Positions 1 through 64,000 of a stretch of 64,000 nucleotides of DNA are shown here, in pieces; position 1 is the first letter of the stretch; every line of letters begins with the position of its first letter. The translations under genes were made by a program, and so were the position numbers. Where the stretch lies: positions 181,964-245,963 of IMG/VR virus record IMGVR_UViG_3300005941_000003; one strand, given 5' to 3'. The notes under the pieces are model-generated. The model had not been told where the DNA came from, did no database searches, and worked only from the letters and a program-made list of their open reading frames with translations.

Positions 1-1
1 A

Positions 2-1225
2 ATGATTTTTCAAATTGATAAACTAATTGATAACCTAAAAAATAATAATTGGAATTATTTTTGGGATAGAATTAATATTGATGAATATGTCGCCAGACCT
101 ACAGCAATTTATATATACGCCGGGGGTAATGGTGACCTAGAATATGTACACATGCCATATAATAAATTTTTTCAAGATTTTATGGAAAAATACAAATTAA
201 AGATTACCAGTGAATTAAATAGAGAGATAAGAACAGGTAAAATATTTGAAAGACCTATAGTTTTTCAAACATGTGAAGGTTTTACATTAGAAGAAAATAC
301 TCAATTTATAAGAGATATTTTAAATGAATATACAGATAAAATACCGGATATTTTTAATAGAGTTATATTAATTCATTCAAGTTTTAACCATTCACTTGAT
401 ACATATAGAGTTAATAACGTTATAAGACTTCACGATATTGTATTCACCTTTGTTTATCTTGCAGGCAAATACCCTAAATATTTTGTTGATAAAGATTATA
501 GTATAATACCAACAGAAAAAAGTTTTAAAAAAATATTCGGATGTTTTATTACCAGAAATGCATATGATAGGGTAAAAATATACTATCATATAATTAAAAA
601 CTATAAAAATGATAGTGTTGCATATTGTCATAGTTCAGAAATACAAAAAGCATTAAATGATATATTTGATGATTATGACATTGATCAACACACAAATCAT
701 GATATGGTAAAAGTAAATCAAAATATTGACAATTTAAATAAAACCTATCAACAGTTTGTAATAACCGATTTACAAGAAAAAATGAAAGACGTATTTGTTG
801 ATGTTATTAGTGAAACTGTATTTTTTGAGGATAATAATGTTTGGGTTACAGAAAAAACAGTTACACCTATAACACTTGGTTTACCTTTTATTATTTCATC
901 AACCTCTGGAATTTATGAGTTGTTACATTATTTGGGATTTAAAACATTTTCAGATTTTTGGGACGAATCATTTGACGCTGAGACTGATCATATAGAACGT
1001 AATAAAAAATTTTTGAATACATTAGATTATATAGCAGAAACATATAATACCGAAGAAAAAAGAAAAGAAGCATACAAAAAGATGCTTCCAATTCTAGAAC
1101 ATAATCGCCAGCGTATGATTTATTTTTTTGAAAACCCAAGAGAAGTGTTAGGTTATATCAAACACACAGATAAAGCAATTGCAGAATTAGAATCTATATT
1201 AAAATCCGCATATCCAAATAGTTAA
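2..1225 (+). CDS. Hypothetical protein with C-terminal glycosyltransferase family 10-like region (may be 5'-incomplete)
   Basis: 407-aa AT-rich ORF; VISET..TEKT..PF..GFKTF..DES motif string typical of GT10-like phage proteins. Confidence 0.45.
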   Translation: MIFQIDKLIDNLKNNNWNYFWDRINIDEYVARPTAIYIYAGGNGDLEYVHMPYNKFFQDFMEKYKLKITSELNREIRTGKIFERPIVFQTCEGFTLEENTQFIRDILNEYTDKIPDIFNRVILIHSSFNHSLDTYRVNNVIRLHDIVFTFVYLAGKYPKYFVDKDYSIIPTEKSFKKIFGCFITRNAYDRVKIYYHIIKNYKNDSVAYCHSSEIQKALNDIFDDYDIDQHTNHDMVKVNQNIDNLNKTYQQFVITDLQEKMKDVFVDVISETVFFEDNNVWVTEKTVTPITLGLPFIISSTSGIYELLHYLGFKTFSDFWDESFDAETDHIERNKKFLNTLDYIAETYNTEEKRKEAYKKMLPILEHNRQRMIYFFENPREVLGYIKHTDKAIAELESILKSAYPNS

Positions 1226-1989
1226 TCTCTGCGTTCAATATCGTCTTCTGTTAGTTTATCTCCCATCCAAACTTCAATTACTTTAGCAGGAGTTTCTCCA
1301 ACATTTACTGCTTTGTGCCAGCATAATGCAGGTATATCAAAACTGTTTCCTTGTGGAACAATAAATGTTTGTTTGCCTTCATCATCTTCTACTGTTATTT
1401 CAATGACGCCTTCAATAACATGCCAGTGTTCACTACGATTAAAATGGCGCTGATCACTCAAAGATTTACCTGCTTCAAATTCTAGTTCTTTTACTTGCCA
1501 ACCGGGACCTTTATGTAGAACGGTATAAATGCCCCATGCACGTTCGGTCTTTGGTTTACTCCAGTTTTCAAGTATCCAAGACGAACTATTCATCTTTCGT
1601 GAACCGCCTACTTTCCAAGCAAATTCAACATCTTTATTATCGTGAAATGTTTTAAACTCTGGTACGTTTGTGTTAACGCGGTCTCCGCCATTTGCAAAGA
1701 CTACTTTCCACTTAGATCCTTTAGTTGATAGAACTTGCATAATAGCGGCACATGCAGTGCCATCATCGTCGTTGAACCCTATAACTTCATCAACCATTTC
1801 TAAGTGTTTGATAATATTTGCACGTTCCTCAAACGACATAAATGGTCTACCCTTTTTTCGAGTAAGCCAAGCGTCACTATTCACACCTACAATTAGATGG
1901 TCTCCCAACTCTTTGGCAGCTTTGAAATATTCGATATGTCCTGAATGCAGTGGGTCAAACCCACCAGTCACTAAAACTACTTTACTCAT
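1222..1989 (-). CDS. Cytidylyl/adenylyltransferase (HIGH family) fused to a mannose-6-phosphate isomerase-type cupin
   Basis: N-terminal GGFDPLHSGH; C-terminal cupin SLSDQRHFNRSEHW...WH. Confidence 0.8.
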   Translation of the reverse strand: MSKVVLVTGGFDPLHSGHIEYFKAAKELGDHLIVGVNSDAWLTRKKGRPFMSFEERANIIKHLEMVDEVIGFNDDDGTACAAIMQVLSTKGSKWKVVFANGGDRVNTNVPEFKTFHDNKDVEFAWKVGGSRKMNSSSWILENWSKPKTERAWGIYTVLHKGPGWQVKELEFEAGKSLSDQRHFNRSEHWHVIEGVIEITVEDDEGKQTFIVPQGNSFDIPALCWHKAVNVGETPAKVIEVWMGDKLTEDDIERRD

Positions 1990-3181
1990 TATTCACCTCA
2001 ACAAATGGTTTTGTACGTTCCCATAGCCATGGGTTGAATTCACCCCAATGCTCATTTCGTATTCTATTCACTGCGGCATCGGTGTTGACAAAATGTTTAA
2101 AGTCGCCTGTCTCATTTAATTCGTTCAGCATCCACTTGAATATAGAATAACCTGGGTAGTTGTCTGATATAGAATTTAAATATTCTGCTACTTCTTTTTT
2201 AACTTCGTCTGGTAGATTTCTAGGTAGCATCCAATCAGGACCATCCGCCATAACATAATGTGTCCAGCGCATTCCCTTTTGTAGTGAATAATCAATCAAC
2301 TCGTGGAACGAATTACAGTTGTAGATAGATGCAACACTATGGAAACTGATAGTGGTTTTGCTCTTAGTTGCTTTGCGAGTTTTTTCCCACTCCAAGAACC
2401 AATCAACTACTTCCTCTACTCTCTGCCAAGAACTACCTTTGCGTAGAAAATCGTTCAACTTACCATAACTGTCTACACTCAATTGCACGTTGACTTCTTT
2501 GCATTGATTTAGTAGACCGGTCAATTCTTCGTTTGGGGTAGTTGTGGTATTTGTTGCAATAAGTATCTTTAATTCAGGTAGATTACATTTCTTTAGAACA
2601 CTAATGAATTTCTCTTGCTCCATCAGAGGTTCGCCGCCGATCATTTTGATAAACTTTAGATTACTTAAATCGTAGTCTTCAATGATACTATTCTTTGCGA
2701 CAACACCACGTCTTGGTTCGCCGCCCCATCCTAGCTTTTTAGCATCTGCGTACCAGTTTGTACTTAATTCAGGTCCGCACATACGACATCTGTTATTGCA
2801 TACGTTACTCAGTGCAAGGTCGATGTTTGTTAGATAGTGATAATCTCTGTTTGAATTTTCTGCAAATTCAGCAGCATCAGGAATACCAAAGTTAATGAAA
2901 GGAGATGAAATGTCAGTACGCATACTGCTACCAGAAATTTCTTCGTCGCGATAACAGCTTGCACAACCTGGGTGCGCTTCATCGTTGCGCATCTTTTCAC
3001 GAAGATCAACCATGAAAGGGTGATTGAATGGATCAGGGTGATCAATTCTTAAATCTTCTGGTACTTCTTCTTGTCTGAAATAACAACATGGAAAAATCCC
3101 ACCATCTGGTCTAATAGCCAGATGATGGAATGGAAGTGGACATGCGTGTTTATGTTTTATTTGGAAATTTCTGTCTGCCAT
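1982..3181 (-). CDS. Radical SAM protein with N-terminal twitch-like Fe-S domain
   Basis: CNNRCRMC and GGEP; N-terminal CPLPF..PCC and CASC. Confidence 0.85.
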   Translation of the reverse strand: MADRNFQIKHKHACPLPFHHLAIRPDGGIFPCCYFRQEEVPEDLRIDHPDPFNHPFMVDLREKMRNDEAHPGCASCYRDEEISGSSMRTDISSPFINFGIPDAAEFAENSNRDYHYLTNIDLALSNVCNNRCRMCGPELSTNWYADAKKLGWGGEPRRGVVAKNSIIEDYDLSNLKFIKMIGGEPLMEQEKFISVLKKCNLPELKILIATNTTTTPNEELTGLLNQCKEVNVQLSVDSYGKLNDFLRKGSSWQRVEEVVDWFLEWEKTRKATKSKTTISFHSVASIYNCNSFHELIDYSLQKGMRWTHYVMADGPDWMLPRNLPDEVKKEVAEYLNSISDNYPGYSIFKWMLNELNETGDFKHFVNTDAAVNRIRNEHWGEFNPWLWERTKPFVEVNNE

Positions 3182-3210
3182 AATAAGTCCTATATTATAT
3201 ACGAACTTAT

Positions 3211-4005
3211 TTATGCAAACTTTACGTAGTTCAAACGAGTTTCTTTGATATCAGGTTCGCGCCATACTGTTTCGAAACTCTTTACTTTCGCGTTGATTTT
3301 GAATACGCCAGTGTGGTTTGCAATTGATTCTTTGGAAGTAAAGAAAGAAACACGATTGCCGTCAATAGTGATAGCAGATACATTATAGCCTCCGTATTGT
3401 TCTGATTTACGTTTGTTGATAATTTCAATCTCAGTGTCGATTACACCACCAGCGGCGCCGATGTGTGCGCTCAGTGCGCTACGATCCCGAAGCGATTTTG
3501 ATTCTTCTTCGCGCTTATCATAGAATGGCACGTATGCGACGATTCCGATATCTGAATAACTTACTTCGTCTTTTGCGATGAAACCATGAACACCGCGCTC
3601 AAACTCATTCATATTATCACTCAAAACTTTGAACATGAATTCAAGTTCGAGCCGTGCAATAATATCACGCGCCTGTTCGATTAGTTTTTCACTGATTTGA
3701 CCAGGGAATGACAGCAGTGCAGCAATTGTGATACTACGATTAGAATCGCGTTTCATAAGATAGCGAGTACTTTCAGTCCCGTCTATATTCATGTGTGTGA
3801 TATATTCATTTACCGGACTTGTGGCTTTGATATATTCACCATCATTGAAATCTATTGCCAACAAAGCGGCGGCAAGAGCCACTTCTTTCGGATGCTTTTT
3901 TTCTTTAAAATCTTGCAGTTCAGTATAGTGGTAACTATCTAAACAAGTATCAAAGCGTCCAAAATACTTAACGCCGCGTTCTCCTGGGATATGATCCATA
4001 CTCAT
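3211..4005 (-). CDS. Hypothetical phage protein (possible C-terminal OB fold)
   Basis: 264-aa ORF, coding-like, in series with neighbours. Confidence 0.55.
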   Translation of the reverse strand: MSMDHIPGERGVKYFGRFDTCLDSYHYTELQDFKEKKHPKEVALAAALLAIDFNDGEYIKATSPVNEYITHMNIDGTESTRYLMKRDSNRSITIAALLSFPGQISEKLIEQARDIIARLELEFMFKVLSDNMNEFERGVHGFIAKDEVSYSDIGIVAYVPFYDKREEESKSLRDRSALSAHIGAAGGVIDTEIEIINKRKSEQYGGYNVSAITIDGNRVSFFTSKESIANHTGVFKINAKVKSFETVWREPDIKETRLNYVKFA

Positions 4006-4009
4006 TGTT

Positions 4010-4216
4010 TTACTCGCAATCTATTGTCTTATTTACTTCACATTCAAGATAGTAGATATCTTCATAATATGAACCAAGAATAGTGTCACGTTCTATTTGA
4101 ACAATTGCTAACCACTGTCCTACGCGAACCGGATCAGTTACGAATACAGCAGATGTAACAGTTACAAACGTAACAGCAGCGATAATAACAAGGTCACGAA
4201 CATTCGAAAGATTCAT
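4010..4216 (-). CDS. Small hypothetical membrane protein
   Basis: 68 aa with N-terminal hydrophobic helix; abuts neighbouring ORFs. Confidence 0.55.
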   Translation of the reverse strand: MNLSNVRDLVIIAAVTFVTVTSAVFVTDPVRVGQWLAIVQIERDTILGSYYEDIYYLECEVNKTIDCE

Positions 4217-4218
4217 GA

Positions 4219-4494
4219 TTACACCCGAATTTTGTTAATGTTACGGAGATCAGCATCGTGATCGTCAACAATCTTCCCCGAAGGGAAGTAGAAGCGACGA
4301 GAACCGTTGCCTTCAATTTGATCGGTGTCGAGATAGCGATAACCACGATAGTTACCAGTTTCAAACAGAATAGCTTCCATCAGCGCACAAACACCTTCGC
4401 GTTCATCAGCAGTGGTGTTTTCAGCAGCGAGGAACGAGTTTGCCATACGCAGAATTTTGCCAACTTCAACAGTCTTACGAGCAACTTTAGCCAT
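4219..4494 (-). CDS. Small early hypothetical protein
   Basis: RBS AAGGAGA and its own early promoter upstream. Confidence 0.7.
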   Translation of the reverse strand: MAKVARKTVEVGKILRMANSFLAAENTTADEREGVCALMEAILFETGNYRGYRYLDTDQIEGNGSRRFYFPSGKIVDDHDADLRNINKIRV

Positions 4495-4524
4495 TGTGAG
4501 TCTCCTTCTCTTGACTACAGTATT

Positions 4525-4552
4525 AATATAGCATGATTCGTGTGATTGTCAA
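4525..4552 (-). promoter_or_regulatory. Early promoter TTGACA-N16-TATATT with CGAATCA in spacer
   Basis: TTGACAATCACACGAATCATGCTATATT; near-identical copies at 4869 and 32241. Confidence 0.8.
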
Positions 4553-4555
4553 GAA

Positions 4556-4840
4556 TTAAAAACCAATACTTTCACCATTTGCAATCTTTTCTACATAAGA
4601 AGAACCAAGAGTGCAGAGTTTAATTTCATCGCGCTTACCGCCAGCAGCAACACATTCGTCAACCATTTTGTTTGCCGCTTCCTGCATCATACGAGTGAAG
4701 CGTTGCTGATCTGCCACAGTGAGCGAACGGAACATGTCCGCCATCGTGCTTTCAAAGTAGCCTGCAGCGTATGCATGTGAGCCGTATACTTGACGACTGG
4801 CGTCGCTGAAGTCTTTTGCGTATTCTTTAAAGTCCTGCAT
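4556..4840 (-). CDS. Small early hypothetical protein
   Basis: RBS GAGAGGA and own promoter. Confidence 0.7.
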   Translation of the reverse strand: MQDFKEYAKDFSDASRQVYGSHAYAAGYFESTMADMFRSLTVADQQRFTRMMQEAANKMVDECVAAGGKRDEIKLCTLGSSYVEKIANGESIGF

Positions 4841-4868
4841 AGTGTGTCCTCTCTCTGACTACTCTATT

Positions 4869-4896
4869 AATATAGCATGATTCGTTGTATTGTCAA
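4869..4896 (-). promoter_or_regulatory. Early promoter (repeat copy) with GANTC
   Basis: TTGACAATACAACGAATCATGCTATATT. Confidence 0.8.
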
Positions 4897-4899
4897 GAA

Positions 4900-5097
4900 T
4901 TAATCGAATGCTACCTTGACAACATTGCCATCTGGATCGAACATAGTGCTTACACGACCTTTGCATTTGCTGCTAGTCCGGCAACGCCACCAACTGTCAG
5001 CTTGGTCCTGAGTGTCAACAAATACAGAACTCCACTCAAGAACCCCACTTGGGTTCTCGGCATTTAGACGATTGTATTGTGCGCGGAGTTCCCACAT
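4900..5097 (-). CDS. Small early hypothetical protein
   Basis: 65-aa ORF behind promoter and GAGAGAG RBS. Confidence 0.6.
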   Translation of the reverse strand: MWELRAQYNRLNAENPSGVLEWSSVFVDTQDQADSWWRCRTSSKCKGRVSTMFDPDGNVVKVAFD

Positions 5098-5124
5098 GTT
5101 TAACTCTCTCTTGATTACAAGACA

Positions 5125-5153
5125 GTTATATAGTGATTCGTTTTAACTGTCAA
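5125..5153 (-). promoter_or_regulatory. Early promoter TTGACA-N17-TATAAC with GANTC
   Basis: TTGACAGTTAAAACGAATCACTATATAAC. Confidence 0.75.
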
Positions 5154-5296
5154 CTATTAAAATGGTGGATCTTCTGGTACTTTATCTTCCAACTTTCCAC
5201 TCATAATGTCCCACACACGTTGCTTTTCCATATGTTCAACATAATGAGAGCGACGACCGTCCTTGATATATGAACATTCGTGCGATTGTCAAGTAG

Positions 5297-5303
5297 ATAA
5301 ATA
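5297..5303 (+). promoter_or_regulatory. T4-like late promoter core (ATAAATA) heading the biosynthetic cluster
   Basis: [A/C]TAAATA recurs just upstream of gene starts at 14525, 16852, 32281, 57590 (+) and 28604, 33953, 35941, 52816, 57221, 60142, 62056, 62320, 63493 (-); resembles the T4 gp55 promoter TATAAATA. Confidence 0.55.
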
Positions 5304-5328
5304 AAGTTAGAAGTTAATAGGAGTTACT

Positions 5329-6054
5329 ATGTTATACGCAAATGGATGCAGTTTTACATACGGTACAGGTCTTGCACTAAAAGATAAAGCATGGCCTTTT
5401 GAACTAGCAGAGTTGTTAGGTTTCGATAGAACAGAAACAGTCACGGAAGCACAACGAGGCGTGTCAAATCAATACATTGTACGCAATACGATCACGACAG
5501 TTAGTGAACTTATACAGAATGGTAAGAAGCCATTTGTTGCTATTGGGCTAACTGCACCCAGTAGACGCGAACATTTTATAAAGGAAAAGAATATTCTAAT
5601 TCACAATATTCCTGCACATGAGTATCATGGTAACATTATGTTAGATGAACAAACAAACAGAGATTTAGATTTGTTTAACACTCTATACATGAAACATTTC
5701 TGGTCACCAGTTTATGACTTTCATACATACTTGATGCATGTGGTACAGATACAAAACTTCTGCAAACAGAATGATCTAGAGTATGTTATATTCAATAGTT
5801 TGAACTTGACTCCAAATCTTCTTGAACCTACTAAGTTTACAGAACTTTGTGAGCAAGCGGACATGGGTCCGGTACTTGCACAATTAGATATGACACATAT
5901 ATATGAACAGCAGACATTCTTTACATACATGCACGACAACGAACTGTTCTTTGACCAAGAAGGCGATGAACGATACATGCATCCAAATGAACAAGCACAC
6001 AGTGAGTGGGCAAAGATCATATTCGATGATATCGAAAACACACGGAACATGTAA
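5329..6054 (+). CDS. SGNH/GDSL-hydrolase-like protein
   Basis: N-terminal ANGCSFT, central GVSN, C-terminal HPNEQAH. Confidence 0.6.
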   Translation: MLYANGCSFTYGTGLALKDKAWPFELAELLGFDRTETVTEAQRGVSNQYIVRNTITTVSELIQNGKKPFVAIGLTAPSRREHFIKEKNILIHNIPAHEYHGNIMLDEQTNRDLDLFNTLYMKHFWSPVYDFHTYLMHVVQIQNFCKQNDLEYVIFNSLNLTPNLLEPTKFTELCEQADMGPVLAQLDMTHIYEQQTFFTYMHDNELFFDQEGDERYMHPNEQAHSEWAKIIFDDIENTRNM

Positions 6055-6956
6055 TGCGTATTGCGGTCCTACTCACTGGTAGAATATTAGTTGATGTGGC
6101 AGGCCGTATACGCGAATGCTTCCCGGGAGCAGATTTCTATGGTCATACTTGGAGCGATGACGTTTCTCCAATAAAACTATCTGATATTATTGAAGAACAC
6201 GTAACTAAAAATACAAAAGAACCTATGAATGCGTCACCGGAGTTGTGGAAAAAACATATTAAAGTTAACAACAATGTACATTTAGTTGAAAATTATAAAT
6301 TTGTAAAAGGTATGGCATTAACTAGTTACAATGAATTGATAGACGACTATAGCAATATACAGCAACACATACCAGAAGGATGTTCGCCGTATTATATATC
6401 GCTTATGTCCCAGTTTTTAAGTTTGAAGTATGCGTTATCAGAACTTAAAAAAAGTTCTAAACAGTATGATATAGTAGTCAAATGGAGATGGGATTTAGTT
6501 GGTAATACGGATATGAGTGAATTCCTGTCAGCACAATTAGAAAATTTTGACGGTATGATGGTACCATGGCATGTAAAAGATGAGTGTGCCAAAGAGGCAC
6601 TTGATAGATTAAATAGTTTGGACAATGTGTCAATGAATTATATGCCTGAGCGAACTGGAGAAACTTGGTTTGCGTTAAAATGGAAAGATTTACATTTACT
6701 TGATACATTTTATAAGTCTTACAGTGATGTACTATTAGAGCGTATTCAATATGACAAACATAGTCCAGATGCAGAAGGTTATTTTGCACTAATGCTAAGT
6801 AGGAACAATATTAAAACAGCAGTGGCAGGACATGACCAAGGTATATGGTGTGATATCGTAAGACCGTATCATCCAAAAGACGTAGACGTTTTAGAATTAA
6901 AAGATGTAATACACAATGCTTGGTTTCAGGGAATAATAGATTTAGAAAAAAACTAA
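6054..6956 (+). CDS. Hypothetical, possibly glycosyltransferase-like protein
   Basis: MRIAVLLTGR...YDIVVKWRWDL pattern; overlaps upstream stop codon. Confidence 0.45.
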   Translation: MRIAVLLTGRILVDVAGRIRECFPGADFYGHTWSDDVSPIKLSDIIEEHVTKNTKEPMNASPELWKKHIKVNNNVHLVENYKFVKGMALTSYNELIDDYSNIQQHIPEGCSPYYISLMSQFLSLKYALSELKKSSKQYDIVVKWRWDLVGNTDMSEFLSAQLENFDGMMVPWHVKDECAKEALDRLNSLDNVSMNYMPERTGETWFALKWKDLHLLDTFYKSYSDVLLERIQYDKHSPDAEGYFALMLSRNNIKTAVAGHDQGIWCDIVRPYHPKDVDVLELKDVIHNAWFQGIIDLEKN

Positions 6957-6989
6957 GTATGGACTACTCTATAATTAAGGAGAATAGTA

Positions 6990-7112
6990 ATGAAACTATT
7001 GAATAAAATATGGGAAATTATCACATACCCATATACAGAATATAAACGAAAAAAAGCACTAAAGGCGCGTATTGAAGAACTACGAAAGCGTGATCCATTT
7101 ATCTACAAATAA
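6990..7112 (+). CDS. 40-aa small protein MKLLNKIWEIITYPYTEYKRKKALKARIEELRKRDPFIYK (below the ORF-track cutoff)
   Basis: AAGGAG RBS, ATG 6990, TAA 7110-7112; fills the gap before the carbamoyltransferase. Confidence 0.75.
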   Translation: MKLLNKIWEIITYPYTEYKRKKALKARIEELRKRDPFIYK

Positions 7113-7121
7113 GAGAAACGA

Positions 7122-8630
7122 ATGAGAATATTAGGTATTTCTGGCGCGTTGAATCATGACGCAGCCGTTTCAGTGATTGAAGATGGTAAGATACTATTTG
7201 CATCACACAGTGAACGCTACAGTAAGATCAAGAATGATGCATTGTTAAACGATGGTATCATCAATGAAGCGTTGTCATATGGTAAGCCAGACCGTATTGC
7301 TTGGTTTGAGCGACCATTAAAGAAGAAGTACCGTCAGTTTCTAGCTGGACAATACGAACTTGCATTCGCAGGAAGTGAGTGGCCTAAATGGTATTTAAAT
7401 AAAAACTTCCCGCAGTTGAATGGTATCAAGATAGACTATCAAGATCACCACTACACTCACGCCGCAAGTGGTTACTATACGAGTGATTTCGATGATGCAT
7501 GTGTTGTTGTGATAGATTCAATAGGTGAGTTTGAAACTCTTACTATATGGCATGCCGAGGGTGAGCGTATGACTAAGATTTTCTCTCAAGAATATCCACA
7601 TTCAATTGGTCTTTGGTATAGTGCAATGACACAGCGTTTGGGATTGAAACCACAAGAAGATGAATACATTCTTATGGGTATGGCAGCGTATGGGGATAGC
7701 CGTAGGTTCTTCAAAGAAATTGTAGACGAATTCATACTTGTTGAGGGTATAGGATACTCACCGGAAACATACTTCAAACACAATCTTCATCGTGGGTGTT
7801 TGTGGTGGAAGCCAGAGTTAACGAGTGAGCAAGACTTGTTCGACATTGCTGCTGGTACACAAGCAGTGTACGAATATCTATTAAAGAACATCATTGCATG
7901 GTGTGTTAGAAACATTCCAAGCAGAAATCTTGTGATGATGGGCGGCTGTGCGCTAAACTGTAGCGCAAACTCAAAGATCACATATCAATATGATAATGTG
8001 TGGATCATGCCAAATCCGGGAGATGCTGGTAGTTGTATCGGTGCGTCACAACAATACTTTGATGATAGAATCAAGTGGGAAACTCCTTATCTAGGACATG
8101 AGATTAAAGGTCTATATCCTGTACAGAAAAGTTTAGAAGCATTGCTACGCGGAGAGATTATTGGTATCGCAAATGGTCGTGCAGAGTTTGGTCCACGTGC
8201 GCTAGGTAACCGCACTCTTACGGCAGATCCACGCGGGGACGATATTAAAGATCGTATGAATGAAATCAAACGTAGACAAAAGTTCCGTCCTTTTGCTCCA
8301 ATGATTCTAGAAGAACATGTTCACGAATACTTTGATATGCCACGACACATAAACGAATCACCATATATGCAGTTTGTTGCAACATGTAGATTCCCAGAAC
8401 TGTTCCCAGCAATCATACACAAAGATGGAACATCACGCGTACAGACCGTCAATCGTGAGCAACATCCGGGTCTGTATGAACTGCTAACGAAGTTCTACGA
8501 AGCGACAGGATGTCCTATCCTAGTCAATACATCACTGAATATCAAAGGAATGCCGATAGTCAATGACGAACAAGACGCAGAAGATTTTGCGAAGCACTAT
8601 GGCATTTCAGTCTTTACATCCGACGAATAA
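7122..8630 (+). CDS. Carbamoyltransferase, NodU/CmcH (TobZ-like) family
   Basis: ILGIS..HDAA, HHYTH, GGCALNC, EFGPRALGNR, FRPFAP, NTSLN. Confidence 0.95.
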   Translation: MRILGISGALNHDAAVSVIEDGKILFASHSERYSKIKNDALLNDGIINEALSYGKPDRIAWFERPLKKKYRQFLAGQYELAFAGSEWPKWYLNKNFPQLNGIKIDYQDHHYTHAASGYYTSDFDDACVVVIDSIGEFETLTIWHAEGERMTKIFSQEYPHSIGLWYSAMTQRLGLKPQEDEYILMGMAAYGDSRRFFKEIVDEFILVEGIGYSPETYFKHNLHRGCLWWKPELTSEQDLFDIAAGTQAVYEYLLKNIIAWCVRNIPSRNLVMMGGCALNCSANSKITYQYDNVWIMPNPGDAGSCIGASQQYFDDRIKWETPYLGHEIKGLYPVQKSLEALLRGEIIGIANGRAEFGPRALGNRTLTADPRGDDIKDRMNEIKRRQKFRPFAPMILEEHVHEYFDMPRHINESPYMQFVATCRFPELFPAIIHKDGTSRVQTVNREQHPGLYELLTKFYEATGCPILVNTSLNIKGMPIVNDEQDAEDFAKHYGISVFTSDE

Positions 8631-8641
8631 TCTGTTATAAT
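8613..8641 (+). promoter_or_regulatory. Sigma70-type promoter TTTACA-N17-TGnTATAAT
   Basis: Consensus match upstream of the 8670 ORF. Confidence 0.6.
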
Positions 8642-8669
8642 ACAAGAAAATGAAACTATAAGGACAACT

Positions 8670-11486
8670 ATGGCCTACGACGGATTTTACCTAACATACA
8701 AAAACGATAGAGAGACGAATGATCGTTTCGACCGCGTTTCTGGGGATTACCCAAACTTCAAACTAGTAAAAATCAATCTTGAAGACATGAGCAATCCAAA
8801 GATTGTTGACGCCGTGATGAAGATTGCGTCACTTGTGAATACTAAACACTTTTGGGTTATTGATCCAGAGGTAGTACCAGGCGACGACTTTGATTTTAGT
8901 TACACTGCGACCGAATACGATGAAATGTATACGCAGCTTTGGAATGCAGATGAACGTGATATGTTCAAGCAAGTAGTAGGTGTAAAACTTTTCAACCGTC
9001 TTGATGTTCTAAACAAAGGCAGAGAGTATGTAGAAGATGCATACTATATGCGCGACGAATTTAAACTACATGAAAAAACTTTAACATATTCTCCAACAAA
9101 AGAGACGTATGATATTTTCTATTGGAAACGTAACTTTGGTAACGAGAACTTAAAGAAACTAAAAGCACGACATGATAATATCAATATTGTCATGGGTGAA
9201 AACATTATGCAGGTTCATGAAAAGTGTCGTGCGGTAGCGCGTACTGATTTCTACTATCTTGTATATCCTGATACAGATGTGAACGAAGATTTTGATTTCA
9301 GTTACAATTTCGAATTTGGATTAGATAAAGAAAATCAAAAAGTTGCGCTATGGCAAAAAGTAAATCCAGTAACCGGATATGCTAGAGAGTATCACGGCAT
9401 TGGTCTATTCCCGACACAACGTGACATGTTTGATGAAACCGCGTACAAAAAGTTTTACTTCAAAAAGGATGGGGTGTATGATGTACATCCTGCGTCGAAA
9501 GACATACCGTTTGAGCAACATCGTGTTGGTAGAATTGCAGAAATGGATGCAATGCTTGTACATGCGGTTGACACTGAAATGTTTTGGATGATTGATGAAC
9601 AAGTAGAACCTTATCAAGACTTAATTGATGAATTCTATCCTTTCAGTTATGACAGAGATAAGATTCATAACTTTAATGTAAAACTACCTAATGGTAAGAT
9701 TGTAAGAAACGGTGTGCGTCTTATCCCTAAAAACTATGATATGGATTTGCAGAAAGACATGGACATGGTAATGGGTGAAATGCAACCATTTGATATCGTA
9801 CACGGCAGATCAGTTGAGGAATGTATATCTAAATCAAAAACTCACAGATTTTGGATGGTCAACCCAGACCTAGATACAGTACAAGATATCAATAAACTAA
9901 TCGATGAAATTGGAGTTCCTGATCTATATGATATGGACTCCACTCAGATTTGGTCTTTTGCAGATATCAAAGGTGAGCGTGTTGGCTATGGCGGTCTTGC
10001 TCTATCAAGCAAGGCATATAACAAATATAATCTTTTACTAAAAGACGATATTATGATGAAGATACCAGAAGTGACACGTATCAAAGTTATTAAAACTCGT
10101 GATCCGTATCAAGCATATGTGCAAGCGGCAGGTGAAACATTCTATTGGGTAGTTGACACAATTGTTGAACTATTGGATGATTTCAAGTTCGACTACTATC
10201 CTGATATATTCAATATCGAAAACGTATTTGCATTTGCAAACGAATCTACAAACGAAACGACCACAGGTACATCTGGTGTGTATCTAGTTCACAGACCACA
10301 TCTATCTATCTATGAGTTATCAGAACGCGACTTCTCTTTTGATAGATTTAAAAATATGATATTCATTGATAAACCTGCAAGTAAAACAGTAGGCTATCCT
10401 GTATTTTATTTTGATGAAGGTCTATACAAAGAGAACACTGATTACTATAAGCAGTATGACTTTGTTGAAATTATAGACGCCACTGACGTTGGAGCAGCAT
10501 ACTTAAAAGCAGCAGAACTAGCACCTATGGGGTATTTCTGGGCGATAGATAATGATGTCAGAGTTAAAGACATGAACTTTGACCGCTCGTTCTATATTGA
10601 CAAGTTTCATAAATCACACTTCCACATGTGGCCAAAGGAAAACCCATACACTGGATTCGTACATCAATTTGGTGGATTGAAACTTATACCAGCAGAAGCA
10701 ATCAAAGAACTCAAACCAGACGCAGACAAAATTCGTAAGATGAATTTCAAAAACAAGCGTCCAGTAAGAGCAAAGACCCCACCATCTGCGGATATTCCGT
10801 ATGATGTTGTGTTCCTAAGTTACAACGAACCTTTTGCAGATGCTAATTACGAGAAACTATTACAGCGTGTACCAAATGCAAAACGCGTTCACGGTGTAAA
10901 GGGTATCTTTAACGCACACAAACAAGCAGCGGAGTTAGCCGATACACGTATGTTCTATGTTGTTGATGCGGACGCGATACTGTTAGATGAATTTAATATT
11001 GAATACATGCCAACGATTTGGGACGAGGATATCGTGCATACTTGGAAGTCTAAGAACCCAATTAACGACTTGATCTATGGTTATGGTGGACTAAAATTAT
11101 TCCCAACAAAACTTTTACGTGAAGCAACAGATTGGCATATCGACTTTACAACGTCTATCAGCGAAAAATTTAAACCAATGCCAACAGCAGCGAACTACAC
11201 TGCATTCAATACAGATCCCTTTAACACATGGAAGTCGGCATTCCGTGAATGTACTAAACTAGCGTCAAGTATTATTCAGCGAAGCAAAGTTGATGAAAAC
11301 AAAGAGCGTCTAGATATTTGGTGTAACGTCGGATCAGACAGACCATTCGGTGAAGACGCCATCAACGGCGCACGTGATGGTAGAAAGTTTGGCATTGCAA
11401 ATGCAGATAATCCAGATGAACTATCAAAGATTAACGACTTTGAATGGTTGAAAGCAACATTTGAGGAAAAATACAATGGTAAGTGA
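8670..11486 (+). CDS. 938-aa protein of tandem GT-A-like (glycosyltransferase-like) repeats
   Basis: Repeated FWVID/FYYLV/FWMID/FWMVN/FYWVVD/FWAID/FYVVDAD segments each followed by GxxLxP-like motifs; DxD (DAD) in the last unit. Confidence 0.6.
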   Translation: MAYDGFYLTYKNDRETNDRFDRVSGDYPNFKLVKINLEDMSNPKIVDAVMKIASLVNTKHFWVIDPEVVPGDDFDFSYTATEYDEMYTQLWNADERDMFKQVVGVKLFNRLDVLNKGREYVEDAYYMRDEFKLHEKTLTYSPTKETYDIFYWKRNFGNENLKKLKARHDNINIVMGENIMQVHEKCRAVARTDFYYLVYPDTDVNEDFDFSYNFEFGLDKENQKVALWQKVNPVTGYAREYHGIGLFPTQRDMFDETAYKKFYFKKDGVYDVHPASKDIPFEQHRVGRIAEMDAMLVHAVDTEMFWMIDEQVEPYQDLIDEFYPFSYDRDKIHNFNVKLPNGKIVRNGVRLIPKNYDMDLQKDMDMVMGEMQPFDIVHGRSVEECISKSKTHRFWMVNPDLDTVQDINKLIDEIGVPDLYDMDSTQIWSFADIKGERVGYGGLALSSKAYNKYNLLLKDDIMMKIPEVTRIKVIKTRDPYQAYVQAAGETFYWVVDTIVELLDDFKFDYYPDIFNIENVFAFANESTNETTTGTSGVYLVHRPHLSIYELSERDFSFDRFKNMIFIDKPASKTVGYPVFYFDEGLYKENTDYYKQYDFVEIIDATDVGAAYLKAAELAPMGYFWAIDNDVRVKDMNFDRSFYIDKFHKSHFHMWPKENPYTGFVHQFGGLKLIPAEAIKELKPDADKIRKMNFKNKRPVRAKTPPSADIPYDVVFLSYNEPFADANYEKLLQRVPNAKRVHGVKGIFNAHKQAAELADTRMFYVVDADAILLDEFNIEYMPTIWDEDIVHTWKSKNPINDLIYGYGGLKLFPTKLLREATDWHIDFTTSISEKFKPMPTAANYTAFNTDPFNTWKSAFRECTKLASSIIQRSKVDENKERLDIWCNVGSDRPFGEDAINGARDGRKFGIANADNPDELSKINDFEWLKATFEEKYNGK

Positions 11487-12429
11487 TATTCGCGCACGCC
11501 GCGCAGCAAGAGCAAATAAAAAGACTATTAAATCTAACGAAGAATTGTATGCGTCATTTGATGACACATCATTTCAAGATGAAATAGAATATACTACAGG
11601 TCCAGCGGTTGAAGAAGTAGTCAACGATGACACTTTAATGCTAAAAAATGCAATGAATAACGCCGGTGAAAACATTGTACCATATGATTACGTCAGAATG
11701 GCAAACACTTATTCTAAGATTAACGTTGAACAACAGTTGGGCAGCTATAGAAATGCTATGGAATTTTTAGCACACATTCAGCTTGCAGAGAATGATACTA
11801 TTGTTAAACGTTTGCAAGATTTGATTTACAACTATCCAAACTTTGATGTAAGTAGTTTTGTAAACACATCCGAAGCAAAGCTATACTCATGGGTTGTTAG
11901 TACAATGCGACATACACTTGGAAGAAAATATCTTGGTGCAGTTTATGTACTAGGTGGTGGTATCGGCATTCTGCCGGCAATGTTGCTTGATGCTGAAATG
12001 AACATCGAAACTATCAGAAACTTCGATATCAACGGTGCGTGTCAATTTATTGCAGATGAAATGATGCAACGGGAAGTATTAGCAGACTGGAAGTTTAAAT
12101 CCAGTACACAAGATATGTATGATATCGATTACGCTAAACATATCTTTATTACTAGATTACAGAACGGTGTTTTAAGCGCGCCATTTAGTGAAATACCCGG
12201 TACTATTATTAATACAAACGTAAGCCATTTGCATCATCCGATGGATTGGTACAACATGTTGCCTGACATGCGCAGAGTTATTATAGTAGGCGAAACCGAT
12301 CCTAGCTTACCAAACCCATTCCCGAATTCACAAACGTTCAATAAAAAATTCCCAATGTCGTTTGAAATCTATACTGGTGTTCTTACTGTCGGTGACAAGC
12401 AATACTATATGAAAATAGGTCACAAATAA
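11476..12429 (+). CDS. Class I SAM-methyltransferase-like protein (paralog of next gene)
   Basis: VYVLGGGIG, NFDIN, INTNVSH; ATG at 11476 preferred. Confidence 0.6.
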   Translation: MVSDIRARRAARANKKTIKSNEELYASFDDTSFQDEIEYTTGPAVEEVVNDDTLMLKNAMNNAGENIVPYDYVRMANTYSKINVEQQLGSYRNAMEFLAHIQLAENDTIVKRLQDLIYNYPNFDVSSFVNTSEAKLYSWVVSTMRHTLGRKYLGAVYVLGGGIGILPAMLLDAEMNIETIRNFDINGACQFIADEMMQREVLADWKFKSSTQDMYDIDYAKHIFITRLQNGVLSAPFSEIPGTIINTNVSHLHHPMDWYNMLPDMRRVIIVGETDPSLPNPFPNSQTFNKKFPMSFEIYTGVLTVGDKQYYMKIGHK

Positions 12430-12432
12430 AAT

Positions 12433-13428
12433 ATGAATGCATCTGATCTAATCAACCGTTATGCAATGTTATACGGTGACAAGTTCCCAACTATACGGGA
12501 ACTTGAACGTGCAATAAACTCAAGCGAACTGTCAAGTGTGTTTAAGCTAGTAGCAGATGCTACATCCTCAGAAGAAAAAGCACAATTGATTAACGATTTG
12601 CGTAACATAACAATTGAACGTCCAAACATACATTTACTTTTCAGACTTATGGAAGCAATTGATCCAGACAATGAAAAGATAGAATTGTTGCGACATAACA
12701 TTGTATTGAAATCTAAGATACACGAAACTATTGACGAAGTGACTATGGGACAATACTTGATTCCATCTGGTATCAGACGACTAACCAGTAAGTTTGATGG
12801 TCCTGCACTTACTGATGCTCTTAGTCAAGGACAGATTGAAAGTAAACTGTGGCTTGTTAATACTGTTGCAGAACTAGACTTGGACTTGGGAAAGATGGTA
12901 TATGTCTGTGCAGGTTGGTACGGTGTTCTAGCAGCGTTGATGTTTGAACGTATATCAAATCGCTTTGGTAAAGTATACAGCTTTGATATTGATCCAAGCA
13001 CAGAGAACCCAGCCGATCAGTTGAATAAAGAGTATGTTGAAGTTAGCAGTAGGTTCAAAGCAATCGTAAAAGATATTCATGAACTTACGTATAAGAATGA
13101 AATACACGATGTAATTTATTACAAGTATCACACCGAACAGTCTTATGAAATCAATATGACTGAGGTTGAAGCAGACGATGTTACTTGTGTAATCAATACG
13201 TCCTGTGAACACGTTGAGAACTTTGAAGAATGGTGGGATAATATTCCAAAAGGTATGCGTGTGATTATGCAGAACAACAACTTTGTAGAACATGACGATC
13301 ACACTGTGGTAAATACAATCAAAAGTGAACAGCGGTGGGTAGACAAACTAAACGTTTCGAAGTTACTATATCGTGGAACACTATCTCTCCCCAAATATAA
13401 TCGCTTCATGGTAATGGGAATAAAATAA
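12433..13428 (+). CDS. Class I SAM-dependent methyltransferase
   Basis: GQIESKLWL, VCAGWYG, SFDID, INTSCEH. Confidence 0.7.
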   Translation: MNASDLINRYAMLYGDKFPTIRELERAINSSELSSVFKLVADATSSEEKAQLINDLRNITIERPNIHLLFRLMEAIDPDNEKIELLRHNIVLKSKIHETIDEVTMGQYLIPSGIRRLTSKFDGPALTDALSQGQIESKLWLVNTVAELDLDLGKMVYVCAGWYGVLAALMFERISNRFGKVYSFDIDPSTENPADQLNKEYVEVSSRFKAIVKDIHELTYKNEIHDVIYYKYHTEQSYEINMTEVEADDVTCVINTSCEHVENFEEWWDNIPKGMRVIMQNNNFVEHDDHTVVNTIKSEQRWVDKLNVSKLLYRGTLSLPKYNRFMVMGIK

Positions 13429-14525
13429 TGATTTACGGACACAATGGATACAAAGATGTGCGCGTAGTACACTTAGAAATTACAGAAAAATGTCAGGCAA
13501 CTTGTCCTATGTGTGACAGAAATCAGAACGGCGGCGCAGACAATCCAAATTTGGGATTACATGAACTAAAACTTGATGATATCAAGCAGATCATGCATCC
13601 AGAATTTGTTCAACAACTTGATCGTATTTACATGTGCGGTAACTTTGGTGATCCTATTGTAGCAACCGATACTCTTGAAGTATTCGATTACTTTCGTTCA
13701 CAGAAGAAAGAATTGACTCTTGGTATGAATACGAATGGCGGCGCAAAGAAACCAGAATGGTGGGCTGAACTTGCAAAAGTATTAGGTAACTGGAGTTATG
13801 TAAAGTTTTCGTTTGATGGTTTGGGAGATACTAACCATATGTATCGTCAAGGTGTTAACTGGGATATTGCGATTGAAAATGCACAAGCGTTTATAGATGC
13901 TGGCGGCAAAGCACATTGGGATTATTTGATATTTGAACATAACGAACACCAAGTAGAAAAAGCCAGAGCAATGAGTGAAGCCATGGGGTTTCAAAAGTTT
14001 ATTCCAAAGAAGACAGGTCGTTTCTTTTCGACTATGAGAGTAGCAGGTAAAGACACCCACCAAGCAGTTAATCGCAAGGGCGAAGAAAAGCAATTACTTT
14101 CAAAACCAAAAGAAGTGAAGTATCAAAACAAAGAGATTGGTAAGATTGAAGAACTAACATCAAAGTATGGTTCTTTGGAAAAATACTTTGACAATGTTGA
14201 GATATCATGTAAAGTTGCAGCAGAGAAGAATATGTATCTAAGTGCAGAAGGGTTGGTTCTTCCGTGCTGTTGGGTCGCAGGTAACATGTATAAGTGGTGG
14301 CAGAAGCCGGGTGAAAATCAAGTGTGGGAACTAATTCAACAAAGTGGCGGCAAAGATGTATTCGATGCAAAGAAACACGGCATTGCTGGTGTAATGAACA
14401 ATGAATATTTTTCTTATCGACTAGAGGAATCTTGGAACAAACCAAATACACATGCAGGCAAGCCGATGGTATGTTCGCAAAAATGTGGTAAAGAGTTTGA
14501 TGCATTTGCAGCACAATTTAAATAA
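13428..14525 (+). CDS. Radical SAM protein with C-terminal SPASM/twitch-like Cys cluster
   Basis: CQATCPMC, GNFGDP, C-terminal C..PCC..CSQKC. Confidence 0.9.
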   Translation: MIYGHNGYKDVRVVHLEITEKCQATCPMCDRNQNGGADNPNLGLHELKLDDIKQIMHPEFVQQLDRIYMCGNFGDPIVATDTLEVFDYFRSQKKELTLGMNTNGGAKKPEWWAELAKVLGNWSYVKFSFDGLGDTNHMYRQGVNWDIAIENAQAFIDAGGKAHWDYLIFEHNEHQVEKARAMSEAMGFQKFIPKKTGRFFSTMRVAGKDTHQAVNRKGEEKQLLSKPKEVKYQNKEIGKIEELTSKYGSLEKYFDNVEISCKVAAEKNMYLSAEGLVLPCCWVAGNMYKWWQKPGENQVWELIQQSGGKDVFDAKKHGIAGVMNNEYFSYRLEESWNKPNTHAGKPMVCSQKCGKEFDAFAAQFK

Positions 14526-14559
14526 TAAATAAGTGCAGATATAATAAAGGCGAATATTA

Positions 14560-15990
14560 ATGACAAAATATAAAGGTATCAACGGAATGGAGGATCTACC
14601 ATCTCCGACATTCTGTATTCTTCCATGGGTGCATCTGAGTACAAGACCTGACGGATCAATGCGAGTGTGTTGTACAGCTAACGCAAGTAGTGTGGGTCCA
14701 ACAAATGATAAAGAACATGGAGGACAAGTAGGTATTCTTAAAGACGAAGAAGGTCGCCCTAACAACCTAAACGTTAGTGACTTTAAGTCTAGTTGGAATA
14801 GTTCCTATATGAAAAACGTGCGTAAGCAAATGCTAAACGGTGAGCAACCTCCTAGCTGCATCAAATGTTATAAAGAGGAAGCAGCAGGTCACAATTCTAA
14901 GCGTATGTGGGAAACACACTATTGGAGTCAACGAACAGATGTTGAGCAACTAGTAGCAGATACCGATGAAGACGGAAGTGTACCACCACAGCTTGCATAT
15001 ATTGATTTGCGTTTCGGTACAAAATGTCAGCTTGCATGTGTCATGTGTTCGCCGCATGATAGTTCTGGTTGGATTAAAGATCATAGTAAGATTTTTCCAC
15101 TTGTCAAGAACGAATCGCTAAAAGAAACAATGCAGTGGAAAGATAAAGGTTCTACTAACGGTAGTTCCTACAACTGGCATAAACAGAACCCAGTATTTTG
15201 GGAACAGTTTTATGAACAGATCCCTAACATGCAACAGCTATACTTTGCTGGCGGAGAAGCACTTATCATAGAAGAACACTACGAAATTCTAGAAGAATGC
15301 ATCCGTCAAGGACATGCAAAGAACTTGGAACTTCGTTATAACTCTAACGCAGTTGAATGGCGTGAAGACTTGTTTGAACTGTGGTCTCATTTTAAACTTG
15401 TACGTTTCCATTATTCAGTAGATAGCATTCATGAAATGAACGACTACATACGTTACCCAAGTGAGTGGAAACGCACAGAAGAAGTATTCAGAATACTTGA
15501 TAACACAGAGGATCACGTAGAGGTCACAGTGGCGTGTGCAGTACAAGCATTGAACATTTACTACCTACCAGACTTTATCAAGTGGAAACTTGAACAAGGG
15601 TTTAAGAAGATCAACATGTGGCCATTCGGCGCAGGTGGTGTGAACTATCACTTTGTATATCACCCACCGCATTTGAATGTAAAAGTACTCCCAGAATGGT
15701 TCAAGGCAGAAACTCGTAAGAAGTATGAAGAATTTTATCCTTGGTGGAAAGCAAACTGGGAGAAAGGCGTCCCAGAATGGCACAAAGGTAAAGTGACTTA
15801 TGAACAATGGGAACAAGCAGGATATGGACTAAAGCGTCTTGAAGGTATGTTGCAGTTTATGGAAAGTGAGGACTGGAGCAATCGTCTTCCCGAAATGAAA
15901 GAGTACCTAGCTCTATGTGATCGCCAACGTAATGTAAGTTTCAGTGCGACATTCCCAGAAATGGCAGACATATTTAAGGATGTAGAATAA
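14560..15990 (+). CDS. Radical SAM protein with N-terminal twitch-like domain
   Basis: FCILPW..VCC, CIKC, CQLACVMC, FAGGE. Confidence 0.9.
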   Translation: MTKYKGINGMEDLPSPTFCILPWVHLSTRPDGSMRVCCTANASSVGPTNDKEHGGQVGILKDEEGRPNNLNVSDFKSSWNSSYMKNVRKQMLNGEQPPSCIKCYKEEAAGHNSKRMWETHYWSQRTDVEQLVADTDEDGSVPPQLAYIDLRFGTKCQLACVMCSPHDSSGWIKDHSKIFPLVKNESLKETMQWKDKGSTNGSSYNWHKQNPVFWEQFYEQIPNMQQLYFAGGEALIIEEHYEILEECIRQGHAKNLELRYNSNAVEWREDLFELWSHFKLVRFHYSVDSIHEMNDYIRYPSEWKRTEEVFRILDNTEDHVEVTVACAVQALNIYYLPDFIKWKLEQGFKKINMWPFGAGGVNYHFVYHPPHLNVKVLPEWFKAETRKKYEEFYPWWKANWEKGVPEWHKGKVTYEQWEQAGYGLKRLEGMLQFMESEDWSNRLPEMKEYLALCDRQRNVSFSATFPEMADIFKDVE

Positions 15991-16850
15991 TGGCTGTAGA
16001 ATTTTCATTACAGGAATTAAAAGAACTGTATTTGAGTGATGAATTTATAAAAATATATGATGATGCATTTTCTGGTTTTCCCGGATCCCCCAAGTATCCT
16101 GAAATATTAGAGATTGACGGGTTCCCTGTTCATTTTGATCCAAACGCAGAAATGATAAATGTGTCATTCAGTGGTGGTGCCGACAGTAGTATGTTGACCG
16201 TTTTGCTGGCAAAGTTAATACAAAAATACAAGTTAAAAACAAAAATAACACCAGTATACATGGCGCGTTTTACATACTCTAAGCCTTGGTTAGAACCAAT
16301 GGCATTGGATGTATACAATTATATAAAGAATATGTTTCCGGATATCATTCAAGATATACAAACAGGTTTTATTCCCGAAATCTTTGAAACAACAGATTTC
16401 ACTTTCAAATACGAAAAGCAATATGAAGATTTCCCCAAAGAAGCAGGCCTAGATGCAATTTATGCTGGTTCATTCGGTGTATATATGGTGAAAAAGTTAG
16501 GTGCATCAAGAACATATTCTGGTACAACAATGAACCCGCCTCCAATAAATGAAGATGCGGAGATAATACCTTTCAGAGAAGAAGAAGTAATTATGTCTAC
16601 CAATCATTGGGTGATTGGTCCATTTCATATTAATCCCCTTGGTTATTTACGTAAAGACTTTACTATGGCAATGTACGAAAAGTATGATTTATATGACTTA
16701 TTAAAACTTACTCGCAGTTGCGAGGTCAATCTAGTAGGATTGGGCGAAGACTACAAGTATGTGGATGGTGTATATCCACCGGAGTGCGGTCATTGTTTTT
16801 TCTGTCTAGAGAAAAAATGGGGAATAGAAAATATGGGAAAATTCTTGTAA
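15990..16850 (+). CDS. QueC/ExsB-like PP-loop ATPase
   Basis: SFSGGADS, TRSCE, CGHCFFC. Confidence 0.75.
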   Translation: MAVEFSLQELKELYLSDEFIKIYDDAFSGFPGSPKYPEILEIDGFPVHFDPNAEMINVSFSGGADSSMLTVLLAKLIQKYKLKTKITPVYMARFTYSKPWLEPMALDVYNYIKNMFPDIIQDIQTGFIPEIFETTDFTFKYEKQYEDFPKEAGLDAIYAGSFGVYMVKKLGASRTYSGTTMNPPPINEDAEIIPFREEEVIMSTNHWVIGPFHINPLGYLRKDFTMAMYEKYDLYDLLKLTRSCEVNLVGLGEDYKYVDGVYPPECGHCFFCLEKKWGIENMGKFL

Positions 16851-16882
16851 AATAAATACGAATATAATTCTAAAGGCATACC

Positions 16883-17731
16883 ATGAGTGACAGAACATAC
16901 CGAATAGTAACTGAAATAAAAAATAACGAAGATTTTATAAAAATTAATTCTGCGTTTGATTCTAAGTACAATACACAAACGTATTATGCAGAATTGACCC
17001 TTATGGAAATCTGGGACAATTTCATGGTAAAAAATCATATAGATAATATATGGTGCGGCGATACTCATAATATGTTTGTCAATTTTTTAATCGATAAAAA
17101 AGTTGAGAGAATATTTAAGGATAAAAACATCACTAGAATTAGGTTATCAGACCCTGACTTAGACGAAGATGATGTGCGGAAACTATATGCATTGTACTTG
17201 TTGAAAATGGATTTGATTGGAGGGGGTACTATTCATGATCCGATTTGTATCTCGGCATTCCCAAATGGTTCGCACCCAATACATCCCGGAACGTCGAGAA
17301 TGCTACTGGCAGCAGAAGTAGATCAGAGGGTTCCAGTCATATTAACAAATTACAACGACACTCTAAATTACGATTGCGCTGACAAATTAATACCGATAGA
17401 ACAAATGTCTTTTGATTTTGAAGATAAAGGTTTTATATTTGTGGAAGACTACACTGACGATCCAAACCATCCAAAAGGGGATGCGTATTTTTCTGCGGCA
17501 AAGACACCAGTTGAAAATAATATATCGGTTAATTACAAGGAAATAATAAACGTTTCAAATGATTATCAAATGTATAATCATCCAAAAACACATGCTAAAA
17601 AGGACATAGAGTTTGTATTCAAGAGAAAACGACTTTACATAGATGGTATGGTAGTTGCTGAATTTAGAGACGTTGGACCATATCATCGATGGTTTGTTAC
17701 GATGCAAGATCAGAGGCTAATAGAATTATAA
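16883..17731 (+). CDS. Hypothetical protein
   Basis: 282-aa AT-rich ORF after a late-promoter motif. Confidence 0.6.
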   Translation: MSDRTYRIVTEIKNNEDFIKINSAFDSKYNTQTYYAELTLMEIWDNFMVKNHIDNIWCGDTHNMFVNFLIDKKVERIFKDKNITRIRLSDPDLDEDDVRKLYALYLLKMDLIGGGTIHDPICISAFPNGSHPIHPGTSRMLLAAEVDQRVPVILTNYNDTLNYDCADKLIPIEQMSFDFEDKGFIFVEDYTDDPNHPKGDAYFSAAKTPVENNISVNYKEIINVSNDYQMYNHPKTHAKKDIEFVFKRKRLYIDGMVVAEFRDVGPYHRWFVTMQDQRLIEL

Positions 17732-18816
17732 TGTCAATAATGAATAGAATTGATAAAATAGAACTTGAGATAACTAGCGATTGTAATGCTCTGTGTCCCG
17801 GGTGCGCTAGAACGCAACATTTGGATAAAATAACAGTGCAAGATTTTGTTCTTGAAGATTTGAAGCGTATATTACCTACAAGAGAATATATTGATGGGAA
17901 GATATTCAAATTCTGTGGTGTTCTGGGTGATCCTGCTGCAAACGTAGAATGTCTTCCAATGGTAAAATATCTAGTGGAGAATGGAGGTTGGTGCCAGTTG
18001 AGTACAAATGGTGGAATTCAACCTGCTGCTTGGTGGAGAGAGTTGGGTGAACTGTCAGCTAGAACAAATAGTGTTGACGTTTCATTTTGTATTGATGGCC
18101 ACGAAGAAACAAACCACATCTATCGTGTTGGTACAAAATTTAGTACAATAGATAGAAACATTCAGGCATATAGTGACGGTGGTAACGGTATTGCATCTGC
18201 GACTTGGATTTATATTGTTTTTGATCACAACGAACATGAACTAGATAAAGCGAGAGAACACGCAGAAAGACTTGGATTCAAGTTTGCAACTCGTACAGGT
18301 ATGCGCAACAGCTATCACAACTGGGTTTCTGTCACTAAAAAGAAAGATAAAGAAACCAAGAAGATTGTAGAGGAAGTTAAGACCATTACAACAACTGGTG
18401 CGAAGGAACACTCAAAGAAAAAAGAAGTTGAAAAGATTGATCAATTCATTAAAGCCTACAGTAAAGGTAAAGAGATAGATCAAGAAAAGAAACTAGAAAT
18501 GATTAAGAGTATCACCTGCAAGATGATACACGAAGCAGAGATATTCATTGCAGCAGATCAAACAGTATGGCCTTGCTGTTTCTTACATGATAGCGCAGTA
18601 AAAAATCAAGATGCAATTAACGATAAACTTGCACAGTTTGGTGATAACTGGAATAGTCTAAAGCATCATACACTTGAAGAAATACTGTCCCACGTTTGGT
18701 TTAGACAATTGATAAGACTAAGTTGGGATCCAGAACATGAAATGCATTTGAAACGTTGCGTAAGAAGTTGTGCATCTAATAAAGCATATCAAAACGAAAT
18801 AAATTATGAATCTTGA
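17731..18816 (+). CDS. Radical SAM protein, paralog of 13428-14525
   Basis: CNALCPGC, GVLGDP, FDHNEH, PCC; ATG 17731 overlaps upstream TAA. Confidence 0.9.
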   Translation: MSIMNRIDKIELEITSDCNALCPGCARTQHLDKITVQDFVLEDLKRILPTREYIDGKIFKFCGVLGDPAANVECLPMVKYLVENGGWCQLSTNGGIQPAAWWRELGELSARTNSVDVSFCIDGHEETNHIYRVGTKFSTIDRNIQAYSDGGNGIASATWIYIVFDHNEHELDKAREHAERLGFKFATRTGMRNSYHNWVSVTKKKDKETKKIVEEVKTITTTGAKEHSKKKEVEKIDQFIKAYSKGKEIDQEKKLEMIKSITCKMIHEAEIFIAADQTVWPCCFLHDSAVKNQDAINDKLAQFGDNWNSLKHHTLEEILSHVWFRQLIRLSWDPEHEMHLKRCVRSCASNKAYQNEINYES

Positions 18817-18841
18817 CATTTCAAGAACAATCGCGTATAAT
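18813..18841 (+). promoter_or_regulatory. Perfect sigma70 promoter TTGACA-N17-TATAAT, directly preceded by GAATC
   Basis: TTGACATTTCAAGAACAATCGCGTATAAT. Confidence 0.75.
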
Positions 18842-18863
18842 AGAGACTAAAGAGAGATTATTA

Positions 18864-20282
18864 ATGGCAAATGAATCAATACCATGTTTCTATAGTTTTC
18901 ATGGTCTAAACTATAAAAACGGATATGTAACCACATGTCCGACTCAAACAGACCAATTCTATCTCATTGAAGGTAGAGAAAACCTACCATCTAATATATT
19001 CAATTCTCCAGGTTTCAGATTGCATCGCAAAGAAATGGTTGCAGGACAATGGTCTGAAGGTTGCCATTTGTGTGAAGAAAATGAACGTTGCAATCTACGT
19101 TCCATGCGACATGATTTCACTGCGGGTCAATGTGATCCAAAACAGTATACAGTGTTTGAAGGTATTCCAACAGACATGTACAACTATGAAACAGGCGAAA
19201 TGGATTTTGCTGGATTGCGACATGTTGAAATACGTTTTAATAATAGTTGCAACATGGCGTGTTTACATTGCGACCAAGTATACTCTAGTGGTTGGGAAAC
19301 GAAATTAAAATCTTACGAACCAACTGAACTAGATCATAAGCACGGTCTGCATCAGATAACTGGTCTACGCCACACTGACCGACAAGGTAACAAACTACCA
19401 AGAATTGATTTAAAAATGGATGAAGTCGAAATGATCATTCGTGATCTAAATGAAAACTTCCCAAATATTATGAAGATTGATTTCTCTGGTGGCGAAGTAC
19501 TAAAACAAAAGCAATTTTTCCTTGCACTTGATCTACTTGCTGAACACCCTAATGCAAAGAATATGGAAATATTCTTCTATACAAACTTTAACGCGGACTT
19601 CGATCCAGTTTCACTTTCGGAAAAGCTATCTAAATTTAGAAATCTGTCATTGAACATTTCAGTTGATGCTGGTAGAAATATGTATTCATATTTCAGAGAC
19701 GGGTCTTGGGATAAACTTGTAGAAAATTTAAACAAGTTTATGTCAGTACACAAGAAACCATCGAATATAAAGACTATAATTACAACATCGATTTATCAAG
19801 TGTTAGGAATTGTAGATGTGTTTCAATCTCTAATGACCCTTGATGTTGATATTATCGACTGGGCGCCAGTGCAATCACCTAGACAATTAAATCCAGCGTT
19901 AATAACTTTACACCATAGAGATTATATTGTTGCAGAGTTTGATAAGGTAAAGAAACTTATCTATGAAAACAGGTCCCGCAGGAACAATGAAATAAAACAA
20001 GGTAAAAAACTGAGAGGCTTTTTCTACAGCGGTGACAAACCAAGTTACGATGAATTATCCCATTCTTTAGATCGTTCCCTTAAAGAAATGTCACAGTACG
20101 TATTATCGGGTGTAATTCAAGATGAAGCAAATTGGGAAGCATTTTTACACTATGCAGGTACTGTAGATGGAATATTCAAAAAAGATTTTAACCAATCTGC
20201 ATTTAAAGACTTTAGATTAATAAAGACGCCAGAAGGCAATCAGTTACAGCGTTTAACAAACGGACCAGAGACACAGGAGTAA
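18864..20282 (+). CDS. Radical SAM protein with N-terminal twitch-like domain
   Basis: PCFY..TTCP, CHLC, CNMACLHC, FSGGE; start moved to ATG 18864 downstream of the promoter. Confidence 0.85.
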   Translation: MANESIPCFYSFHGLNYKNGYVTTCPTQTDQFYLIEGRENLPSNIFNSPGFRLHRKEMVAGQWSEGCHLCEENERCNLRSMRHDFTAGQCDPKQYTVFEGIPTDMYNYETGEMDFAGLRHVEIRFNNSCNMACLHCDQVYSSGWETKLKSYEPTELDHKHGLHQITGLRHTDRQGNKLPRIDLKMDEVEMIIRDLNENFPNIMKIDFSGGEVLKQKQFFLALDLLAEHPNAKNMEIFFYTNFNADFDPVSLSEKLSKFRNLSLNISVDAGRNMYSYFRDGSWDKLVENLNKFMSVHKKPSNIKTIITTSIYQVLGIVDVFQSLMTLDVDIIDWAPVQSPRQLNPALITLHHRDYIVAEFDKVKKLIYENRSRRNNEIKQGKKLRGFFYSGDKPSYDELSHSLDRSLKEMSQYVLSGVIQDEANWEAFLHYAGTVDGIFKKDFNQSAFKDFRLIKTPEGNQLQRLTNGPETQE

Positions 20283-20285
20283 ATC

Positions 20286-21293
20286 ATGGGTAAAATTAGC
20301 CTAGACAAAATTAATGCACTATACGAAAAGTTCCCATATACATTGGGAGATGACACATCGCATTCACGTGTTGTCATTGAAAATATTATTCAAGATGAAT
20401 ACGATACGCTTATGAATTCAAAAGATGAAATTATGCAGGGCGACATGCGACAGAATTTAGCAATGACACAGTTTCATATGACACAAAAGTTCAAAGAGCA
20501 TCTTTACAGTGTTGGATTGAAAACACACATTGTAGACGGTCTCGCGATACCTATTAACCCATCATGGAGACGTGTCGGTCTTGACCTTTCGGGTGGAGCA
20601 GATAGTGCTGCAATGGCTCTTGTGTTGTGTAAGATAATTGAAGAAAACAATTATGACATTAAAATTGAAATTATAACATTTATGCGTTGTTGGGAGACAC
20701 GCCCATGGCAGTTTGACATTGCATTGCGTGTATATAATGAGTTGAAAGCTCGATTCCCAAATATTATTGGTGAACGACACCTAACATTTATTCCGCCGCA
20801 GATTGAACATGGTGCAATCGGTCCATTGACACATCCGTCACTGCAAGGTTCATCAGGTGATCAAGTAATCGTATACACATACAACAGATTTATGGCGCAC
20901 AATTTAAAACTTGATGCAGTATATAATGCAACAACAAAGAACCCAACAGTTGACACCCCCACCGAAGATCGTATGAAAACCCGCGATGTCAACGAAGAAG
21001 ATATAGAAATTAATCAGCTTGCGTATGTATCCGACAATGGTGTTAACTGGGCTTTAGAACCATTGCGTCTAGTTGAAAAAGACTGGGTATTACAACAGTA
21101 CCTAAACAACAACGAAATCGCGTTGTTTAACGCAACAAGAAGTTGTGAAGGTGATTGCAATCATCCCAATCTAATGGGTATGGATGCCAAGTGGTATCAA
21201 ATGCACGGTAACCCAGACAACGTGCCCGAATGCGGTGATTGTTTCTGGTGTCAAGAACGCAATTGGGCAAAGCAACAGTTAGGAATTTCGTAA
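20286..21293 (+). CDS. QueC/ExsB-like PP-loop ATPase (second copy)
   Basis: LSGGADS, TRSCE, CGDCFWC. Confidence 0.75.
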   Translation: MGKISLDKINALYEKFPYTLGDDTSHSRVVIENIIQDEYDTLMNSKDEIMQGDMRQNLAMTQFHMTQKFKEHLYSVGLKTHIVDGLAIPINPSWRRVGLDLSGGADSAAMALVLCKIIEENNYDIKIEIITFMRCWETRPWQFDIALRVYNELKARFPNIIGERHLTFIPPQIEHGAIGPLTHPSLQGSSGDQVIVYTYNRFMAHNLKLDAVYNATTKNPTVDTPTEDRMKTRDVNEEDIEINQLAYVSDNGVNWALEPLRLVEKDWVLQQYLNNNEIALFNATRSCEGDCNHPNLMGMDAKWYQMHGNPDNVPECGDCFWCQERNWAKQQLGIS

Positions 21294-21296
21294 TAG

Positions 21297-22616
21297 ATGT
21301 CTAAGACTTTTTGTCCTATTCCTTGGATGTTTATGGCAGCACGTTCTAACGGAGATGTTAGAGTGTGCTGTCAAGCCAATGTAACAAAGAATAAAGGTGT
21401 TATCAGAAAACCGGATGGAACAGCATATAATGCTGGTAGAGACGATTTAGTTGAGTCTCGCAATGCTGAAATGATGAAGGCAATGCGAGTAAACATGCTA
21501 AACGGAATCTGGAGTGAAGAATGTGGACGTTGCAGAAGTGAAGAAGAAAACGGTTTAGACTCACGCAGAAAATACGAAATAGACAAGAAGATGTATTCGT
21601 TTGAACGTGCAGTAAATGAAACTGCGGAAGATGGTACAATTGATGTTGACAAAACAGAAATCATGTTCTACGATTTGCGCTTCGGTAATTTCTGTAATCT
21701 AAAGTGTCGCATGTGTGGTCCAACTGATAGTGACTCTTGGTACGACGATTACATGAAACTAACAGGAACTGATTCATTTTGGGAAACAAGTGGACCAGTT
21801 AAGATTTATCCTAAAGGTAATAAGCTAGTAGCAGATGGTTACGACTGGCCTAACTATGAACCTTTCTGGGAATTCTTGGAAAAGAATGCAAAGAATATCA
21901 AACACGTATATTTTGCAGGCGGTGAACCAATGTTAATTGAGCGTCACTATGATTTTCTTGAACGTTGTGTTGATCAAGGTGTTGCAAAAAACATTGTTAT
22001 AGAGTATAATACAAATATGAGTACTCTACCAACACGCGTAACGGAATTATGGAAGAACTTTAAAATGGTTCAGATAGGTGCAAGTGTTGATGGTATGGGA
22101 CCTGTTCTAGAATATCAACGTAATCCAGCAAAATGGGATAAGACGCTTCGAAATCTAAAGACTGTAGATGGTTTGCCAATGAATATCATGTCTTGGTTGG
22201 CTGTTACTGTTACAGCATATAATGTTAATCATCTTATTGACTTTATGAAATGGAAATTACAAGAGAGTGAATTCAAGCGTATAAGCTCAACAAAGAAACG
22301 TCCTATAATGACGCACCATGTAGCGCATCACCCAAAGCATCTAAATATACGTGTTCTACCCGACAAGATGAAATCTGAACTTACACAGAAGTATGAAGAT
22401 TTTGTTGTCTGGGTTGAAGAACAGGGATTCCCAGAATATGTAATTGAGGCTGCCAAACACGCACGTGATAGCATATGTAGTTATATGAATAGCGATTCAT
22501 ATCACGCCGATCATTGGGATGAGTTTGTAGACTATACTAATAAATTAGATAAAATAAGAAACGAAAGTTTGATTGAAGTCGAACCTATGTTTAAGGAATA
22601 TATAAATGAGTTTTGA
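21297..22616 (+). CDS. Radical SAM protein with N-terminal twitch-like domain
   Basis: FCPIPW..VCC, CGRC, CNLKCRMC, FAGGEP. Confidence 0.9.
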   Translation: MSKTFCPIPWMFMAARSNGDVRVCCQANVTKNKGVIRKPDGTAYNAGRDDLVESRNAEMMKAMRVNMLNGIWSEECGRCRSEEENGLDSRRKYEIDKKMYSFERAVNETAEDGTIDVDKTEIMFYDLRFGNFCNLKCRMCGPTDSDSWYDDYMKLTGTDSFWETSGPVKIYPKGNKLVADGYDWPNYEPFWEFLEKNAKNIKHVYFAGGEPMLIERHYDFLERCVDQGVAKNIVIEYNTNMSTLPTRVTELWKNFKMVQIGASVDGMGPVLEYQRNPAKWDKTLRNLKTVDGLPMNIMSWLAVTVTAYNVNHLIDFMKWKLQESEFKRISSTKKRPIMTHHVAHHPKHLNIRVLPDKMKSELTQKYEDFVVWVEEQGFPEYVIEAAKHARDSICSYMNSDSYHADHWDEFVDYTNKLDKIRNESLIEVEPMFKEYINEF

Positions 22617-23877
22617 TACAGTTGACCTATTAACTGGCGATATCTTTCAGGTATCATGGGACCTTGGGCGCAGATGCAACTACGACTGTAGTTATTGCCC
22701 AGTACACAGACACGACAATTTTAGTCCACATGCAACATTGCAAGAGTTGAAGAACAGTACAGACTTCTTGTTCAAGTACATGGACACCTATCTAGAACAT
22801 AGAACACTAAAGGGTGCAAGTATTAGCTTCACCGGTGGTGAACCTACTGTAAACCCTAACTTTATTCCATTCATTGAATATCTTAAAAAAGCATATGCAG
22901 AACAATATGCAGATCGTTGGGATTCCTCATTTGCTTTAACAAGCAACGGTGCAATGAGTAAGAAGATGGCTAATGCTGTTATCGAACATTTCCATCACAT
23001 CACTGTTAGCTATCATGCAGAAAGTGATGACAAGCTAAAGAAGCAAGTGCGTGATCGTATTCTACAGTTCCATGAAGCAATGCATAGCAATCCTGAAGGC
23101 TTCTTCTCAGTGTCGGTAAACGTTATGTTTCACGCACAATACTTTGATGAATGTGTTGACCTTTGCAGATTCCTAGAGAAGCACAGCGTCAAATATGTTC
23201 CTCGTGTTATTGGCGAAGAACCAGAAAGTCCAAGCGATCAAGCACACCGTTATAATGATGCACAAATCCAATGGATGAAAGATTACTGGAATGACAAGAA
23301 CGCTGCATTGAACGATCCTACACCAAAAGATGTACAGATTGAATCACAACATGCAGTGACACAAGTTAATACTGAAGGTAAGTCAGAACCAAAGAAACTT
23401 GCTATGACTATTGGTCGTCCTTGCTGCGGATCACGCGAAATGTGTCTATCTAGTCAAGGTGATACTCGTAAGAGTACATTCGTTAATTTCAGAAACTTCA
23501 AGGGTTGGCATTGTTCTGTTAACTGGTTTTTCCTACACCTTGAACAACAGACTGATAGTGTATACCATCACCAAACGTGTCAAGCTAAATTTGATCAAAC
23601 TAGAGGTCGTTTAGGTAAGATTAGTGAAGGTGATAAGATTATAGATAAGTTAAAAGAACAACTTGCAGCAAAAGAAATGCCAACTGTTATCTGCCCAAAG
23701 CAAACATGCGGTTGTGGTCTTTGCGCACCAAAGAGTGCATTTAAAGAAAAGTATTTTGAAACACTAGATCGTCATATTGTAGATATGTCAATCTTTGATA
23801 ACAGTAAGAACGAAGTGAGTAAAGTTACTCCACTAATTCCCGGCGTAAACTTTGAAATGGATAGCGATATTCTATGA
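22606..23877 (+). CDS. Radical SAM protein
   Basis: CNYDCSYC, FTGGEP, C-terminal CPKQTCGCGLC. Confidence 0.9.
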   Translation: MSFDTVDLLTGDIFQVSWDLGRRCNYDCSYCPVHRHDNFSPHATLQELKNSTDFLFKYMDTYLEHRTLKGASISFTGGEPTVNPNFIPFIEYLKKAYAEQYADRWDSSFALTSNGAMSKKMANAVIEHFHHITVSYHAESDDKLKKQVRDRILQFHEAMHSNPEGFFSVSVNVMFHAQYFDECVDLCRFLEKHSVKYVPRVIGEEPESPSDQAHRYNDAQIQWMKDYWNDKNAALNDPTPKDVQIESQHAVTQVNTEGKSEPKKLAMTIGRPCCGSREMCLSSQGDTRKSTFVNFRNFKGWHCSVNWFFLHLEQQTDSVYHHQTCQAKFDQTRGRLGKISEGDKIIDKLKEQLAAKEMPTVICPKQTCGCGLCAPKSAFKEKYFETLDRHIVDMSIFDNSKNEVSKVTPLIPGVNFEMDSDIL

Positions 23878-25055
23878 CAAAAGAAATTCAAAAAGATGCA
23901 AACTACTGGTCACAATATGATTTCACTGAAATTCCATATCATGACTTAGTTAAAGTAGGACAGCGTACACTTTTATATAGAGATTTGTTTTCGGTGTCAT
24001 GGTTGCTAGGTCGTTTCTGTAACTACAAGTGTTCTTATTGTTGGCCTTATGCTCGTTCTGATCGTAAAGACCATCGCCCAACAGAACTATGTTTAGCGAC
24101 AATTGATGAAATAAAGAGGCAAGCCCGTGACAATGGTTTCAATAGTTTTCACTTTAGTCTTTCTGGGGGTGAGCCTACGTTTCACCCAGGATACCTTGAC
24201 ATTCTTAGACACCTTGCTGATGATGTTGGCAATACTAACTATACTTCTGTACATATGACAACAAACATGTCACGTAATTTAAAGTGGCATCAGGAATATT
24301 GTGATACAGTTGCAGCATTTCACCGTGCAAGTATCACTGCGTCATATCATAGCGAATATGCGAAGAAAGATGAATTTGCAGATAAACTTCTATTCTGTAT
24401 GGAACACGATGTTCAAGTGACAATCAATATGGTTCTTGTTCCTGAATGGTTTGATCGTGACTGGGAGAACGCAATGTACTTCCACAATCGTGGTATCAAC
24501 GTTACACTAAAGCCACAGTCTGATCCCACTGCATCATTCGTGGTTAAAGGTTATACAGACGAACAACTTGCTATCATGCGCAATGGTATGCCGCAACGCG
24601 CATATACTGATGAAATTCAAAAAGAAACTGGGGTGAAAGTTGTAAGACCTAAACCACACAAAAGCCTATGGACGATGGATGCAGAAAACGGTGACGACAA
24701 AAATGTTCCACCGATTATGCAAGTTGAGTTTGAGGATTCGACTGGTAAGAAATGGTATATGGATCAAGCAGAACGCTTCAATGCCTTTAACTTCAACAAG
24801 TTCAAAGGTTGGGAGTGTACAAGTGGGTTTAAGGGTATTGTTATTCGTGAACCAGATGGAACAATCAAACGTTCATATAGTTGTTCTGACCGACCACTTG
24901 GTTTCGTTGAGGGTGGGTTCAGACTTTTCGACTCGCCAAGACCATGTATCTCAGATAGTTGTGTATCAAGTGCAGACAGTAAGATACCAAAACGGGCACC
25001 GGGCGCGCAAGTGCCAATCTATCCCGGAGATCAAAGTTTTAAGTTCGGAATATAA
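23874..25055 (+). CDS. Radical SAM protein, paralog of the preceding gene
   Basis: CNYKCSYC, LSGGEP, FKGWEC, CISDSC. Confidence 0.9.
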   Translation: MTKEIQKDANYWSQYDFTEIPYHDLVKVGQRTLLYRDLFSVSWLLGRFCNYKCSYCWPYARSDRKDHRPTELCLATIDEIKRQARDNGFNSFHFSLSGGEPTFHPGYLDILRHLADDVGNTNYTSVHMTTNMSRNLKWHQEYCDTVAAFHRASITASYHSEYAKKDEFADKLLFCMEHDVQVTINMVLVPEWFDRDWENAMYFHNRGINVTLKPQSDPTASFVVKGYTDEQLAIMRNGMPQRAYTDEIQKETGVKVVRPKPHKSLWTMDAENGDDKNVPPIMQVEFEDSTGKKWYMDQAERFNAFNFNKFKGWECTSGFKGIVIREPDGTIKRSYSCSDRPLGFVEGGFRLFDSPRPCISDSCVSSADSKIPKRAPGAQVPIYPGDQSFKFGI

Positions 25056-25061
25056 GACAAT

Positions 25062-25086
25062 AAAAAACCCGCTTACGCGGGTTTTT
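25062..25086. terminator. Bidirectional rho-independent terminator
   Basis: AAAAAACCCGC-TTAC-GCGGGTTTTT between convergent genes. Confidence 0.85.
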
Positions 25087-25088
25087 CT

Positions 25089-25973
25089 TTACACTGCCAT
25101 TTCTGCTTTAATAAACGGGTGTGGGTCATACCCAACAATCTCAAAATCATCCATCGTAAAATCATCAATATTTTTAACATTTGGATTAATTTTTAGTTCA
25201 GGAAACAGACGTATATCCTCTGCCCGTGACAACTGTTCCTCAATGGCATTTTTATGGTTCATATAGATATGAGCATCACCGATTGTGTGAACAAACTCGC
25301 CAACCTTCAGATCACAAACTTGTGCAATCATATGTGTTAGTAGAGCATATGATGCAATGTTGAACGGAACACCTAGAAACAAATCTGCACTACGTTGATA
25401 TAGATTGCAAGACAGTTCGCCATCGTTGTTGACATAAAACTGTGAGAATGTATGACACGGCGGGAGCGCCATAGCATCGATATCAGACACGTTCCAAGCA
25501 CTTAGAATATGACGGCGTGACTGAGGATTTGTTTTAATCTGTTCGATTAGTTTAGCAAGTTGGTCAATGCCATTCCAGTTACGCCACTGAACGCCATATA
25601 CAGGTCCTAACTTCTTAACTGTGTCTGTGTTCTCATATCCTAGAGCAACCCCCTGTGCGTCTGCATTCGCAGTCCAAATAGTAGTTTTGCCTACAAGTTC
25701 TTCTCTTGGCTTTCCATAATGAATTTCAGCAAGTCTACGTTCATCGTCAGAACCCTCAATGAACCAAAGCAATTCACTTGCTACTGCATTGAAGTTTACT
25801 TTCTTTGTTGTAAGTAGGGGAAACCCACGGTTTAAATCAAATATGAGCCATGCCATAAAACGTGACTTTGTTCCTACACCTGTTCGTTCTTGATCACGAA
25901 CTTCACCTGTATCTAGTACAGTATACAGAAGGTCAAGGTAATCACCTTCTGCCCAGATTGATTTTGTTGTCAT
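25089..25973 (-). CDS. thyA: Thymidylate synthase
   Basis: RTGVGT, FPLLTTK, LGPVYGVQWR, MALPPCH, YQRSADLFLGVPFN; ATG 25973. Confidence 0.97.
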   Translation of the reverse strand: MTTKSIWAEGDYLDLLYTVLDTGEVRDQERTGVGTKSRFMAWLIFDLNRGFPLLTTKKVNFNAVASELLWFIEGSDDERRLAEIHYGKPREELVGKTTIWTANADAQGVALGYENTDTVKKLGPVYGVQWRNWNGIDQLAKLIEQIKTNPQSRRHILSAWNVSDIDAMALPPCHTFSQFYVNNDGELSCNLYQRSADLFLGVPFNIASYALLTHMIAQVCDLKVGEFVHTIGDAHIYMNHKNAIEEQLSRAEDIRLFPELKINPNVKNIDDFTMDDFEIVGYDPHPFIKAEMAV

Positions 25974-26491
25974 TAGTTTGCCTCCCATATTGAAAATTGT
26001 ATTCCCGGACCACTACGTGTTGCAGCTTCCGAGGTTGAGCTAACTATGCTCTTGTTCTCTATGTATTTGCTGATGTCACAAAATGTATCACAACGGTACT
26101 TACCATGTATGTCAGTTAGATATACTCTATCGCAAATTTTGTATGCAGCATCGTATAGCGTTTTACCACCTGTAATGAACACTTCTCGTCCTGGGTGACG
26201 GAACTCAATTGATAACAGAATGTCTTCTATTTTATCGTGAGTTGGGTCGTAGGTGTCAAACACACCTGGAAAGTTGAACATATTTTGGGAGGATACAACA
26301 TATTTTATTGCGTTGTCGCTGTTATGATAGTATGTGCCCGAACTTCTCCACGTGTTCGATCCCATAACGACGACATTACCTTCAGTTATTTTCTGAAAGT
26401 ATTTCATGTCTTTATCGTTCTTTGGCCATGGTAGACCATTCTTATAACCTATGCCGCCGTTTTCATCGGCAGCAATAATCATATTAATCAT
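25973..26491 (-). CDS. folA: Dihydrofolate reductase
   Basis: IG.KNGLPW...D.KYF, VVMG..TW, ITGG..LY, CDTF. Confidence 0.9.
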   Translation of the reverse strand: MINMIIAADENGGIGYKNGLPWPKNDKDMKYFQKITEGNVVVMGSNTWRSSGTYYHNSDNAIKYVVSSQNMFNFPGVFDTYDPTHDKIEDILLSIEFRHPGREVFITGGKTLYDAAYKICDRVYLTDIHGKYRCDTFCDISKYIENKSIVSSTSEAATRSGPGIQFSIWEAN

Positions 26492-26801
26492 TCTTTTTCT
26501 TATATTGTGCTTGGAAATGTGCGCTTAGAATTTGCTTTACGTTAAACGCAACATTGTTTTGAATTGCAGGCATATCGATGAACACTTCAATGTCTTCGAT
26601 CCTGTCAAATTGTTCCACTAGTTTGTCCCAGCTAAGATCATTTGATACTGGTAGTGGTTGTAGTAATTCATCTCCTTTGAGAATTACGCTTTGTCCGTTG
26701 TTTAGTTTAACAACAAGATTTTTTACGAATTGAGCAGGAATACTCATTGGGAAGATTTCTTCCATGATCCGCTCAAATTCTCCCTCTCTATCGTATTCCA
26801 T
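26484..26801 (-). CDS. Hypothetical protein
   Basis: 105-aa ORF in a tightly packed operon. Confidence 0.6.
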   Translation of the reverse strand: MEYDREGEFERIMEEIFPMSIPAQFVKNLVVKLNNGQSVILKGDELLQPLPVSNDLSWDKLVEQFDRIEDIEVFIDMPAIQNNVAFNVKQILSAHFQAQYKKKND

Positions 26802-27065
26802 TTATGAAAGATCGCCTTTGTTTTTCATGTTATCAGCATGTTCCAAAGCGGCAACAATTACTGCCGCCGCTTTGATAAGTTCATTGATGAATTCATCTGC
26901 ATGAGGTTGCATCGTAGTTGCTCTCCGTGCTTCCTGAGACAGGTAGTAAGATGCAATAGCTATCCAATCGTTTGGAGAATTGTTTGCATCTAATTCGCTA
27001 CCGGGCAAATTTAATTGTCTTTCGCGTTCTGTTTCAATAAGTTTTAAGATATCACTACGATGCAT
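26802..27065 (-). CDS. Small all-alpha protein, possibly MazG-like NTP pyrophosphohydrolase
   Basis: ERERQ...ELIKAAAVIVAALE pattern; near thyA/folA. Confidence 0.45.
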   Translation of the reverse strand: MHRSDILKLIETERERQLNLPGSELDANNSPNDWIAIASYYLSQEARRATTMQPHADEFINELIKAAAVIVAALEHADNMKNKGDLS

Positions 27066-27068
27066 ACT

Positions 27069-27716
27069 TTATGCCTCTACAGTTTTTGGTGGTCTGCCAC
27101 GACCGCGTTTTTTAGTAGGTTCACCATCTTCTGATGCTGGTGTAATAGTAACCTTTGATTCCTTGGGGGCGAGAGAAGGATCATACTTGTATGCTTCTGC
27201 ACGTTTGCGCTTTGCATCTTCTTCAAGTAATTGCGCCTGCACTAACAAGTTTTGTGCAATTTGCTTGTTCTCGTCCTTCTTAGATTCGTCTACATTAATA
27301 TCAACTTGGGATTCAGTTACAGTTTGAGTGGTATCGTTATCTGCGATTGCATCTTCTGAAACTTCAAATCCATCCATCTGTGCCAAAATATCATTTAGTG
27401 GAATACTAGTGTTTGAATTTGGTGTCATGATGATTTGTGAAGTAGGAATCTTAACCAAATGATTTTCTTTATGTAGTGTTTCTAGCATAGTAGTACCATG
27501 CCAAAATACTTTACGTGCAAGAACTTCATACAGGCTTTTTGCAGCCTGACCTTCATTCGATTCAACTGCTGCCATAAAATCTTGATGGTAGCGGTCTGGT
27601 AGTGAGTCACTATATACTACTAACGCGTTTTCTTTGTCGTCTGGCAGTTGTAGGAATGCGACACTCAGGCGTTGACCTGTACCTGAGTGTCTACCAACGT
27701 GTTTAAGAAAAGCCAT
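27069..27716 (-). CDS. Hypothetical protein with C-terminal AT-hook
   Basis: C-terminal KKRGRGRPPK. Confidence 0.65.
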   Translation of the reverse strand: MAFLKHVGRHSGTGQRLSVAFLQLPDDKENALVVYSDSLPDRYHQDFMAAVESNEGQAAKSLYEVLARKVFWHGTTMLETLHKENHLVKIPTSQIIMTPNSNTSIPLNDILAQMDGFEVSEDAIADNDTTQTVTESQVDINVDESKKDENKQIAQNLLVQAQLLEEDAKRKRAEAYKYDPSLAPKESKVTITPASEDGEPTKKRGRGRPPKTVEA

Positions 27717-27952
27717 TAAGCCTCACCGCCCTCTGCTGGCGCCGCTGCTTCTTCCGCCGCCGCTGTTTGTGCTGCAATGTGGTCAACAAATGCTTTGATT
27801 TTGTTTGCAACTGAACCTACTGCGGTTAGCTCTGATGCTTGGAATGCACCGCGCTTTGAGGCTAGATCAATGATTGCATAAACGTTTGCAAGATCGTTTA
27901 CGGTAACAGCAGGAGCCTGTGGTGCTTCTGCTACTTGTGCTTCTTCTGACAT
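27716..27952 (-). CDS. Small hypothetical protein
   Basis: AAGGAG RBS; IIDLASKRGAF core. Confidence 0.7.
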   Translation of the reverse strand: MSEEAQVAEAPQAPAVTVNDLANVYAIIDLASKRGAFQASELTAVGSVANKIKAFVDHIAAQTAAAEEAAAPAEGGEA

Positions 27953-28019
27953 ATGTTACTCCTTTGTCGTGATTTATTTAATATTATATATAATATGAAT
28001 TTGCACAATTCATACATAC

Positions 28020-28048
28020 ATTATAATTGATTTTGTGATTAATGTCAA
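28020..28048 (-). promoter_or_regulatory. Sigma70 promoter TTGACA-N17-TATAAT
   Basis: Exact consensus upstream of the operon running from 27952 to thyA. Confidence 0.7.
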
Positions 28049-28055
28049 GCGATTA

Positions 28056-28598
28056 TTATACAGCCATTCGGACGTATTCTTCTGGCCATTGAAGGTAGTT
28101 CAACCATTTTTCATCCTTAACTGTGATGTGGAAGTTCTTACGGTTCAATACTTGGTAGAAGTTTGGTCGTGTTGGTTTTTTCTTTGGTACAATACGCGCA
28201 TTGTTACCCTTACTATGGTTACACGGTTTACATGCAGTTGTAATATTTTCCCAGTTTGTTTTACCACCACGCGATTTTGGTAGGACGTGATCAAGTGTCA
28301 AGTCCTTTGCATGGAATAAATCACCACAATATTGGCATACAAAACCGTCACGAATGTATACATTCTGACGGCTAAAGTTTACTCCTGATTGTGAAATTGG
28401 TATATATTCTTTAACAGATACCACAGAGGGAACTTTAAACGTTTGCCGGGAAGTATGAATCTCCCAACCTTTGTACCATTCAAGCACGTTGACGCGCTCT
28501 AGTACAACAAGTTTCATTGCTTCCTGCCACGTTAGTGTAGAAAGTGGAGTCACTGCCAGCGGTGAACCGTCTGCATTTAATAATAGTGTATCGCTCAT
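28056..28598 (-). CDS. HNH endonuclease (McrA-like)
   Basis: RDGFVCQYCG, TLDHVLPKSRGG, WENITTACKPCNHSKG. Confidence 0.9.
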   Translation of the reverse strand: MSDTLLLNADGSPLAVTPLSTLTWQEAMKLVVLERVNVLEWYKGWEIHTSRQTFKVPSVVSVKEYIPISQSGVNFSRQNVYIRDGFVCQYCGDLFHAKDLTLDHVLPKSRGGKTNWENITTACKPCNHSKGNNARIVPKKKPTRPNFYQVLNRKNFHITVKDEKWLNYLQWPEEYVRMAV

Positions 28599-28653
28599 GT
28601 GAATATTTATCTTTCCAGTTGCTCAAGGTAGAGCAACTGGATGCTCTGCCCTT

Positions 28654-29994
28654 TTAATTTTTGTAGTAGGTGTACTCACCAAATGGTGGGATGATATGGT
28701 CGGAACCGTGAATAACAAACAGCGTATCGCAATACGCCTCATTGCCCCAAGACCCGAACGGATAACCATCTGTGAACATAACGAACTTGCTAGGGTTGAT
28801 ATCGTTTTCTTCCATGAAAGTCCAGTTACATTCAAAGTCAGTGCCACCACAGCCGATGATTTCGTATTCGCGAATTTCCTCAGCATTGAATGGGGTGAAC
28901 ACCTTAACTGATTCAGAGTAGACCTGAGTATCAAAAGTCCAAACAGTCAGTTTGAAACTTTGGAACTGTTGCATGATGCCGTAAATCTCACCCATGAAAT
29001 CTTTAATCATTTCGTGAGAGATAGAACCCGAAACGTCGATACCAATCGCAGCCTCAACCTCAACATCGTTGTCAAGACCCGGCAGATAGATACCCATAGT
29101 ACGGGACTTGCGAGATTGCCGCATCCAAGTGAAATCACTTTTCAGAACGCTTTGAATACTCAGATTGAGATATTCACGCCAGTCCATCTTTGGTTCGGTC
29201 ATCTCCTTAATGATACGCTTGATATCACCCGGCATGTTTCCAGCGCCTGCGGTTTGTGCAGCCTGTAGTACAGCCTGCTTCATTTGATCCTTAATCGCCT
29301 TTGCTTCTTCCTTCGAAATCTTGATAGGTGCCTTGCGACCAGTAGGATCGTTCTCGCCAGAACCTTGTCCGTCACCATCACCAAACAAGTGTTGGTCTAG
29401 AGTTTCCTTACCGCCGTGAGCATTGGGATTTTTCTTTTGCTCTTCCTTGAGGTCTGCATAGATTTCTTCAGTATACTTGTCGTAGTATTTACGATCATAC
29501 AGCGCCTGCTTTGGCATCTTACCAATACGTGCCTCGACACATGCTTGGTTGACTTTATAGTCAGCCGCGATGTTCCAGAGTTTGGGATCACGATTGCTAT
29601 CGTCAAAATCCATCAAACGACCACCTTCGCCGCAGTGTTCATACACGCAGTGCATAACCTCGTGACCAACCACGAAGTCAATTTCTTCGGGCGTTAGAGT
29701 ACGGAAGAAGTCTGGGTTGTAGTAGAAGTGTTTACCGTCTACCGCAGCAGTCGGACACCAACCACCAGTTTCAACCAGTTTCAGACGAGTAGCAAGAGTG
29801 CCGAAGAACGGATGCTTGATCAGCATACGAACACGACCAGATACAATCATCTCCTTAACTTGAAGATCAGTATAATCGAATTCTACAATATCGTCAGAGT
29901 CGGAATCGACCTCGATACCATTTTCTTTCAAGATATCATCAAGAACAGCGTTGAAATCGTCTTCTGTTTTGATAGTGTCAGGTTTGACTTGCAT
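28654..29994 (-). CDS. Metallopeptidase-VWA domain protein (DUF2201-like), MoxR partner
   Basis: HEVMH (HExxH), MIDAS DVSGS, GGTDF, FTDG; ATG 29994 after GAAAGGA RBS. Confidence 0.85.
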   Translation of the reverse strand: MQVKPDTIKTEDDFNAVLDDILKENGIEVDSDSDDIVEFDYTDLQVKEMIVSGRVRMLIKHPFFGTLATRLKLVETGGWCPTAAVDGKHFYYNPDFFRTLTPEEIDFVVGHEVMHCVYEHCGEGGRLMDFDDSNRDPKLWNIAADYKVNQACVEARIGKMPKQALYDRKYYDKYTEEIYADLKEEQKKNPNAHGGKETLDQHLFGDGDGQGSGENDPTGRKAPIKISKEEAKAIKDQMKQAVLQAAQTAGAGNMPGDIKRIIKEMTEPKMDWREYLNLSIQSVLKSDFTWMRQSRKSRTMGIYLPGLDNDVEVEAAIGIDVSGSISHEMIKDFMGEIYGIMQQFQSFKLTVWTFDTQVYSESVKVFTPFNAEEIREYEIIGCGGTDFECNWTFMEENDINPSKFVMFTDGYPFGSWGNEAYCDTLFVIHGSDHIIPPFGEYTYYKN

Positions 29995-30024
29995 ATGATT
30001 CGTCCTTTCAGTCATTACTCTATT

Positions 30025-30052
30025 AATATAGCAGAGGATGCGGATATGTCAA
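30025..30052 (-). promoter_or_regulatory. Early promoter TTGACA-N16-TATATT (no GANTC in spacer)
   Basis: TTGACATATCCGCATCCTCTGCTATATT followed by AATAGAGTA as in the other copies. Confidence 0.75.
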
Positions 30053-30056
30053 GAAT

Positions 30057-30689
30057 TTATTTTCCATCTGGTAATTCTGACCAATCTTCACGTGATATTA
30101 GTGGTTTGTTTTCCCAAGTATCAAAGTAACCCTCTTCCACTTCATAATAAAAAAAGTTTTGGTATGCCTTCTTCACTGGTTTATCAATGACCCTGATCAT
30201 AAGGTCACTGTCCTTCCAACCATCATTAGCAGCATGAAATGCATGTTTTGCCCACTTCCACCAATTCTTTTCACTCTTGCCTGTTCGCGATTGCATACTG
30301 ACAAAGTATAGTTTATAGTTGTTTACTTCCATAAGTGGCTCAGTCATGTGAATCCGAGCAGTTTTATTCAGGTGTACGATACCAGATACGGTTGGTTGAC
30401 GATATTCTGGGAACACCCATAACCTATTCAGTGTGCGGGCAACGTGTTGCGGCCATAGACCAGATGCCATCACACCGGACATCATTATTGGGCTATCATC
30501 GAACTTACTATAAACTACCGAATACCCTCTTTGGTCCGCAAGGTCCATATTTTTTTCGGTATAGTTGTCAACTAGCCAATTGTTTTTTTCTTGTAGGCAT
30601 ATAGAACGCACTCTTTCAAATTCAGGAGTGTTGTCCCAATATATTTCATGATAACAGTTTTCTGGTAAAATGTAATCTTGTTTTAACAT
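30057..30689 (-). CDS. Hypothetical protein (weak GNAT-like signature)
   Basis: AAGGAG RBS; RTLNRLWVFPEYR. Confidence 0.55.
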   Translation of the reverse strand: MLKQDYILPENCYHEIYWDNTPEFERVRSICLQEKNNWLVDNYTEKNMDLADQRGYSVVYSKFDDSPIMMSGVMASGLWPQHVARTLNRLWVFPEYRQPTVSGIVHLNKTARIHMTEPLMEVNNYKLYFVSMQSRTGKSEKNWWKWAKHAFHAANDGWKDSDLMIRVIDKPVKKAYQNFFYYEVEEGYFDTWENKPLISREDWSELPDGK

Positions 30690-30707
30690 TTTTACTCCTT
30701 TGATACT

Positions 30708-30747
30708 ATTATACTAAAAAAAGAGGGAGAAGTCAACGACCTCTCCC
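30708..30747 (-). terminator. MoxR terminator overlapping a TTGACT-N17-TATAAT promoter
   Basis: GGGAGAGGTC-GTT-GACTTCTCCC stem plus T-tract; -35 in the loop/stem, -10 at 30708-30713. Confidence 0.65.
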
Positions 30748-30777
30748 AAGTTCATAATCAACAGAAAGGATTTTTTA

Positions 30778-31905
30778 TTATGCGTTATGTGCTTCGATGA
30801 TCAGTTTGCCGTACTTTTTGAAGAATTCTTCAATGCACGGAACTTTACGCGGTTCAAGCGGAAGTTTGTAGACCTTCAGTGCAGTACGACCACCAAGAAC
30901 AGTCATTTCAGTTTCAAAGTTGTCCATCATGAAACGGAAGAAGTTGTCTGCCATCTTGTAGAGTTCGTCCATCTTTTCCTTACCGTTACGATCAACGAAG
31001 TCCTTGAGTTCGTAACACATAGAAGCGGTGAGCGAGAACATCGCAGAGATTTCTTTTGCTTCGCGAGGAAGAGTTTTGACTTTGCCGTTCAGAATGTCAG
31101 TCGGGTTAGGAAGTTTACCAGCAACCGCACGGTGTGCCATGAACTTGGTTGCGATACCATCGCCAACAGTACCTGCAATCAGGTCGTGTAGACGACTAAC
31201 AGAGATAGCCTCACCTTCCTGAGGAAGCATCTGCGAAACGAAAGTCCAAGAACGCGGCGTAGCGAATGAACGTGATGCAGTGCGCGGATCAAAGTTGAAC
31301 AAGTCCATCTTGTTCGAAGTCAGATAACCCACAACCTCAGCATCAATCTTGCTTTCAAGTGCCCAAGTCTGCCAATCTTCAAAGTCAACACCCATTTCAA
31401 GGTGAACAAAGCGGTTAGCAAGCGGTGACGGCATACGATACGCAACACCACGGTCGCTTTCACGGTTACCAGCAGCAACGATCAGGACGTTCTCAGGGAG
31501 ACGGTAGTTACCTAGACGACGGTTCAGAATTAGCTGATACGCAGCAGCTTGAACCGACTGCGGTGCTTGGTTCATTTCGTCCAAGAACAGAACAACACAA
31601 TCGAATTGATCAGCAAGTTCCTGAGTAGGAAGATCAGAGGGTGGAGCCCACTCCATGCGACCAGTAACTTCGTTGTAGAACGGAATACCGCGAAGATCAG
31701 TCGGTTCCATCAGAGCAAGACGCAGGTCGATCATATAACCGGCACGTTCTTGCGTGATGCTTTCGACAATCTCAGATTTACCGATACCGGGAGGACCCCA
31801 GATGAAGACAGGACGCTTGCGATTGAACGCATAGTTGATTTCAGCACGAACATCGCTCGGACGAACAACGCGAACATCCATATCCTGAGTAGAAACTTTT
31901 GCCAT
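30778..31905 (-). CDS. MoxR-family AAA+ ATPase
   Basis: Walker A GPPGIGKS, Walker B LFLDE, AAGNR, LANRF, TPRSW. Confidence 0.9.
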   Translation of the reverse strand: MAKVSTQDMDVRVVRPSDVRAEINYAFNRKRPVFIWGPPGIGKSEIVESITQERAGYMIDLRLALMEPTDLRGIPFYNEVTGRMEWAPPSDLPTQELADQFDCVVLFLDEMNQAPQSVQAAAYQLILNRRLGNYRLPENVLIVAAGNRESDRGVAYRMPSPLANRFVHLEMGVDFEDWQTWALESKIDAEVVGYLTSNKMDLFNFDPRTASRSFATPRSWTFVSQMLPQEGEAISVSRLHDLIAGTVGDGIATKFMAHRAVAGKLPNPTDILNGKVKTLPREAKEISAMFSLTASMCYELKDFVDRNGKEKMDELYKMADNFFRFMMDNFETEMTVLGGRTALKVYKLPLEPRKVPCIEEFFKKYGKLIIEAHNA

Positions 31906-31949
31906 TGTAGAGAACCTTTCTTTCTGTTTGTCTCTGTGATCACTTAACT

Positions 31950-31978
31950 GTTATACTGTGATTCGTTGATTCTGTCAA
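31950..31978 (-). promoter_or_regulatory. Early promoter with two GANTC sites
   Basis: TTGACAGAATCAACGAATCACAGTATAAC. Confidence 0.8.
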
Positions 31979-32211
31979 GAAGTTTTTTTGTTCAAGTAAG
32001 CCCAAACTTGCTCAAGAACTTCGGTGTCATATGCTTCACTGAAAGCGTTGACAGCTTGAAGTCGATCAAGTTCAAGTTCAATCTGTTTGAATGCATGTTC
32101 AACATTCACGGTGTTGATGAAACGGACGTTGTTATCAACGATGCGAGTAACAGCAGCGTTACCAGCAGCAGTGAACATTCCGAAATCTTGGGCTTCAACT
32201 TGAATTGTCAT
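31975..32211 (-). CDS. Small early hypothetical protein
   Basis: 78-aa ORF behind the repeated promoter. Confidence 0.65.
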   Translation of the reverse strand: MTIQVEAQDFGMFTAAGNAAVTRIVDNNVRFINTVNVEHAFKQIELELDRLQAVNAFSEAYDTEVLEQVWAYLNKKTS

Positions 32212-32240
32212 GTTTTCTTCTCTCTCTTGACTACTCTATT

Positions 32241-32268
32241 AATATAGCATGATTCGCTGTATTGTCAA
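32241..32268 (-). promoter_or_regulatory. Early promoter (repeat copy) with GANTC
   Basis: TTGACAATACAGCGAATCATGCTATATT. Confidence 0.8.
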
Positions 32269-32307
32269 GTTTTATCGCAACTAAATAGTGGCGTAGGAGT
32301 AAATTTA

Positions 32308-33246
32308 ATGAAAGAAAAATATCAATTCGAACGTCTAATAAAGAAACCGTGGCCATTTGGTAATACTCTTGTGAGATATGGTGCTGTTACACTAAATCAG
32401 TGGGAACCTGGGCCGATACCATATACATCACCTGATGATGTTGAACGATATAAAAAAAATGTAGATTTTTTAGTATCAAGGAACATAGGAGATTGGAGAT
32501 GGTTATCTGAACCTATTGAATATCATTATAACAATTACAATTTTAGACATCCAGTTGATTTTGATGATGATTTTGATTGGAGTACCAAGACCGTGTTCTT
32601 GGGGTGTTCGTATGTTGAGGGATGTGGTAACAAGTATGAAGAAACCATACCCAGCTATTATGGTTCGCTTACTGGAGAGAATATTGTGAACATGGGATTT
32701 AATTCTGCTAGTAATGACGCCATATTCTATAATGCGTTGTGGTTAGCAGATAAAAAACCAAAGAAAATAATTGTACTTTGGACATACTATGAACGTTTCA
32801 TGCATTTACACAAAATGAATGTTGGTGAAAACATATATGAGGATGTGACCCATTTCACTTCTGCTGTTTTAATTGGAGATGATGATTCTCATATATATAA
32901 CAAATTCTATACACCGGAACGTATGCTTGACAATTCACACAACCGTATACTAAAAGCAATAAACCAGAATGCATTGAGTGCGATATTTGGTGATAGTATA
33001 CATTTTTTTGATATTTTAGATCCGGAATTTTTCAACTTAGATGCATTTACATTATTACACACAAAAGACCAATTAGTAAAAGAGCTAACTGATGCCGGTG
33101 TACCTACGATGGAAATAGTCAATAAAGTGTACGCCAGAGATATATATGACATGGATCCGCCTGATATAAATCTATACGGTGGTCATATGGGACCTCTGGT
33201 AAACGAAACCGTTGCAAAACATATTATAGATGAAATCAATCGTTGA
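32308..33246 (+). CDS. SGNH-hydrolase-like hypothetical protein
   Basis: FLGCSYVEG, NMG..SASN, C-terminal GHMGP. Confidence 0.55.
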   Translation: MKEKYQFERLIKKPWPFGNTLVRYGAVTLNQWEPGPIPYTSPDDVERYKKNVDFLVSRNIGDWRWLSEPIEYHYNNYNFRHPVDFDDDFDWSTKTVFLGCSYVEGCGNKYEETIPSYYGSLTGENIVNMGFNSASNDAIFYNALWLADKKPKKIIVLWTYYERFMHLHKMNVGENIYEDVTHFTSAVLIGDDDSHIYNKFYTPERMLDNSHNRILKAINQNALSAIFGDSIHFFDILDPEFFNLDAFTLLHTKDQLVKELTDAGVPTMEIVNKVYARDIYDMDPPDINLYGGHMGPLVNETVAKHIIDEINR

Positions 33247-33604
33247 AACTTTTTAAGTCAACCCACGCGTCAAAATCTGAATCTAACAAAATAAATTCAC
33301 TTGCTATGGATTGTTCGAAAAGATAAAGAGTTCCACTACTGTGCAAATAGTATGGGCTGTACATGTATCGATCAAGTTGTAGCACTTGTTTATTGGATAC
33401 TTTACCTTGCTTACACGAAAGATTTAGTTTATAAACATCGAAATGCTTAGAAAGTAAATCTTTCCCAAATACTGTAACTCTGAAATGTTTTTCAGCATTT
33501 ACGCCGGAGATAAAAACATCGTTAATTCGAATGTCTTTTCTTCCGGCATATTTGCCAGTGTTGTGATCATTTAGATATTTTATGATATCATGTTTATTCA
33601 TCAA
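33236..33604 (-). CDS. Hypothetical protein
   Basis: 122-aa ORF overlapping the upstream gene end. Confidence 0.6.
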   Translation of the reverse strand: MMNKHDIIKYLNDHNTGKYAGRKDIRINDVFISGVNAEKHFRVTVFGKDLLSKHFDVYKLNLSCKQGKVSNKQVLQLDRYMYSPYYLHSSGTLYLFEQSIASEFILLDSDFDAWVDLKSFND

Positions 33605-33896
33605 ACTCGTCTAAATCTATCTTCTCGCCTTGGGTGAGAACATATACCTCGAACTTATCTGACTTAAATAACTTGTTAAGTCGCTGTGCAAGATTGATTG
33701 CATGGCCAGGGTTACTGAAGGATACTTTCTTATACTTAGGTCCTGGGAAGTTAACGAGGGAGTTTAAACTACGGAGGTTGATTGGCTCTCCATCAAAGAA
33801 AACCGCATAAATTGCTTCTGCCTTCAATACTTGCTCACTTCTGTAGCTTTTGTTATCTGTATGTTCAAGCAGAACTATTGGTTTGGGTCTTGCCAT
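33594..33896 (-). CDS. Conserved-looking phage hypothetical protein
   Basis: GAGGA RBS; PGPKYKKVSFSNPGHAINLA core. Confidence 0.7.
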   Translation of the reverse strand: MARPKPIVLLEHTDNKSYRSEQVLKAEAIYAVFFDGEPINLRSLNSLVNFPGPKYKKVSFSNPGHAINLAQRLNKLFKSDKFEVYVLTQGEKIDLDEFDE

Positions 33897-33985
33897 TGTG
33901 TCATCCTCGTATTACATCAATAGCGACTGTCATTTCTAACAATCGCTATCAGTATTTATCAAATATGTATTTTAATACGTAGTTA

Positions 33986-35014
33986 TTACACGTTATCCGC
34001 TTCATCTAAAACGCGATTAAATTCACGTAGACGTTTGACAACTGATTGGAAGTCAACGATTGTTGTCCAACGATCAATAAAGTATGTTAGTGAACCTTCT
34101 ACTCGTCCGAATGCATTTAGAACTTGAATAAGAACACCAAATGTGATTAACTGTGCAAAGTAACTATTTGCTAGTACTACTAGCGCAACGTTACCAGCAA
34201 GCATACCGAACGCTGTTTGCCATACGCTAAAGCCCATGTACCAGTTGAATAGACGATAGTAGTTACGTTTAACGGCTGCAAACATTGGGAACAAGTCTGA
34301 GGTCATACGCTCATTTAAATCGTCTTCGCTGTGTACTAGTTTCTTACGAAACTTTGCTTCGACTACTTGGTTGTTATATTCCAATCCTGGGAGTTTCAAA
34401 CCTAATAAGAATGAAAGTAGTGTACCACCGATACTTAGGGTAAGTGCAATCCATACTAAGAAGCCTGGGATAATCTTGTCGCCCCACACTGGTAAGCCTT
34501 CACTTAGATTCCATAGAATTGGTAAGAATGCTGCGAGTACGAAAATCTTCGATACAAAGCCAGTGAATAGACCCTGTAGCGTCTTGCCGAAAATCATCAA
34601 GTCTTCTTGAATACGCTGTGAACCACCTTCGATTGTAGCAGTTGATGCTTCCCAACGCTTCAAGTAATAATGAGTATTAGCTTCACGCCATGCAAATGTG
34701 TAACGCTGTGTTTGCCATGTTGAGTATGTCGCAATTGGAACGTAGATGATTAGAATTTCTAAGAAACTTGGAACAAGATTTCCAGAATCCATGTTCAATG
34801 ATGCGAAATCTATTAGTCTCGCAAAATTAAATCCCCAAAACAAATCCCAAAACTTTTCTTCTTGGAGAGTTTGCATTGCGTCATAGAAATCTCTGTTCCA
34901 CGCGTTGTAGTATACTAGAATTTGAACTGAATACCAACCTATGAATAGCAACCACGCCAACATTAGCCAAGCATACAGAAATTTATCTTTTGTCAAAAAG
35001 AAACTTTTGAGCAT
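33986..35014 (-). CDS. sbmA: SbmA/BacA-family peptide transporter
   Basis: Multi-TM; IEGGSQRIQED, LPGLEYNNQVVEAKFRKKLV..ED, NYYRLF, NAFGRV, W.TIV...KRLREF. Confidence 0.85.
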   Translation of the reverse strand: MLKSFFLTKDKFLYAWLMLAWLLFIGWYSVQILVYYNAWNRDFYDAMQTLQEEKFWDLFWGFNFARLIDFASLNMDSGNLVPSFLEILIIYVPIATYSTWQTQRYTFAWREANTHYYLKRWEASTATIEGGSQRIQEDLMIFGKTLQGLFTGFVSKIFVLAAFLPILWNLSEGLPVWGDKIIPGFLVWIALTLSIGGTLLSFLLGLKLPGLEYNNQVVEAKFRKKLVHSEDDLNERMTSDLFPMFAAVKRNYYRLFNWYMGFSVWQTAFGMLAGNVALVVLANSYFAQLITFGVLIQVLNAFGRVEGSLTYFIDRWTTIVDFQSVVKRLREFNRVLDEADNV

Positions 35015-35033
35015 AGTTTAGGCCTCCTTCGCT

Positions 35034-35915
35034 TTATAAACCTCCTTCGAGGTTTGTGCCTGAATATCCCCAAAAATTCTTATAGTGTGTTGCTATGCTG
35101 ATTAGACCTGGTTTTATGTTAAAGTCATTTGGTTGTAACCAATACATTGCGGCGTTGGGGATTTGAATGAATAGTTTTCTAACTTCTGGATCTTCTACGC
35201 CCAAATCTTGTAATAGTGTTAGTAGATTTGCTGCGGTACGTAGCGTTGATGATTCTACTTGTGTAGGATGCATACGTACAATTTGATCCGCTGGTGTGCC
35301 AGGTCCGTGAATACCGAAATAAACATCACCTATTAGATAACGAGTGTCTCCTCCTAGGAAAATAAGACCACATGCAGATGCGCACATTACTTTACCATCG
35401 AAACTTTCGTTTACTTTGGCAGTTGCGACACCCGGTGTGTATACTACATCCCCATCCTCGTTTAGTACTGGCGTATTTCTTACAACAGTTACAACATTGC
35501 GTAGCTTTACGTGTGCTGCGATGCATGAACCTTCTGCTAGATTGCCGCCCGGACTTTCAAGTATTAGTGTAAATGCTTCTGGCATCTGTGGGACTATCTT
35601 ATTGCAGTCTCCATCTTGAATACCACCAGTTAGTGAATATAAATTGTCACCTAGCTTTGTGAAAGTTACGCCTTCAACCTCTGCGGCTTCACCTTCTTTC
35701 GGGGAATTTAACTCTTTATACATTTCCAGATATTGATTGTAATATATACGAGTTTGATTCCAACCTAGCACAATCACAAGTACTACTAGTACGATCTTCA
35801 TTGGACTAGAAATGATATTTTGTATCAGTCTAACTAAGAAGTTTCCTTTGATCGATTCATAAATGAATTGAATTGCTATTTTTACGTACTGTATTGCCTT
35901 TGTAATTAGTGACAT
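35034..35915 (-). CDS. Membrane-anchored ClpP/crotonase-like (COG3904-like) protein
   Basis: N-terminal TM; LESPGGNL, CASACGLIFLGG, GIH. Confidence 0.65.
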   Translation of the reverse strand: MSLITKAIQYVKIAIQFIYESIKGNFLVRLIQNIISSPMKIVLVVLVIVLGWNQTRIYYNQYLEMYKELNSPKEGEAAEVEGVTFTKLGDNLYSLTGGIQDGDCNKIVPQMPEAFTLILESPGGNLAEGSCIAAHVKLRNVVTVVRNTPVLNEDGDVVYTPGVATAKVNESFDGKVMCASACGLIFLGGDTRYLIGDVYFGIHGPGTPADQIVRMHPTQVESSTLRTAANLLTLLQDLGVEDPEVRKLFIQIPNAAMYWLQPNDFNIKPGLISIATHYKNFWGYSGTNLEGGL

Positions 35916-35971
35916 AACGTCTTCTCCTAAGCATATTCTATATTTATGCTTTTTAGAGTTTTATACGAATA

Positions 35972-36256
35972 TTAATTTTGTTCCCACCAGTTTTGAGCAG
36001 GTTCTTGTTGCTGTTGCGCTTGAGCCGCTGCCATAGCTGCTTGGAAATCTTCTTTCGTCATACACTCTGTTGTTTTGTATAGTTTGTATTCAATGCTTAC
36101 TGGGTATCCATCTGGCACTGCCTCATATTGTGCATACTGTTGGCATGTTTCCATGTTTGGATATGGAATGAACTGATACAGTGGATTACCAAGTGGTACA
36201 TTGAATGCGCTGATGATAAAATGTCCTACGATTAGAACTGCGCCATAATCAATCAT
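35972..36256 (-). CDS. Hypothetical protein (signal/TM at N-terminus)
   Basis: GGAGG RBS; overlaps upstream stop. Confidence 0.6.
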   Translation of the reverse strand: MIDYGAVLIVGHFIISAFNVPLGNPLYQFIPYPNMETCQQYAQYEAVPDGYPVSIEYKLYKTTECMTKEDFQAAMAAAQAQQQQEPAQNWWEQN

Positions 36257-36444
36257 TTGAATTTACCTCCGTCAAATATAGTGATTGTAGATGATTTGTC
36301 TGCTTCCTTCAATTCAAGTAAAAGCATACTTATTTCTGTTTGCAACTCTTGTGCATCAGCAATTGGGATACGCACATGCTGTTCTTTTTTGATGGTAGAG
36401 TTGCGTACGGTTGCAAAAAAATCTTTGATCTTTTTAAACTTCAT
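36253..36444 (-). CDS. Small hypothetical protein
   Basis: 63-aa ORF in overlapping series. Confidence 0.6.
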   Translation of the reverse strand: MKFKKIKDFFATVRNSTIKKEQHVRIPIADAQELQTEISMLLLELKEADKSSTITIFDGGKFK

Positions 36445-36925
36445 CTTGTTTAGACCTCTTTAGGATTTCTGCTTCTAGTTGAGTTTTAGACTTGAATGGT
36501 CCTATATATTCGTATGTGCTTAATGTTTCTTGTTTCACACAGTACGCATTTTTCCAACCCGCACCAGGGAAGTGCAAGCCGTAGTAACCTGCTGCATAAA
36601 GAACATTACTCTTTTCTGTTTTCGTGTATACTGGAATATTGTTCTCTAGACGTTTGTTGAATGCACGATGTTTGCAAGGATAACCTTCAACCTCGTCTAA
36701 ATCTTTTCCATATTCTACTGCTTCGATTTTTTTGATTTGTTTTGATTCCAGAATTTTACTTCCAAACTTTGAAGTTAACGCACTAAGAGATAGTAGCTCG
36801 ACTACCAGTGCATCATTAGTGATTACCTCAAAGTTAGAAGAACTTGCTCTACGAATAGTACCAAGTTTTACGCCTGCATCTTCTACAATCCAAAATTTAT
36901 CTTTTATGATTTCAATTGTATACAT
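36434..36925 (-). CDS. Hypothetical phage protein
   Basis: Start MYTIEII at 36925; PVYTKTEKS..YAAGYY..YIGPFK. Confidence 0.65.
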   Translation of the reverse strand: MYTIEIIKDKFWIVEDAGVKLGTIRRASSSNFEVITNDALVVELLSLSALTSKFGSKILESKQIKKIEAVEYGKDLDEVEGYPCKHRAFNKRLENNIPVYTKTEKSNVLYAAGYYGLHFPGAGWKNAYCVKQETLSTYEYIGPFKSKTQLEAEILKRSKQDEV

Positions 36926-37638
36926 ATGTTTTTTAAATATTCCCACGTATCTTCCCAAGATTTGACGGAATATACATGTCCCTTATCTAGTGCGCGAACT
37001 GTTTGAGAAATGTCATAATCATTTCCGCCCGGTTGCGTCTTGTCACCAAAGAAATATATGTTATTGTTTGTATCAAAATCTTTGATGATTTGCTGCTTAC
37101 CTTTACCTATGGGCATAATATCCATACCAGTTTCTCCTGCAACTTGTGATTCTACATTGTGTTGTTTAGAGAAATTGAGATTAAATTCGTTTGATATGAA
37201 CCAGCGTTCTTTGTTTGCCGTATCCCATTCAACGTATTTTTTACGTTCTTCTGGTGTTGCTTTCCTGCCAACAATAGAAAAGTTCACTAAGCCCGGTCTG
37301 ACATCGAAATGCCAACCTGTGCGTGGTCGAAACTGTGAACGCATCAATACACTTTCGAGATACTTCCAAGGGCGCTCTGGTAATTCCCAGTCATTATTAT
37401 ATATGTTTACACCCTTTTCCCATACACTGTTTCCGCTGCAATTATATGATCTTGCAACAGAATTGAAAAGTTCTTCGCCAACTTGTTCAATGGTTTTTGG
37501 TGCATCGCTGCCAGTCGCAAGATACACATCATGCTCTTTAGAAAAGTTTAATAGCCATTCTTTGAATTCGTCGTTGATAGTACCTCTACTAGGAGTCAAG
37601 GTACCATCAACATCAAAGATAAATTTATGCACGGTCAT
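36904..37638 (-). CDS. HAD-IIB phosphomannomutase-like enzyme (eukaryotic PMM type)
   Basis: FDVDGTLT, NFSIVGR, FFGDKTQPGGNDY. Confidence 0.85.
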   Translation of the reverse strand: MTVHKFIFDVDGTLTPSRGTINDEFKEWLLNFSKEHDVYLATGSDAPKTIEQVGEELFNSVARSYNCSGNSVWEKGVNIYNNDWELPERPWKYLESVLMRSQFRPRTGWHFDVRPGLVNFSIVGRKATPEERKKYVEWDTANKERWFISNEFNLNFSKQHNVESQVAGETGMDIMPIGKGKQQIIKDFDTNNNIYFFGDKTQPGGNDYDISQTVRALDKGHVYSVKSWEDTWEYLKNICIQLKS

Positions 37639-37852
37639 TATATCTGAAATTGAGGCTCTGCGAATTCCGTATTGCCTGATTTTCTATGCTCACTGTGCTG
37701 CGAACTGAATCAATTCTTTGGTTCAATGCAGCAAGTTCTTTTCTTAATTCTACGATTTCTTCTGCGAGAGTTGTAACTGTTTCTGAAATAGAATTGGTTG
37801 CAACTTGCAATTGAATAATTTGCGATGCTAGATTTTGATATTCGTCATTCAT
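37625..37852 (-). CDS. Coiled-coil hypothetical protein
   Basis: Heptad-rich 75 aa; overlaps neighbours. Confidence 0.55.
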   Translation of the reverse strand: MNDEYQNLASQIIQLQVATNSISETVTTLAEEIVELRKELAALNQRIDSVRSTVSIENQAIRNSQSLNFRYNDRA

Positions 37853-38846
37853 GTGGGTACGCCTTATTTAGAATAGCTGCCATTTCATCGGGTGCTTTCG
37901 CTAGGTTCTGTAAATCCCATGCACCGCACCATTTTAAGAAGTTGATACCAACGCCATTTACGCGTTTCGGTTTGCTTGCTTCTGCAATAGTTTCGATGAA
38001 TGCCACTTTGAGTTCTTCTGGTTGTACAGTTAGGTCAATGAGAGTTCGATTGCGCTCATAATCTTCCCGTACTACATGTTCTTCACCATTGTGATCAGTC
38101 CAACGTTGTAGCATAAAGTTGTTCCAGTTGAAGCCGCCTGTCTTGCGATCTTCAAATGCTTCTGTCATGCCGACTTTGTTTTTACTTCCCTTCTTACGTG
38201 CACCAGGGTACGCAGAAAAGATGTTATCAGAAGTATCACCGCGAATACATTTTTCAAATAGAAGCCACTGTGGATCGGGTGCTGCAAGTCTCTCTTTAGT
38301 TTTCTTATCTTTGATTGGAGTCATGTCTTTATCATCCTTAAAGAAACCTTCAAGTGTGATGATACGGTTCTGTACACCATCGTAGATACGAACATTCGGA
38401 GCAAGTAGCTGTTGATAGTCACTGTCACTTGACACAATAATATGTTGATCGTTTGGATGTGAAGCAATGAATAGCGCAATCATGTCGTCCGCTTCTGCAT
38501 TTTTATTCTGTAGAAGGGTGACGTTAGTTTTCTTGTCCAAGAATTGTATAAGATCATCATATGCTTCAAACATAATCTTGTCTTCTTCTTGTTCACGAAT
38601 ACTCTTGGCTTCTTGTGCGGCTTTGCGCTGTGCCTTATATGGCTTGTAATAGTCTTTGCGCCAACTACGACCTTCAAGACAAAATACCGCGTGATCGGCA
38701 TTGAACTTTTGATAACACATTTTGACGCTAGACATCATAATGTGAAATGCAAGTCCAATCTTTGTGTCGATATCAGTGCCGCGCATTGCCACGTGTTTGG
38801 CGCGATGATACATGTTGAAGCTATCAACAAGAATAAATGTAGCCAT
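37845..38846 (-). CDS. rnh: T4 RNase H-like 5'-3' exonuclease (FEN family)
   Basis: ILVD, SWRKDYY.PYK, EADD, SSDSDY.QL, GDTSDNI. Confidence 0.9.
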   Translation of the reverse strand: MATFILVDSFNMYHRAKHVAMRGTDIDTKIGLAFHIMMSSVKMCYQKFNADHAVFCLEGRSWRKDYYKPYKAQRKAAQEAKSIREQEEDKIMFEAYDDLIQFLDKKTNVTLLQNKNAEADDMIALFIASHPNDQHIIVSSDSDYQQLLAPNVRIYDGVQNRIITLEGFFKDDKDMTPIKDKKTKERLAAPDPQWLLFEKCIRGDTSDNIFSAYPGARKKGSKNKVGMTEAFEDRKTGGFNWNNFMLQRWTDHNGEEHVVREDYERNRTLIDLTVQPEELKVAFIETIAEASKPKRVNGVGINFLKWCGAWDLQNLAKAPDEMAAILNKAYPHE

Positions 38847-38873
38847 AGTTTCCTCTTTAGTTGTGTTGAAAAT

Positions 38874-38902
38874 ACTTTAACATGTATACGATACTATGTC
38901 AA
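38874..38902 (-). promoter_or_regulatory. Sigma70-type promoter TTGACA-N17-TAAAGT for rnh
   Basis: Consensus-like, with TG extension. Confidence 0.55.
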
Positions 38903-39414
38903 GAATATTCTGCACGGTCGTCGTCCATTTTTAAGCGTTGAATAATTTGACCTTCTTTGCTGTCTACCATATAACTTTTTGGTTCACCGTTTTCGTCTTG
39001 TAGATCAGCAAGAACGATGTTTCTACATAAGTCGCTGAACCAGTTGTCAACGATCTGTTCTGGTTCAGTACCTTCATACCCACTGTTTGCTAGATACTCA
39101 ACAAACTGTTCGTTGAAGTCTAGTTCAAAGTAGCCAGCACCCGGTGTTTTTGGGTCCAAGTCAATGCTCAATACTTTAACGTATGGTTCGTTATCCAATG
39201 TCGCTACTGCTTTGTCGTATGCACCTTGATTGATATAGTTATATTTTATATCAATGTTCAACATGCCAATCTTGAAGTCCCGGCTTTCGGGATCTTCAAG
39301 ACGAACTAGTGCGCGTTCAAGTTCTTCACCTGAAAGCGCGTAGTTCAATTTAGCAATTTGTTTCTCTTTATCGGACAGAAACCAATTCTTAGGATTTAGA
39401 AAATAGCCTAGCAT
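38899..39414 (-). CDS. Hypothetical phage protein
   Basis: ATG 39414 just after the metK stop; EPYVKV..GYFELDFN..WF.DLC. Confidence 0.65.
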   Translation of the reverse strand: MLGYFLNPKNWFLSDKEKQIAKLNYALSGEELERALVRLEDPESRDFKIGMLNIDIKYNYINQGAYDKAVATLDNEPYVKVLSIDLDPKTPGAGYFELDFNEQFVEYLANSGYEGTEPEQIVDNWFSDLCRNIVLADLQDENGEPKSYMVDSKEGQIIQRLKMDDDRAEYS

Positions 39415-39415
39415 G

Positions 39416-40495
39416 TTACCAACCAATGCGTTCCCATGGAACGTCCTTATCACCGAAGTGCCCGTAAACACAATTCTTACTGTATTCGTGGAAGTTATAC
39501 ATATCAAAGCGACGAATAATACCAAGTGGTGTCAAGTCGATTTCACGTTCAATGAATTCCATAATACTACGGTCGTGACCATTCGATTCAACATAGATTG
39601 ATGTTGGTTCCTTAACACCGATAGCATAACTCAATTGGATTTTGCACCAATCAGCCATGTTATCCGCTACCACATTCTTTGCAAGCCAACGTGCCATGTA
39701 CGCTGCACTGCGATCAACCTTGGTTGGGTCTTTACCAGAGAACGCACCGCCACCGTGAGGTGCCATACCACCATATGTATCAACGATGATTTTACGTCCA
39801 GTGACACCAGCGTCACCATCCGGACCACCAATGACAAAATTACCAGTTGGATTAAGATGCCATATAGTTTTATCATCAATCAAATCACCGAGTACGTTTT
39901 GCGCTGCAAGTCTTGAAAGTTCACGCGCTGCTTCTACATTACCTTCAGTGTGTTGTGTAGACACAACAATCTGGTCAATACGCTTGACACGCCCGCCTTC
40001 GTATTGTACCGACACTTGAGACTTTGCATCCGGGCCTAAAATAGCACCACGATGATTTTTTAGTTCTTTTAGAATTTCATGTGAATAATAGATAGGCGCA
40101 GGCATTAGTGTTGGCGTTTCATTGGTGGCGTAACCAAACATAATACCCTGATCCCCTGCACCGAAGTCGTCAGTTCCAAGTGCAATGTCTGCGCTTTGTG
40201 AGTGAATTTCATTGTAGATGTTTAGATTTTCCCAATGAAATCCTTCTTGTTCATAACCAATCTCACGAACTTTATTTCGGACGATTTCTTTAACTTCTTC
40301 TTTCGATACATTAAAGTTTTTTACTTCGCCCGCCAACGTTACGTGATTGGTAGTTACAAGTGTTTCGATGGCAACGCGAGTAGTCTCGTCCCCATTCTTC
40401 AACCCAGCATCAACTAGGGCATCACTGATTTGGTCTGCAACCTTATCAGGGTGTCCATCGCTAACACTTTCGCTAGTAAAAATATAGTTGTTCAT
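39416..40495 (-). CDS. metK: S-adenosylmethionine synthetase
   Basis: FTSESVSDGHPDK, GAGDQG, GGGAFSGKDPTKVDRS. Confidence 0.98.
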   Translation of the reverse strand: MNNYIFTSESVSDGHPDKVADQISDALVDAGLKNGDETTRVAIETLVTTNHVTLAGEVKNFNVSKEEVKEIVRNKVREIGYEQEGFHWENLNIYNEIHSQSADIALGTDDFGAGDQGIMFGYATNETPTLMPAPIYYSHEILKELKNHRGAILGPDAKSQVSVQYEGGRVKRIDQIVVSTQHTEGNVEAARELSRLAAQNVLGDLIDDKTIWHLNPTGNFVIGGPDGDAGVTGRKIIVDTYGGMAPHGGGAFSGKDPTKVDRSAAYMARWLAKNVVADNMADWCKIQLSYAIGVKEPTSIYVESNGHDRSIMEFIEREIDLTPLGIIRRFDMYNFHEYSKNCVYGHFGDKDVPWERIGW

Positions 40496-40565
40496 TTATA
40501 ACTGCTTCCTTATATTGTTATATTGTTCTTCTGTGTGTACACCACGGAGATATCGTTTATTCTTA

Positions 40566-41438
40566 TCAAGTCCCCCAGGCGTTCCCGAATAGAGATATGT
40601 GGAGTCTTGGTGTAAATCTGTATCCTTTTTGCATACAGATGTTTGCGACCTCTTGGACTGTGATATCATATCCTTCACTGCGCCCGCCCATTGGCATAAG
40701 ATAAACCGGACAATCGATGCCATGACTGCGATATTCTGCAACAGCGCGATCAACTTCCTCCACGTCTGTACGATCAGAGACAACAAATTTGAGATACAGA
40801 TTAGTACCCAAAGTAGTGATATAATTGTGTACGACATCAGGTCTAATAGCGTCTTCCCAACGTTCTCCAGAAACGGAGAGTTTAGGCGAGCATGAAAATG
40901 TGAATTTAATTCTCTTTTGGTTTCCAATGTAAGTTCGTAGACTTTCATGTAGAAACTGTGTGGAGTTTGTTTCGAATGTGACATTTTTCAAGTCCTTCAT
41001 TTTCGGATGTTCGAATAGTTCGATGTAAAGTTTCTGCCAAGCAAGTAGAGGTTCACCGCCAGTTAGAATTAGATGAACATCTTGTCCGTTATCTTGGATC
41101 CACTTACCTTCAGGTGTTAGACTGAGTAGTTGTTCGACAACTTCATCAATCGTCTTATCCATAACAAGGTGTCTAAATTCTGGGTAGATGCTTGCATACG
41201 TGTCACAGCCAGTATGAATGATTGGTAGTTCTTCAAACTTAGTAACACGATCCAAGATGCCAGTATTTAGTAGTTCTTCAACCTCTGGGTTGTAGTGTGT
41301 TTTTTCTCGTCCGCGTGGCAACCCAAAGTTCTGACATCGAAAGTTACATCCGAAGGTGCGAAGAAATACGCTGGGAACCCCAACGTACTGTCCTTCACCT
41401 TGCAGCGAATAGAATGCTTCTGAATATCTTAGTTTCAT
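40566..41438 (-). CDS. queE: 7-carboxy-7-deazaguanine synthase (radical SAM)
   Basis: E.FYSLQGEG..G.PSVFLR..GCNFRC...CDT, TGGEP, ETN, SPKL, PRLH. Confidence 0.9.
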   Translation of the reverse strand: MKLRYSEAFYSLQGEGQYVGVPSVFLRTFGCNFRCQNFGLPRGREKTHYNPEVEELLNTGILDRVTKFEELPIIHTGCDTYASIYPEFRHLVMDKTIDEVVEQLLSLTPEGKWIQDNGQDVHLILTGGEPLLAWQKLYIELFEHPKMKDLKNVTFETNSTQFLHESLRTYIGNQKRIKFTFSCSPKLSVSGERWEDAIRPDVVHNYITTLGTNLYLKFVVSDRTDVEEVDRAVAEYRSHGIDCPVYLMPMGGRSEGYDITVQEVANICMQKGYRFTPRLHISLFGNAWGT

Positions 41439-41605
41439 TCTAATTCAATGCCTTCCAATGTGTTTAACACTTTTTGTTTTGCTTCTTCTAGCGTAGTTGC
41501 TTCTACTGTTGCAACAATGCGTGTACCATCTGATTCTAGATCAAAGTCTACAACGCTTTTGATTTTCAATGTAAGCGGCTGTTTAAAAATGATTGTATGT
41601 TTCAT
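41435..41605 (-). CDS. 56-aa hypothetical protein MKHTIIFKQP...
   Basis: ATG 41605 to TGA overlapping the queE start (ATGA). Confidence 0.55.
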   Translation of the reverse strand: MKHTIIFKQPLTLKIKSVVDFDLESDGTRIVATVEATTLEEAKQKVLNTLEGIELE

Positions 41606-41606
41606 A

Positions 41607-41726
41607 TTAAAAATATCCCATCATTGCTGAAATAGCAACAGGTCCGCCGACCATCATTAGCATAATAATCGTTAATGCTAGAGGAAGTCCTTTGCCTGTG
41701 CAGTAGTTTTCTTTATGGTCGTTCAT
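41607..41726 (-). CDS. 39-aa small membrane protein MNDHKENYCTGKGLPLALTII...
   Basis: ATG overlaps the folE stop (ATGA); single hydrophobic helix. Confidence 0.55.
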   Translation of the reverse strand: MNDHKENYCTGKGLPLALTIIMLMMVGGPVAISAMMGYF

Positions 41727-42424
41727 CGCGGTGCAAACTCCTGCTGTAGCTTAATGTTGTCAAAGAATTCTTGTTTAACATGTGGGTTATTGAAGAATGA
41801 ACCCTTTAGCACTGTTGTCTGTGTTAGTGAACTGTGTGCCATAATGCCACGATTTTCACAACAACCATGTGTCGCTTGAATGTAAACACCTACATCATTT
41901 GATCCAGTTGCTTTCATGATTTCACGTGCAATGTCCATTGCAAGTTCTTCTTGCAGTGTACCTCGTCTTGCACACCATTGTGCGATACGTGTATACTTGC
42001 TTAGACCAATCAATTTGTCTGCTGCAATGATACCAATGTATGCAACACCTTTAACTGGTTGGTGATGGTGTGAACAAACACTTGTGAGTTCACTGCGAAC
42101 AACTAGCATGCCTTCATATTTTTCGTTTGTGATATTGTCAGGTTCATTTGGAAATGCAGTTGCATTTGGAGCAGGATTGTATCGTCCTGACATAAGTTCG
42201 TTGACATACATCTTTGCAAGTCTACGACCTGTATCCATGCTATTTGGATCGGTATGACGATCAATTACGAGAGAATCTAGAATACCTTCGAATCCCTCGG
42301 TTAGTTCATCAATTATCATGTCATATTCTTCTGGCATAATGAAGTTTGCAATATTATCGCCTGCCCAATATCGTGCGCCAGCTTCTTCGATCCGGTGTTT
42401 AATAATTTCGGAAGTCTTTCTCAT
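41723..42424 (-). CDS. folE: GTP cyclohydrolase I
   Basis: CSHHH, IGLSKY.RI, RR..LQE, HGC...RG. Confidence 0.95.
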   Translation of the reverse strand: MRKTSEIIKHRIEEAGARYWAGDNIANFIMPEEYDMIIDELTEGFEGILDSLVIDRHTDPNSMDTGRRLAKMYVNELMSGRYNPAPNATAFPNEPDNITNEKYEGMLVVRSELTSVCSHHHQPVKGVAYIGIIAADKLIGLSKYTRIAQWCARRGTLQEELAMDIAREIMKATGSNDVGVYIQATHGCCENRGIMAHSSLTQTTVLKGSFFNNPHVKQEFFDNIKLQQEFAPR

Positions 42425-42455
42425 GTACTATGTTCCTTAGTTAGATGTGGTAATC

Positions 42456-42498
42456 CCACTCATGTTTTATTATAGCATGAGTGGATGTTAGAAGTCAA
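42456..42498 (-). promoter_or_regulatory. folE promoter TTGACT-N18-TATAAT with a 9-bp inverted repeat flanking the -10
   Basis: CCACTCATG (42456-42464) and CATGAGTGG (42476-42484). Confidence 0.6.
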
Positions 42499-43559
42499 TA
42501 GTTTTTTAGAATGTCAATAAGTTTTGTTGCGTGATAGAATTTCTGCACACGTTCTACTTCCTGTTTCATCAAAAACTGCATATCAGAATTTTTGCTCATT
42601 TGCATACGAATGTACGCTTTGATGTTTGCAATGTTCTTCTTTGCTGCTTCTAGGTTTGTAGTCCATTCACTTGGATATTTGAATGTCTCATCCCACATTT
42701 CACTGTAAGATAGACGATCCGGTACCATTGGTATTGCACCCACAACAAGACCTTCGTATACTGAGATACCAAGAGTTTCCTGTAAGTTTGCACTGAATAC
42801 CAATTTTGCTTTACCAAGTAACGTATGGTATTCTGGTTTGGTTAAATTAAGTTCTTGACATTTGATGAACTTATATTCGGGCATTTGTTCAGCAATGTAG
42901 TCAAAAATCTCGGGCTGTTTCTCAGGAGCAATTCTGTGAGGGAATAGAATAATGTCCTCTTTCGCCATATTCTTATACTCACTAAGTTCAGTTTCAATAT
43001 ATTCCATAGGCCATCCTACTTGTCTAATAGAGTGAAGTAGCTGCCTGTCGATATCACGGTCATCGTTCCAGAACGTATTTGTAAACAAGTCGATATGGAA
43101 CTTTGTTGCAAAGAAGTTGTCGTCATAACAATCATACATTGACATTTCCGCGTTACGAACCCATGGCTTATCACCGATTAAGCGACCTAGAAAATCTTGG
43201 GGATCATAGCTACCAGCATGCCAGAGTCCACCAATTCGGAGTTTTATCCCAAGCAATTCTGCCATATATTTCAACTGGATAACAGTGGGATTCCACGCAT
43301 CGGTATAGAGAAAGTAGTCACCATCTTTGATCTTACCTTCACAGAACAGTTTTGCTATTTGTTCTAACTGTGCGCTCTTATAGATATTTGTACCGCCAAA
43401 GTTGAGAAACGCTCCGGGAGTAGTTGCAGCGGGAATGTCTGTGGGACCTTCGATAACTGTAACGTCAATTCCGTTCTGTTTCAACAATGCGGGGAAATGC
43501 GTCTTCCATTGTTTGGTATAGCGGGATTCAACGCTTTCCAAGTCTATAAGATATAACAT
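42495..43559 (-). CDS. Glycosyltransferase (GT-B, GT4-like)
   Basis: FPHRIAPEKQP, ETLGISVYE (Ex7E), VPDRLSY. Confidence 0.75.
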   Translation of the reverse strand: MLYLIDLESVESRYTKQWKTHFPALLKQNGIDVTVIEGPTDIPAATTPGAFLNFGGTNIYKSAQLEQIAKLFCEGKIKDGDYFLYTDAWNPTVIQLKYMAELLGIKLRIGGLWHAGSYDPQDFLGRLIGDKPWVRNAEMSMYDCYDDNFFATKFHIDLFTNTFWNDDRDIDRQLLHSIRQVGWPMEYIETELSEYKNMAKEDIILFPHRIAPEKQPEIFDYIAEQMPEYKFIKCQELNLTKPEYHTLLGKAKLVFSANLQETLGISVYEGLVVGAIPMVPDRLSYSEMWDETFKYPSEWTTNLEAAKKNIANIKAYIRMQMSKNSDMQFLMKQEVERVQKFYHATKLIDILKNY

Positions 43560-43572
43560 TCTATTAAACCTT

Positions 43573-44106
43573 TCAGAGAATGTGTAGATGTTCTAGTGCT
43601 TCGTATCCAAACCAGATACCAAACGCGAGATATGCCAAATAACCAAATTTGAAAACATATCTCTTGTATTCACTATTTCTAGCAAATACAAATACTAATG
43701 CAGCAAGAACTGCTGCTACGCCAGCCAACAACCAATTGCTTGCTGGATTAAGTAAGAGTGCCGAAAAGATTTCAAAACTCTCACGTGCATACACAAAGAA
43801 CACAGTAGCAACCGCTATAACAATGCTACTTGCACTACGAATTTCTTCTAAGTGTTCCTTGATATGTGCAGTGATGTCCTTGCTTTTTACAAACAGATAA
43901 AAGAACAATACGCTAAGAATAGCATACATTGCCCATTCATAATCTTCAAGAACATCGTGTAGGAAATATGCAGCGAGTACGCCACCGATTAATCCCACAA
44001 AACCCGATGCATAGATGTTTGCAGATTTTGTATACTGCGTTAGCATCAAAGTGATGAATGCGATTTCTAAGCATTCAATTAATGTCACCACAAAACTTGT
44101 GATCAT
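43573..44106 (-). CDS. FTR1/EfeU-like iron permease (short form)
   Basis: Multi-TM with IECLE and RESFE (RExxE-type) motifs. Confidence 0.6.
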   Translation of the reverse strand: MITSFVVTLIECLEIAFITLMLTQYTKSANIYASGFVGLIGGVLAAYFLHDVLEDYEWAMYAILSVLFFYLFVKSKDITAHIKEHLEEIRSASSIVIAVATVFFVYARESFEIFSALLLNPASNWLLAGVAAVLAALVFVFARNSEYKRYVFKFGYLAYLAFGIWFGYEALEHLHIL

Positions 44107-44661
44107 TTATTCTTCCTTCAAAATAGAATACACGTTGTATCCGCGATCCCGCAATTTCTGCGCACCACCAAGGAACTCTAGATCCATGATAGCAAGTACG
44201 CCAACTACGTTTGCATCAAATTGCATGATTAACTTAGTAACTGCTTCAAGAGTGCCACCAGTTGCAATTACATCGTCAATGACAAGTACACGATCACGTG
44301 GATTCATTGCGTCAATTTGTAGATGCAATTCATCTTTACCGTATTCTAGTTCGTATGTAGTTGATACTGTTTCACCTGGAAGTTTCCCACGTTTCCGCGC
44401 CATCGCGAAGGGCTTACCGGTGATTGCACTAAGAGCACCTGCCATGGGAAATCCACGCGCATCAAGTCCTACAATACGATCAAACTCAATACCATTTGCA
44501 TTGATATAATTTTTAAACAGTGTTACTACTTTTAGTAGTCCCTGCGGATGATTAAAGATACTTGCCATATCTTGATACATCACTCCTTGTCGAGGATGAT
44601 CTGGTACTACGCGCACCATTGCTTGAATTTCTTCTTTAGTTGGATGTTCAATTACTGGCAT
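44107..44661 (-). CDS. apt: Adenine phosphoribosyltransferase
   Basis: GLDARGF, RKRGKLP, YELEYG, VIDDVIATGGT. Confidence 0.93.
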   Translation of the reverse strand: MPVIEHPTKEEIQAMVRVVPDHPRQGVMYQDMASIFNHPQGLLKVVTLFKNYINANGIEFDRIVGLDARGFPMAGALSAITGKPFAMARKRGKLPGETVSTTYELEYGKDELHLQIDAMNPRDRVLVIDDVIATGGTLEAVTKLIMQFDANVVGVLAIMDLEFLGGAQKLRDRGYNVYSILKEE

Positions 44662-45097
44662 ATTCGATTAACGCTCCGTTTTCACCATCTTCTGAGATTT
44701 CAATCTTTACGTCACGATTTGGATATCTGTTTGCAATTTGCATGTATAGATCATCGGACATCATTTCGCAAGATTTATAATCTAGATCAAGTACGTCTTC
44801 GTTGTACAACTTTTCAAGCCAGCGTTTGAATTGAATAAACTCAATATCGCGGTCATTGTGTGTGACAGTAACAGCCACACGAAAATGAAAAATATGACGG
44901 TGAGGGACGCCAAGAAATGATACGTCATCCCAATCACCTGTCGCTAGTTTAGGATCATCTTTTGCTGCTGGATAGCAGTGAATACCTTCACGTTTGAACG
45001 TAACCCAAATCCATCGCTTTGCTTCATTCATTGATTTTTCGATTGTCATATCTTGTTTGCGTCCTTCATCGCGCATATAATCGTAGTAGTTACTCAT
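44648..45097 (-). CDS. QueD/6-pyruvoyl-tetrahydropterin synthase-like T-fold protein
   Basis: GIH.Y, HRHIFHF, SCE, ISEDGENG; context with folE/queE. Confidence 0.7.
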   Translation of the reverse strand: MSNYYDYMRDEGRKQDMTIEKSMNEAKRWIWVTFKREGIHCYPAAKDDPKLATGDWDDVSFLGVPHRHIFHFRVAVTVTHNDRDIEFIQFKRWLEKLYNEDVLDLDYKSCEMMSDDLYMQIANRYPNRDVKIEISEDGENGALIEYASN

Positions 45098-45269
45098 TCA
45101 ATCCTAGCTCTTTTTCCATTGCTAGAATCTCTTGTTTTAGTCGGAGTTTTTGAACTTTTAAATCACTTACATCTAGACGTATACTATACTCTTTTTGTAC
45201 CTGATTGTCAAGATCACGGTGTTCTTTTTTTAGTTGTTCTAGTCTTTGTAGTTTTTTGTCTTTGGTCAT
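45090..45269 (-). CDS. DUF465/YdcH-like small coiled-coil protein
   Basis: L..EHRDLD....LK..KL.LK.EI; GAGGAGG RBS. Confidence 0.7.
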   Translation of the reverse strand: MTKDKKLQRLEQLKKEHRDLDNQVQKEYSIRLDVSDLKVQKLRLKQEILAMEKELGLNE

Positions 45270-45279
45270 AGTTTCCTCC

Positions 45280-46842
45280 TCAGCCAAATAAATCTGCTAC
45301 ACCTTCTGGTTCAGCATATTCTTTCTTCTTACCCTTGATAGCTTCGATGAATTCTTCTGTACGAATAGCTGGTTCTTCGAATTCCATACCTTCTGGAACT
45401 GTACTAGTGTCTTGGACGCGTGAACCTTCGCACTTGCGCAAAAAAGCGCGATAATCCGTCAATAGCTGCATAGGGTCTTTAGTTTTAGGATCAAATAGAA
45501 CCTCAACAAATTTAGCAAAGTAAAGAACTGTATCTGGTACAGATTCACTTAGAATAGAAGGTTTCTTTGGATCCAAGTTCATATTGGTAATGTCAATTTT
45601 ATCTCTTACCATTTCATATTCGTGATCGAACCTGCGTATTGCATCTTGCATTCCACGGATATGATATTCAGTGTTGTGTGCTTGAACAAGGATATAAGAT
45701 AGACTATCCCAACTTGATTTTGCTGGTTTACCGTTTCGATTTAGCATCCCCGGTTGCATGTAATTAATATCTCGCATGTTTAGGCGATCACCAATTTCAC
45801 CAGAATACATCCACGGCTGTTGGTCCCGGCTCAGGTCCTGACGCCATTTCAGTTGCTTGGTTTTATAACTCCAAGCATTGCCGTTCAAGTCGGGATAGTC
45901 ATACGCCAATCCTTTCGATGCTGTAATATAAGGAGATGCTGCATCAAAAGAGATTGTTATATTTGGATTTACATGCTCTCTTAGTTGTCGCTGGACCGCT
46001 GTTAACATAGCACCCCATGGGAGAACGCTAATACCAAGAGTGTGAATCCAAACATCATCTTGGTCAGCTTGGCCAAGAAGTCCATCATCACGCAAACGAA
46101 TTAGTCTGCGTAAAAGTAGTTCTGCATCACCAGCGTGGTCACCTGCCATAGCATAGCCTTCGAAGGCACGATCACCATACACTGATTTATCATTGAAATG
46201 TTTTACACCCTCATACCACATTTCACTTGTTTGCCAATTAGAGCCGTGAAGTGTGTTCAAGAACTTAGTCTTGCCGGGTGTGCGATTGTTAATGAAATAT
46301 TCATGATTGAAGATAGTTTTTTTCAAACAATCTTCTGGATCTTTAAGACCTGTGCGACCACGATACTGTGGTAGCCATGCCCAAAGAGGAATATCAAGTG
46401 TCATTGAATAGTCACAATATTCTTCAAGCCACTTTAGAATGTCATGTCTTACTTTCTTCCAGTCTGCACCGTCTTCAAAGTTTGTCCAATCAAGTTTCCA
46501 AGCGCCTGAACCGATTTGATACCCGCCACTATCGCCAACAAGAATAGTATGTTCACGATTACGATTAACAACCATGCCATCATCAATTTTTGATCCTTCT
46601 AGGTCTAGGTTCGCATGTCCCGCAGAGTATAGGCCATGTGAATAATACACATAGCCTTTCTCTTTGTCAAAGATGTTAAGACCATCTAGACCGTGTTCAA
46701 ATCCTTGTGGGATTCGCTCTGGCGGGAACATGTCAGTTGTGCCCGCATAATGCTGTGAGATTTTGCGAACATAAAAGTTTGAGATTGCGGGAAGAAAGAT
46801 TGCATACCCGCTATCTTTATTGTTCTTGCCAAAGTCTTTCAT
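45280..46842 (-). CDS. DpdA/TGT-like guanine transglycosylase
   Basis: GDSGGYQ, MTLDIP, HTLG, SFDAASP, C-terminal AHN; no TGT CxCxxC zinc motif; adjacent to QueD-like gene and clamp. Confidence 0.75.
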   Translation of the reverse strand: MKDFGKNNKDSGYAIFLPAISNFYVRKISQHYAGTTDMFPPERIPQGFEHGLDGLNIFDKEKGYVYYSHGLYSAGHANLDLEGSKIDDGMVVNRNREHTILVGDSGGYQIGSGAWKLDWTNFEDGADWKKVRHDILKWLEEYCDYSMTLDIPLWAWLPQYRGRTGLKDPEDCLKKTIFNHEYFINNRTPGKTKFLNTLHGSNWQTSEMWYEGVKHFNDKSVYGDRAFEGYAMAGDHAGDAELLLRRLIRLRDDGLLGQADQDDVWIHTLGISVLPWGAMLTAVQRQLREHVNPNITISFDAASPYITASKGLAYDYPDLNGNAWSYKTKQLKWRQDLSRDQQPWMYSGEIGDRLNMRDINYMQPGMLNRNGKPAKSSWDSLSYILVQAHNTEYHIRGMQDAIRRFDHEYEMVRDKIDITNMNLDPKKPSILSESVPDTVLYFAKFVEVLFDPKTKDPMQLLTDYRAFLRKCEGSRVQDTSTVPEGMEFEEPAIRTEEFIEAIKGKKKEYAEPEGVADLFG

Positions 46843-47598
46843 TTAGTTTCCTGATTTTGCTGGTAGAATGTATTCGTATAGACCAAGACCACTATCGACT
46901 TGGATCATCATCGCACCTTGATCTGAAATCTTAATGCTCATTGATGAAGTATCACCCAGCTTTAGAATTGTAAGAACTGTTGAAAGTGGAAAACTCCAAC
47001 CAGTCTTTAGTTCACCGTTTACATTACGTGCGAAAGTCAAGTCTGCTTTATCAGTTGACGCGTCACCGATTGTGAACTGTAGATCACCATCTACTGTTTT
47101 CACAGTGAACAGTGGATCATATGAACTTAGAATTGCTGCTGTTTGCTGCAAGTCTTTAACTGCTTGCTGTGATGGCATGATTTCAACATCCCATTTTGCG
47201 CCTTTGAAGTTTGCGGTCTTGATCTGTGCATCAACTAGTTCACTTACGATAACACGATAAGTTGAACTTAGAATGCCAGGAATAGTAAAGTTAAATTCGC
47301 TAGGAACTTCTTCGCCATTGCGTTCTTGGCGACCGATTTCTACTTGTGTAGTTACAACTTCGCCTTCATTGTTGCGGCTTTCATAACCTAGATAACCGCT
47401 TAGAACACCAAGACGACCTAGACCGAATTTACCTTCAAACGCTGCTACGCGTTCATGTAGTTTTGCACGAAGAACAACAGTACGATCATCGTCCATCGCG
47501 TCTAGAGTTGTGCTTTCTGCATCTGTAGTTACTTTTACTGCTTGGATGATACCAAGCGAGTGAGTGTGTTTTACAATATCTTTCAAAATGTCACGCAT
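46843..47598 (-). CDS. DNA polymerase sliding clamp (gp45/PCNA-like)
   Basis: 251 aa, beta/alpha pattern ending YEYILPA, near the DNA polymerase. Confidence 0.7.
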   Translation of the reverse strand: MRDILKDIVKHTHSLGIIQAVKVTTDAESTTLDAMDDDRTVVLRAKLHERVAAFEGKFGLGRLGVLSGYLGYESRNNEGEVVTTQVEIGRQERNGEEVPSEFNFTIPGILSSTYRVIVSELVDAQIKTANFKGAKWDVEIMPSQQAVKDLQQTAAILSSYDPLFTVKTVDGDLQFTIGDASTDKADLTFARNVNGELKTGWSFPLSTVLTILKLGDTSSMSIKISDQGAMMIQVDSGLGLYEYILPAKSGN

Positions 47599-47625
47599 TG
47601 CGTTCTCCTATATATTATTAGTATT

Positions 47626-47654
47626 ACTATATCACAAGTCGAAAAAGTTGTCAA
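47626..47654 (-). promoter_or_regulatory. Sigma70 promoter TTGACA-N17-TATAGT for the clamp gene
   Basis: Embedded in the 3' end of the methyltransferase gene. Confidence 0.6.
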
Positions 47655-48204
47655 ATGCTTTTTCAACATCAATCTTTTCACCAATCTTTGGGTTGTCTAC
47701 CCAATGAATTGTATTTGGTGGCATGGTATCAAAGCCCCACATAAACCAAGCATTGCCGAATGTAGGATTGCCCTTACCAGTAAAGTCAACACGGTTGTTG
47801 TACACTAGTGCCGACATACCATATTCCATAAACATCTTTCCTCTTGCGCCACCTTGAAAACTTGCTACTGGAAGTAGTAGCGCAAATGGTTTACCCAAGT
47901 CGTAGCAATGCCGAAAGAATTTATCTTTGAGACTGTATGGTGGGTTCGTTATGATCCCATCATAAACATCATTATGTTCACAAGTAAAGAAATCCCTACC
48001 ATTACTCCCAACAATGCTATAGCCCCACTTAGTAAATCCATCCAAAATGTTTGAAGAAATTCCGCTAGTTGCTTCATAGTATGTCTTATCTTTATTTAGG
48101 TATGGTAGCAATGGTAGGACCTGATCTACAGGAGTGTAACATTCATCACTCTCTGCGTTTCGTCCTAGACTTGATACTAGTTCTGTGTATGTTTTTTTAG
48201 CCAT
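47632..48204 (-). CDS. Amino (N6A/N4C) DNA methyltransferase-like protein
   Basis: DECYTP, DFF, IITNPPYS, FALLLP. Confidence 0.7.
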   Translation of the reverse strand: MAKKTYTELVSSLGRNAESDECYTPVDQVLPLLPYLNKDKTYYEATSGISSNILDGFTKWGYSIVGSNGRDFFTCEHNDVYDGIITNPPYSLKDKFFRHCYDLGKPFALLLPVASFQGGARGKMFMEYGMSALVYNNRVDFTGKGNPTFGNAWFMWGFDTMPPNTIHWVDNPKIGEKIDVEKAFDNFFDL

Positions 48205-51002
48205 TAGAAATCAAACAAGTTATCAAAAGTTTCGCTAGTGTTTGCGTCACTCAAATCCCATTTAAGAACACCAATAAGGTTATCAATCTTCTTGTCGATG
48301 ATAGTCGTTTCCATTAGATCGTGATCAAACGGAAGTTCTTGGAACCATTTTGGAATGCGAGTTTCGTCAATAGGATACGCAATACTTGTAATCTTCATTG
48401 GGTTGTCACGAAGTTTACATACGATAGTTTTCATACCATCAACAATTTCAAGAGAATAACGGTCGCTGTTCATCTGTCGAAGTGTATTCCAATTCAACGC
48501 CGCAGTAACGTGACCTGGCATAGTTACTTTCTTGTTTTCTTCTTCTACTTTACCAAGTTTAAAGTCTGCTGACTGCTTACTTTTAAACTTATCGACCATG
48601 TTTCTAAACTTAGTCAAGTTGTTAACACGCTTTGGCGTTCCCTTTTCCCAACCCGGCCTACTGCGGAATTCTTTCTTGAATTCTTTCACCATTCCGATAA
48701 CGTCACTTTCGTTACCAACAGTTAGTACTTTGATAAGAACTTGCATCAAGAAATCTTGCATGTAGTCTGGCGTATCCGAACGCTTCAAGTCAAGACCCAT
48801 TGCTTTTACTTTGCCGGGTTTCCCGTCTACATCACGGCGAACACCATCATCATCATAGATCAACATTGCATAACGTTTCTTCTTAATAAAGATAGCCATC
48901 GTTGCTGCGTTTTCTCGTCCTGCTGCAATAATCTCACCTTGCTTGCGAGGACAGTTAAAGAATACTTTCATGAAGTCTGGGAAACTTGCGTTCACTTGGT
49001 TCGCAATTTCATCATACAGCTTGAGAACAATTTCTTTGTCCCATGCGATTTCACCACTATCGATTTGATCTTTGTATACAGGATACATAGAATAATAGAT
49101 AGAGTCAGTGTCACCGTAAATTACTGCTGGACCTTTGTAGTCATAGTCACCTGCAATGATTTCATTGGTCTTTGATCCCATGTGGCGAGTAATACAACGC
49201 CCAGACAGTGTAGTTGACTGACCAATACGTTTATCGTAGAAACGACAACCTTGGTTAAGAATAGCACCGTATAGTGAGTTCAAGTTAATTTTCTTCACTA
49301 GCTGACGCTTATCCCAGAATGCAATTTCTTCTGCATTCCCACCAGCTTGTGCTTCTTTCTTCTTCGCTTGTAGTTGCTTACGTTCTGCATACCATCGCTC
49401 AAGCAAACTCGGAATGATGCCTTGTACGTCCTGCTTGAATACTGTACCGTTCGCACTAATCGTCCATGGTAGACCTGAGTTGTATACTAGGTCGTACATT
49501 TCTGCGCCAGTGATTTCGTGCGTACTGCCATCTTCCATGTCAAGATGCAACATATTTGTCTTGTCTTGCCCATTCATGAAACGAAATTCTTCGGTCGTGA
49601 ATGTATCTTCCCATGCTTGTGCAGCACCAAACCCTTTGTTCGTGCCGCCTCTGCGACCTGTCGCAATGCGACCACTGATCAGTTGGTCAGTGTATGTTGG
49701 TCGCAACTGTGCTGTAATAGTCTCGGGTGACATGTTTAGCGCACGAATGATTGCCGGATACAGTGAGTTAATATCGATACCAGATACCCATTTTTGAATA
49801 CCAATTTTTGGGTTAGCAACAAACGCGCCTGCTGCTTTTTGTGCTTCTGCTTCTGCTTCTTCTTCTGGTGTGGGCTCGTAATCATCATCTTCCGTAGCCC
49901 AATCACGGCGCTTGCGATCTGGAACTACCATACCTCGACGGTGTGCTTCGTTGATGATTGCTTGCTCTGTAACAGCAACAGCACCCATAGTCGTTTGAAT
50001 ATTAACTGTGTTATCGTGCGCAATCTCGTTTGCTAGATCAATGAAACGTAGCTTCTTGTCTAGGTTGTCAAGTAGTGCAACGTCCTGCCTGTTGTATTCT
50101 ACAAACTTATAGAAGTCTTGGTTATACAACTGGTCTAGAGTACCTTCATATGCAATCTTACGTTCGCCAAGTTCATATTCACCAATCGCATCTAGTGAAT
50201 AAGAATGCATTTCGTGATATGTATACTTGCGATAAAGTTCAAGATAGTCGAGGTGAATACGACCAAACAGATTATAACTGATTTGATCTTTACCGTATTT
50301 CACCATCATCTTTTCTTTAGGAATCAAATCCCACAAACATAGCTTACGAGTGTGTGACTTAGAAAGCACACGTGTGATACGCCGAACAGTGTATGGAATA
50401 TCAAAACCTTCACTGTTCCAACCAGATAAAACGTCTGCATCGTCAATAAGTGCTAGGAAGTCATTCAACATATCTGCTTCACTGAGATACAAAAATGTAT
50501 TCTCAAACTTGTCGCATAGTCGCTGTGCTTCTTCTAACCCTTCACCCTCACGCATATGTTTAGGTGGGATAACAAATGTTACAAGTTGATCAAGCCACTG
50601 TAAATGTGTAGTAATCGCAGTGATTGGCATAAATGGATCTTCGGGTGGAGCAAAGCCGCGTTCTGCGTCAAAGTCCACCTCGATGTCGAAAAATGCAACG
50701 TTTAGTTTTGGCGAGTCAACATTCAGATAGTTTTCAGCGAGACAGCGAATTTCTGGCTTGATATCACTTTCGTAGATTTTCTTACCAGAGTTGATACGCA
50801 ATTCTTTGTGCATATCTTTAAGGCGCTTTACTTTAATCTCGCGTACTTTTTCTCCATGAATACTTAGATGGTCACCTCGATCATCGCGAATGTAGAATTT
50901 TCTCCATGCTGGATAATCTTGATAAACACGTTTTCCGTTGACACGTTCAACCACTTGAACAATGTCTTTGTCTTTATTATAATATGCGTCTACGTATGAC
51001 AA
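48204..51002 (-). CDS. Family B DNA polymerase (gp43-like)
   Basis: FFDIE, GWNSEGFD, YNRQD, DINSLYP, KINLNSLYG, YGDTDS, KKRY; TTG start after AAGGAG. Confidence 0.97.
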   Translation of the reverse strand: MSYVDAYYNKDKDIVQVVERVNGKRVYQDYPAWRKFYIRDDRGDHLSIHGEKVREIKVKRLKDMHKELRINSGKKIYESDIKPEIRCLAENYLNVDSPKLNVAFFDIEVDFDAERGFAPPEDPFMPITAITTHLQWLDQLVTFVIPPKHMREGEGLEEAQRLCDKFENTFLYLSEADMLNDFLALIDDADVLSGWNSEGFDIPYTVRRITRVLSKSHTRKLCLWDLIPKEKMMVKYGKDQISYNLFGRIHLDYLELYRKYTYHEMHSYSLDAIGEYELGERKIAYEGTLDQLYNQDFYKFVEYNRQDVALLDNLDKKLRFIDLANEIAHDNTVNIQTTMGAVAVTEQAIINEAHRRGMVVPDRKRRDWATEDDDYEPTPEEEAEAEAQKAAGAFVANPKIGIQKWVSGIDINSLYPAIIRALNMSPETITAQLRPTYTDQLISGRIATGRRGGTNKGFGAAQAWEDTFTTEEFRFMNGQDKTNMLHLDMEDGSTHEITGAEMYDLVYNSGLPWTISANGTVFKQDVQGIIPSLLERWYAERKQLQAKKKEAQAGGNAEEIAFWDKRQLVKKINLNSLYGAILNQGCRFYDKRIGQSTTLSGRCITRHMGSKTNEIIAGDYDYKGPAVIYGDTDSIYYSMYPVYKDQIDSGEIAWDKEIVLKLYDEIANQVNASFPDFMKVFFNCPRKQGEIIAAGRENAATMAIFIKKKRYAMLIYDDDGVRRDVDGKPGKVKAMGLDLKRSDTPDYMQDFLMQVLIKVLTVGNESDVIGMVKEFKKEFRSRPGWEKGTPKRVNNLTKFRNMVDKFKSKQSADFKLGKVEEENKKVTMPGHVTAALNWNTLRQMNSDRYSLEIVDGMKTIVCKLRDNPMKITSIAYPIDETRIPKWFQELPFDHDLMETTIIDKKIDNLIGVLKWDLSDANTSETFDNLFDF

Positions 51003-51011
51003 AACTGCTCC

Positions 51012-51254
51012 TTAATGTGTGAATAGATAAACTGCGGTTTCGGGAATGTCATTGATCACGATAAGTTCGTTGGGATATCGTTGAAACGTCCAACGTGAAG
51101 TACTACCAACACGGTTGAGAGTTACCATTTTTGGAGTTTGCTTTACTACTGTACAAACGTCTATTTCACGTGTACCGATTGAAGCCACAACTACTGTATC
51201 TTTTCCGATATCTCTGCCGAACTTATCTTTGTGAACAATTGGTTCTTTTGCCAT
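51012..51254 (-). CDS. Small hypothetical protein
   Basis: 80-aa ORF coupled to the upstream gene. Confidence 0.65.
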   Translation of the reverse strand: MAKEPIVHKDKFGRDIGKDTVVVASIGTREIDVCTVVKQTPKMVTLNRVGSTSRWTFQRYPNELIVINDIPETAVYLFTH

Positions 51255-51514
51255 TACAGAGTACGGCCCACCGTTTCAAGAACAGTTTCAACATCTTCGA
51301 AATCTTGCTTTGCGCCTTGAAGATTTGCTTTATGTGCAATTGAGATAGCTTTGTTTAGAATTGATGGTTTGATATCAAGTTCTTCTGCGATTGCTTTTAC
51401 AGTATCACGAAGACCACCTTTAAGGTCATCAATCTCTTGTAGTACTGAGCAACCTTCGTTTACAAGTTGCGTTAGTTTTGCTTTTTCTTCTGATGTAATG
51501 TTGTCTAGTGACAT
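51254..51514 (-). CDS. DsbA(T4)/GapR-like dsDNA-binding protein
   Basis: 86-aa helical protein, EIDDLK..LRD.VK.IAEEL.IKP..LNK. Confidence 0.6.
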   Translation of the reverse strand: MSLDNITSEEKAKLTQLVNEGCSVLQEIDDLKGGLRDTVKAIAEELDIKPSILNKAISIAHKANLQGAKQDFEDVETVLETVGRTL

Positions 51515-51536
51515 GGTTATCTCCTCGTTAGATAAT

Positions 51537-51567
51537 AAAAAAGGGAACTCTGAATCGAGTTCCCTTT
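51537..51567 (-). terminator. Hairpin with T-tract (terminator-like) in the leader of the replication operon
   Basis: AAGGGAACTC-GATTCA-GAGTTCCCTT followed by TTTT; loop contains GANTC. Confidence 0.65.
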
Positions 51568-51596
51568 AATATAGCATACTACGAGTCGAGTGTCAA
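51568..51596 (-). promoter_or_regulatory. Early promoter TTGACA-N17-TATATT with GACTC in spacer
   Basis: TTGACACTCGACTCGTAGTATGCTATATT. Confidence 0.7.
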
Positions 51597-52589
51597 TTAC
51601 TTCTTTGACTTAACTGCCTTAGAAATTGCACTTTCCATAATCTTGTCTGCTTTTGCTGTTACTGCTTCTCCAACTTTTTTAGTATTAGGTGTGATAGCTT
51701 TTTTAATATCACCGATACCTTTTGTTGTAGTAGACCCCGCATTACCAAACTTTTGTTGTGCTTTATTGATTTGGTTACTTGCGATATTTGCCACGCCCTT
51801 TGCTAAACCACCAAGAACGCCTTCGTTTGTTGTCGCTAATTTCATCGCCGCGTTTGCAACTTTTAGAAGGCCTGCCTTACCAGTACCTAGCATATTAATG
51901 ATCTTTGCTTTGTTTGCTGCGTTAACTGCATCATATACTTTAACGATTGCTGATGCTGTGAACATATCAACTTTTGTTGAGCCGTCTACAAACTTGATTG
52001 AACGGGCTTGCTTTTCATCCACGATTTTACGTAGGTTAAACAATGCTGCACGACCTGCACGTTCTTCATCTGTTTTAACTTCGATGGAACCCATTGTTGT
52101 GTCTTCTTCTTTCATCTTTTTCTTGTGTGATGAACCACATGATTCTTCCATTTCTTCTGCTTCTGGTTCATTGTCCATTACCGCAGCATAATCTTCCATG
52201 TCACTGTCACTTGGCATTTCATCGTCTGCTGGTAGGTTCATGTCCATACCGCCCATTGCATCGTCTGCGCCCATGTCGCCACCTAGTTCAGGCTCATTCA
52301 TTGCACCCATGTCTGCCATAGGCTCGTCCATTGGCACTAGATCAGTTGACTCTGAACCATCTAGTTCTAGAGTATGTAGTCGTGCGAAAAGTGAGTCTGA
52401 CATGCGCGTGTATGCGTCATATGAACTATTGTGTTGCTTTGCAAACTGTAGTGCTAGGTCGTGGACTGCATCACGTGCATTTTTGCCTGATTGCACTTCT
52501 TGTGCTAGTTGTTCTGTTGCTCTATCTAGGTAATCTTCAAATTCGTCATTAGAGATTACAAAAGATTCGATTAGTTGTGACAGTTTCAT
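51597..52589 (-). CDS. Hypothetical late protein, acidic Met-rich linker (putative head-internal protein)
   Basis: MKLSQLIES N-terminus; KVDMFTASAIVKVYDAVN..NK module. Confidence 0.6.
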   Translation of the reverse strand: MKLSQLIESFVISNDEFEDYLDRATEQLAQEVQSGKNARDAVHDLALQFAKQHNSSYDAYTRMSDSLFARLHTLELDGSESTDLVPMDEPMADMGAMNEPELGGDMGADDAMGGMDMNLPADDEMPSDSDMEDYAAVMDNEPEAEEMEESCGSSHKKKMKEEDTTMGSIEVKTDEERAGRAALFNLRKIVDEKQARSIKFVDGSTKVDMFTASAIVKVYDAVNAANKAKIINMLGTGKAGLLKVANAAMKLATTNEGVLGGLAKGVANIASNQINKAQQKFGNAGSTTTKGIGDIKKAITPNTKKVGEAVTAKADKIMESAISKAVKSKK

Positions 52590-52600
52590 TTTTTTCTACC

Positions 52601-52810
52601 TTATCTTTTAATCATTGGATTTTTAACGGGCTTGTTATACACAAGATTACCTACATCTGAGCTATAACCCATTTCATACTGTTTTTTCTTTTTCTTGGAT
52701 CCATAAACAGATTTAATGGCGTCATCTTTCTTCGTGCCCGGTGTCATCGGCATCGCAACACCAGCAAAGGCGCCAGCAAAATTCTCGCTTATGATCTCTG
52801 AAATCTTCAT
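52601..52810 (-). CDS. Small late protein (putative head-internal)
   Basis: ATG 52810 after ATAAATA; MKISEIISE. Confidence 0.55.
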   Translation of the reverse strand: MKISEIISENFAGAFAGVAMPMTPGTKKDDAIKSVYGSKKKKKQYEMGYSSDVGNLVYNKPVKNPMIKR

Positions 52811-52821
52811 AGTAGTATTTA

Positions 52822-54015
52822 TCACTTTAAGTTAAGTTTGGGTTTACCGTCACGATCAACACTATTACCGTACTTTTTAACTTGATTGATAATCTCATTT
52901 GGTCCTACATCAACAGTTGTATTTACACCTTTAACGATACGACCAACACCAGCAGTTTCATTTACTTTCTTAACTGGGAAATAACCTTTAATAGTCTTAC
53001 CTAGTTGTTGTGCTGTTGCTGCGCGGTGGTTACCATCGATAACTGAATACTTGCCATCACTGTACTGAGGACCTACGATAATTGGACTTGACAAGTCTAC
53101 GCGATGATAATAGTCAATATCAATGACACGACCAAATGGGTCATCATAGTCAAAGAATTCTTCTTCGCTTGGGAACATGTCTGGTGTGAAGTCAGCTAGT
53201 TTCCAATCATGTGACTTGATGAACGCATCCATTTCATCGTTGTTGCCAGCATCGTGATGCATCTTTTGGAAGATACTTAACATTTCTTCGCCAGTTTCTT
53301 CATTAAATGCTTTTGCTGTTGCTGCATCTGCTTTTGGTCCGTCTGGGTGTCTTGGATTAACGCCAACAAGATCACCGTTCATTAAGTCTGATACGCTTGA
53401 TGCTTTACCAATCTTGTCTAGTAGTTTATGCAGCGGATCATTAGGATCATACGCAGTTTCATAATTTGATTTACCGCGAACTTCTGTACGTTTACCAGTC
53501 TTACTGTCTGTGATATGTAATACATCCATATCTTTACCACGTTCTAGCTGTAATTGCCAGCCTTCGTCCACTTTGACTGCACTATCGCTGTGAATTTCTG
53601 GGTGTACATTTGTACCTCCGATTTCTTTATACTCTGCGCCAAAACGATCAAGGATCGCCTTTACTCTATCAACTTGATCTTGGTTTGCAAGGGTCACAAC
53701 CATGTCACTTGCTCCCTGGCCCCATTCGTGTGGATCTTGCTGATTTAGTCGTGCAAAGTGCTGACCGAATTTATACCAATCCAAGTCACCAGATGTATCG
53801 ACTACAAGTGTATATGGTGGCATAGTAAGCAAGTCTTTTTGATAACCTTGTGGATCAGGTTCTTGTGCAACACTCTCCATATGCTTAAAATAGTTTACTT
53901 GCTTTTCGCGCTTTTCGGCACCAGCCTTAGTGTCGTAAGTGCCAAGATTTTTACCCTTTTTACTTACTAATCTATATTTGTCGCCTACTTTGCGAATTAC
54001 CTCATTGAATTTCAT
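52822..54015 (-). CDS. Modular late protein with a ParB/Srx-like module
   Basis: PIIV....VIDGNHR; several short modules. Confidence 0.6.
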   Translation of the reverse strand: MKFNEVIRKVGDKYRLVSKKGKNLGTYDTKAGAEKREKQVNYFKHMESVAQEPDPQGYQKDLLTMPPYTLVVDTSGDLDWYKFGQHFARLNQQDPHEWGQGASDMVVTLANQDQVDRVKAILDRFGAEYKEIGGTNVHPEIHSDSAVKVDEGWQLQLERGKDMDVLHITDSKTGKRTEVRGKSNYETAYDPNDPLHKLLDKIGKASSVSDLMNGDLVGVNPRHPDGPKADAATAKAFNEETGEEMLSIFQKMHHDAGNNDEMDAFIKSHDWKLADFTPDMFPSEEEFFDYDDPFGRVIDIDYYHRVDLSSPIIVGPQYSDGKYSVIDGNHRAATAQQLGKTIKGYFPVKKVNETAGVGRIVKGVNTTVDVGPNEIINQVKKYGNSVDRDGKPKLNLK

Positions 54016-54913
54016 TGTATGCTCTCGCTAGTTCCCTGCCATTTACGCCTTGGAATGCACGTGCAATATCAAATGCATAACCACCAACATCTTGACCACG
54101 TGGATCACTCTTTACGAGACGATCTAGTGCTGCCAATGCTGCTTTAAAAAACTTGTCTTTTTGCTTTGCTGCTAGTTTTGCTGTGTATTCATCACGATTG
54201 ACTGCTTCATTTGCAATTGCTTCACGTTCATCGCTTGTATCGCCAGTGACACGATATGTTTTACCGTTAACAGTAAACTCTTTCTTACCTGCTTTAATAG
54301 CATTCATACGTGCATCTGTAAATGGATTTGATTCAGCCACTCCTTGTTCGCCCATAATAGCACGATCAAGTTTGACGCCCGCTTTGTCTGCAATACGCTT
54401 TAGCTTTAGTGCATACTTGCCAGCTTTGAATGCTGCTTTTAATGCTGCTACTGTTGTTTGAGCAACCACTGCCATAACGATTAGATCAGTTAGTGGCGGA
54501 ATAGAACCTAGGTCTTCATCTAGTTCTGCACTTTCAACCGGAAACTCTTTGTTTGGTGTGCGGAAGTTTTTCTTACGCATAACAGTTTTTGCAACTAATT
54601 CTAGCATACCACTTTGCTTATTCCAGTTTAGAGCGAAAGGCAAGTTAATATCACTACTTAGGTCCTTCATAACTGCTTCCGCATCAGGTCCCATCTGAGC
54701 AATTGGCTTGCCCCATTTTTTGAATTCTTTGGCGAACAAGTTTCCTAGTTCTTTAATTGTGATTTGCTTGATGTTGCGTTCATCATTTACACGATCTAGG
54801 AAGTGGCGTGTAAATTCTACATCAATGCCAAGTTTTGCAAATACTTGGTCTAGTACTTTTTCTAGTGCGTCTAGTTGCGTCTTTGTTACGCCTTCAAATT
54901 CATCTATTCTCAT
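54002..54913 (-). CDS. Modular hypothetical late protein
   Basis: IDVEFTRHFLDRVND.RN..KTVMRKK.F module. Confidence 0.6.
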   Translation of the reverse strand: MRIDEFEGVTKTQLDALEKVLDQVFAKLGIDVEFTRHFLDRVNDERNIKQITIKELGNLFAKEFKKWGKPIAQMGPDAEAVMKDLSSDINLPFALNWNKQSGMLELVAKTVMRKKNFRTPNKEFPVESAELDEDLGSIPPLTDLIVMAVVAQTTVAALKAAFKAGKYALKLKRIADKAGVKLDRAIMGEQGVAESNPFTDARMNAIKAGKKEFTVNGKTYRVTGDTSDEREAIANEAVNRDEYTAKLAAKQKDKFFKAALAALDRLVKSDPRGQDVGGYAFDIARAFQGVNGRELARAYNEIQ

Positions 54914-54921
54914 TTATTTTC

Positions 54922-55770
54922 TCACTGGTTGTCTATTAGTATTAAGTTAAATGTGCTTGCGCAACTTGAGCCTGTATCACTGAATGCACGGATTTCAATA
55001 TCTGTTCGTTCTGTAAAACGTAGAGGAACAACATAATCTTTAATGTAACTATTTGCTTGAATTTCCACAACGTCTTTACAGTTCCAAGCACCATCGCCCG
55101 CAGCAAGAGGATCACGCACAAATACATAAGCAATAGTATCAGCATTTTGCTTGCCACTACTAACAGCCCATTGTGTTAGATATGCAGTCTTGCCCGCAGG
55201 AACAGTTACCATACTCATAAATGTTTGTCCAGCACCTGGAGCATTGTTTGCAATCTTTTTAATACGTGCAAGAACACGGTTGTCACTTGTTGCACGAATT
55301 AGTACGTTACCTTCGTTGTTGCCAGTTGCGCCTGCGTTGGCTACTAGCGCACGAAACACACGAATGAATGTAGTAGTGGTTGTACTGTTCATTGGAATAG
55401 TTTCGTTTACCTGTAGATAGTTTTCATCCAAGCCTTGTATGTTGATGGTTCTTGCGCCGTTACCTGTTGGGTTATCGGATGCATCGTCGCTTACTACAGT
55501 TACCGTTGATGGCGCAGTTAGATAGTTATACATCTCTTGTGTATCTGCATAATCCCAAACTGTGCAAATATCACCGTTTGGAACGTCACTTGTTCTGCCG
55601 AACTTTTCAATAAAACTTACACCGTCAATGTCACCATCTGCTACTTGAATACCCCAACCGTTTAGATTGGCAATAACACGCAATGCAGGATCTCCGGCAG
55701 CATTATACTCCATTGAATTCTGCACACCCATTAGGTTTGGGTCATTATTTGGATGTTGATAGTTACTCAT
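54922..55770 (-). CDS. Putative virion structural protein (beta-rich)
   Basis: GARTINIQGLDENY, F.RVFR, TVPAGKTAY, E.TDIEIR. Confidence 0.55.
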   Translation of the reverse strand: MSNYQHPNNDPNLMGVQNSMEYNAAGDPALRVIANLNGWGIQVADGDIDGVSFIEKFGRTSDVPNGDICTVWDYADTQEMYNYLTAPSTVTVVSDDASDNPTGNGARTINIQGLDENYLQVNETIPMNSTTTTTFIRVFRALVANAGATGNNEGNVLIRATSDNRVLARIKKIANNAPGAGQTFMSMVTVPAGKTAYLTQWAVSSGKQNADTIAYVFVRDPLAAGDGAWNCKDVVEIQANSYIKDYVVPLRFTERTDIEIRAFSDTGSSCASTFNLILIDNQ

Positions 55771-55780
55771 AGCTCACTCC

Positions 55781-57190
55781 TTACCACTTGCGGCACGACC
55801 AATATCGTGCTTTTGTTTTTGGTCCTGGGTTATCGCAGTTATGTCTTGCTCTAAATGACTTCCTACGTGCAGGATTCGATTTTTTGATTTTCATATCAGG
55901 ATCACCAAAGTTAACTTTGACTACATTACCCTTTTCGTTCTTTACATATACTTTGAATTTCTTAACATCGCCTTGCATAGGTTTGTTTAGAGGCACATCG
56001 CGACCTTGATATTCTGCTTCGAATATAGCATCATCGAATGTGCCATAGATTTCATCTGCGTTTTCTACAGTGATTTCATTTTCGCTTACCGGAACACAGT
56101 TTGGCACTTTTTTACCGTTCTTGTTCTTCATGCCAATTTGTTGATAGCCCTTCCAGCATGGACCCTTCGCTTCATTTACGATATCTGATATTTTCATTTC
56201 AGTTCCCTCTGATTTACGCTTTACCATATTTGTGGCAGTGCCATATTTTACTGCTTCCCAGTCTTTGCCATAACGCTTTTTGAATTCTGCATCTGGGAGA
56301 TCATCTGCATACTTATCACGTTTTTTAATCTCTTTCTTTGAAAGTTCACGTTCATCTAACTCGCCTGGGCGAGTACCAAATGTGTCGTGTACAAGTCTGT
56401 CTAATTTTTTATGAAATTCTAGTTCTTTCTTACGTGACGCGCCTCTGTTTGAGACTTTTCCTTCACGTAGAATACGTAGATCCCAAATGATTTCTGCTTC
56501 TAGTAGTAGTTCGAATGCACAATCTTCTTCCCAGTTTTCACTCACTGTGTTTGGACCCAGTTTCTTCTGGAACAGAGAAATAACTTCACGTGGAATATCG
56601 TTGCGACCGTATAAATCTTGCAGAATTTTAACTAGTTCTTTTTCATCTGCGTGTGCAATCATATTGCGAATTTGTGTCGCAGAGTTAATCGCTTCACCTT
56701 GAATAGAGAAAGTAAATGTTGGAGTAGTAACAACGTATGAATGATCACGTAGAGGTTTTGCATTTTTAACGCCAGGCCACTTTTGAACGTGTGCAGGTTC
56801 ACCGTTCTTTTTCATCTTTAGACCGTTTTGTGGGAAATCAAATCTTGGGTCTTCTAGCATATCTTTTTCTGATACTGCATATACAACGATAGTATTATCA
56901 GGATCAAATCTATCTGTAATCTCACTCGCTACATAGGGGACTTTGGTTTGTACGATTGCATTCGGATCAACACCAGCAAGCATCATCATCTTTTTCTTTT
57001 CATCAAACGCAAATGGTGATTTGTGTGCATCTGTTTTGTTTGAACTTGCAATATACACTTTTGCACCCGGAAACTGTTTCTTTAGATATTGATAAACTTT
57101 CCCATGTCCAATATGGAATGGGTGAAAGCGACCTGGGTAGATCACAACCAAGTTTGAATTTTCATTTTCAAATAAATCGTATAGTCTCAT
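55781..57190 (-). CDS. HIGH-family nucleotidyltransferase fused to basic C-terminal modules
   Basis: YPGRFHPFHIGH, SATQIR; CWKGY..VPNCVP; RKSFRARHNC..ARYWSC. Confidence 0.7.
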   Translation of the reverse strand: MRLYDLFENENSNLVVIYPGRFHPFHIGHGKVYQYLKKQFPGAKVYIASSNKTDAHKSPFAFDEKKKMMMLAGVDPNAIVQTKVPYVASEITDRFDPDNTIVVYAVSEKDMLEDPRFDFPQNGLKMKKNGEPAHVQKWPGVKNAKPLRDHSYVVTTPTFTFSIQGEAINSATQIRNMIAHADEKELVKILQDLYGRNDIPREVISLFQKKLGPNTVSENWEEDCAFELLLEAEIIWDLRILREGKVSNRGASRKKELEFHKKLDRLVHDTFGTRPGELDERELSKKEIKKRDKYADDLPDAEFKKRYGKDWEAVKYGTATNMVKRKSEGTEMKISDIVNEAKGPCWKGYQQIGMKNKNGKKVPNCVPVSENEITVENADEIYGTFDDAIFEAEYQGRDVPLNKPMQGDVKKFKVYVKNEKGNVVKVNFGDPDMKIKKSNPARRKSFRARHNCDNPGPKTKARYWSCRKW

Positions 57191-57253
57191 GCTGATTTCC
57201 CTTTAAAATAGCGTTATGTGTATTTATCATTAAATGCAGATATTAGTTACAAG

Positions 57254-57277
57254 AAAAAAACCCTGCCGAAGCAGGGT
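57254..57277 (-). terminator. Rho-independent terminator
   Basis: ACCCTGC-TTCG-GCAGGGT followed by a T-tract. Confidence 0.85.
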
Positions 57278-57307
57278 CTAGTTTAACTTATAATGTCATT
57301 AAGTTTA

Positions 57308-57526
57308 TTACCAGAATTTCCACCAAGGTTTCTTAGAAACTTTGTGTAACTCCATTGCTTCAAGTGCATCGTCGCAATGTTGAATCATTGCCCAACTTGA
57401 TAGCACTTGATGTTTTTTCTTTTGTTCAAGAACTTCTTCTTTCGTCCAGTATAGGTTTTCACCTTTAGAATTTTGAAATACTGCAACGATCTTTCGGTTA
57501 CGAACATCTACGTATAGAAATTTCAT
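57308..57526 (-). CDS. Small hypothetical protein with KKPWWKFW tail
   Basis: GGGAGA RBS; 72 aa. Confidence 0.65.
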   Translation of the reverse strand: MKFLYVDVRNRKIVAVFQNSKGENLYWTKEEVLEQKKKHQVLSSWAMIQHCDDALEAMELHKVSKKPWWKFW

Positions 57527-57618
57527 AATATTTCTCCCATCTCATATATATTTAAAGAGACAGGAGCGTAACTTAACTACTATGTTTATTATAAATATGT
57601 TATGTAACGGAGTATATC

Positions 57619-58134
57619 ATGGACGATTATGTATTAGAAATACCATCATTGAAGTATGACAAAGAACGAATTTTTGAATATCAACATAAATTAAATTGGC
57701 AACCAAACCCTCTTTATTCTAGAAGCGGAGTTGATACAAGTAAAATGAATTATTTTGATGTATACTTAGAAGACAAGGACGAAGTTTCTATATTCACTGA
57801 TATCTTAGACCAACTCTCACCAGAAATACGAGACATAAAACAATTCAAATACAATAAACTTCTCGCTGGCGGCGAAATGCCATTCCACAAAGACATATTT
57901 AGAAATGTAGTTCTGATGTTTCCACTCACAGATTATCCTGCGGATATAATATTCATAGATAAAAATAAGAATGAAATTGCACGACACACATATAGATGTC
58001 CCACTATTATAAATGCCAAAATCCGTCATGGAGTCCCGGACGTAAAAAAAGATAGGTATTTCCTTCAATTGAACATACCATATACGTGGGATGAAGTACT
58101 TTCAAACTACCATGACATTTTTTTAACTTCTTAA
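57619..58134 (+). CDS. 2OG-Fe(II) oxygenase/cupin-like protein
   Basis: HxD (FHKD), distal HGV and R. Confidence 0.6.
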   Translation: MDDYVLEIPSLKYDKERIFEYQHKLNWQPNPLYSRSGVDTSKMNYFDVYLEDKDEVSIFTDILDQLSPEIRDIKQFKYNKLLAGGEMPFHKDIFRNVVLMFPLTDYPADIIFIDKNKNEIARHTYRCPTIINAKIRHGVPDVKKDRYFLQLNIPYTWDEVLSNYHDIFLTS

Positions 58135-58328
58135 AATGTCAGTTTTTCACCAAAGATGTAAGGTTTTTTATTTTCTATTATAACCCATACATAGAGCAAT
58201 GATGCTACTAAAACTGACAAAACAATCAAGAATGGTAAAATAATTAGTGCTATAGCAAATATGGAAATTAGCAACGCTATCGCAGTAGCGATCAAAATTG
58301 ATCGAATTATATAATTATGTATTTTCAT
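58131..58328 (-). CDS. Small membrane protein
   Basis: Long hydrophobic stretch. Confidence 0.5.
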   Translation of the reverse strand: MKIHNYIIRSILIATAIALLISIFAIALIILPFLIVLSVLVASLLYVWVIIENKKPYIFGEKLTF

Positions 58329-58605
58329 TTTTTAAACTCTCCACCCATTTGTCATAACCAATTTCAAATGGTTCGATAGGAAATGCTAAAGTCCAAGTCT
58401 GCTGTGCTTCAATGGGTTCGGCGTACTGCATGTGTAGCAACACGATACCCCGCTTTGGTTTCCATTCGAATTCTACAGGATCAATGTCACTTTTATAACC
58501 TTCAGGTGTGCTACAAATTTTACGCGCAATCTGAATAAGTTCTTTTTGTTTGAACTTAGGCTTGTATGCTTGTTGTGGGAATTTTGTTTTATAGGGTCCG
58601 GTCAT
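58315..58605 (-). CDS. Hypothetical protein
   Basis: 96-aa ORF overlapping neighbours. Confidence 0.55.
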   Translation of the reverse strand: MTGPYKTKFPQQAYKPKFKQKELIQIARKICSTPEGYKSDIDPVEFEWKPKRGIVLLHMQYAEPIEAQQTWTLAFPIEPFEIGYDKWVESLKNENT

Positions 58606-60136
58606 CTTCTAATAATTTTCTCTTATAAGTGTTGACTAAAGTTGATTCTACCATGTCTTTTTCTAATAGGTATGTAGACAGGTCATCGAATTCTTTCCTT
58701 GACATTTTTAGTAAGTCATCGTATTCTAAATTTGGTTTATAAACTTTAACCAGTGGCCATAATCTATGCAAGTTAAATCCGCCCTGAATTGCTCGGTTAC
58801 TGCGCTTCACCGCTTCTATGTATCTTGCATATAGTTGCAGAGTTTCCTGTCTAGATTTCACAGGACCGATGTGATTATGCCATTCAAGCGGGTCATCTTT
58901 CCAATAAAATCCATACTTTTCGGATTCTAATTGATATTTACTCACATTTGGATATTGTTCCGGTATTATTAGTGTTTTGGGATCTTGTATTATCAGTGGA
59001 TGTGGGACAACTTGATTTACTAAATTGTTTTCGTCTAAAATCCATTTTAGTGTTTCTTCGTGTGATTCGTAGGTTTCATGTGGTAAACCAATAAGTAATG
59101 TGATGGCTACTTTAACTTTGTCCTTCCAATCTACTGATGTGAGCCTATGAAGTAGCTCTTTTACTTTATCTGGGTGAATGCCCTTACCAATTTCTTTTGC
59201 CGCTTGATAGTGAAATGTTTCTACTCCAAAAAATGTAGACGTTAACCCCATTTCCTGTAACTGTTGAATTTGATCTTGGTGTGCGTTCAACAAGTCAAGT
59301 CTCAAAAATGCAGAAAAGTTCATTTTAAATGGCAATGAAGAAAAAGTTTTGTACAATTCATCTAGTTTGTATTGGCTATCGTTGAAAGTATCATCCACAA
59401 AGATGTACTTATCCATGCCATACTTTTCGTAATTTTCTATTAACTCATCCCGTAACAGCGATTGATCTTTTATGTAATCTAACTTCTTCTTACCTTTAAG
59501 CGCAAAACTACAAAATTTACAATTGAATATGCAACCTCTGCCTATTTCTAGTATGGGAACTTCATTTTTCAATATGTAGTCATGTTCCACATATGAAGTT
59601 TTACTTTTTGAGAAAAAACTCTGTTCACCCACTACATTATTATAAATTGAAGTATTTCTAACAATACTATTTTCTAACGGTTTCGGCGTATTATTGAACA
59701 CGTGTTCTAGATATTTTTTAGAATCACTTTCTGAAAAGCCTTCGAAAATGGCATCAACTTTGGGGAAGTTTTCTCTCAGAAAAATTCTCACACTAGGACC
59801 ACCAGCTATGACTTTTATGTTTGGGTTTATATTTTTTGAAAATTCAATTATTAGTTTTGAAATTTTAGAAAGCTGTTGCAAGATATGGTTTGGATAAAAT
59901 TCCCAATATGCTGCGCCAATCCCAACAACTTTGGTATCAGATGAAACATATTTTTTGATTGCTCTCTCTAATTCTTCATGGCTCATATTGTATATGTAAT
60001 CAATTACTTGAGTTGAAAAACCTATAGAACGAAAATGTGAGGCTATACTATAAGATCCCCAACTGCGAGATCCCAGCCCATTCATATCAACTCTACTTTC
60101 CGAGAATATAACAATATCTGACATTTTTGAATTCAT
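58589..60136 (-). CDS. Cobalamin (B12)-binding radical SAM protein
   Basis: N-terminal B12-binding-like region (IAGGP), RGCIFNCKFC, VDDTFN, GVET, IGLPHET. Confidence 0.88.
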   Translation of the reverse strand: MNSKMSDIVIFSESRVDMNGLGSRSWGSYSIASHFRSIGFSTQVIDYIYNMSHEELERAIKKYVSSDTKVVGIGAAYWEFYPNHILQQLSKISKLIIEFSKNINPNIKVIAGGPSVRIFLRENFPKVDAIFEGFSESDSKKYLEHVFNNTPKPLENSIVRNTSIYNNVVGEQSFFSKSKTSYVEHDYILKNEVPILEIGRGCIFNCKFCSFALKGKKKLDYIKDQSLLRDELIENYEKYGMDKYIFVDDTFNDSQYKLDELYKTFSSLPFKMNFSAFLRLDLLNAHQDQIQQLQEMGLTSTFFGVETFHYQAAKEIGKGIHPDKVKELLHRLTSVDWKDKVKVAITLLIGLPHETYESHEETLKWILDENNLVNQVVPHPLIIQDPKTLIIPEQYPNVSKYQLESEKYGFYWKDDPLEWHNHIGPVKSRQETLQLYARYIEAVKRSNRAIQGGFNLHRLWPLVKVYKPNLEYDDLLKMSRKEFDDLSTYLLEKDMVESTLVNTYKRKLLEDDRTL

Positions 60137-60161
60137 ATTGATATTTAGCTACTGCCAAATA

Positions 60162-61244
60162 TCATTCCCAGCACCATGGCATTAAATTTTTACTATTCAA
60201 GTTTCGTTTGGCGTCCAATGTTTCTAGATAGTTTTTTAATTTTTTATTTAGAGTATCATCGTACTCGTGGTGGTTTTCTATGTAGTAATCTATGTTTTTA
60301 ACACCTATAGGCTTCAAATTTTTTAGTGCATTAAAGCCTAGATAATTTGGATTATGTAAAATGTTATTTCTGCGTCTTATATGATTTTGTTTACAAAACT
60401 CTATGATTTCATTATGTTGATATAGATTTAACGCACTCCAAGTTATATTAAACGCTAGATTCCAATTGTTCTCTTTTATAATGTCAACATTTTTTAAATA
60501 TTGATCCCAATCGGTTGGGTATCTTATGTAGTTTGCTAACTCACCTACACCATCTAAACTTAACATTATTGATATTTTTCGGAAACGCTTTAACAATTCT
60601 ATCCATTTGTTGTTCAACCCGTTCCCATTGCTGACGAATATTAATTCAGTATTTTCAGTATTCCATACATTAGCCGAAAGTCGTTCTATGAAATCAAACG
60701 TATTCTTGCTATAAAATGGTTCACCGCCCAATAGGTTTATCTCAATTGCGGTGTTTCTGCATTCATTTAATATGTCGTCAATGTCTGATGTTTTTCGGGT
60801 AAAATGTTCTACAATATTTGTATCATTGAATTGGTTGTAAATGTCTAAATCTTCGTTCCATTTACTGCTGTTACTAGGGTTACACATTATACATTTTAGA
60901 TTACAAACGTTATCAAACCGTAGATCCCATACTAATTTTTTGGTTTCAAAGTGGTTTATATGTCTGTACCACATGCTCTGCCTGTAGCTGCGTTCTCCGG
61001 CGCTTTCGTCTAGTTTACAAATCGTACAGGTGGAAGGCCAACGCTTTTCTAGAAAAGCATTTTGGGTTTCTTCTATAATTTTATGATTTTTTAATTCTTT
61101 ATAGGTATCAACATACTCTGGTGGGGTAACAGTTGACATGCAACAAGGCTTAACAGAGTAACCTTTTGGGTCTTTTACTACGTATTGGTTGATAAAAGGC
61201 AGAGAACATCCGTAGTGTTCTTGCAACTGTTTTAAATCTTTCAT
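60162..61244 (-). CDS. Radical SAM protein with N-terminal twitch-like domain
   Basis: CSLPF..PCC, CTIC, CNLKCIMC, LGGEP; true start ATG 61244 (the track's extension runs through tRNA-Glu). Confidence 0.88.
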   Translation of the reverse strand: MKDLKQLQEHYGCSLPFINQYVVKDPKGYSVKPCCMSTVTPPEYVDTYKELKNHKIIEETQNAFLEKRWPSTCTICKLDESAGERSYRQSMWYRHINHFETKKLVWDLRFDNVCNLKCIMCNPSNSSKWNEDLDIYNQFNDTNIVEHFTRKTSDIDDILNECRNTAIEINLLGGEPFYSKNTFDFIERLSANVWNTENTELIFVSNGNGLNNKWIELLKRFRKISIMLSLDGVGELANYIRYPTDWDQYLKNVDIIKENNWNLAFNITWSALNLYQHNEIIEFCKQNHIRRRNNILHNPNYLGFNALKNLKPIGVKNIDYYIENHHEYDDTLNKKLKNYLETLDAKRNLNSKNLMPWCWE

Positions 61245-61282
61245 GATGATATATCTTTCATGATGATATTTAGTATAATGAT

Positions 61283-61357
61283 TGGTAGCCCGTAGGGGAA
61301 TCGAACCCCTCTTTCTAGGTTGAAAACCTAGCGTCCTAACCGATAGACGAACGGGCC
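61283..61357 (-). tRNA. tRNA-Glu(TTC)
   Basis: Cloverleaf, CTAGG-TTTTCAA-CCTAG, GTTCGA, encoded CCA. Confidence 0.93.
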
Positions 61358-61429
61358 ATAAAAGATATACTATAACTGTTATCACTTTCCACAAACGGTA
61401 CCGGTATTTGTCATAGTATATCTTATTAA

Positions 61430-61504
61430 TGGCGGACTGTACGGGAATCGAACCCGTCTCCCTCGCGTGACAGGCGAGAATTCTAACCGATAAACCAACA
61501 GTCC
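61430..61504 (-). tRNA. tRNA-Asp(GTC)
   Basis: CTCGC-CTGTCAC-GCGAG, G73, CCA. Confidence 0.93.
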
Positions 61505-61513
61505 TTTATTTAA

Positions 61514-61540
61514 TGCTCTAACCAACTGAGCTACAACCGC
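61514..61540 (-). pseudogene. Orphan tRNA 5' fragment (acceptor strand and D-arm)
   Basis: GCGGTTGTAGCTCAGTTGGTTAGAGCA then abrupt AT-rich sequence. Confidence 0.7.
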
Positions 61541-61549
61541 AATTAAAAA

Positions 61550-61626
<77 letters not shown>

Positions 61627-61766
61627 GTGTTTAAAAATTTAGAATGTCTTGGGAAGTTTCGGTGATACGCACTTCATACTCTAAGTAAGGTTACGTCACA
61701 TAAATGTAGTTTAAATGTTAGTCTCTCCTAACAGTCACGCCGTCAACTGACGTTTGGAAACTTTAA

Positions 61767-62027
61767 TTATACACGCTTTGCTGTATATTGGAACACACCA
61801 TAATTTAATGGCGCGCCGAATTTCTTTCTTGCTTTCGCAAGTGCTGCTTCTTCGTTTGCTTCAATAACTGAACCTAGATTTTCAACACCAGCAGTGATGT
61901 TAAATGTAAACATTGGCGCAGCCTCTGCTTCGACAGTTTTTGTAATTGTTTTTTTACGTGTAGATACGTTTTTAGTAGGAGCCGCTTTCGCCGACACTCT
62001 TTTTGCTAAACCTGTACGCTTGATCAT
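61767..62027 (-). CDS. Small basic hypothetical protein (86 aa)
   Basis: ATG 62027, GGGAGA RBS, late-promoter motif at 62056; K/R-rich N-terminus. Confidence 0.65.
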   Translation of the reverse strand: MIKRTGLAKRVSAKAAPTKNVSTRKKTITKTVEAEAAPMFTFNITAGVENLGSVIEANEEAALAKARKKFGAPLNYGVFQYTAKRV

Positions 62028-62081
62028 GACTTTCTCCCATAAAGAACTTATACGGTATTTATCTGATTTGAGAAAGTGAAA

Positions 62082-62157
62082 TGGTGGGAGATAAGAGACT
62101 CGAACTCCTGACATTCTCGGTGTAAACGAGACGCTCTACCAACTGAGCTAATCTCCC
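62082..62157 (-). tRNA. tRNA-Val(TAC)
   Basis: TCTCG-TTTACAC-CGAGA, CCA. Confidence 0.93.
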
Positions 62158-62235
62158 TAAAGCAGTGACTTTTGTGATTGTTTCAACGGGAAGTATGTTA
62201 CCCGAATGGCATAGTCAAATCATATGCTAGGAATT

Positions 62236-62310
62236 TGGAGCGGGCGATGAGATTCGAACTCACGACCCTCACCTTGGCAAGGTGACGCTCTACCACTGAG
62301 CTACGCCCGC
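62236..62310 (-). tRNA. tRNA-Gly(GCC)
   Basis: TCACC-TTGCCAA-GGTGA, U73, CCA. Confidence 0.95.
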
Positions 62311-62327
62311 TTATACGTTTATTTATA

Positions 62328-63068
62328 CTATTCTTTCTTTTTAATCAATGATATGATCATTCCTGCTAAATCTGGGAAAGGATAGGTTGCCAAATACGGT
62401 TTTTCGTGATGAATTGCATGATAACCATCGCCTCCTGCAATAAATGCAAGTAATATGTTGTCTTTCGGTCCATTTTCATTGTGTAAAAGAGAATTCACTA
62501 GTGAACCCATACTTAACGCAAGAAACGGAGGGAAAAAGTATAAAGCATAAAGCAACTTAGGATCAATCAATGAAACTATTGCAATATGAAAAAGTATAAT
62601 ATATACATAGTATGTATGAAAGAATACTATACCTTTTTCTGATTTAAGTTTTTCAGATTCTTCGGAGATAGCCACACCCTGTGGGTAATCAAACCATGAT
62701 ATAAAAAATACTTTTAAAATACCTTTATACGTTGGTGAATGTGGATCATATTGTGTATCTGAGTATTTGTGATGCGCTAGATGCATTCTTCTCCACTCTA
62801 ATACACTACCGATAGATAATACTGTTGTTAAGTAACATAAAACATAGTGCCAAAAGATGTTTAGTTTAAAACTTCTATGGCTGAAATATCTATGGTGACC
62901 TACAATTTGACCAATTATAGCTAACACATAGCCGACTAAAAGACTGTATACCCATTGTTCTAATGTTAAAAAATAAAAAGAAAATGGTAAACTTAGTACC
63001 ATAGCATATTGAAACCAGCCATGTCTAGTATATGTAGTTTCTTTTGTGAACGGCAAGCGATACTTCAT
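62328..63068 (-). CDS. Membrane fatty-acid desaturase (delta-9-like)
   Basis: His boxes HHRYFSH, HLAHH, HAIHH; DPHSP; TM helices. Confidence 0.9.
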   Translation of the reverse strand: MKYRLPFTKETTYTRHGWFQYAMVLSLPFSFYFLTLEQWVYSLLVGYVLAIIGQIVGHHRYFSHRSFKLNIFWHYVLCYLTTVLSIGSVLEWRRMHLAHHKYSDTQYDPHSPTYKGILKVFFISWFDYPQGVAISEESEKLKSEKGIVFFHTYYVYIILFHIAIVSLIDPKLLYALYFFPPFLALSMGSLVNSLLHNENGPKDNILLAFIAGGDGYHAIHHEKPYLATYPFPDLAGMIISLIKKKE

Positions 63069-63087
63069 ACAATTTCCAGTATATGTT

Positions 63088-63161
63088 TGGTGGAGAATAC
63101 GAGAATCGAACTCGTGATTCTAGAATGCAAATCTAGCGTGATCCCGCTTCACCAATTCCCC
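63088..63161 (-). tRNA. tRNA-Ala(TGC)
   Basis: CTAGA-TTTGCAT-TCTAG, G3:U70 pair, CCA. Confidence 0.9.
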
Positions 63162-63261
63162 ACTTTTCTGAAATTTGCCTTTCTATTAAAGGCGTAACTT
63201 CATTTTTATATTTACTGTGAACCATTTCATGATGATTTGGACACAGAGGTATTAAATTTTT
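63162..63261 (-). pseudogene. C-terminal remnant of an HNH endonuclease gene
   Basis: Spacer translates to KNLIPLCPNHHEMVHSKYKNEVTPLIERQISEK with no start codon for the N-terminal part. Confidence 0.7.
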
Positions 63262-63346
63262 TGGTGCGGATAGAGGGACTTGAACCCCCACGAGTTACCC
63301 CGCTAGAACCTAAATCTAGTGCGTCTACCAATTTCGCCATATCCGC
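63262..63346 (-). tRNA. tRNA-Leu(TAG)
   Basis: CTAGA-TTTAGGT-TCTAG, long variable arm, CCA. Confidence 0.95.
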
Positions 63347-63356
63347 ATAAGAAGAA

Positions 63357-63474
63357 TGGTGCCCTCACACGGACTCGAACCGCGGACCTGATGATTACGA
63401 AAACACACCTTGTGAACCTATCGTTATCGCGTGTGCTTTCAAATCAACTGCTCTACCAACTGAGCTATAAGGGC
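63357..63474 (-). tRNA. tRNA-Thr (TGT or CGT) interrupted by a 42-nt hairpin in the anticodon loop (63399-63440)
   Basis: GCCCTTA acceptor, D-arm, GTTCGA T-arm and ACCA intact; removing the insert restores GTTGA-TTTGTAA-TCATC. Confidence 0.85.
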
Positions 63475-63543
63475 ATTATCTTCGTATATAATTATTTAGC
63501 ATTTAGAACGAAAAGTTGTTCCTAATACGCTAAAATTTAAATT

Positions 63544-63736
63544 TTATCTATACGATCTACCTTTACCTATGTTTTTGTTTTTATAGGTTTCCGTCTGACT
63601 GTGACAATTTGGGCAAATTAATCGTAAGTTTTCAGGTGTATTGTTTTTGTGATTGCCATCAATATGATCGCATTCTAAAACGATTGGTTTACCCTGCCAT
63701 TCGCTTATACCACAACATTCACATGAATAACCTCGT
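63544..63736 (-). pseudogene. N-terminally truncated HNH endonuclease
   Basis: CECCG..W....LECDHIDGNHKNN.PENLRLICPNCHSQT; no credible start; fused to a tRNA 5' half. Confidence 0.8.
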
Positions 63737-63762
63737 TGCTCTACCAACTGAGCTATAAGGGC
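63737..63762 (-). repeat. 26-nt exact duplicate of the tRNA-Thr 5' half (other copy 63449-63474)
   Basis: GCCCTTATAGCTCAGTTGGTAGAGCA at both sites. Confidence 0.9.
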
Positions 63763-63767
63763 CAATT

Positions 63768-63857
63768 TGGCGGAGAGGGTGGGATTTGAACCCACGGTAG
63801 ACTTTCGCCTACGCCGGTTTTCAAGACCGGTGCAATCAACCACTCTGCCACCCCTCC
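63768..63857 (-). tRNA. tRNA-Ser(TGA)
   Basis: CCGGT-CTTGAAA-ACCGG, long variable arm, G73, CCA. Confidence 0.95.
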
Positions 63858-63862
63858 AATAT

Positions 63863-63938
63863 TGGCTCCCAGAGACGGGCTCGAACCGCCGACCCAATGA
63901 TTAACAGTCATTTGCTCTACCGACTGAGCTATCTGGGA
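63863..63938 (-). tRNA. tRNA-Asn(GTT)
   Basis: AATGA-CTGTTAA-TCATT, G73, CCA. Confidence 0.95.
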
Positions 63939-64000
63939 ATAAAAATTTGTCTATTGTTCACCAGGCAATAGACAAAAACGGCTTTGTATAGGTGACCCTC

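Follow-up and report, generated by a model that had tools for sequence, protein, structure and literature searches.

Why a glycosyltransferase should be embedded in a set of 7-deazaguanine genes was the question raised by this locus of a giant marine phage. A sugar on a purine in DNA has not been described. The window analysed is a 64,000-nucleotide stretch of the IMG/VR virus record IMGVR_UViG_3300005941_000003 (positions 181,964 to 245,963). A first-pass annotation had reported DpdA/TGT-like, QueD-like, apt, GT-B, folE and queE genes, co-oriented directly after the sliding clamp and without a local QueC, and had inferred a glycosylated deazaguanine. The observation was confirmed, with all six genes present and co-oriented after the DNA polymerase and a PCNA-like clamp. 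A membrane protein and a 56-aa ORF, which had not been mentioned, are also part of the locus. The features are collected in Table 1.

Table 1. Positions of the features in the 64,000-nucleotide window.
Feature	Position	Strand	Length	Assignment
PCNA-like sliding clamp	46843-47598	-		Syntenic context, directly upstream of the module
TGT/DpdA-like	45280-46842	-	520 aa	TGT/DpdA-superfamily transglycosylase, predicted to insert the base into DNA
Promoter ahead of DpdL	45183-45211	-		Near-consensus sigma-70-like, TTGACA-17-TATAGT, 11 of 12 matches
DpdL	44648-45097	-	149 aa	QueD/PTPS paralogue, proposed 7-carboxy-7-deazaguanine decarboxylase
APRT (apt)	44107-44661	-		Canonical adenine phosphoribosyltransferase, inserted between DpdL and the GT
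Membrane protein	43573-44106	-	177 aa	Polytopic, possible FTR1/OFeT-like permease relationship
GT	42495-43559	-	354 aa	GT-B/GT4-type glycosyltransferase
Promoter ahead of FolE	42469-42498	-		Near-consensus sigma-70-like, TTGACT-18-TATAAT, 11 of 12 matches
FolE	41723-42424	-		GTP cyclohydrolase I
56-aa ORF	41435-41605	-	56 aa	No family hit; its end overlaps the QueE start by 4 nt
QueE	40566-41438	-		QueE-like radical-SAM CDG synthase
Nucleotidyltransferase plus cupin	1222-1989	-	255 aa	Mannose-6-P-isomerase-type cupin, possible supplier of sugar nucleotide
tRNA-Asp(GTC)	61430-61504
tRNA-Asn(GTT)	63863-63938

The TGT/DpdA-like protein gave no Pfam or NCBIfam hit and belongs to a sequence family without a Pfam model, with more than 4800 homologues, all unnamed. 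Its AlphaFold model (pTM 0.76) matches tRNA-guanine transglycosylases, with a Foldseek E-value of 1e-7 at probability 1.0 and a VIA Z of 18.8 over about 308 residues. DSGGxQ (D104; DSGGYQ in the window protein), D150-x-P, H267xLG and S298xD300 are invariant across the window, PA5oct-type, Phosso, Magnetospirillum, ACP17 and BUCT-ZZ01 proteins. However, no sequence similarity to solved TGTs was detected and the protein contains only 3 cysteines, so the zinc site usual in the family seems to be missing.

The gene read as QueD-like is PTPS-like by the atlas search and hits phrog_17812, but it proved to be DpdL, the proposed CDG decarboxylase of Cellulophaga phage phiST. Blastp against phiST DpdL gave an E-value of 6.5e-17, and the protein carries the LxxxHRHxF motif (FLGVPHRHIF; L62xxxH66-R-H68-x-F70) that defines DpdL (PMC10516641) in place of the CxxxHGH of QueD. 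The canonical QueD lies about 160 kb away (67968-68357 on the sequence labelled G000). FolE was identified with PF01227 (E 6e-37), while NF006824 (E 1e-38) remained below its equivalog cut-off. QueE matched phrog_2076 (E 1.4e-51), with C31, C35 and C78 invariant in an unusual spacing of the cluster cysteines and TGGEP conserved. A PF06508 search for QueC found nothing in the 246-kb record, nor in a 342-kb, 92%-complete record with a 100% identical locus.

The glycosyltransferase had no Pfam hit, but its model (pLDDT 84, pTM 0.83) matches the GT4 enzymes BshA, MshA, PimB and QTMAN at E-values of 1e-9 to 1e-8. EX7E (E261, E269) and H208-R209..K214 are invariant, and at least 8000 homologues were found, at 58-99% identity among those listed. 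The fold match does not reveal the acceptor.

The APRT is assigned by NF002636 (178 bits, cut-off 125) and NF002634 (172 bits, above cut-off). It was present in only 6 of 83 related loci, the 6 being closely related to one another, and is a recent, lineage-specific insert and not a conserved pathway member. The same holds for the membrane protein, which occurs only in this phage. It was found in 2 of the 83 loci, both of them records with a locus 100% identical to the window's (L008, L009), and its OFeT_1/FTR1 atlas feature hits (0.89-0.90) are a lead only. The 56-aa ORF, without hits in Pfam, PHROG or NCBIfam searches, was likewise found only in records with a 100% identical locus. The clamp is 42% identical to the protein annotated as PCNA in phage PAC2 and was present in 81 of 83 loci. 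The two promoters are consensus matches only.

The conserved core is TGT-like, DpdL, GT, FolE and QueE. It is syntenic in 34 of 34 long IMG/VR loci and recurs in PA5oct-like phages, ACP17, Phosso and BUCT-ZZ01. In the 34 loci with at least 11 kb downstream, DpdL and QueE are each present in 34, whereas a window-type GT is present in 29 and a weak GT match (about 22% identical) in 3. The other two carry a different 399-aa ORF at the same spot, which in one of them (L045) gives a weak Glyco_trans_1_2 hit (E 0.004, below cut-off) and lies near a full sugar-nucleotide epimerase/dehydratase. Altogether, the GT follows DpdL in 60 metagenomic loci with a median gap of 259 bp. The two genes are also adjacent or near each other in at least 7 lineages of cultured phages, among them ACP17, the cyanophage BUCT-ZZ01, Phosso, PA5oct-type, Xanthomonas BUDD/X1 and Burkholderia BCSR5 phages. 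A compact GT-DpdL-TGT-like-PTPS cassette occurs in Magnetospirillum chromosomes without any PRTase, next to a nuclease-like gene, as in restriction-modification-type systems. Sugar-nucleotide genes sit inside some modules. The nucleotidyltransferase-cupin protein of the window (PF01467 and PF01050) is 48% identical to the product of 12306-13073 in another related locus, L006, where it lies directly before the GT.

The interpretation in the first-pass annotation was partly supported. The gene identifications and the reading as a 7-deazaguanine locus without QueC are right, the link between the GT and the pathway is much stronger than could be seen from one sequence, and no paper found in the literature search describes a glycosylated 7-deazaguanine in DNA. 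On the other hand, the locus belongs to the already described DpdL/dDG type (PMC10516641), and activation of the base by a PRTase, suggested there for the APRT, is unlikely to be essential. PRTases are absent from ACP17, Phosso and the bacterial cassette, which have a window-type GT, and from RHph_I1_18, where tblastn found no such GT. The PRTase common in the module of the wider family is Gpt/XPRT-like, and in this genome it is encoded elsewhere.

The reading that we favour, with moderate confidence, is a DpdL-type module that replaces guanine in the phage's own DNA with a 7-deazaguanine derivative to which the GT adds a sugar. FolE, the distant QueD and QueE would turn GTP into CDG, where the pathway would stop without QueC. 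Then DpdL, a zinc-site QueD paralogue, would convert CDG to the 7-deazaguanine scaffold, as proposed by Cui et al. 2023. The TGT-fold enzyme, which keeps the family's aspartates, would exchange G in DNA for the new base, and the GT could add a sugar from a nucleotide sugar either to the free base before insertion, as HuiG glycosylates N2 of a deazaguanine base, or to the base already in DNA. Of these steps, only the gene assignments are shown here, while the route to CDG follows from established queuosine biochemistry, the decarboxylation is a published proposal and not a demonstrated activity, base exchange is inferred, and glycosylation is inferred from gene linkage only, without chemistry from any phage with this module. 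Indeed, 7-deazaguanine offers no obvious hydroxyl for O-glycosylation after decarboxylation, so that the sugar would have to go on N2, on O6 or on a carbon, or DpdL would have to do something other than decarboxylate. The Gpt-like PRTase most likely recycles the excised guanine into GMP and GTP, the pathway's own feedstock, and the APRT would be a recent extra for purine salvage. The likely purpose is protection from restriction and other DNA-targeting defences.

[quoted passage not shown] However, the DpdL-GT pairing survives across very distant phages and in the four-gene bacterial cassette, a different ORF, weakly GT-like in L045, takes the same place where the window-type GT is missing, and sugar-nucleotide enzymes are embedded in some modules. 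In addition, ACP17 DpdL plus DpdA without the GT reportedly gave no dDG in E. coli, and the genome has one ordinary ThyA next to DHFR and no ThyX, with no sign of a hydroxymethyl-pyrimidine acceptor. A pre-replicative route following the logic of the tubercidin and toyocamycin pathways is unlikely, in which a PRTase would join CDG or 7-deazaguanine to PRPP, the nucleotide would be reduced, phosphorylated and incorporated by the phage polymerase, and the TGT-like enzyme would be secondary. The gene pattern does mirror tubercidin clusters, a PRTase lies within the flanks of 21 of 34 modules, GMPR is found in 3 and HIT in 16, and phiST has MazG and a kinase-like gene in its cluster. But PF00156 is absent from ACP17, Phosso, RHph_I1_18 and the Magnetospirillum cassette, while the TGT-like gene with intact catalytic motifs is universal. 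The Gpt/XPRT resemblance of the module's PRTases fits guanine salvage, the window's own PRTase is a canonical APRT of recent origin, and the GMPR is a canonical GuaC at 537 bits.

A tRNA target, which the first-pass annotation had kept as the alternative, is very unlikely. The phage encodes tRNA-Asp(GTC) and tRNA-Asn(GTT), whose position 34 might be modified and the sugar added as in mannosyl-queuosine, and tRNA-queuosine mannosyltransferase is among the fold matches of the GT. Nevertheless, the module is fixed between the DNA polymerase/clamp and RNase H in more than 80 loci, relatives have measured or inferred DNA modification, the bacterial cassette has its nuclease-like neighbour, and tRNA-His and tRNA-Tyr are not seen in the window. 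Equally remote is a pterin glycoside made by the GT and the PTPS-like protein from the FolE product, as cyanobacterial BGluT does, unrelated to DNA. FolE and a PTPS-like gene lie adjacent and the tetrahydrobiopterin glucosyltransferase 5zes ranks 23rd among the fold matches, but this match is no better than dozens of other GT4 matches, QueE and the TGT-like gene are always present, and DpdL lacks the catalytic cysteine of PTPS/QueD.

Among known systems, tubercidin biosynthesis also stops at CDG without QueC and includes a PRTase and a decarboxylation step, and its GMP reductase has a counterpart in some phage modules. Its decarboxylase is UbiD-type and not a T-fold protein, the product is a free nucleoside, and there is neither a transglycosylase nor a GT. 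tRNA-queuosine mannosyltransferase is named for acting on a 7-deazaguanine nucleoside in a nucleic acid, but its acceptor is the cyclopentenediol of queuosine in eukaryotic tRNA, and its fold matches (ranks 6 and 14) are not better than those of unrelated GT4 enzymes. In huimycin and dapiramicin biosynthesis, HuiG is a GT4-type GT-B enzyme (PF13439) that puts a sugar on a free 7-deazaguanine-derived base, at the 2-amino group (PMC7439116). This is an actinomycete secondary metabolite, whose base is preQ0-derived and so needs QueC, is O-methylated and is never put into DNA.

Phage DpdA1-4 and bacterial DpdA share with the window protein the TIM-barrel TGT fold, DSGGxQ, the downstream aspartates and the co-occurrence with deazaguanine synthesis genes. 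The window protein, which has a C-terminal extension, gave no hit to Pfam TGT or to the named DpdA-type proteins that were compared, and its closest viral fold matches are unnamed proteins, followed by a Vibrio phage nt-1 protein. The DpdL-type cluster of phiST (Cui, Hutinet et al., NAR 2023, PMC10516641) also has FolE, QueD, QueE, DpdL and a TGT-superfamily enzyme, without QueC and next to the replicative polymerase. It lacks a homologue of the GT and carries MazG and a kinase-like gene instead, and its transglycosylase is the short DpdA3 (259 aa), which is only marginally similar to a member of the window's family (locus L005; blastp E 0.23) and a weak fold match to the window's model (E 1.5e-3). 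In the Pseudomonas jumbo phage PA5oct and relatives (Wroclawvirus), the PRTase is Gpt-like, not an APRT, an SDR/epimerase fragment is present, and the chemistry of the modification was not found in the papers searched. The gene set and its order after the polymerase and PCNA are the same, with the TGT-like protein (38% identical), the GT (49%), DpdL (60%), a PRTase and QueE, and PA5oct DNA is reported to carry a modified G. It resists enzymes whose sites contain G and is targeted by nucleases that sense hypermodified bases (PMC12191111).

The window is the last 64 kb of a 245,963-bp viral record that CheckV rates as 67% complete. A 342,181-bp IMG/VR record, 92% complete, carries a 100% identical copy of the locus and served as a fuller genome of the same phage. 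The region is a T4-like replication block on the minus strand, in the order B-family DNA polymerase, a small NPPY methyltransferase-like gene, a PCNA-like clamp and then the locus. A megablast of the locus against phage genomes found nothing. Profile searches identified three of the genes. FolE was recognized by PF01227 (E 6e-37), and the phosphoribosyltransferase (PRTase) is a canonical APRT, above the cut-off of two equivalog profiles (NF002636, 178.1 bits against 125, and NF002634, 172 against 170). The third is a QueE-like radical-SAM protein, which matches the PHROG QueE-like family phrog_2076 at E 1.4e-51, although the NCBIfam QueE models gave only partial hits of 34-51 bits against cut-offs of 200-300 and Pfam Radical_SAM scored 25.8 against 29.5. 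Its three cluster cysteines, C31, C35 and C78, are invariant and the SAM-binding motif T126-G-G-E-P is present. The spacing of the cysteines, CX3C-X42-C, is unusual, with an insert of about 40 aa between the second and third Cys that is shared by the metagenomic, PA5oct-type and BUCT-ZZ01 proteins, absent in ACP17 (CX3CX2C) and short in phiST.

The 520-aa, 354-aa and 149-aa proteins had no Pfam or NCBIfam hit and no sequence match in the PDB, and only fold comparison worked for the first two, using models built on alignments of metagenomic homologues. The model of the 520-aa protein has the (beta/alpha)8 fold of tRNA-guanine transglycosylases (Foldseek against the PDB, E 1e-7, probability 1.0; VIA Z 18.8 with about 308 residues aligned). 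The 354-aa protein is, by its model, a two-Rossmann GT-B enzyme of GT4 type, matching BshA, MshA, PimB and glycogen synthase at E 1e-9 to 1e-7 with TM about 0.6, with tRNA-queuosine mannosyltransferase also among the matches at E 1e-9 to 1e-8. The EX7E motif (E261 and E269) and H208, R209 and K214 are invariant in 21 sequences; in GT4 enzymes, EX7E and the Arg/Lys residues that bind the diphosphate lie in the C-terminal domain. The window protein gives no hit to Pfam Glycos_transf_1, while one 76%-identical homologue carries PF00534. The observation made in the first-pass annotation, a deazaguanine gene set with a glycosyltransferase (GT) and a PRTase and without a local QueC, is therefore confirmed, and its gene list is correct, although it omitted a 177-aa membrane protein and a 56-aa ORF. 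Its interpretation is only partly supported, since the gene that it called QueD-like has a more specific identity, the APRT is not a general member of the module, and the glycosylated base that it proposed remains an inference.

The 149-aa protein was placed near PTPS clusters by the atlas search. In tblastn it hits the gene beside the MazG-like gene in Cellulophaga phage phiST (E 1e-8; pairwise blastp E 6.5e-17), which was taken to be the gene named DpdL by Cui et al. (CGPG_00067; PMC10516641). These authors defined DpdL by LxxxHRHxF replacing QueD's CxxxHGH, and proposed it as the 7-carboxy-7-deazaguanine (CDG) decarboxylase behind the dDG measured in phiST DNA, although the decarboxylase activity was not demonstrated in that paper. 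The window protein reads FLGVPHRHIF, with L62, H66, R67, H68 and F70. The His triad, a fourth His and three Glu (H40, H66, H68, H80, E86, E111 and E136) are invariant across eight members. A canonical QueD (PF01242, E 3e-17, 71% identical to ACP17 QueD) lies outside the window, and QueC is absent from both records, so that the genome context of DpdL, with DpdA, FolE, QueD and QueE present, also agrees. A literature search for DpdL returned mostly unrelated acronyms. Actinomycete DpdL-like hits were considered as natural-product clusters, but the Kitasatospora locus looks like a prophage, with RecT beside DpdL-QueD-QueE-FolE.

The family of the transglycosylase-like protein is very large, with 4827 proteins at E <= 0.001 among 8000 scored, all unnamed and without Pfam domains. 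In IMG/VR, 581 of the first 600 pattern matches are confirmed relatives. Among cultured phages it occurs only in PA5oct-like Pseudomonas jumbo phages (38% identical), Sinorhizobium phage Phosso and Vibrio phage 2.275.O. It does not match the Pfam TGT model (PF01702), and a profile of the family found no TGT in the PDB. Aligned with the ACP17 and BUCT-ZZ01 proteins that occupy the DpdA position, it shares DSGGxQ, D-x-P, HxLG and SxD. DSGGYQ (D104), D150-x-P and S298-F-D300 are invariant across 7 divergent members, including the ACP17-type DpdA, and were read as the TGT aspartates D102, D156 and D280 from the TGT motifs, not from a residue-level structural alignment. The protein has only three cysteines and shows no Cys-x-Cys-x2-Cys of the zinc site (Cys cluster plus His), while H389, N390 and H394 are invariant; not every DpdA subfamily is known to need this site. 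The best viral fold matches are unnamed proteins, followed by a Vibrio phage nt-1 protein, and phiST DpdA3 is a weak match. A literature search for DpdA5 returned nothing. The protein is therefore treated as a member of the TGT/DpdA superfamily but not of a named subfamily. Isoelectric points did not discriminate DNA-binding from small-molecule enzymes, since all the proteins are acidic.

Features of the locus, of the same genome and of related loci, with window coordinates unless a genome or locus is named
Feature	Coordinates	Strand	Remarks
B-family DNA polymerase	48204-51002	-	
NPPY methyltransferase-like protein	47632-48204	-	190 aa, phrog_799; between polymerase and clamp; only in the window's near relatives (11 loci)
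PCNA-like clamp	46843-47598	-	
Membrane protein	43573-44106	-	177 aa, two ExxE-type motifs; the atlas search points to FTR1/OFeT-like iron permeases (score 0.90, a lead only); inserted between APRT and GT in this phage only
QueE-like protein	40566-41438	-	
Sigma-70-like promoter site	47626-47654	-	11 of 12 consensus matches; just ahead of the clamp
Sigma-70-like promoter site	46642-46670	-	11 of 12 consensus matches; inside the TGT-like gene
Sigma-70-like promoter site	45183-45211	-	11 of 12 consensus matches; just ahead of DpdL
Sigma-70-like promoter site	42469-42498	-	11 of 12 consensus matches; just ahead of FolE
Nucleotidyltransferase plus mannose-6-P-isomerase cupin	1222-1989		next to the radical-SAM/SPASM protein; in related locus L006 its homologue lies directly before the GT
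Radical-SAM/SPASM protein	1982-3181		399 aa
Thymidylate synthase followed directly by dihydrofolate reductase	25089-26491		canonical ThyA, 342 bits
Nine tRNA genes	61283-63938	-	Glu, Asp, Pro, Val, Gly, Ala, Leu, Ser, Asn
Canonical QueD	G000 (this phage's genome) 67968-68357		
Gpt/XPRT-like PRTase	G000 52447-52989		
Protein of unknown function	L088 (related locus) 7320-7718		about 130 aa; homologues in 45 of 83 loci
DpdL followed by a macro-domain (Appr-1-p processing) protein rather than a GT	L089 (Rhizobium phage RHph_I1_18) 7408-8232		DpdL 60% identical
Bacterial chromosomal cassette	L108 (Magnetospirillum aberrantis SpK) 5182-10911		CoiA-nuclease-like, GT, DpdL, TGT-like, PTPS

Comparison of 83 related loci showed that the order polymerase, clamp, TGT-like, DpdL, GT, FolE, QueE is conserved. 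Among the 34 loci with at least 11 kb downstream, DpdL and QueE are each present in 34, a window-type GT in 29, a weak (about 22% identical) GT match in 3, FolE in 26, any PRTase in 21, HIT in 16 and GMP reductase (GMPR) in 3. The two loci without a GT match carry a different 399-aa ORF at the same position, which in one of them, L045, gives a weak Glyco_trans_1_2 hit (E 0.004, below cut-off) and lies near a full-length sugar-nucleotide epimerase/dehydratase and a GMPR. The 399-aa ORF of the window was suspected to match this alternative GT-like gene, but it does not and is the radical-SAM/SPASM protein. DpdL is followed by the GT at a median gap of 259 bp in 60 loci. The protein of about 130 aa represented in L088 (in ACP17, the gp between FolE and DpdA) recurs inside the module of the wider family, between the TGT-like gene and DpdL, and is absent from the window's phage.

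The same pairing appears in unrelated cultured phages. In ACP17, the GT is followed by DpdL and the two genes abut, and in the cyanophage BUCT-ZZ01 the order is QueE, a PRTase annotated as xanthine-guanine PRT, QueD, FolE, a GT-like gene, a DpdA-like gene, DpdL and GT. It was also found in Phosso, the PA5oct group, Xanthomonas phages BUDD and X1, and Burkholderia phage BCSR5. In addition, a scan of bacterial genomes found the compact Magnetospirillum set in M. aberrantis SpK and in four related Magnetospirillum/Rhodospirillaceae assemblies (loci L106, L107, L109 and L117). In the one locus that was annotated, that of SpK, it lies between a HEPN gene and a recombinase fragment, with no PRTase seen, and looks like a restriction-modification-type island built on the same chemistry. 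Many other bacterial hits are evidently phage contigs binned into MAGs. Contigs L093-L101 carry the whole phage module (polymerase, clamp, TGT-like, DpdL, GT) but are filed in MAGs named Methanobacteriota, Neomarinimicrobiota, Rickettsiales, Legionellales and others, and are most likely phage contigs binned with cellular genomes.

The window's APRT occurs in only six close relatives and the membrane protein only in this phage. Sister loci at 80% identity have DpdL and the GT about 570 bp apart, with neither insert. The wider family instead carries a divergent Gpt/XPRT-like PRTase inside the module, a gene that this genome has too, outside the locus. PF00156 is absent from ACP17, Phosso and RHph_I1_18, while it is present in phiST, which has no GT. 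Therefore, the PRTase goes with deazaguanine replacement and not with the GT, and it is dispensable. Salvage of excised guanine into GMP and GTP, the latter being the substrate of FolE, fits best, although this is an inference.

Regarding the GT, linkage argues that it belongs to the pathway, since it persists across lineages, it is replaced by another ORF at the same spot, and nucleotidyltransferase-cupin and epimerase genes sit inside some modules. The literature gives three supports: ACP17 DpdL plus DpdA alone gave no dDG in E. coli (PMC10516641), PA5oct DNA is reported to carry a modified G that has not been identified (PMC12191111), and HuiG, a GT4-type enzyme, glycosylates the 2-amino group of a 7-deazaguanine base. 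On the other hand, decarboxylated 7-deazaguanine has no obvious O-acceptor, phiST needs no GT, and the fold does not reveal the acceptor. Whether the GT could serve hydroxymethyl-pyrimidines was also examined, but an hmC or hmU acceptor is unlikely because, TET-type routes aside, the genome has one ordinary ThyA next to DHFR and no ThyX. A tubercidin/toyocamycin-type nucleotide route, in which a PRTase is an obligatory member of the gene set, does not agree with the lack of PF00156 in the three phages or of any PRTase seen in the Magnetospirillum cassette, and this purely nucleotide-level reading, like those in which the product is a tRNA modification or a pterin, is considered less likely.

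Taken together, the locus is, with high confidence, a real and widespread DNA-modification module of the DpdL type, while the proposal that the GT makes the final base a glycoside is held only tentatively, at about even odds or somewhat below. The gene identities, their conserved order and the absence of QueC from the two records rest on the searches, alignments and fold comparisons, whereas the exchange of G in DNA by the TGT-like enzyme, the decarboxylation of CDG by DpdL, guanine salvage by the PRTase and the transfer of a sugar are inferred. In the broadest reading, which is possible but less probable than not, guanine in the DNA of this phage, and of a very large, mostly uncultured group of big marine and soil phages that includes PA5oct, would be replaced by a sugar-bearing 7-deazaguanine, the first glycosylated purine known in DNA. 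It would be made by a portable three-enzyme core of a T-fold DpdL, a GT4 transferase and a new DpdA subfamily, and the same core in Magnetospirillum, next to a nuclease-like gene, would then mark self-DNA in a restriction-modification-like system.

The module is not a curiosity, since its transglycosylase family has thousands of members in metagenomes, at least 581 loci are present in IMG/VR, and it occurs in therapeutic-candidate Pseudomonas jumbo phages as well as other cultured relatives. If the GT does decorate the base, it would extend DNA glycosylation from pyrimidines to purines, it could account for the failure of the E. coli reconstitution of DpdL plus DpdA, and it would give a concrete target for the defence nucleases that sense hypermodified G. 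No paper describing such a base in DNA was found. 7-Deazaguanine DNA modifications are a known anti-restriction strategy with eight described derivatives, none of which carries a sugar. With its gene content, the locus belongs to the published class of FolE, QueD, QueE, DpdL and DpdA without QueC, and differs from phiST in the GT that accompanies DpdL.

Follow-up and report, generated by a model that had tools for sequence, protein, structure and literature searches.

Conserved C-terminal tails resembling clamp-docking peptides on two predicted DNA-modifying enzymes of a marine jumbo phage

In a marine jumbo phage, a DNA methyltransferase and a DpdA-like base-swapping enzyme end in the short peptide that the phage DNA polymerase most likely uses to grip the sliding clamp, and relatives keep and re-tune that peptide. 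Therefore, both enzymes probably work at the replication fork, although this role is inferred from sequence comparison and by analogy with T4 and RB69. The window analysed is a stretch of 64,000 nucleotides from the IMG/VR virus record IMGVR_UViG_3300005941_000003 (positions 181,964 to 245,963 of that record), and coordinates below are those of the window.

The polymerase–clamp locus

The features under study all lie on the minus strand and are as follows.
48204..51002 (-), family-B DNA polymerase, 932 aa; the last seven codons, FDNLFDF, lie at 48207..48227.
47632..48204 (-), NPPY DNA methyltransferase, 190 aa; the core runs to WVDNPK, the 19-residue extension lies at 47635..47691, and the tail FDNFFDL at 47635..47655.
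47626..47654 (-), sigma-70-like promoter of the clamp gene, TTGACA-17-TATAGT with a TG extended -10.
46843..47598 (-), sliding clamp with a predicted two-domain PCNA fold, 251 aa.
45280..46842 (-), candidate DpdA/TGT-like DNA transglycosylase, 520 aa; the low-confidence C-terminal region (residues 475-520) lies at 45283..45420 and the tail VADLFG at 45283..45300.
39416..45097 (-), downstream gene module consistent with 7-deazaguanine synthesis and supply, comprising MetK (39416..40495), a QueE-like radical-SAM protein (40566..41438), FolE (41723..42424), an unknown 354-aa protein (42495..43559), a membrane protein (43573..44106), adenine phosphoribosyltransferase (44107..44661), and an unknown phrog_17812 protein (44648..45097).

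The initial annotation had reported polymerase-like tails on the methyltransferase and the DpdA-like protein, whose genes flank the clamp gene, and this observation is confirmed in the sequence. The polymerase ends in SETFDNLFDF (codons TTT GAT AAC TTG TTT GAT TTC TAA for the last seven residues and the stop), and its stop overlaps the methyltransferase start codon (TAATG). The methyltransferase ends in EKAFDNFFDL (TTT GAC AAC TTT TTC GAC TTG TGA), and the codon differences that had been noted between the two tails (GAT/GAC and TTT/TTC) are real. The DpdA-like protein ends in KKKEYAEPEGVADLFG; however, its linker is mixed acidic and basic rather than purely acidic as had been described.

The polymerase was identified by Pfam DNA_pol_B and exo1 and by phrog_262, and its thumb region aligns to RB69 gp43. 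The methyltransferase has the motif IV sequence TNPPYS and matches phrog_799 ('DNA methyltransferase') at E 3e-31, whereas no Pfam or NCBIfam hit was found. The clamp matches phrog_12062 and is 42% identical to its homolog in phage PA5oct, which one record annotates as PCNA. No Pfam or NCBIfam hit, and no PDB hit by profile, was found for the clamp, but its AlphaFold2 model has a pLDDT of 96.7, and the top 50 Foldseek hits in the PDB are all PCNA (E about 1e-11, TM 0.63-0.74).

The 520-aa protein gave no Pfam (including TGT), NCBIfam or PHROG hit, and tblastn reached only PA5oct-like phages, Phosso, and one Vibrio phage, with no link to known DpdA phages. Its best Foldseek hit is 7ui4, the DpdA preQ0 insertase (E 7e-4), followed by TGTs, but the TM is only 0.29-0.48 on a mediocre model with pLDDT 66, in which residues 475-509 and 514-520 fall below 50. 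The motif GDSGGYQ, of the type that holds a catalytic Asp in TGT, is invariant in 30 homologs. The downstream module was recognised by NCBIfam hits, of which those to FolE and QueE fall below the curated cut-offs. The PA5oct and Phosso neighbourhoods are annotated with QueE and FolE, and similar neighbours (GTP cyclohydrolase I, phosphoribosyltransferase, and radical-SAM genes) are found in three further relatives, L172-L174.

Rarity and conservation of the tails

To estimate how often such tails arise by chance, a 342-kb near-complete relative that is identical in this region (G006) was scanned. A strict tail pattern hits 2 of 460 crude genes, namely the polymerase and the methyltransferase, and 1 of 1550 non-gene ORFs. 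A loose pattern adds the DpdA-like protein and one other gene, an unrelated 283-aa protein, and also hits 13 of 1550 non-gene ORFs. Three of the very few hits flank the clamp gene within 5.7 kb.

Conservation of the tails in homologs, which had been proposed as a check, is strongly supported. The polymerase tail pattern [ST]E[TQ]FxxLFx[FL] is present in every related locus where the full polymerase end was recovered. Methyltransferase homologs align only as far as about residue 158-171, the family core ending at WVDNPK. Of 47 distinct members with an extension of 19 residues or longer, 46 end in a hydrophobic/acidic motif, whereas 2 of 97 with shorter extensions do so; the linkers are unrelated in sequence and length.

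Two motif types are found in the methyltransferase family. The J type, F[DN]xLF[DE]L or more broadly F[DN]xLF[DE][LMF], lies beside the jumbo-phage clamp. The T type, [DN]LxxFF[S] or more broadly [DN]L[ST]xF[FM]x, occurs in T4-like phages 2-3 kb from a gp45-type clamp (PF09116). On one such contig (G005), the polymerase ends in TTLEDFFG and the methyltransferase, 72% identical in its core to that of the window, ends in SDLSAFFS; P-SSM2 gp43 ends in NLDSFFS. No crossed case was seen, and in a quick tree the T clade nests among J sequences. In this family, the tail switches type to match the resident polymerase tail and clamp type.

In the DpdA-like protein, fifteen distinct tail DNAs in the IMG/VR relatives keep [VI]x[DEA]LF[GASR] (in condensed form, [VI]x[DE]LF[GA]) despite synonymous changes at V, D, L, F, and G. 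Distant relatives carry an internal NTFGSLFEVE, NEFNSLF, or SFNSLFDV that mirrors their polymerase tail (NTFSKLFDFE, TFNSLFSFD, and HFDSLFGW, respectively); the first pair is that of L172. The pattern is present in 96 of 120 homologs, against 17.8 in shuffled controls.

Overlap with the clamp promoter and origin of the methyltransferase tail

The initial annotation had also cautioned that the methyltransferase tail encodes the clamp promoter and may be a relic of the polymerase 3' end, and both cautions hold. The promoter matches 11 of 12 positions, and its -35 box, spacer, and extended -10 overlap the methyltransferase codons F-D-N...L and the stop codon, so that constraint on the DNA cannot be separated from constraint on the peptide in the window itself. 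The promoter is conserved upstream of the clamp gene in relatives, either inside or after the upstream ORF. In the relatives L076 and L082, the tail DNA is identical to the polymerase 3' end plus promoter of relatives lacking the methyltransferase, a similarity that a recent duplication alone can explain. Among close relatives the methyltransferase gene is present or absent, and tailed or tail-less. Two groups of relatives (B and E) and several T4-like phages have the methyltransferase without a motif; therefore, the tail is accessory and dispensable.

However, relatives of a further group (C) keep F[DN]xLFE with codons that hold no TTGACA, 0.7-3.5 kb from the clamp gene, and where the promoter spacer is intergenic it has drifted to IDNFTYL. 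T-type tails lie about 2 kb from gp45, with two genes between, and match that polymerase instead. The DpdA-like tail does not overlap the coding sequence of the next gene; only its stop codon abuts the next ribosome-binding site.

Interpretation

The interpretation first proposed, that the methyltransferase and the transglycosylase ride the sliding clamp and couple DNA modification to replication, is partly supported. In the favoured explanation, held with moderate confidence, each of the three proteins carries a short hydrophobic/acidic peptide on a flexible C-terminal linker (F-D-N-[LF]-F-D-[FL] in the polymerase and methyltransferase, V-A-D-L-F-G in the DpdA-like protein), and its most likely role is to dock into the hydrophobic pocket of the phage's own PCNA-fold clamp, as the motifs of T4 and RB69 gp43, gp33, gp55, and ligase dock on gp45. 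The two modifying enzymes would then be held on clamps loaded at or left behind the fork and would act on newly made DNA. The methyltransferase tail probably arose by in-frame capture or duplication of the polymerase 3' end at the polymerase–clamp junction.

The analysis itself establishes that the motifs exist, that they sit on unconserved or low-confidence linkers, that they are conserved at the peptide level, that in the methyltransferase family their type matches the resident polymerase tail and clamp, and that the clamp has a PCNA fold by model. In contrast, binding of the polymerase tail to this clamp is inferred by analogy with T4 and RB69, and it is likewise an inference that the two enzymes bind the same site and that binding speeds or completes modification. 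A complex prediction with a clamp trimer and three tails returned a score of 0.01 and no verdict. In addition, VADLFG shares only the L-F core with FDNLFDF, and for T4 alpha-glucosyltransferase clamp binding was found not to be the main determinant of modification share (PMC13216743).

The strongest alternative, although unlikely, is that the methyltransferase tail is a by-product with no selected function; the gene would have been inserted at the polymerase–clamp junction, would read through duplicated polymerase 3'-end DNA and the clamp promoter, and would end in FDNxFDL by descent and by DNA-level constraint. The promoter overlap, the L076 and L082 tails, and the variable presence of gene and tail are consistent with this view. 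Moreover, group B methyltransferases read through the same -35 box and end in IDIDSK or IDIGVE with no LF, and an unrelated ORF just upstream of the clamp (ORF-X) also ends in TIDSLFEV, MFDNMFEL, or TFDKHFNM. However, the group C and T-type tails, the drifted intergenic spacer, and the 46 of 47 long extensions that end in a motif on unrelated linkers argue against it, and it does not address the DpdA-like tail.

It is less likely that the shared tails are real interaction motifs whose common partner is not the clamp but the clamp loader, a helicase or primase, an SSB, or a factory or compartment scaffold. The clamp assignment rests on analogy with T4 and RB69 and on gene adjacency. Nevertheless, the polymerase is a gp43-like family-B enzyme with its tail in the same place as the T4 gp43 tail that binds gp45 (PMC6212786, PMC2988020), the motif type tracks the clamp type across two unrelated clamp families, and the polymerase, clamp, and DpdA-like genes stay in the same order from PA5oct to the metagenomic relatives.

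Least likely is that VADLFG resembles clamp motifs by coincidence and is a conserved C-terminal element with some other role, such as folding, oligomerisation, or regulation of the enzyme, as the bare L-F match, the hits of the loose pattern elsewhere, and a further conserved acidic element, DDDELRALEEEI, after the motif in the distant subfamily might suggest, since the motif closely mirrors the polymerase tail in distant relatives, resembles the validated T4 motifs SLDFLFG and EPEGLDFLFD (PMC6212786), and lies in a low-confidence, probably disordered region next to the clamp gene.

A more speculative and rather doubtful possibility is that the polymerase–clamp junction acts as a hotspot that tags incoming genes. 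The last codons of the polymerase, the stop codon, and the clamp promoter would form one reusable DNA element, and an ORF landing upstream of it in frame (the methyltransferase, or ORF-X, which is restriction-endonuclease-like) would be issued a working clamp-docking tail at the moment of insertion, while the same methyltransferase gene moving into T4-like phages would swap its tail for that replisome's version. Clamp addressing of DNA-modification and possibly restriction enzymes would then be a modular, exchangeable trait across marine phages, and it could also help explain how transglycosylases that act after replication reach very high replacement levels.

Phage DNA modifications protect the genome only if new DNA is modified before host nucleases find it, and how enzymes that act after replication, such as DpdA, keep pace with a fast replisome is unresolved; DpdA3, for example, replaces all guanines (PMC10516641). 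A clamp-docking tail gives a concrete and testable mechanism, and PA5oct, which carries the homologous DpdA-like motif (SFNSLFDV), is culturable. On this interpretation, the set of phage clamp clients is extended to a methyltransferase and a deazaguanine transglycosylase, and a polymerase-like tail on a disordered linker provides a sequence signature for finding replisome-coupled enzymes in uncultured phages. The tail-type switch between jumbo and T4-like phages is a clear natural example of a short motif being re-tuned after gene transfer.

Comparison with known systems

Phage DpdA subfamilies (bDpdA, DpdA1-4) insert 7-deazaguanines after replication (PMC6884629, PMC10516641, PMC10164549). 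The 520-aa protein is TGT-like by fold search, although only at low TM on a mediocre model, has a DSGG[YF]Q motif, and is linked to FolE and QueE genes, and PA5oct, which has a homolog, is reported to carry modified G (PMC12191111). It differs in the absence of a Pfam TGT hit or BLAST link to known DpdA phages and in its long C-terminal region, and none of the DpdA papers that were read mentions a clamp.

Eukaryotic DNMT1 binds PCNA through a PIP box (PMC9690074), so that a DNA methyltransferase is tethered to a PCNA-fold clamp by a short motif, which couples methylation to replication. However, DNMT1 is a maintenance cytosine methyltransferase with an N-terminal PIP box and has no homology to the 190-aa phage NPPY enzyme.

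T4 alpha-glucosyltransferase is a phage DNA-modifying enzyme that binds the phage sliding clamp (Sommer et al. 2004), co-purifies with gp45 (PMC13216743), and has been proposed to modify DNA alongside replication. The enzyme classes and chemistry differ from those described here, and the 2026 study that re-tested it (PMC13216743) attributes the share of modification mostly to expression rather than to clamp binding.

The closest parallel is provided by the T4 and RB69 gp45 clients with C-terminal or loop motifs. The clamp of the window is not a gp45 family member by sequence, binding to it is inferred only by analogy, and the proposed clients are a methyltransferase and a TGT/DpdA-like enzyme, which were not found reported as clamp clients. 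In both cases, a short hydrophobic/acidic motif sits on a divergent flexible linker, several proteins of one phage share the motif of the family-B polymerase, and the clamp is a trimer-type, two-domain protein, by prediction in the case of the window. T4 gp43 ends in EKASLDFLFG, and the tails of gp33 and gp55 sit on divergent linkers and are interchangeable with the gp43 tail (PMC2988020). Internal placement is tolerated (PMC2988020, PMC6212786), and the T4 ligase loop EPEGLDFLFD, which the DpdA-like tail EPEGVADLFG resembles, binds gp45 with a Kd of 10.7 uM (PMC6212786).

Gene order and related phages

The window is the last 64 kb of a 245,963-bp IMG/VR contig from an uncultured jumbo phage. 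A 342-kb relative, referred to here as G006, is near-complete and is identical in the clamp, methyltransferase, polymerase, and DpdA-like proteins. The closest cultured relatives are the Pseudomonas PA5oct group, in which the clamp is 42% and the DpdA-like protein 38% identical, whereas Sinorhizobium phage Phosso and a Vibrio jumbo phage are more distant. A megablast search of the region against phage genomes gave no match. The genes of interest lie on the minus strand in the following order.

DsbA-like gene
51012..51254 (-), 80-aa ORF
48204..51002 (-), family-B DNA polymerase
47632..48204 (-), NPPY methyltransferase
47654..47626 (-), sigma-70-like promoter of the clamp gene
46843..47598 (-), 251-aa protein, predicted sliding clamp
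45280..46842 (-), 520-aa DpdA-like protein, with its tail EPEGVADLFG at 45283-45312 (-)
DUF465 gene
Module with adenine phosphoribosyltransferase (44107-44661, -), FolE, a QueE-like protein, and MetK (39416-40495, -)

The phage encodes its own SAM synthetase (MetK, E 1.6e-127) and an adenine phosphoribosyltransferase beside the modification genes, which suggests that it supplies cofactor and manages purine salvage for the modification pathways. A 354-aa protein (42495-43559, -) and a 149-aa protein (phrog_17812; 44648-45097, -), both without a family assignment, lie inside the deazaguanine module; since a glycosyltransferase is annotated in the equivalent neighbourhood of Phosso, the base may be decorated further. 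In PA5oct (locus L001:2685-7911), the homologous polymerase is annotated in two pieces, split by a Hef-like homing endonuclease gene, whereas the polymerase in the window is one intact ORF.

Predicted identity of the clamp, the methyltransferase, and the DpdA-like protein

Searches of Pfam and NCBIfam gave nothing for the clamp, the methyltransferase, or the DpdA-like protein, and PHROGs gave nothing for the DpdA-like protein. Sequence-profile searches of the PDB also found nothing for the clamp or the DpdA-like protein; therefore, their identity rests on fold models. With 100 diverse homologs, the 251-aa protein folds at pLDDT 96.7, and every top Foldseek hit in the PDB is PCNA, with E about 1e-11 and TM 0.63-0.74. 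On this basis it is accepted as a sliding clamp.

The 520-aa protein has an invariant GDSGGYQ. Its model, built from an alignment that left out one row from an annotated-record locus, is mediocre at pLDDT 66; the best Foldseek hit is 7ui4, the DpdA preQ0 insertase, followed by many tRNA-guanine transglycosylases, with TM of only 0.29-0.48. Taken together with the FolE and QueE-like neighbours, and with the report that PA5oct carries modified G (PMC12191111), the designation DpdA-like is reasonable, although by sequence the protein is not a member of any described DpdA subfamily (PMC10516641). The methyltransferase matches phrog_799 and carries TNPPY.

Polymerase-like C-terminal tails

The initial annotation noted that the polymerase, the methyltransferase, and the DpdA-like protein end in similar short peptides, and this observation is borne out by the sequence. 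The polymerase ends SETFDNLFDF, the methyltransferase ends EKAFDNFFDL, and the 520-aa protein ends EPEGVADLFG. The shared residues use partly different codons, as had been stated: TTT GAT AAC TTG TTT GAT TTC in the polymerase and TTT GAC AAC TTT TTC GAC TTG in the methyltransferase. The accompanying caveat, that the methyltransferase tail also encodes the clamp promoter, is true as well. The promoter TTGACA-17-TATAGT, with a TG extended -10, lies inside the methyltransferase tail codons, and the TGA stop is part of the extended -10.

The tails are more than would be expected by chance. Among 460 crude genes called in G006, a strict tail pattern hits only the polymerase and the methyltransferase, against 1 of 1550 non-gene ORFs. 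A loose pattern adds the DpdA-like protein and one other gene, and the window's own contig gives the same picture. The only other hit of the loose pattern in the genome is a 283-aa protein ending KFIEGLFNE (G000:C1:158510-159361, +, outside the window), and nothing was seen that links it to the clamp. The 80-aa ORF between the DsbA-like gene and the polymerase ends AVYLFTH and was considered as a possible gp33-like clamp client, since T4 gene 33, a small clamp-binding coactivator, lies next to dsbA; however, no homolog was found in the related loci, and this reading was dropped.

Tail conservation in the methyltransferase family

Conservation of the tails in homologs had been proposed beforehand as a check, and it was examined in 176 distinct members of the methyltransferase family. 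The conserved core ends at WVDNPK. Of 47 members with an extension of 19 residues or more, 46 end in a hydrophobic/acidic motif, whereas of 97 with a shorter extension, 2 do. The linkers differ in length (13-39 aa) and in sequence. The motifs fall into two types. The J type, F[DN]xLF[DE][LMF] (e.g. FDNFFDL, FDTLFDL, FDNLFDM, FDILFE, and FNDLFE), is found beside the jumbo-phage clamp. The T type, [DN]L[ST]xF[FM]x (e.g. NLSEFFS, DLSAFFS, and DLTEFME), is found on T4-like contigs 2-3 kb upstream of a gp45-type clamp (PF09116).

On G005, one such contig, the T4-like polymerase ends TTLEDFFG, and the methyltransferase on the same contig, which is 72% identical to the window's enzyme up to WV[DN]NPK, ends SDLSAFFS. 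The stretches retrieved for three other phages with T-type methyltransferases (P0038, P0041, and P0049) held no polymerase. Other T4-like marine polymerases end NLDSFFS, TLEDFFG, NLEDFFG, and TLDNFFV; P-SSM2, whose distant methyltransferase homolog has no tail, served only for its polymerase tail. No crossed case was seen. A quick maximum-likelihood tree of the cores places the T clade inside the main J-bearing clade and needs several gains or losses, 9 by parsimony and at least 2 forced by well-supported branches; since the alignment is short and the tree does not come from a careful search, it is only indicative. A conserved terminal peptide on a free-running linker, matched to the resident polymerase tail, is the same architecture described for T4 gp55 and gp33 (PMC2988020).

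Tail conservation in the DpdA-like protein

Wherever the DpdA-like gene follows the clamp gene in the 80 related loci, it ends [GTSA][VI]x[DEA]LF[GASR], and fifteen distinct tail DNAs in these relatives carry synonymous differences at V, D, L, F, and G. The 45%-identical subfamily and PA5oct have the motif internally, about 30 residues before an acidic end, where it mirrors the polymerase tail of the same genome. After the polymerase-like motif, the DpdA-like proteins of this subfamily carry a second conserved acidic element, NPDDDELRALEEEI (distant relatives L172-L174 and L001).

Polymerase tails and DpdA-like motifs of the same genome (L172 and L174 are distant relatives whose DpdA-like proteins belong to the 45%-identical subfamily)
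L172: polymerase tail NTFSKLFDFE; DpdA-like motif NTFGSLFEVEE
L174: polymerase tail TFNSLFSFD; DpdA-like motif NKFFDFGD
PA5oct: polymerase tail HFDSLFGW; DpdA-like motif SFNSLFDV

The copy in Phosso ends KIVEGLF. The pattern [FILVM]xx[LFM]F is present in the last 60 residues of 96 of 120 homologs, against 17.8 in shuffled controls, although these sequences are related to each other and the figure is therefore descriptive. An internal position is compatible with clamp binding, since the T4 ligase loop EPEGLDFLFD binds gp45 with Kd 10.7 uM (PMC6212786). The window's tail EPEGVADLFG resembles this experimentally validated loop.

Promoter overlap and origin of the methyltransferase tail

Upstream of the clamp gene, all relatives keep a strong sigma-70-like promoter. 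At 47626-47654 (-) in the window and at the equivalent sites in the related loci L005-L084, the clamp promoter and the tail-coding sequence form one dual-use element. The related loci fall into groups according to how the methyltransferase ends.

Groups of related loci by the end of the methyltransferase
Group A (window, L009, L011): the tail codons are the -35 box and spacer of the clamp promoter.
Group B (L014, L015, L027, and others): the gene reads through TTGACA but ends ...IDIDSK or ...IDIGVE, with no LF.
Group C (L007, L025, L029-L035, L050-L057): the tail is F[DN]xLFE, with codons lacking TTGACA; it lies 0.7-3.5 kb from the clamp gene, and the promoter comes after the stop.
Group D (L076, L082): the tail and downstream DNA are identical to the polymerase 3' end plus promoter of relatives lacking the methyltransferase, which implies duplication or capture.
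Group E (L038, L053, and others): there is no tail.

In L023-L025, L029, L035, L050, and L055 the element is intergenic, and its spacer still reads IDNFTYL-stop, like a decayed tail. An ORF of 186-205 aa (ORF-X), absent from the window, is inserted between the methyltransferase and the clamp, just upstream of the latter, in three relatives (L007:7352-7969, L010:7303-7863, and L033:7356-7964). It also ends in a polymerase-like tail (TFDKHFNM, TIDSLFEV, or MFDNMFEL) encoded over the clamp promoter. No Pfam or PHROG hit was found for ORF-X; its language-model features resemble type II restriction endonucleases such as MamI, MvaI/BcnI, NspV, and MutH/Sau3AI, with scores of 0.88-0.92, which is a lead only. 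It might form a clamp-addressed nuclease and methyltransferase pair.

From these comparisons, the methyltransferase tail very likely originated from the polymerase 3' end at this junction, as the initial annotation had suggested it might. Promoter overlap alone cannot explain group C or the T type. The tail is accessory and has been lost repeatedly, and in the window itself peptide and promoter constraints are confounded.

Possible mechanism

By analogy with T4 and RB69, the polymerase tail would dock in the hydrophobic pocket of the clamp; the thumb region of the polymerase aligns to RB69 gp43. A trimeric clamp would offer three sites, so the methyltransferase and the DpdA-like enzyme could ride on clamps at or behind the fork and modify nascent DNA. 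A prediction of the clamp trimer in complex with the polymerase, methyltransferase, and DpdA tails (ESMFold2, without controls) returned an ipSAE of 0.01, and it is taken neither as support nor as evidence against docking. The proposal of the initial annotation, that both enzymes ride the sliding clamp and couple modification to replication, is supported only in part. The presence of the tails, their persistence on variable linkers, and, in the methyltransferase family, the match of the motif type to the resident polymerase tail were established from the sequences and constitute strong comparative evidence, whereas binding itself, competition with the polymerase, and any effect on modification are inferred. 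Overall, functional clamp docking appears more likely than not, with moderate confidence.

Relation to known systems

In the open-access papers and preprints searched, no paper was found that links a phage methyltransferase or any DpdA to a clamp. What appears to be new, relative to the systems below, is that the proposed clients are new, that the clamp family is different, and that the tail type switches after gene transfer, which as far as was found has not been described. The clamp "tool-belt" and shared tails, by contrast, are textbook for T4 (PMC2988020, PMC6212786). A DNA-modifying enzyme on a phage clamp has a precedent in T4 alpha-glucosyltransferase, whose binding to gp45 has been re-confirmed in vitro, but with limited influence on the share of modification (PMC13216743). 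The binding of DNMT1 to PCNA is the eukaryotic parallel (PMC9690074).

Follow-up and report, generated by a model that had tools for sequence, protein, structure and literature searches.

The closest described counterparts of the locus examined here are the 'enigmatic introns' in tRNAs of Lak megaphages (Devoto et al. 2019, PMC6784885). These are non-group-I inserts in the anticodon loops of tRNA genes of very large phages, including a tRNA-Thr(TGT); they are present or absent between related genomes, identical where shared, have no Rfam match and are unexplained in mechanism. The Lak inserts are 79-114 nt long and lie 3' of the anticodon, at or next to position 37/38 (Table S6 of that study). 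The intervening sequences of bacterial 23S rRNA are hairpin insertions that lengthen a native helix, are scattered among close strains and are cut out of the transcript by RNase III (PMC8708148, PMC4990558); they are 100-200 nt or longer and the rRNA pieces are not rejoined. [quoted passage not shown] The protein-spliced tRNA introns of archaea and eukaryotes (PMC4090602) are short, some at non-canonical positions, and are removed by an endonuclease plus a ligase. Finally, in phage T4 the HNH gene mobA and the 50-nt bypass insert of gene 60 form, or once formed, a mobile element in which the insert is tolerated by ribosome hopping in an mRNA, whilst SegB exemplifies the free-standing endonucleases that live in phage tRNA clusters and drive inheritance of neighbouring tRNA genes (10.1101/2022.08.31.505936; PMC2988022).

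We analysed a 64,000-nt stretch of the virus record IMGVR_UViG_3300005941_000003 (hereafter the window), in which a complete tRNA-Thr(UGU) gene with encoded CCA carries a 42-nt hairpin within its anticodon (Table 1). Rfam's tRNA model matches 63360-63474 (- strand) end to end at 53.2 bits, with one 44-nt local insertion in the anticodon loop. Default ARAGORN finds nine tRNA genes in the array and misses this one; with introns allowed it calls tRNA-Thr(tgt) with a 42-nt intron. As a census tool the intron mode was of little use, since most of its calls were merged neighbouring genes or class II variable arms. The inverted repeat GAAAGCACAC-N22-GTGTGTTTTC (10 bp, one G.U) lies at + strand 63399-63440 and is the only copy in the window, against 0.02 expected by chance. 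The minimum-free-energy fold (z-score -3.7) stacks the hairpin on the anticodon stem through U32-A38 and U33-A37. The observation made in the original prediction, a hairpin of 42 nt inside the anticodon of an otherwise intact tRNA-Thr, with the anticodon buried in an extended helix, is therefore confirmed. One refinement is required: comparison with a diverged homologue (see below) places the junctions one base to the right of those first proposed, and the alternative CGT anticodon is not supported.

Table 1. Positions of the interrupted tRNA gene, its parts and its surroundings in the window.
Position	Strand	Feature	Description
63357..63474	-	Interrupted tRNA-Thr(UGU) gene with encoded CCA	118 nt = 76 + 42
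63440..63474	-	5' exon	tRNA positions 1-35 (ends ...U33 U34 G35)
63398..63439	-	42-nt intervening hairpin	Within the window alone can equally be written 63399-63440; 5' arm 63431-63439, 22-nt loop 63409-63430, 3' arm plus two exon-pairing bases 63398-63408
63357..63397	-	3' exon	tRNA positions 36-76 (starts U36 A37 A38)
63390..63448	-	Predicted extended anticodon arm	Helix of about 19 bp from G27-C43 to i9-i32, with a U28.U42 mismatch and a bulged U36; exon-insert junctions at its centre, offset by 2 bp with 3' overhangs
63737..63762	-	26-nt duplicate of the 5' end of tRNA-Thr	Positions 1-26; remnant of a first tRNA-Thr copy, ending exactly where the anticodon stem would start
63544..63750	-	5'-truncated HNH endonuclease ORF	About 66 aa, HNH domain only; fused to the tRNA-Thr fragment
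63139..63264	-	Second HNH remnant	C-terminal ~40 aa, between tRNA-Leu and tRNA-Ala
61283..63938	-	10-gene tRNA array	Asn, Ser, Thr (interrupted), Leu(UAG), Ala, Gly, Val, Pro, Asp, Glu; no second tRNA-Thr

The window belongs to an uncultured marine jumbo phage of ~342 kb. It encodes a family B DNA polymerase whose best match, at 49% identity, is that of Sinorhizobium phage Phosso (46% to Agrobacterium phage Atu_ph07), as well as thymidylate synthase, DHFR, SAM synthetase, many radical SAM enzymes and HNH endonucleases. No DNA-level match to cultured phages was found. The same sequence is assembled as contigs of about 342-369 kb from many marine and estuarine samples. Full contigs are IMGVR_UViG_3300027757_000397 and Ga0208439_1000001, and the phage is abundant in the samples behind runs X1-X13. 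A locus of the same phage on a 342-kb contig (L123) extends 7 kb past the window end and adds no further tRNA.

The insert is not an assembly artefact. Seven loci from IMG/VR, JGI and ENA are 100% identical to the window over the 3 kb around the gene, and Logan contigs of DNA sequencing runs from 2017 (X7), 2021 (X14) and 2024 (X18) cover the whole interrupted gene with no difference; in total the insert is seen in three strain backgrounds. After removal of the 42 nt, the central 30-mer occurs exactly in more than 120 IMG/VR contigs. Among 119 such genes, one, at 1241-1316 of an unrelated 42-kb phage contig (L062), is 76/76 identical to the joined exons. The decisive comparison is with L303, a 2.7-kb ENA contig of a near-identical phage, whose desaturase gene is 98.4% identical to that of the window and which has the same array order but two plain tRNA-Thr(UGU) genes. 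The second of these (823-898) aligns almost base for base, including its 55-nt upstream spacer, its 10-nt downstream spacer and tRNA-Leu; within the tRNA the only difference is a clean 42-nt gap, and the remaining 76 nt are identical. The insert is thus a presence/absence polymorphism among near-identical phages. There is no target-site duplication. Attempts to extend the synteny through desaturase homologues at 39-71% identity gave contigs that were too short or carried different tRNAs.

A metagenome scan using the conserved flanks with a free gap located a diverged homologue in L159, a 13.6-kb contig with 18 or more tRNAs, and in its 99.7% identical twin L160. Just upstream of tRNA-Leu(UAG), as in the window, L159 has a tRNA (Rfam 55.3 bits) with a 42-nt insert at the same place. 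The D arm, anticodon stem and variable loop are identical to those of the window, whereas the acceptor and T stems are different. The arms plus junction bases of the insert are 16/20 identical but the 22-nt loop only 5/22 (Fisher p = 5e-4). Six pairs in the acceptor and T stems have changed on both sides and still pair; 98.9% of cells are paired, which 0 of 500 shuffles reach. Of the 17 pairs counted in the extended helix, 13 are invariant, three have changed on one side but still pair (including i42, G to A, opposite U34) and one is broken in L159; 97.6% of cells are paired. Only two sequence variants exist, so the helix has no both-sided covariation. The neighbouring tRNA-Leu genes are only 72.5% identical and the spacers cannot be aligned. 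The loop therefore looks neutral and saturated, whilst the arms, the length and the cloverleaf look selected, which argues against an inert pseudogene. We note, however, that the L160 copy has clustered damaging changes in its 5' half, which looks like decay.

Within the window alone the junctions can be written as 34/35 or 35/36, because a G is repeated. With 34/35 junctions L159 would read UAU and with 33/34 junctions CAU; neither core exists as an uninterrupted gene in IMG/VR (0 hits), and L303 and L062 equal the UGU product. With 35/36 junctions both the window and L159 give the invariant ...GAUUUG|UAAUC... core of tRNA-Thr(UGU), and all four differences between the two inserts then fall inside the insert. 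We consider 35/36, between the second and third anticodon bases (G35/U36), the likely placement, although our assignment relies on the L159 copy still encoding Thr, and it is possible that L159 carries a mutated anticodon.

In the predicted folds of both sequences U32 pairs with A38 and U33 with A37, U36 is bulged, U34 pairs with the last insert base (G in the window, A in L159), G35 pairs with the penultimate insert base, C, and the first insert base lies opposite the third-from-last (A-U in the window, C.U in L159), with eight more pairs following. There are roughly nine pairs on each side of the junctions. The 5' junction (G35|i1) and the 3' junction (i42|U36) are offset by two base pairs, such that each product of a cut there would carry a 2-nt 3' overhang. 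RNase III cuts in this manner. The sense strand folds 4-7 kcal/mol better than the antisense strand, because of G.U pairs, which mildly favours selection on the transcript. A consensus scan found no intrinsic terminator or promoter in the hairpin.

With these features in hand the locus can be compared with the systems above. Like the Lak introns, it is a non-group-I insert in the anticodon loop of a large-phage tRNA and is polymorphic between genomes, but it is shorter, lies inside the anticodon and is a simple hairpin continuing the anticodon stem; we saw no sequence similarity. It resembles the rRNA intervening sequences in prolonging a native helix into a long predicted double-stranded stem and in its sporadic presence (absent from the syntenic gene of L303, present in the window strain and in the strain of runs X14 and X18), and its predicted junction geometry fits RNase III; a tRNA cut inside its anticodon would, however, need ligation to decode. 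A group I intron is ruled out by size, by a permissive Rfam scan (E <= 1) of 63000-64000, which gave only tRNA and chance hits with no Intron_gpI match, and by the requirement for U at -1 together with G as the last intron base: in the 35/36 frame -1 is G and the last base is G in the window but A in L159, whereas in the 34/35 frame -1 is U but the last base is C. No bulge-helix-bulge is seen, since the folds of both the window and L159 show a continuous helix with a single 1-nt bulge, and a cut at the canonical 37/38 position would give UGA on a class I Thr body, whilst the empty-site alleles place the insert at 34/35 or 35/36. No EndA-like endonuclease, RNase III, RNA ligase, RtcB or kinase domain was found among window ORFs of 150 aa or more, a sample that covers only about a fifth of the genome and none of the host. 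A miniature transposable element (MITE/REP-like) is also ruled out: inverted repeats are present, but there is a single copy and no target duplication, and a hairpin-only pattern search of IMG/VR and GTDB genomes returned only unrelated coding or terminator sites, with no copy outside tRNA-Thr. An IS608-type TTAC target fits the window by chance but not L159. A tRNA pseudogene defined by loss of cloverleaf pairing or identity elements does not fit either, as all stems are intact and the exons are identical to working-type genes.

The surroundings of the gene carry traces of homing-endonuclease traffic. The first HNH remnant (Pfam HNH and HNH_3) lies 70 nt upstream of the gene, where L303 has its complete first tRNA-Thr(UGU). 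It is 55% identical to residues 93-160 of the 173-aa HNH at L303 2016-2537 and lacks about 90 N-terminal residues; homologues of 125 and 176 aa have N-terminal extensions (homologues in two further loci, L025 and L063). The second remnant is 74% identical over 42 aa (tblastx) to the C-terminus of a full 193-aa HNH at L159 7596-8177. In the window genome both tRNA-Thr anticodon arms are destroyed at the DNA level, one being deleted from position 27 on and the other split at 35/36. The arm sequence is invariant in 119 phage genes, which makes it an attractive homing-endonuclease target, although this is suggestive only. A strict cassette of the mobA/gene 60 type is not supported: the adjacent endonuclease gene is truncated, the strain in X14 and X18 keeps the insert but lacks both HNH remnants (depth zero over the second), and L303 has a full-length HNH of the same family beside two intact tRNA-Thr genes.

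Other interrupted phage tRNAs were also found. L159 carries a Leu-like class II tRNA with a 47-nt hairpin insert, and at least eight IMG/VR contigs contain 41-56-nt inserts sharing a small hairpin followed by ACAGCA(A), with up to three per array. Membership of the present insert in this family is not supported: the window lacks the motif and has an outer stem that those inserts lack, and the 7-mer that L159 shares with another locus, L250, is within chance. The RNase III-like stagger was not reproduced in the interrupted tRNA of L220, nor in the Leu-like tRNA of L159 if its product is Leu(UAA).

Our preferred, though tentative, explanation is that the 42 nt are an RNA-level intervening sequence. 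What the analysis shows is that the insertion is exact, with exons equal to an intact gene, that it is present or absent among near-identical phages, that a homologous copy sits at the same site in a diverged phage with conserved arms, a free loop and a cloverleaf kept by compensatory changes, and that the predicted RNA is a tRNA with a lengthened anticodon arm. What we infer is that the gene is transcribed with the insert and that the hairpin is then cut out of the pre-tRNA, possibly by a double-strand-specific RNase III-type enzyme of host or phage. Such a cut would leave G35-3'OH and 5'-phosphate-U36 in the anticodon loop, ends that an ATP-dependent ligase of the Rnl1/Rnl2 type can seal without end-healing, restoring tRNA-Thr(UGU); jumbo phages commonly encode ligases that need 5'-phosphate and 3'-OH ends (PMC7824862). 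Also inferred is that at the DNA level the split anticodon arm is a plausible homing-endonuclease target in arrays full of HNH genes, which may explain how the insert spreads or persists. Consistent with a gene still in use, without proving it, ACA is the preferred Thr codon (45% of Thr codons), the array's other U34 tRNAs (Ser UGA, Leu UAG, Ala UGC, Pro UGG, Val UAC, Glu UUC) match the phage's preferred A-ending codons, and the array offers no other tRNA-Thr. The proposal rests on no RNA evidence: three metatranscriptome runs contained few of the sampled words (8-14%), and one of them yielded phage mRNA-region contigs but nothing informative over the tRNA. Moreover, the 2-nt stagger depends on the 35/36 frame, a helix of about 19 bp with a mismatch and a bulge is at the short end for RNase III substrates, and religation is never seen for rRNA intervening sequences.

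The interpretation offered in the original prediction is partly supported. It proposed a non-canonical mini-intron needing an unknown nuclease plus RNA ligase, a conditionally activated tRNA, or an unspliced tRNA mimic or decoy against anticodon nucleases. Its anatomy is right, including the intact Thr body, the exclusion of group I and bulge-helix-bulge introns and the UGA product of a cut at 37/38. The refuting condition set beforehand, an insert unique to this genome with no spliced or stable RNA (a simple pseudogene) or one unsupported by reads, is not fulfilled, since the insert occurs in other genomes, is supported by many data sets and has a diverged homologue with conserved arms; this argues against a simple pseudogene and for a selected element, and fits the mini-intron reading. 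The polymorphism, the 35/36 junctions, the RNase III-like geometry and the homing-endonuclease traffic are additional to it.

The most serious rival, somewhat less likely than our preferred reading, is that the gene is dead or merely tolerated. In this view the hairpin is a DNA-level insertion that inactivates tRNA-Thr and is never removed from the RNA, persisting because it destroys a homing-endonuclease target (immunity), because it hitch-hikes by recombination through the invariant exon core, or simply because the phage tRNA is dispensable. No enzyme system for such inserts is known in bacteria or phages, both anticodon arms in the window are destroyed (the first exactly at 26/27 next to an HNH gene), HNH genes and remnants pervade both arrays, presence/absence polymorphism is as expected of selfish elements, the L160 copy is damaged, and T4 mobA with gene 60 provides a precedent. 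On the other hand, a target-breaking insert needs no conserved arms or length, yet both are kept while the loop is saturated, and the cloverleaf stayed perfect through six compensatory changes. The occurrence of the insert without the adjacent HNH segment, the truncation of that HNH and the coexistence in L303 of a full-length HNH with two intact tRNA-Thr genes also speak against it, and the widely sampled window strain would then have no phage tRNA for its commonest Thr codon.

It is less likely that the insert is excised by a dedicated, still unknown phage nuclease, with or without end-healing and RtcB or another ligase, and without RNase III. The same comparative evidence applies, and the 3' arm is conserved in sequence (10/10) beyond what pairing needs, which suggests sequence-specific recognition; further, the other phage tRNAs with 41-56-nt inserts have no long outer stem and so cannot be RNase III substrates of this kind, and the Lak introns are likewise unexplained. 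Against this, no candidate enzyme was found in the 64-kb window and no bulge-helix-bulge or other known nuclease motif is present. Least likely is that the unspliced RNA is itself the product, as a decoy or sponge for anticodon nucleases or tRNA-binding factors or as a reserve tRNA activated only under some condition, for although the cloverleaf and extended helix are conserved, the anticodon is buried and jumbo phages invest heavily in countering tRNA-targeting defences (PMC7824862), the exons remain identical to a working tRNA-Thr including anticodon bases that a decoy would not need, near-identical phages keep two plain tRNA-Thr genes instead, and no anticodon nuclease with tRNA-Thr as its main target is known to us.

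Textbooks hold that bacterial-type tRNA genes are interrupted only by self-splicing group I introns; Lak megaphages raised the first doubt but gave no structure or mechanism. The present case is a real, exact and polymorphic hairpin insertion, apparently maintained in evolution, and is small and clean enough to yield a concrete biochemical prediction, namely that RNase III cuts after G35 and after the last insert base and an Rnl-type ligase then seals the break. Were this to hold, which on present evidence we consider unlikely though not excluded, phages, and hence bacterial cells, would possess a protein-dependent tRNA splicing route that needs no dedicated splicing endonuclease, a kind of tRNA splicing not yet described in bacteria or phages, and it may be one case of a wider set of about 40-55-nt inserts in phage tRNA anticodon loops. 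It would define a new tRNA maturation route, give the 'RNA repair' ligases of large phages a housekeeping substrate beyond repair, and link tRNA gene interruption to homing-endonuclease warfare in phage tRNA arrays. If the RNA is not spliced, the case still shows how phage tRNA genes are disabled and exchanged in nature. Many more interrupted phage tRNAs are missed by default tRNA finders, and phage tRNA counts and codon-usage inferences are therefore biased.

The array that carries the homologue of the interrupted tRNA-Thr in the diverged phage (contig L159) contains a second interrupted tRNA. This gene is class II and Leu-like, with a 47-nt long-hairpin insert. Only a 34/35 junction gives Leu(UAA), which is the classical group I site CUU/.../AAAA, but there is no intron core. 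We also observed phage tRNAs with 41-56-nt anticodon-loop inserts at eight loci (L198, L230, L250, L255, L266, L269, L291 and L293), which scored 43-58 bits against the Rfam tRNA model. These inserts share a 6-8-bp hairpin followed by (U/C)AACAGCA(A), with up to three per array. Default tRNA finders miss them and no uninterrupted counterparts were found among the loci examined. One of these loci, L230, is a tRNA-rich phage contig of 94 kb within which sits a permuted tmRNA (Rfam RF04321, 56.8 bits). A different arrangement is seen in two contigs of 86 and 127 kb (L132 and L144), where a tRNA-Asn(GUU)-like gene has a 30-nt insert 5′ of the anticodon and sits directly after an intact tRNA-Asn.

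In the window, a 26-nt 5′ fragment of tRNA-Thr is fused to a truncated HNH ORF and a second HNH remnant, corresponding to the C-terminus, lies between tRNA-Leu and tRNA-Ala. Both are missing from the strain seen in DNA runs X14 and X18. The roughly 1-kb non-coding stretch upstream of the tRNA array, seen in the longer contig of the same phage (L123), contains a pair of 54-nt direct repeats that are 89% identical.

The window also contains at least eleven radical SAM ORFs, several with SPASM or B12-binding domains. Nearby genes encode SAM synthetase, GTP cyclohydrolase I, a carbamoyltransferase, cytidylyltransferases and a phosphomannomutase; this is an unusually dense radical-SAM island for a phage. 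A phage-encoded SbmA/BacA-like inner-membrane transporter was identified by its Pfam match (E = 8e-77). A DUF2201 metallopeptidase/VWA protein lies near a MoxR-like AAA ATPase, and a full HNH_5 endonuclease is also present.

Locations of the features in the window and in the compared contigs
Sequence	Position	Feature
Window	1982-25055, 40566-41438, 58589-61250	Radical SAM ORFs
Window	7122-8630	Carbamoyltransferase
Window	28056-28598	Full HNH_5 endonuclease
Window	28654-31905	DUF2201 metallopeptidase/VWA protein near a MoxR-like AAA ATPase
Window	33986-35014	SbmA/BacA-like inner-membrane transporter
Window	39416-40495	SAM synthetase
Window	41723-42424	GTP cyclohydrolase I
Window	63139-63264	HNH C-terminal remnant
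Window	63290-63310	tRNA-Leu(UAG) variable arm
Window	63544-63750	Truncated HNH ORF
Window	63737-63762	tRNA-Thr 5′ fragment
L123	6560-6800 (about 250-500 nt beyond the window end)	54-nt direct repeats
L132	1367-1469	tRNA-Asn(GUU)-like gene with insert
L144	146-248	tRNA-Asn(GUU)-like gene with insert
L159	9675-9806	Leu-like tRNA with insert
L159	11592-11709	Interrupted tRNA
L160	1490-1607	Interrupted tRNA
L230	4623-4908	Permuted tmRNA
L269	3833-4185	Example of tRNAs with hairpin and (U/C)AACAGCA(A) inserts
L293	4606-5175	Example of tRNAs with hairpin and (U/C)AACAGCA(A) inserts
L303	940-960	tRNA-Leu(UAG) variable arm

The variable arm of tRNA-Leu(UAG) differs between the window and contig L303, from a near-identical phage, by a block of changes that mostly keeps the arm paired (GGGGTAACTC in L303 against GCCGCAAGGC in the window), while the rest of the gene is identical. 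L159 and its twin contig L160 are 99.7% identical; six of the ten differences between them fall within 20 nt of the 5′ half of the interrupted tRNA, where they break the D stem and the 2-71 pair. This looks like a recombination or repair patch rather than random drift.
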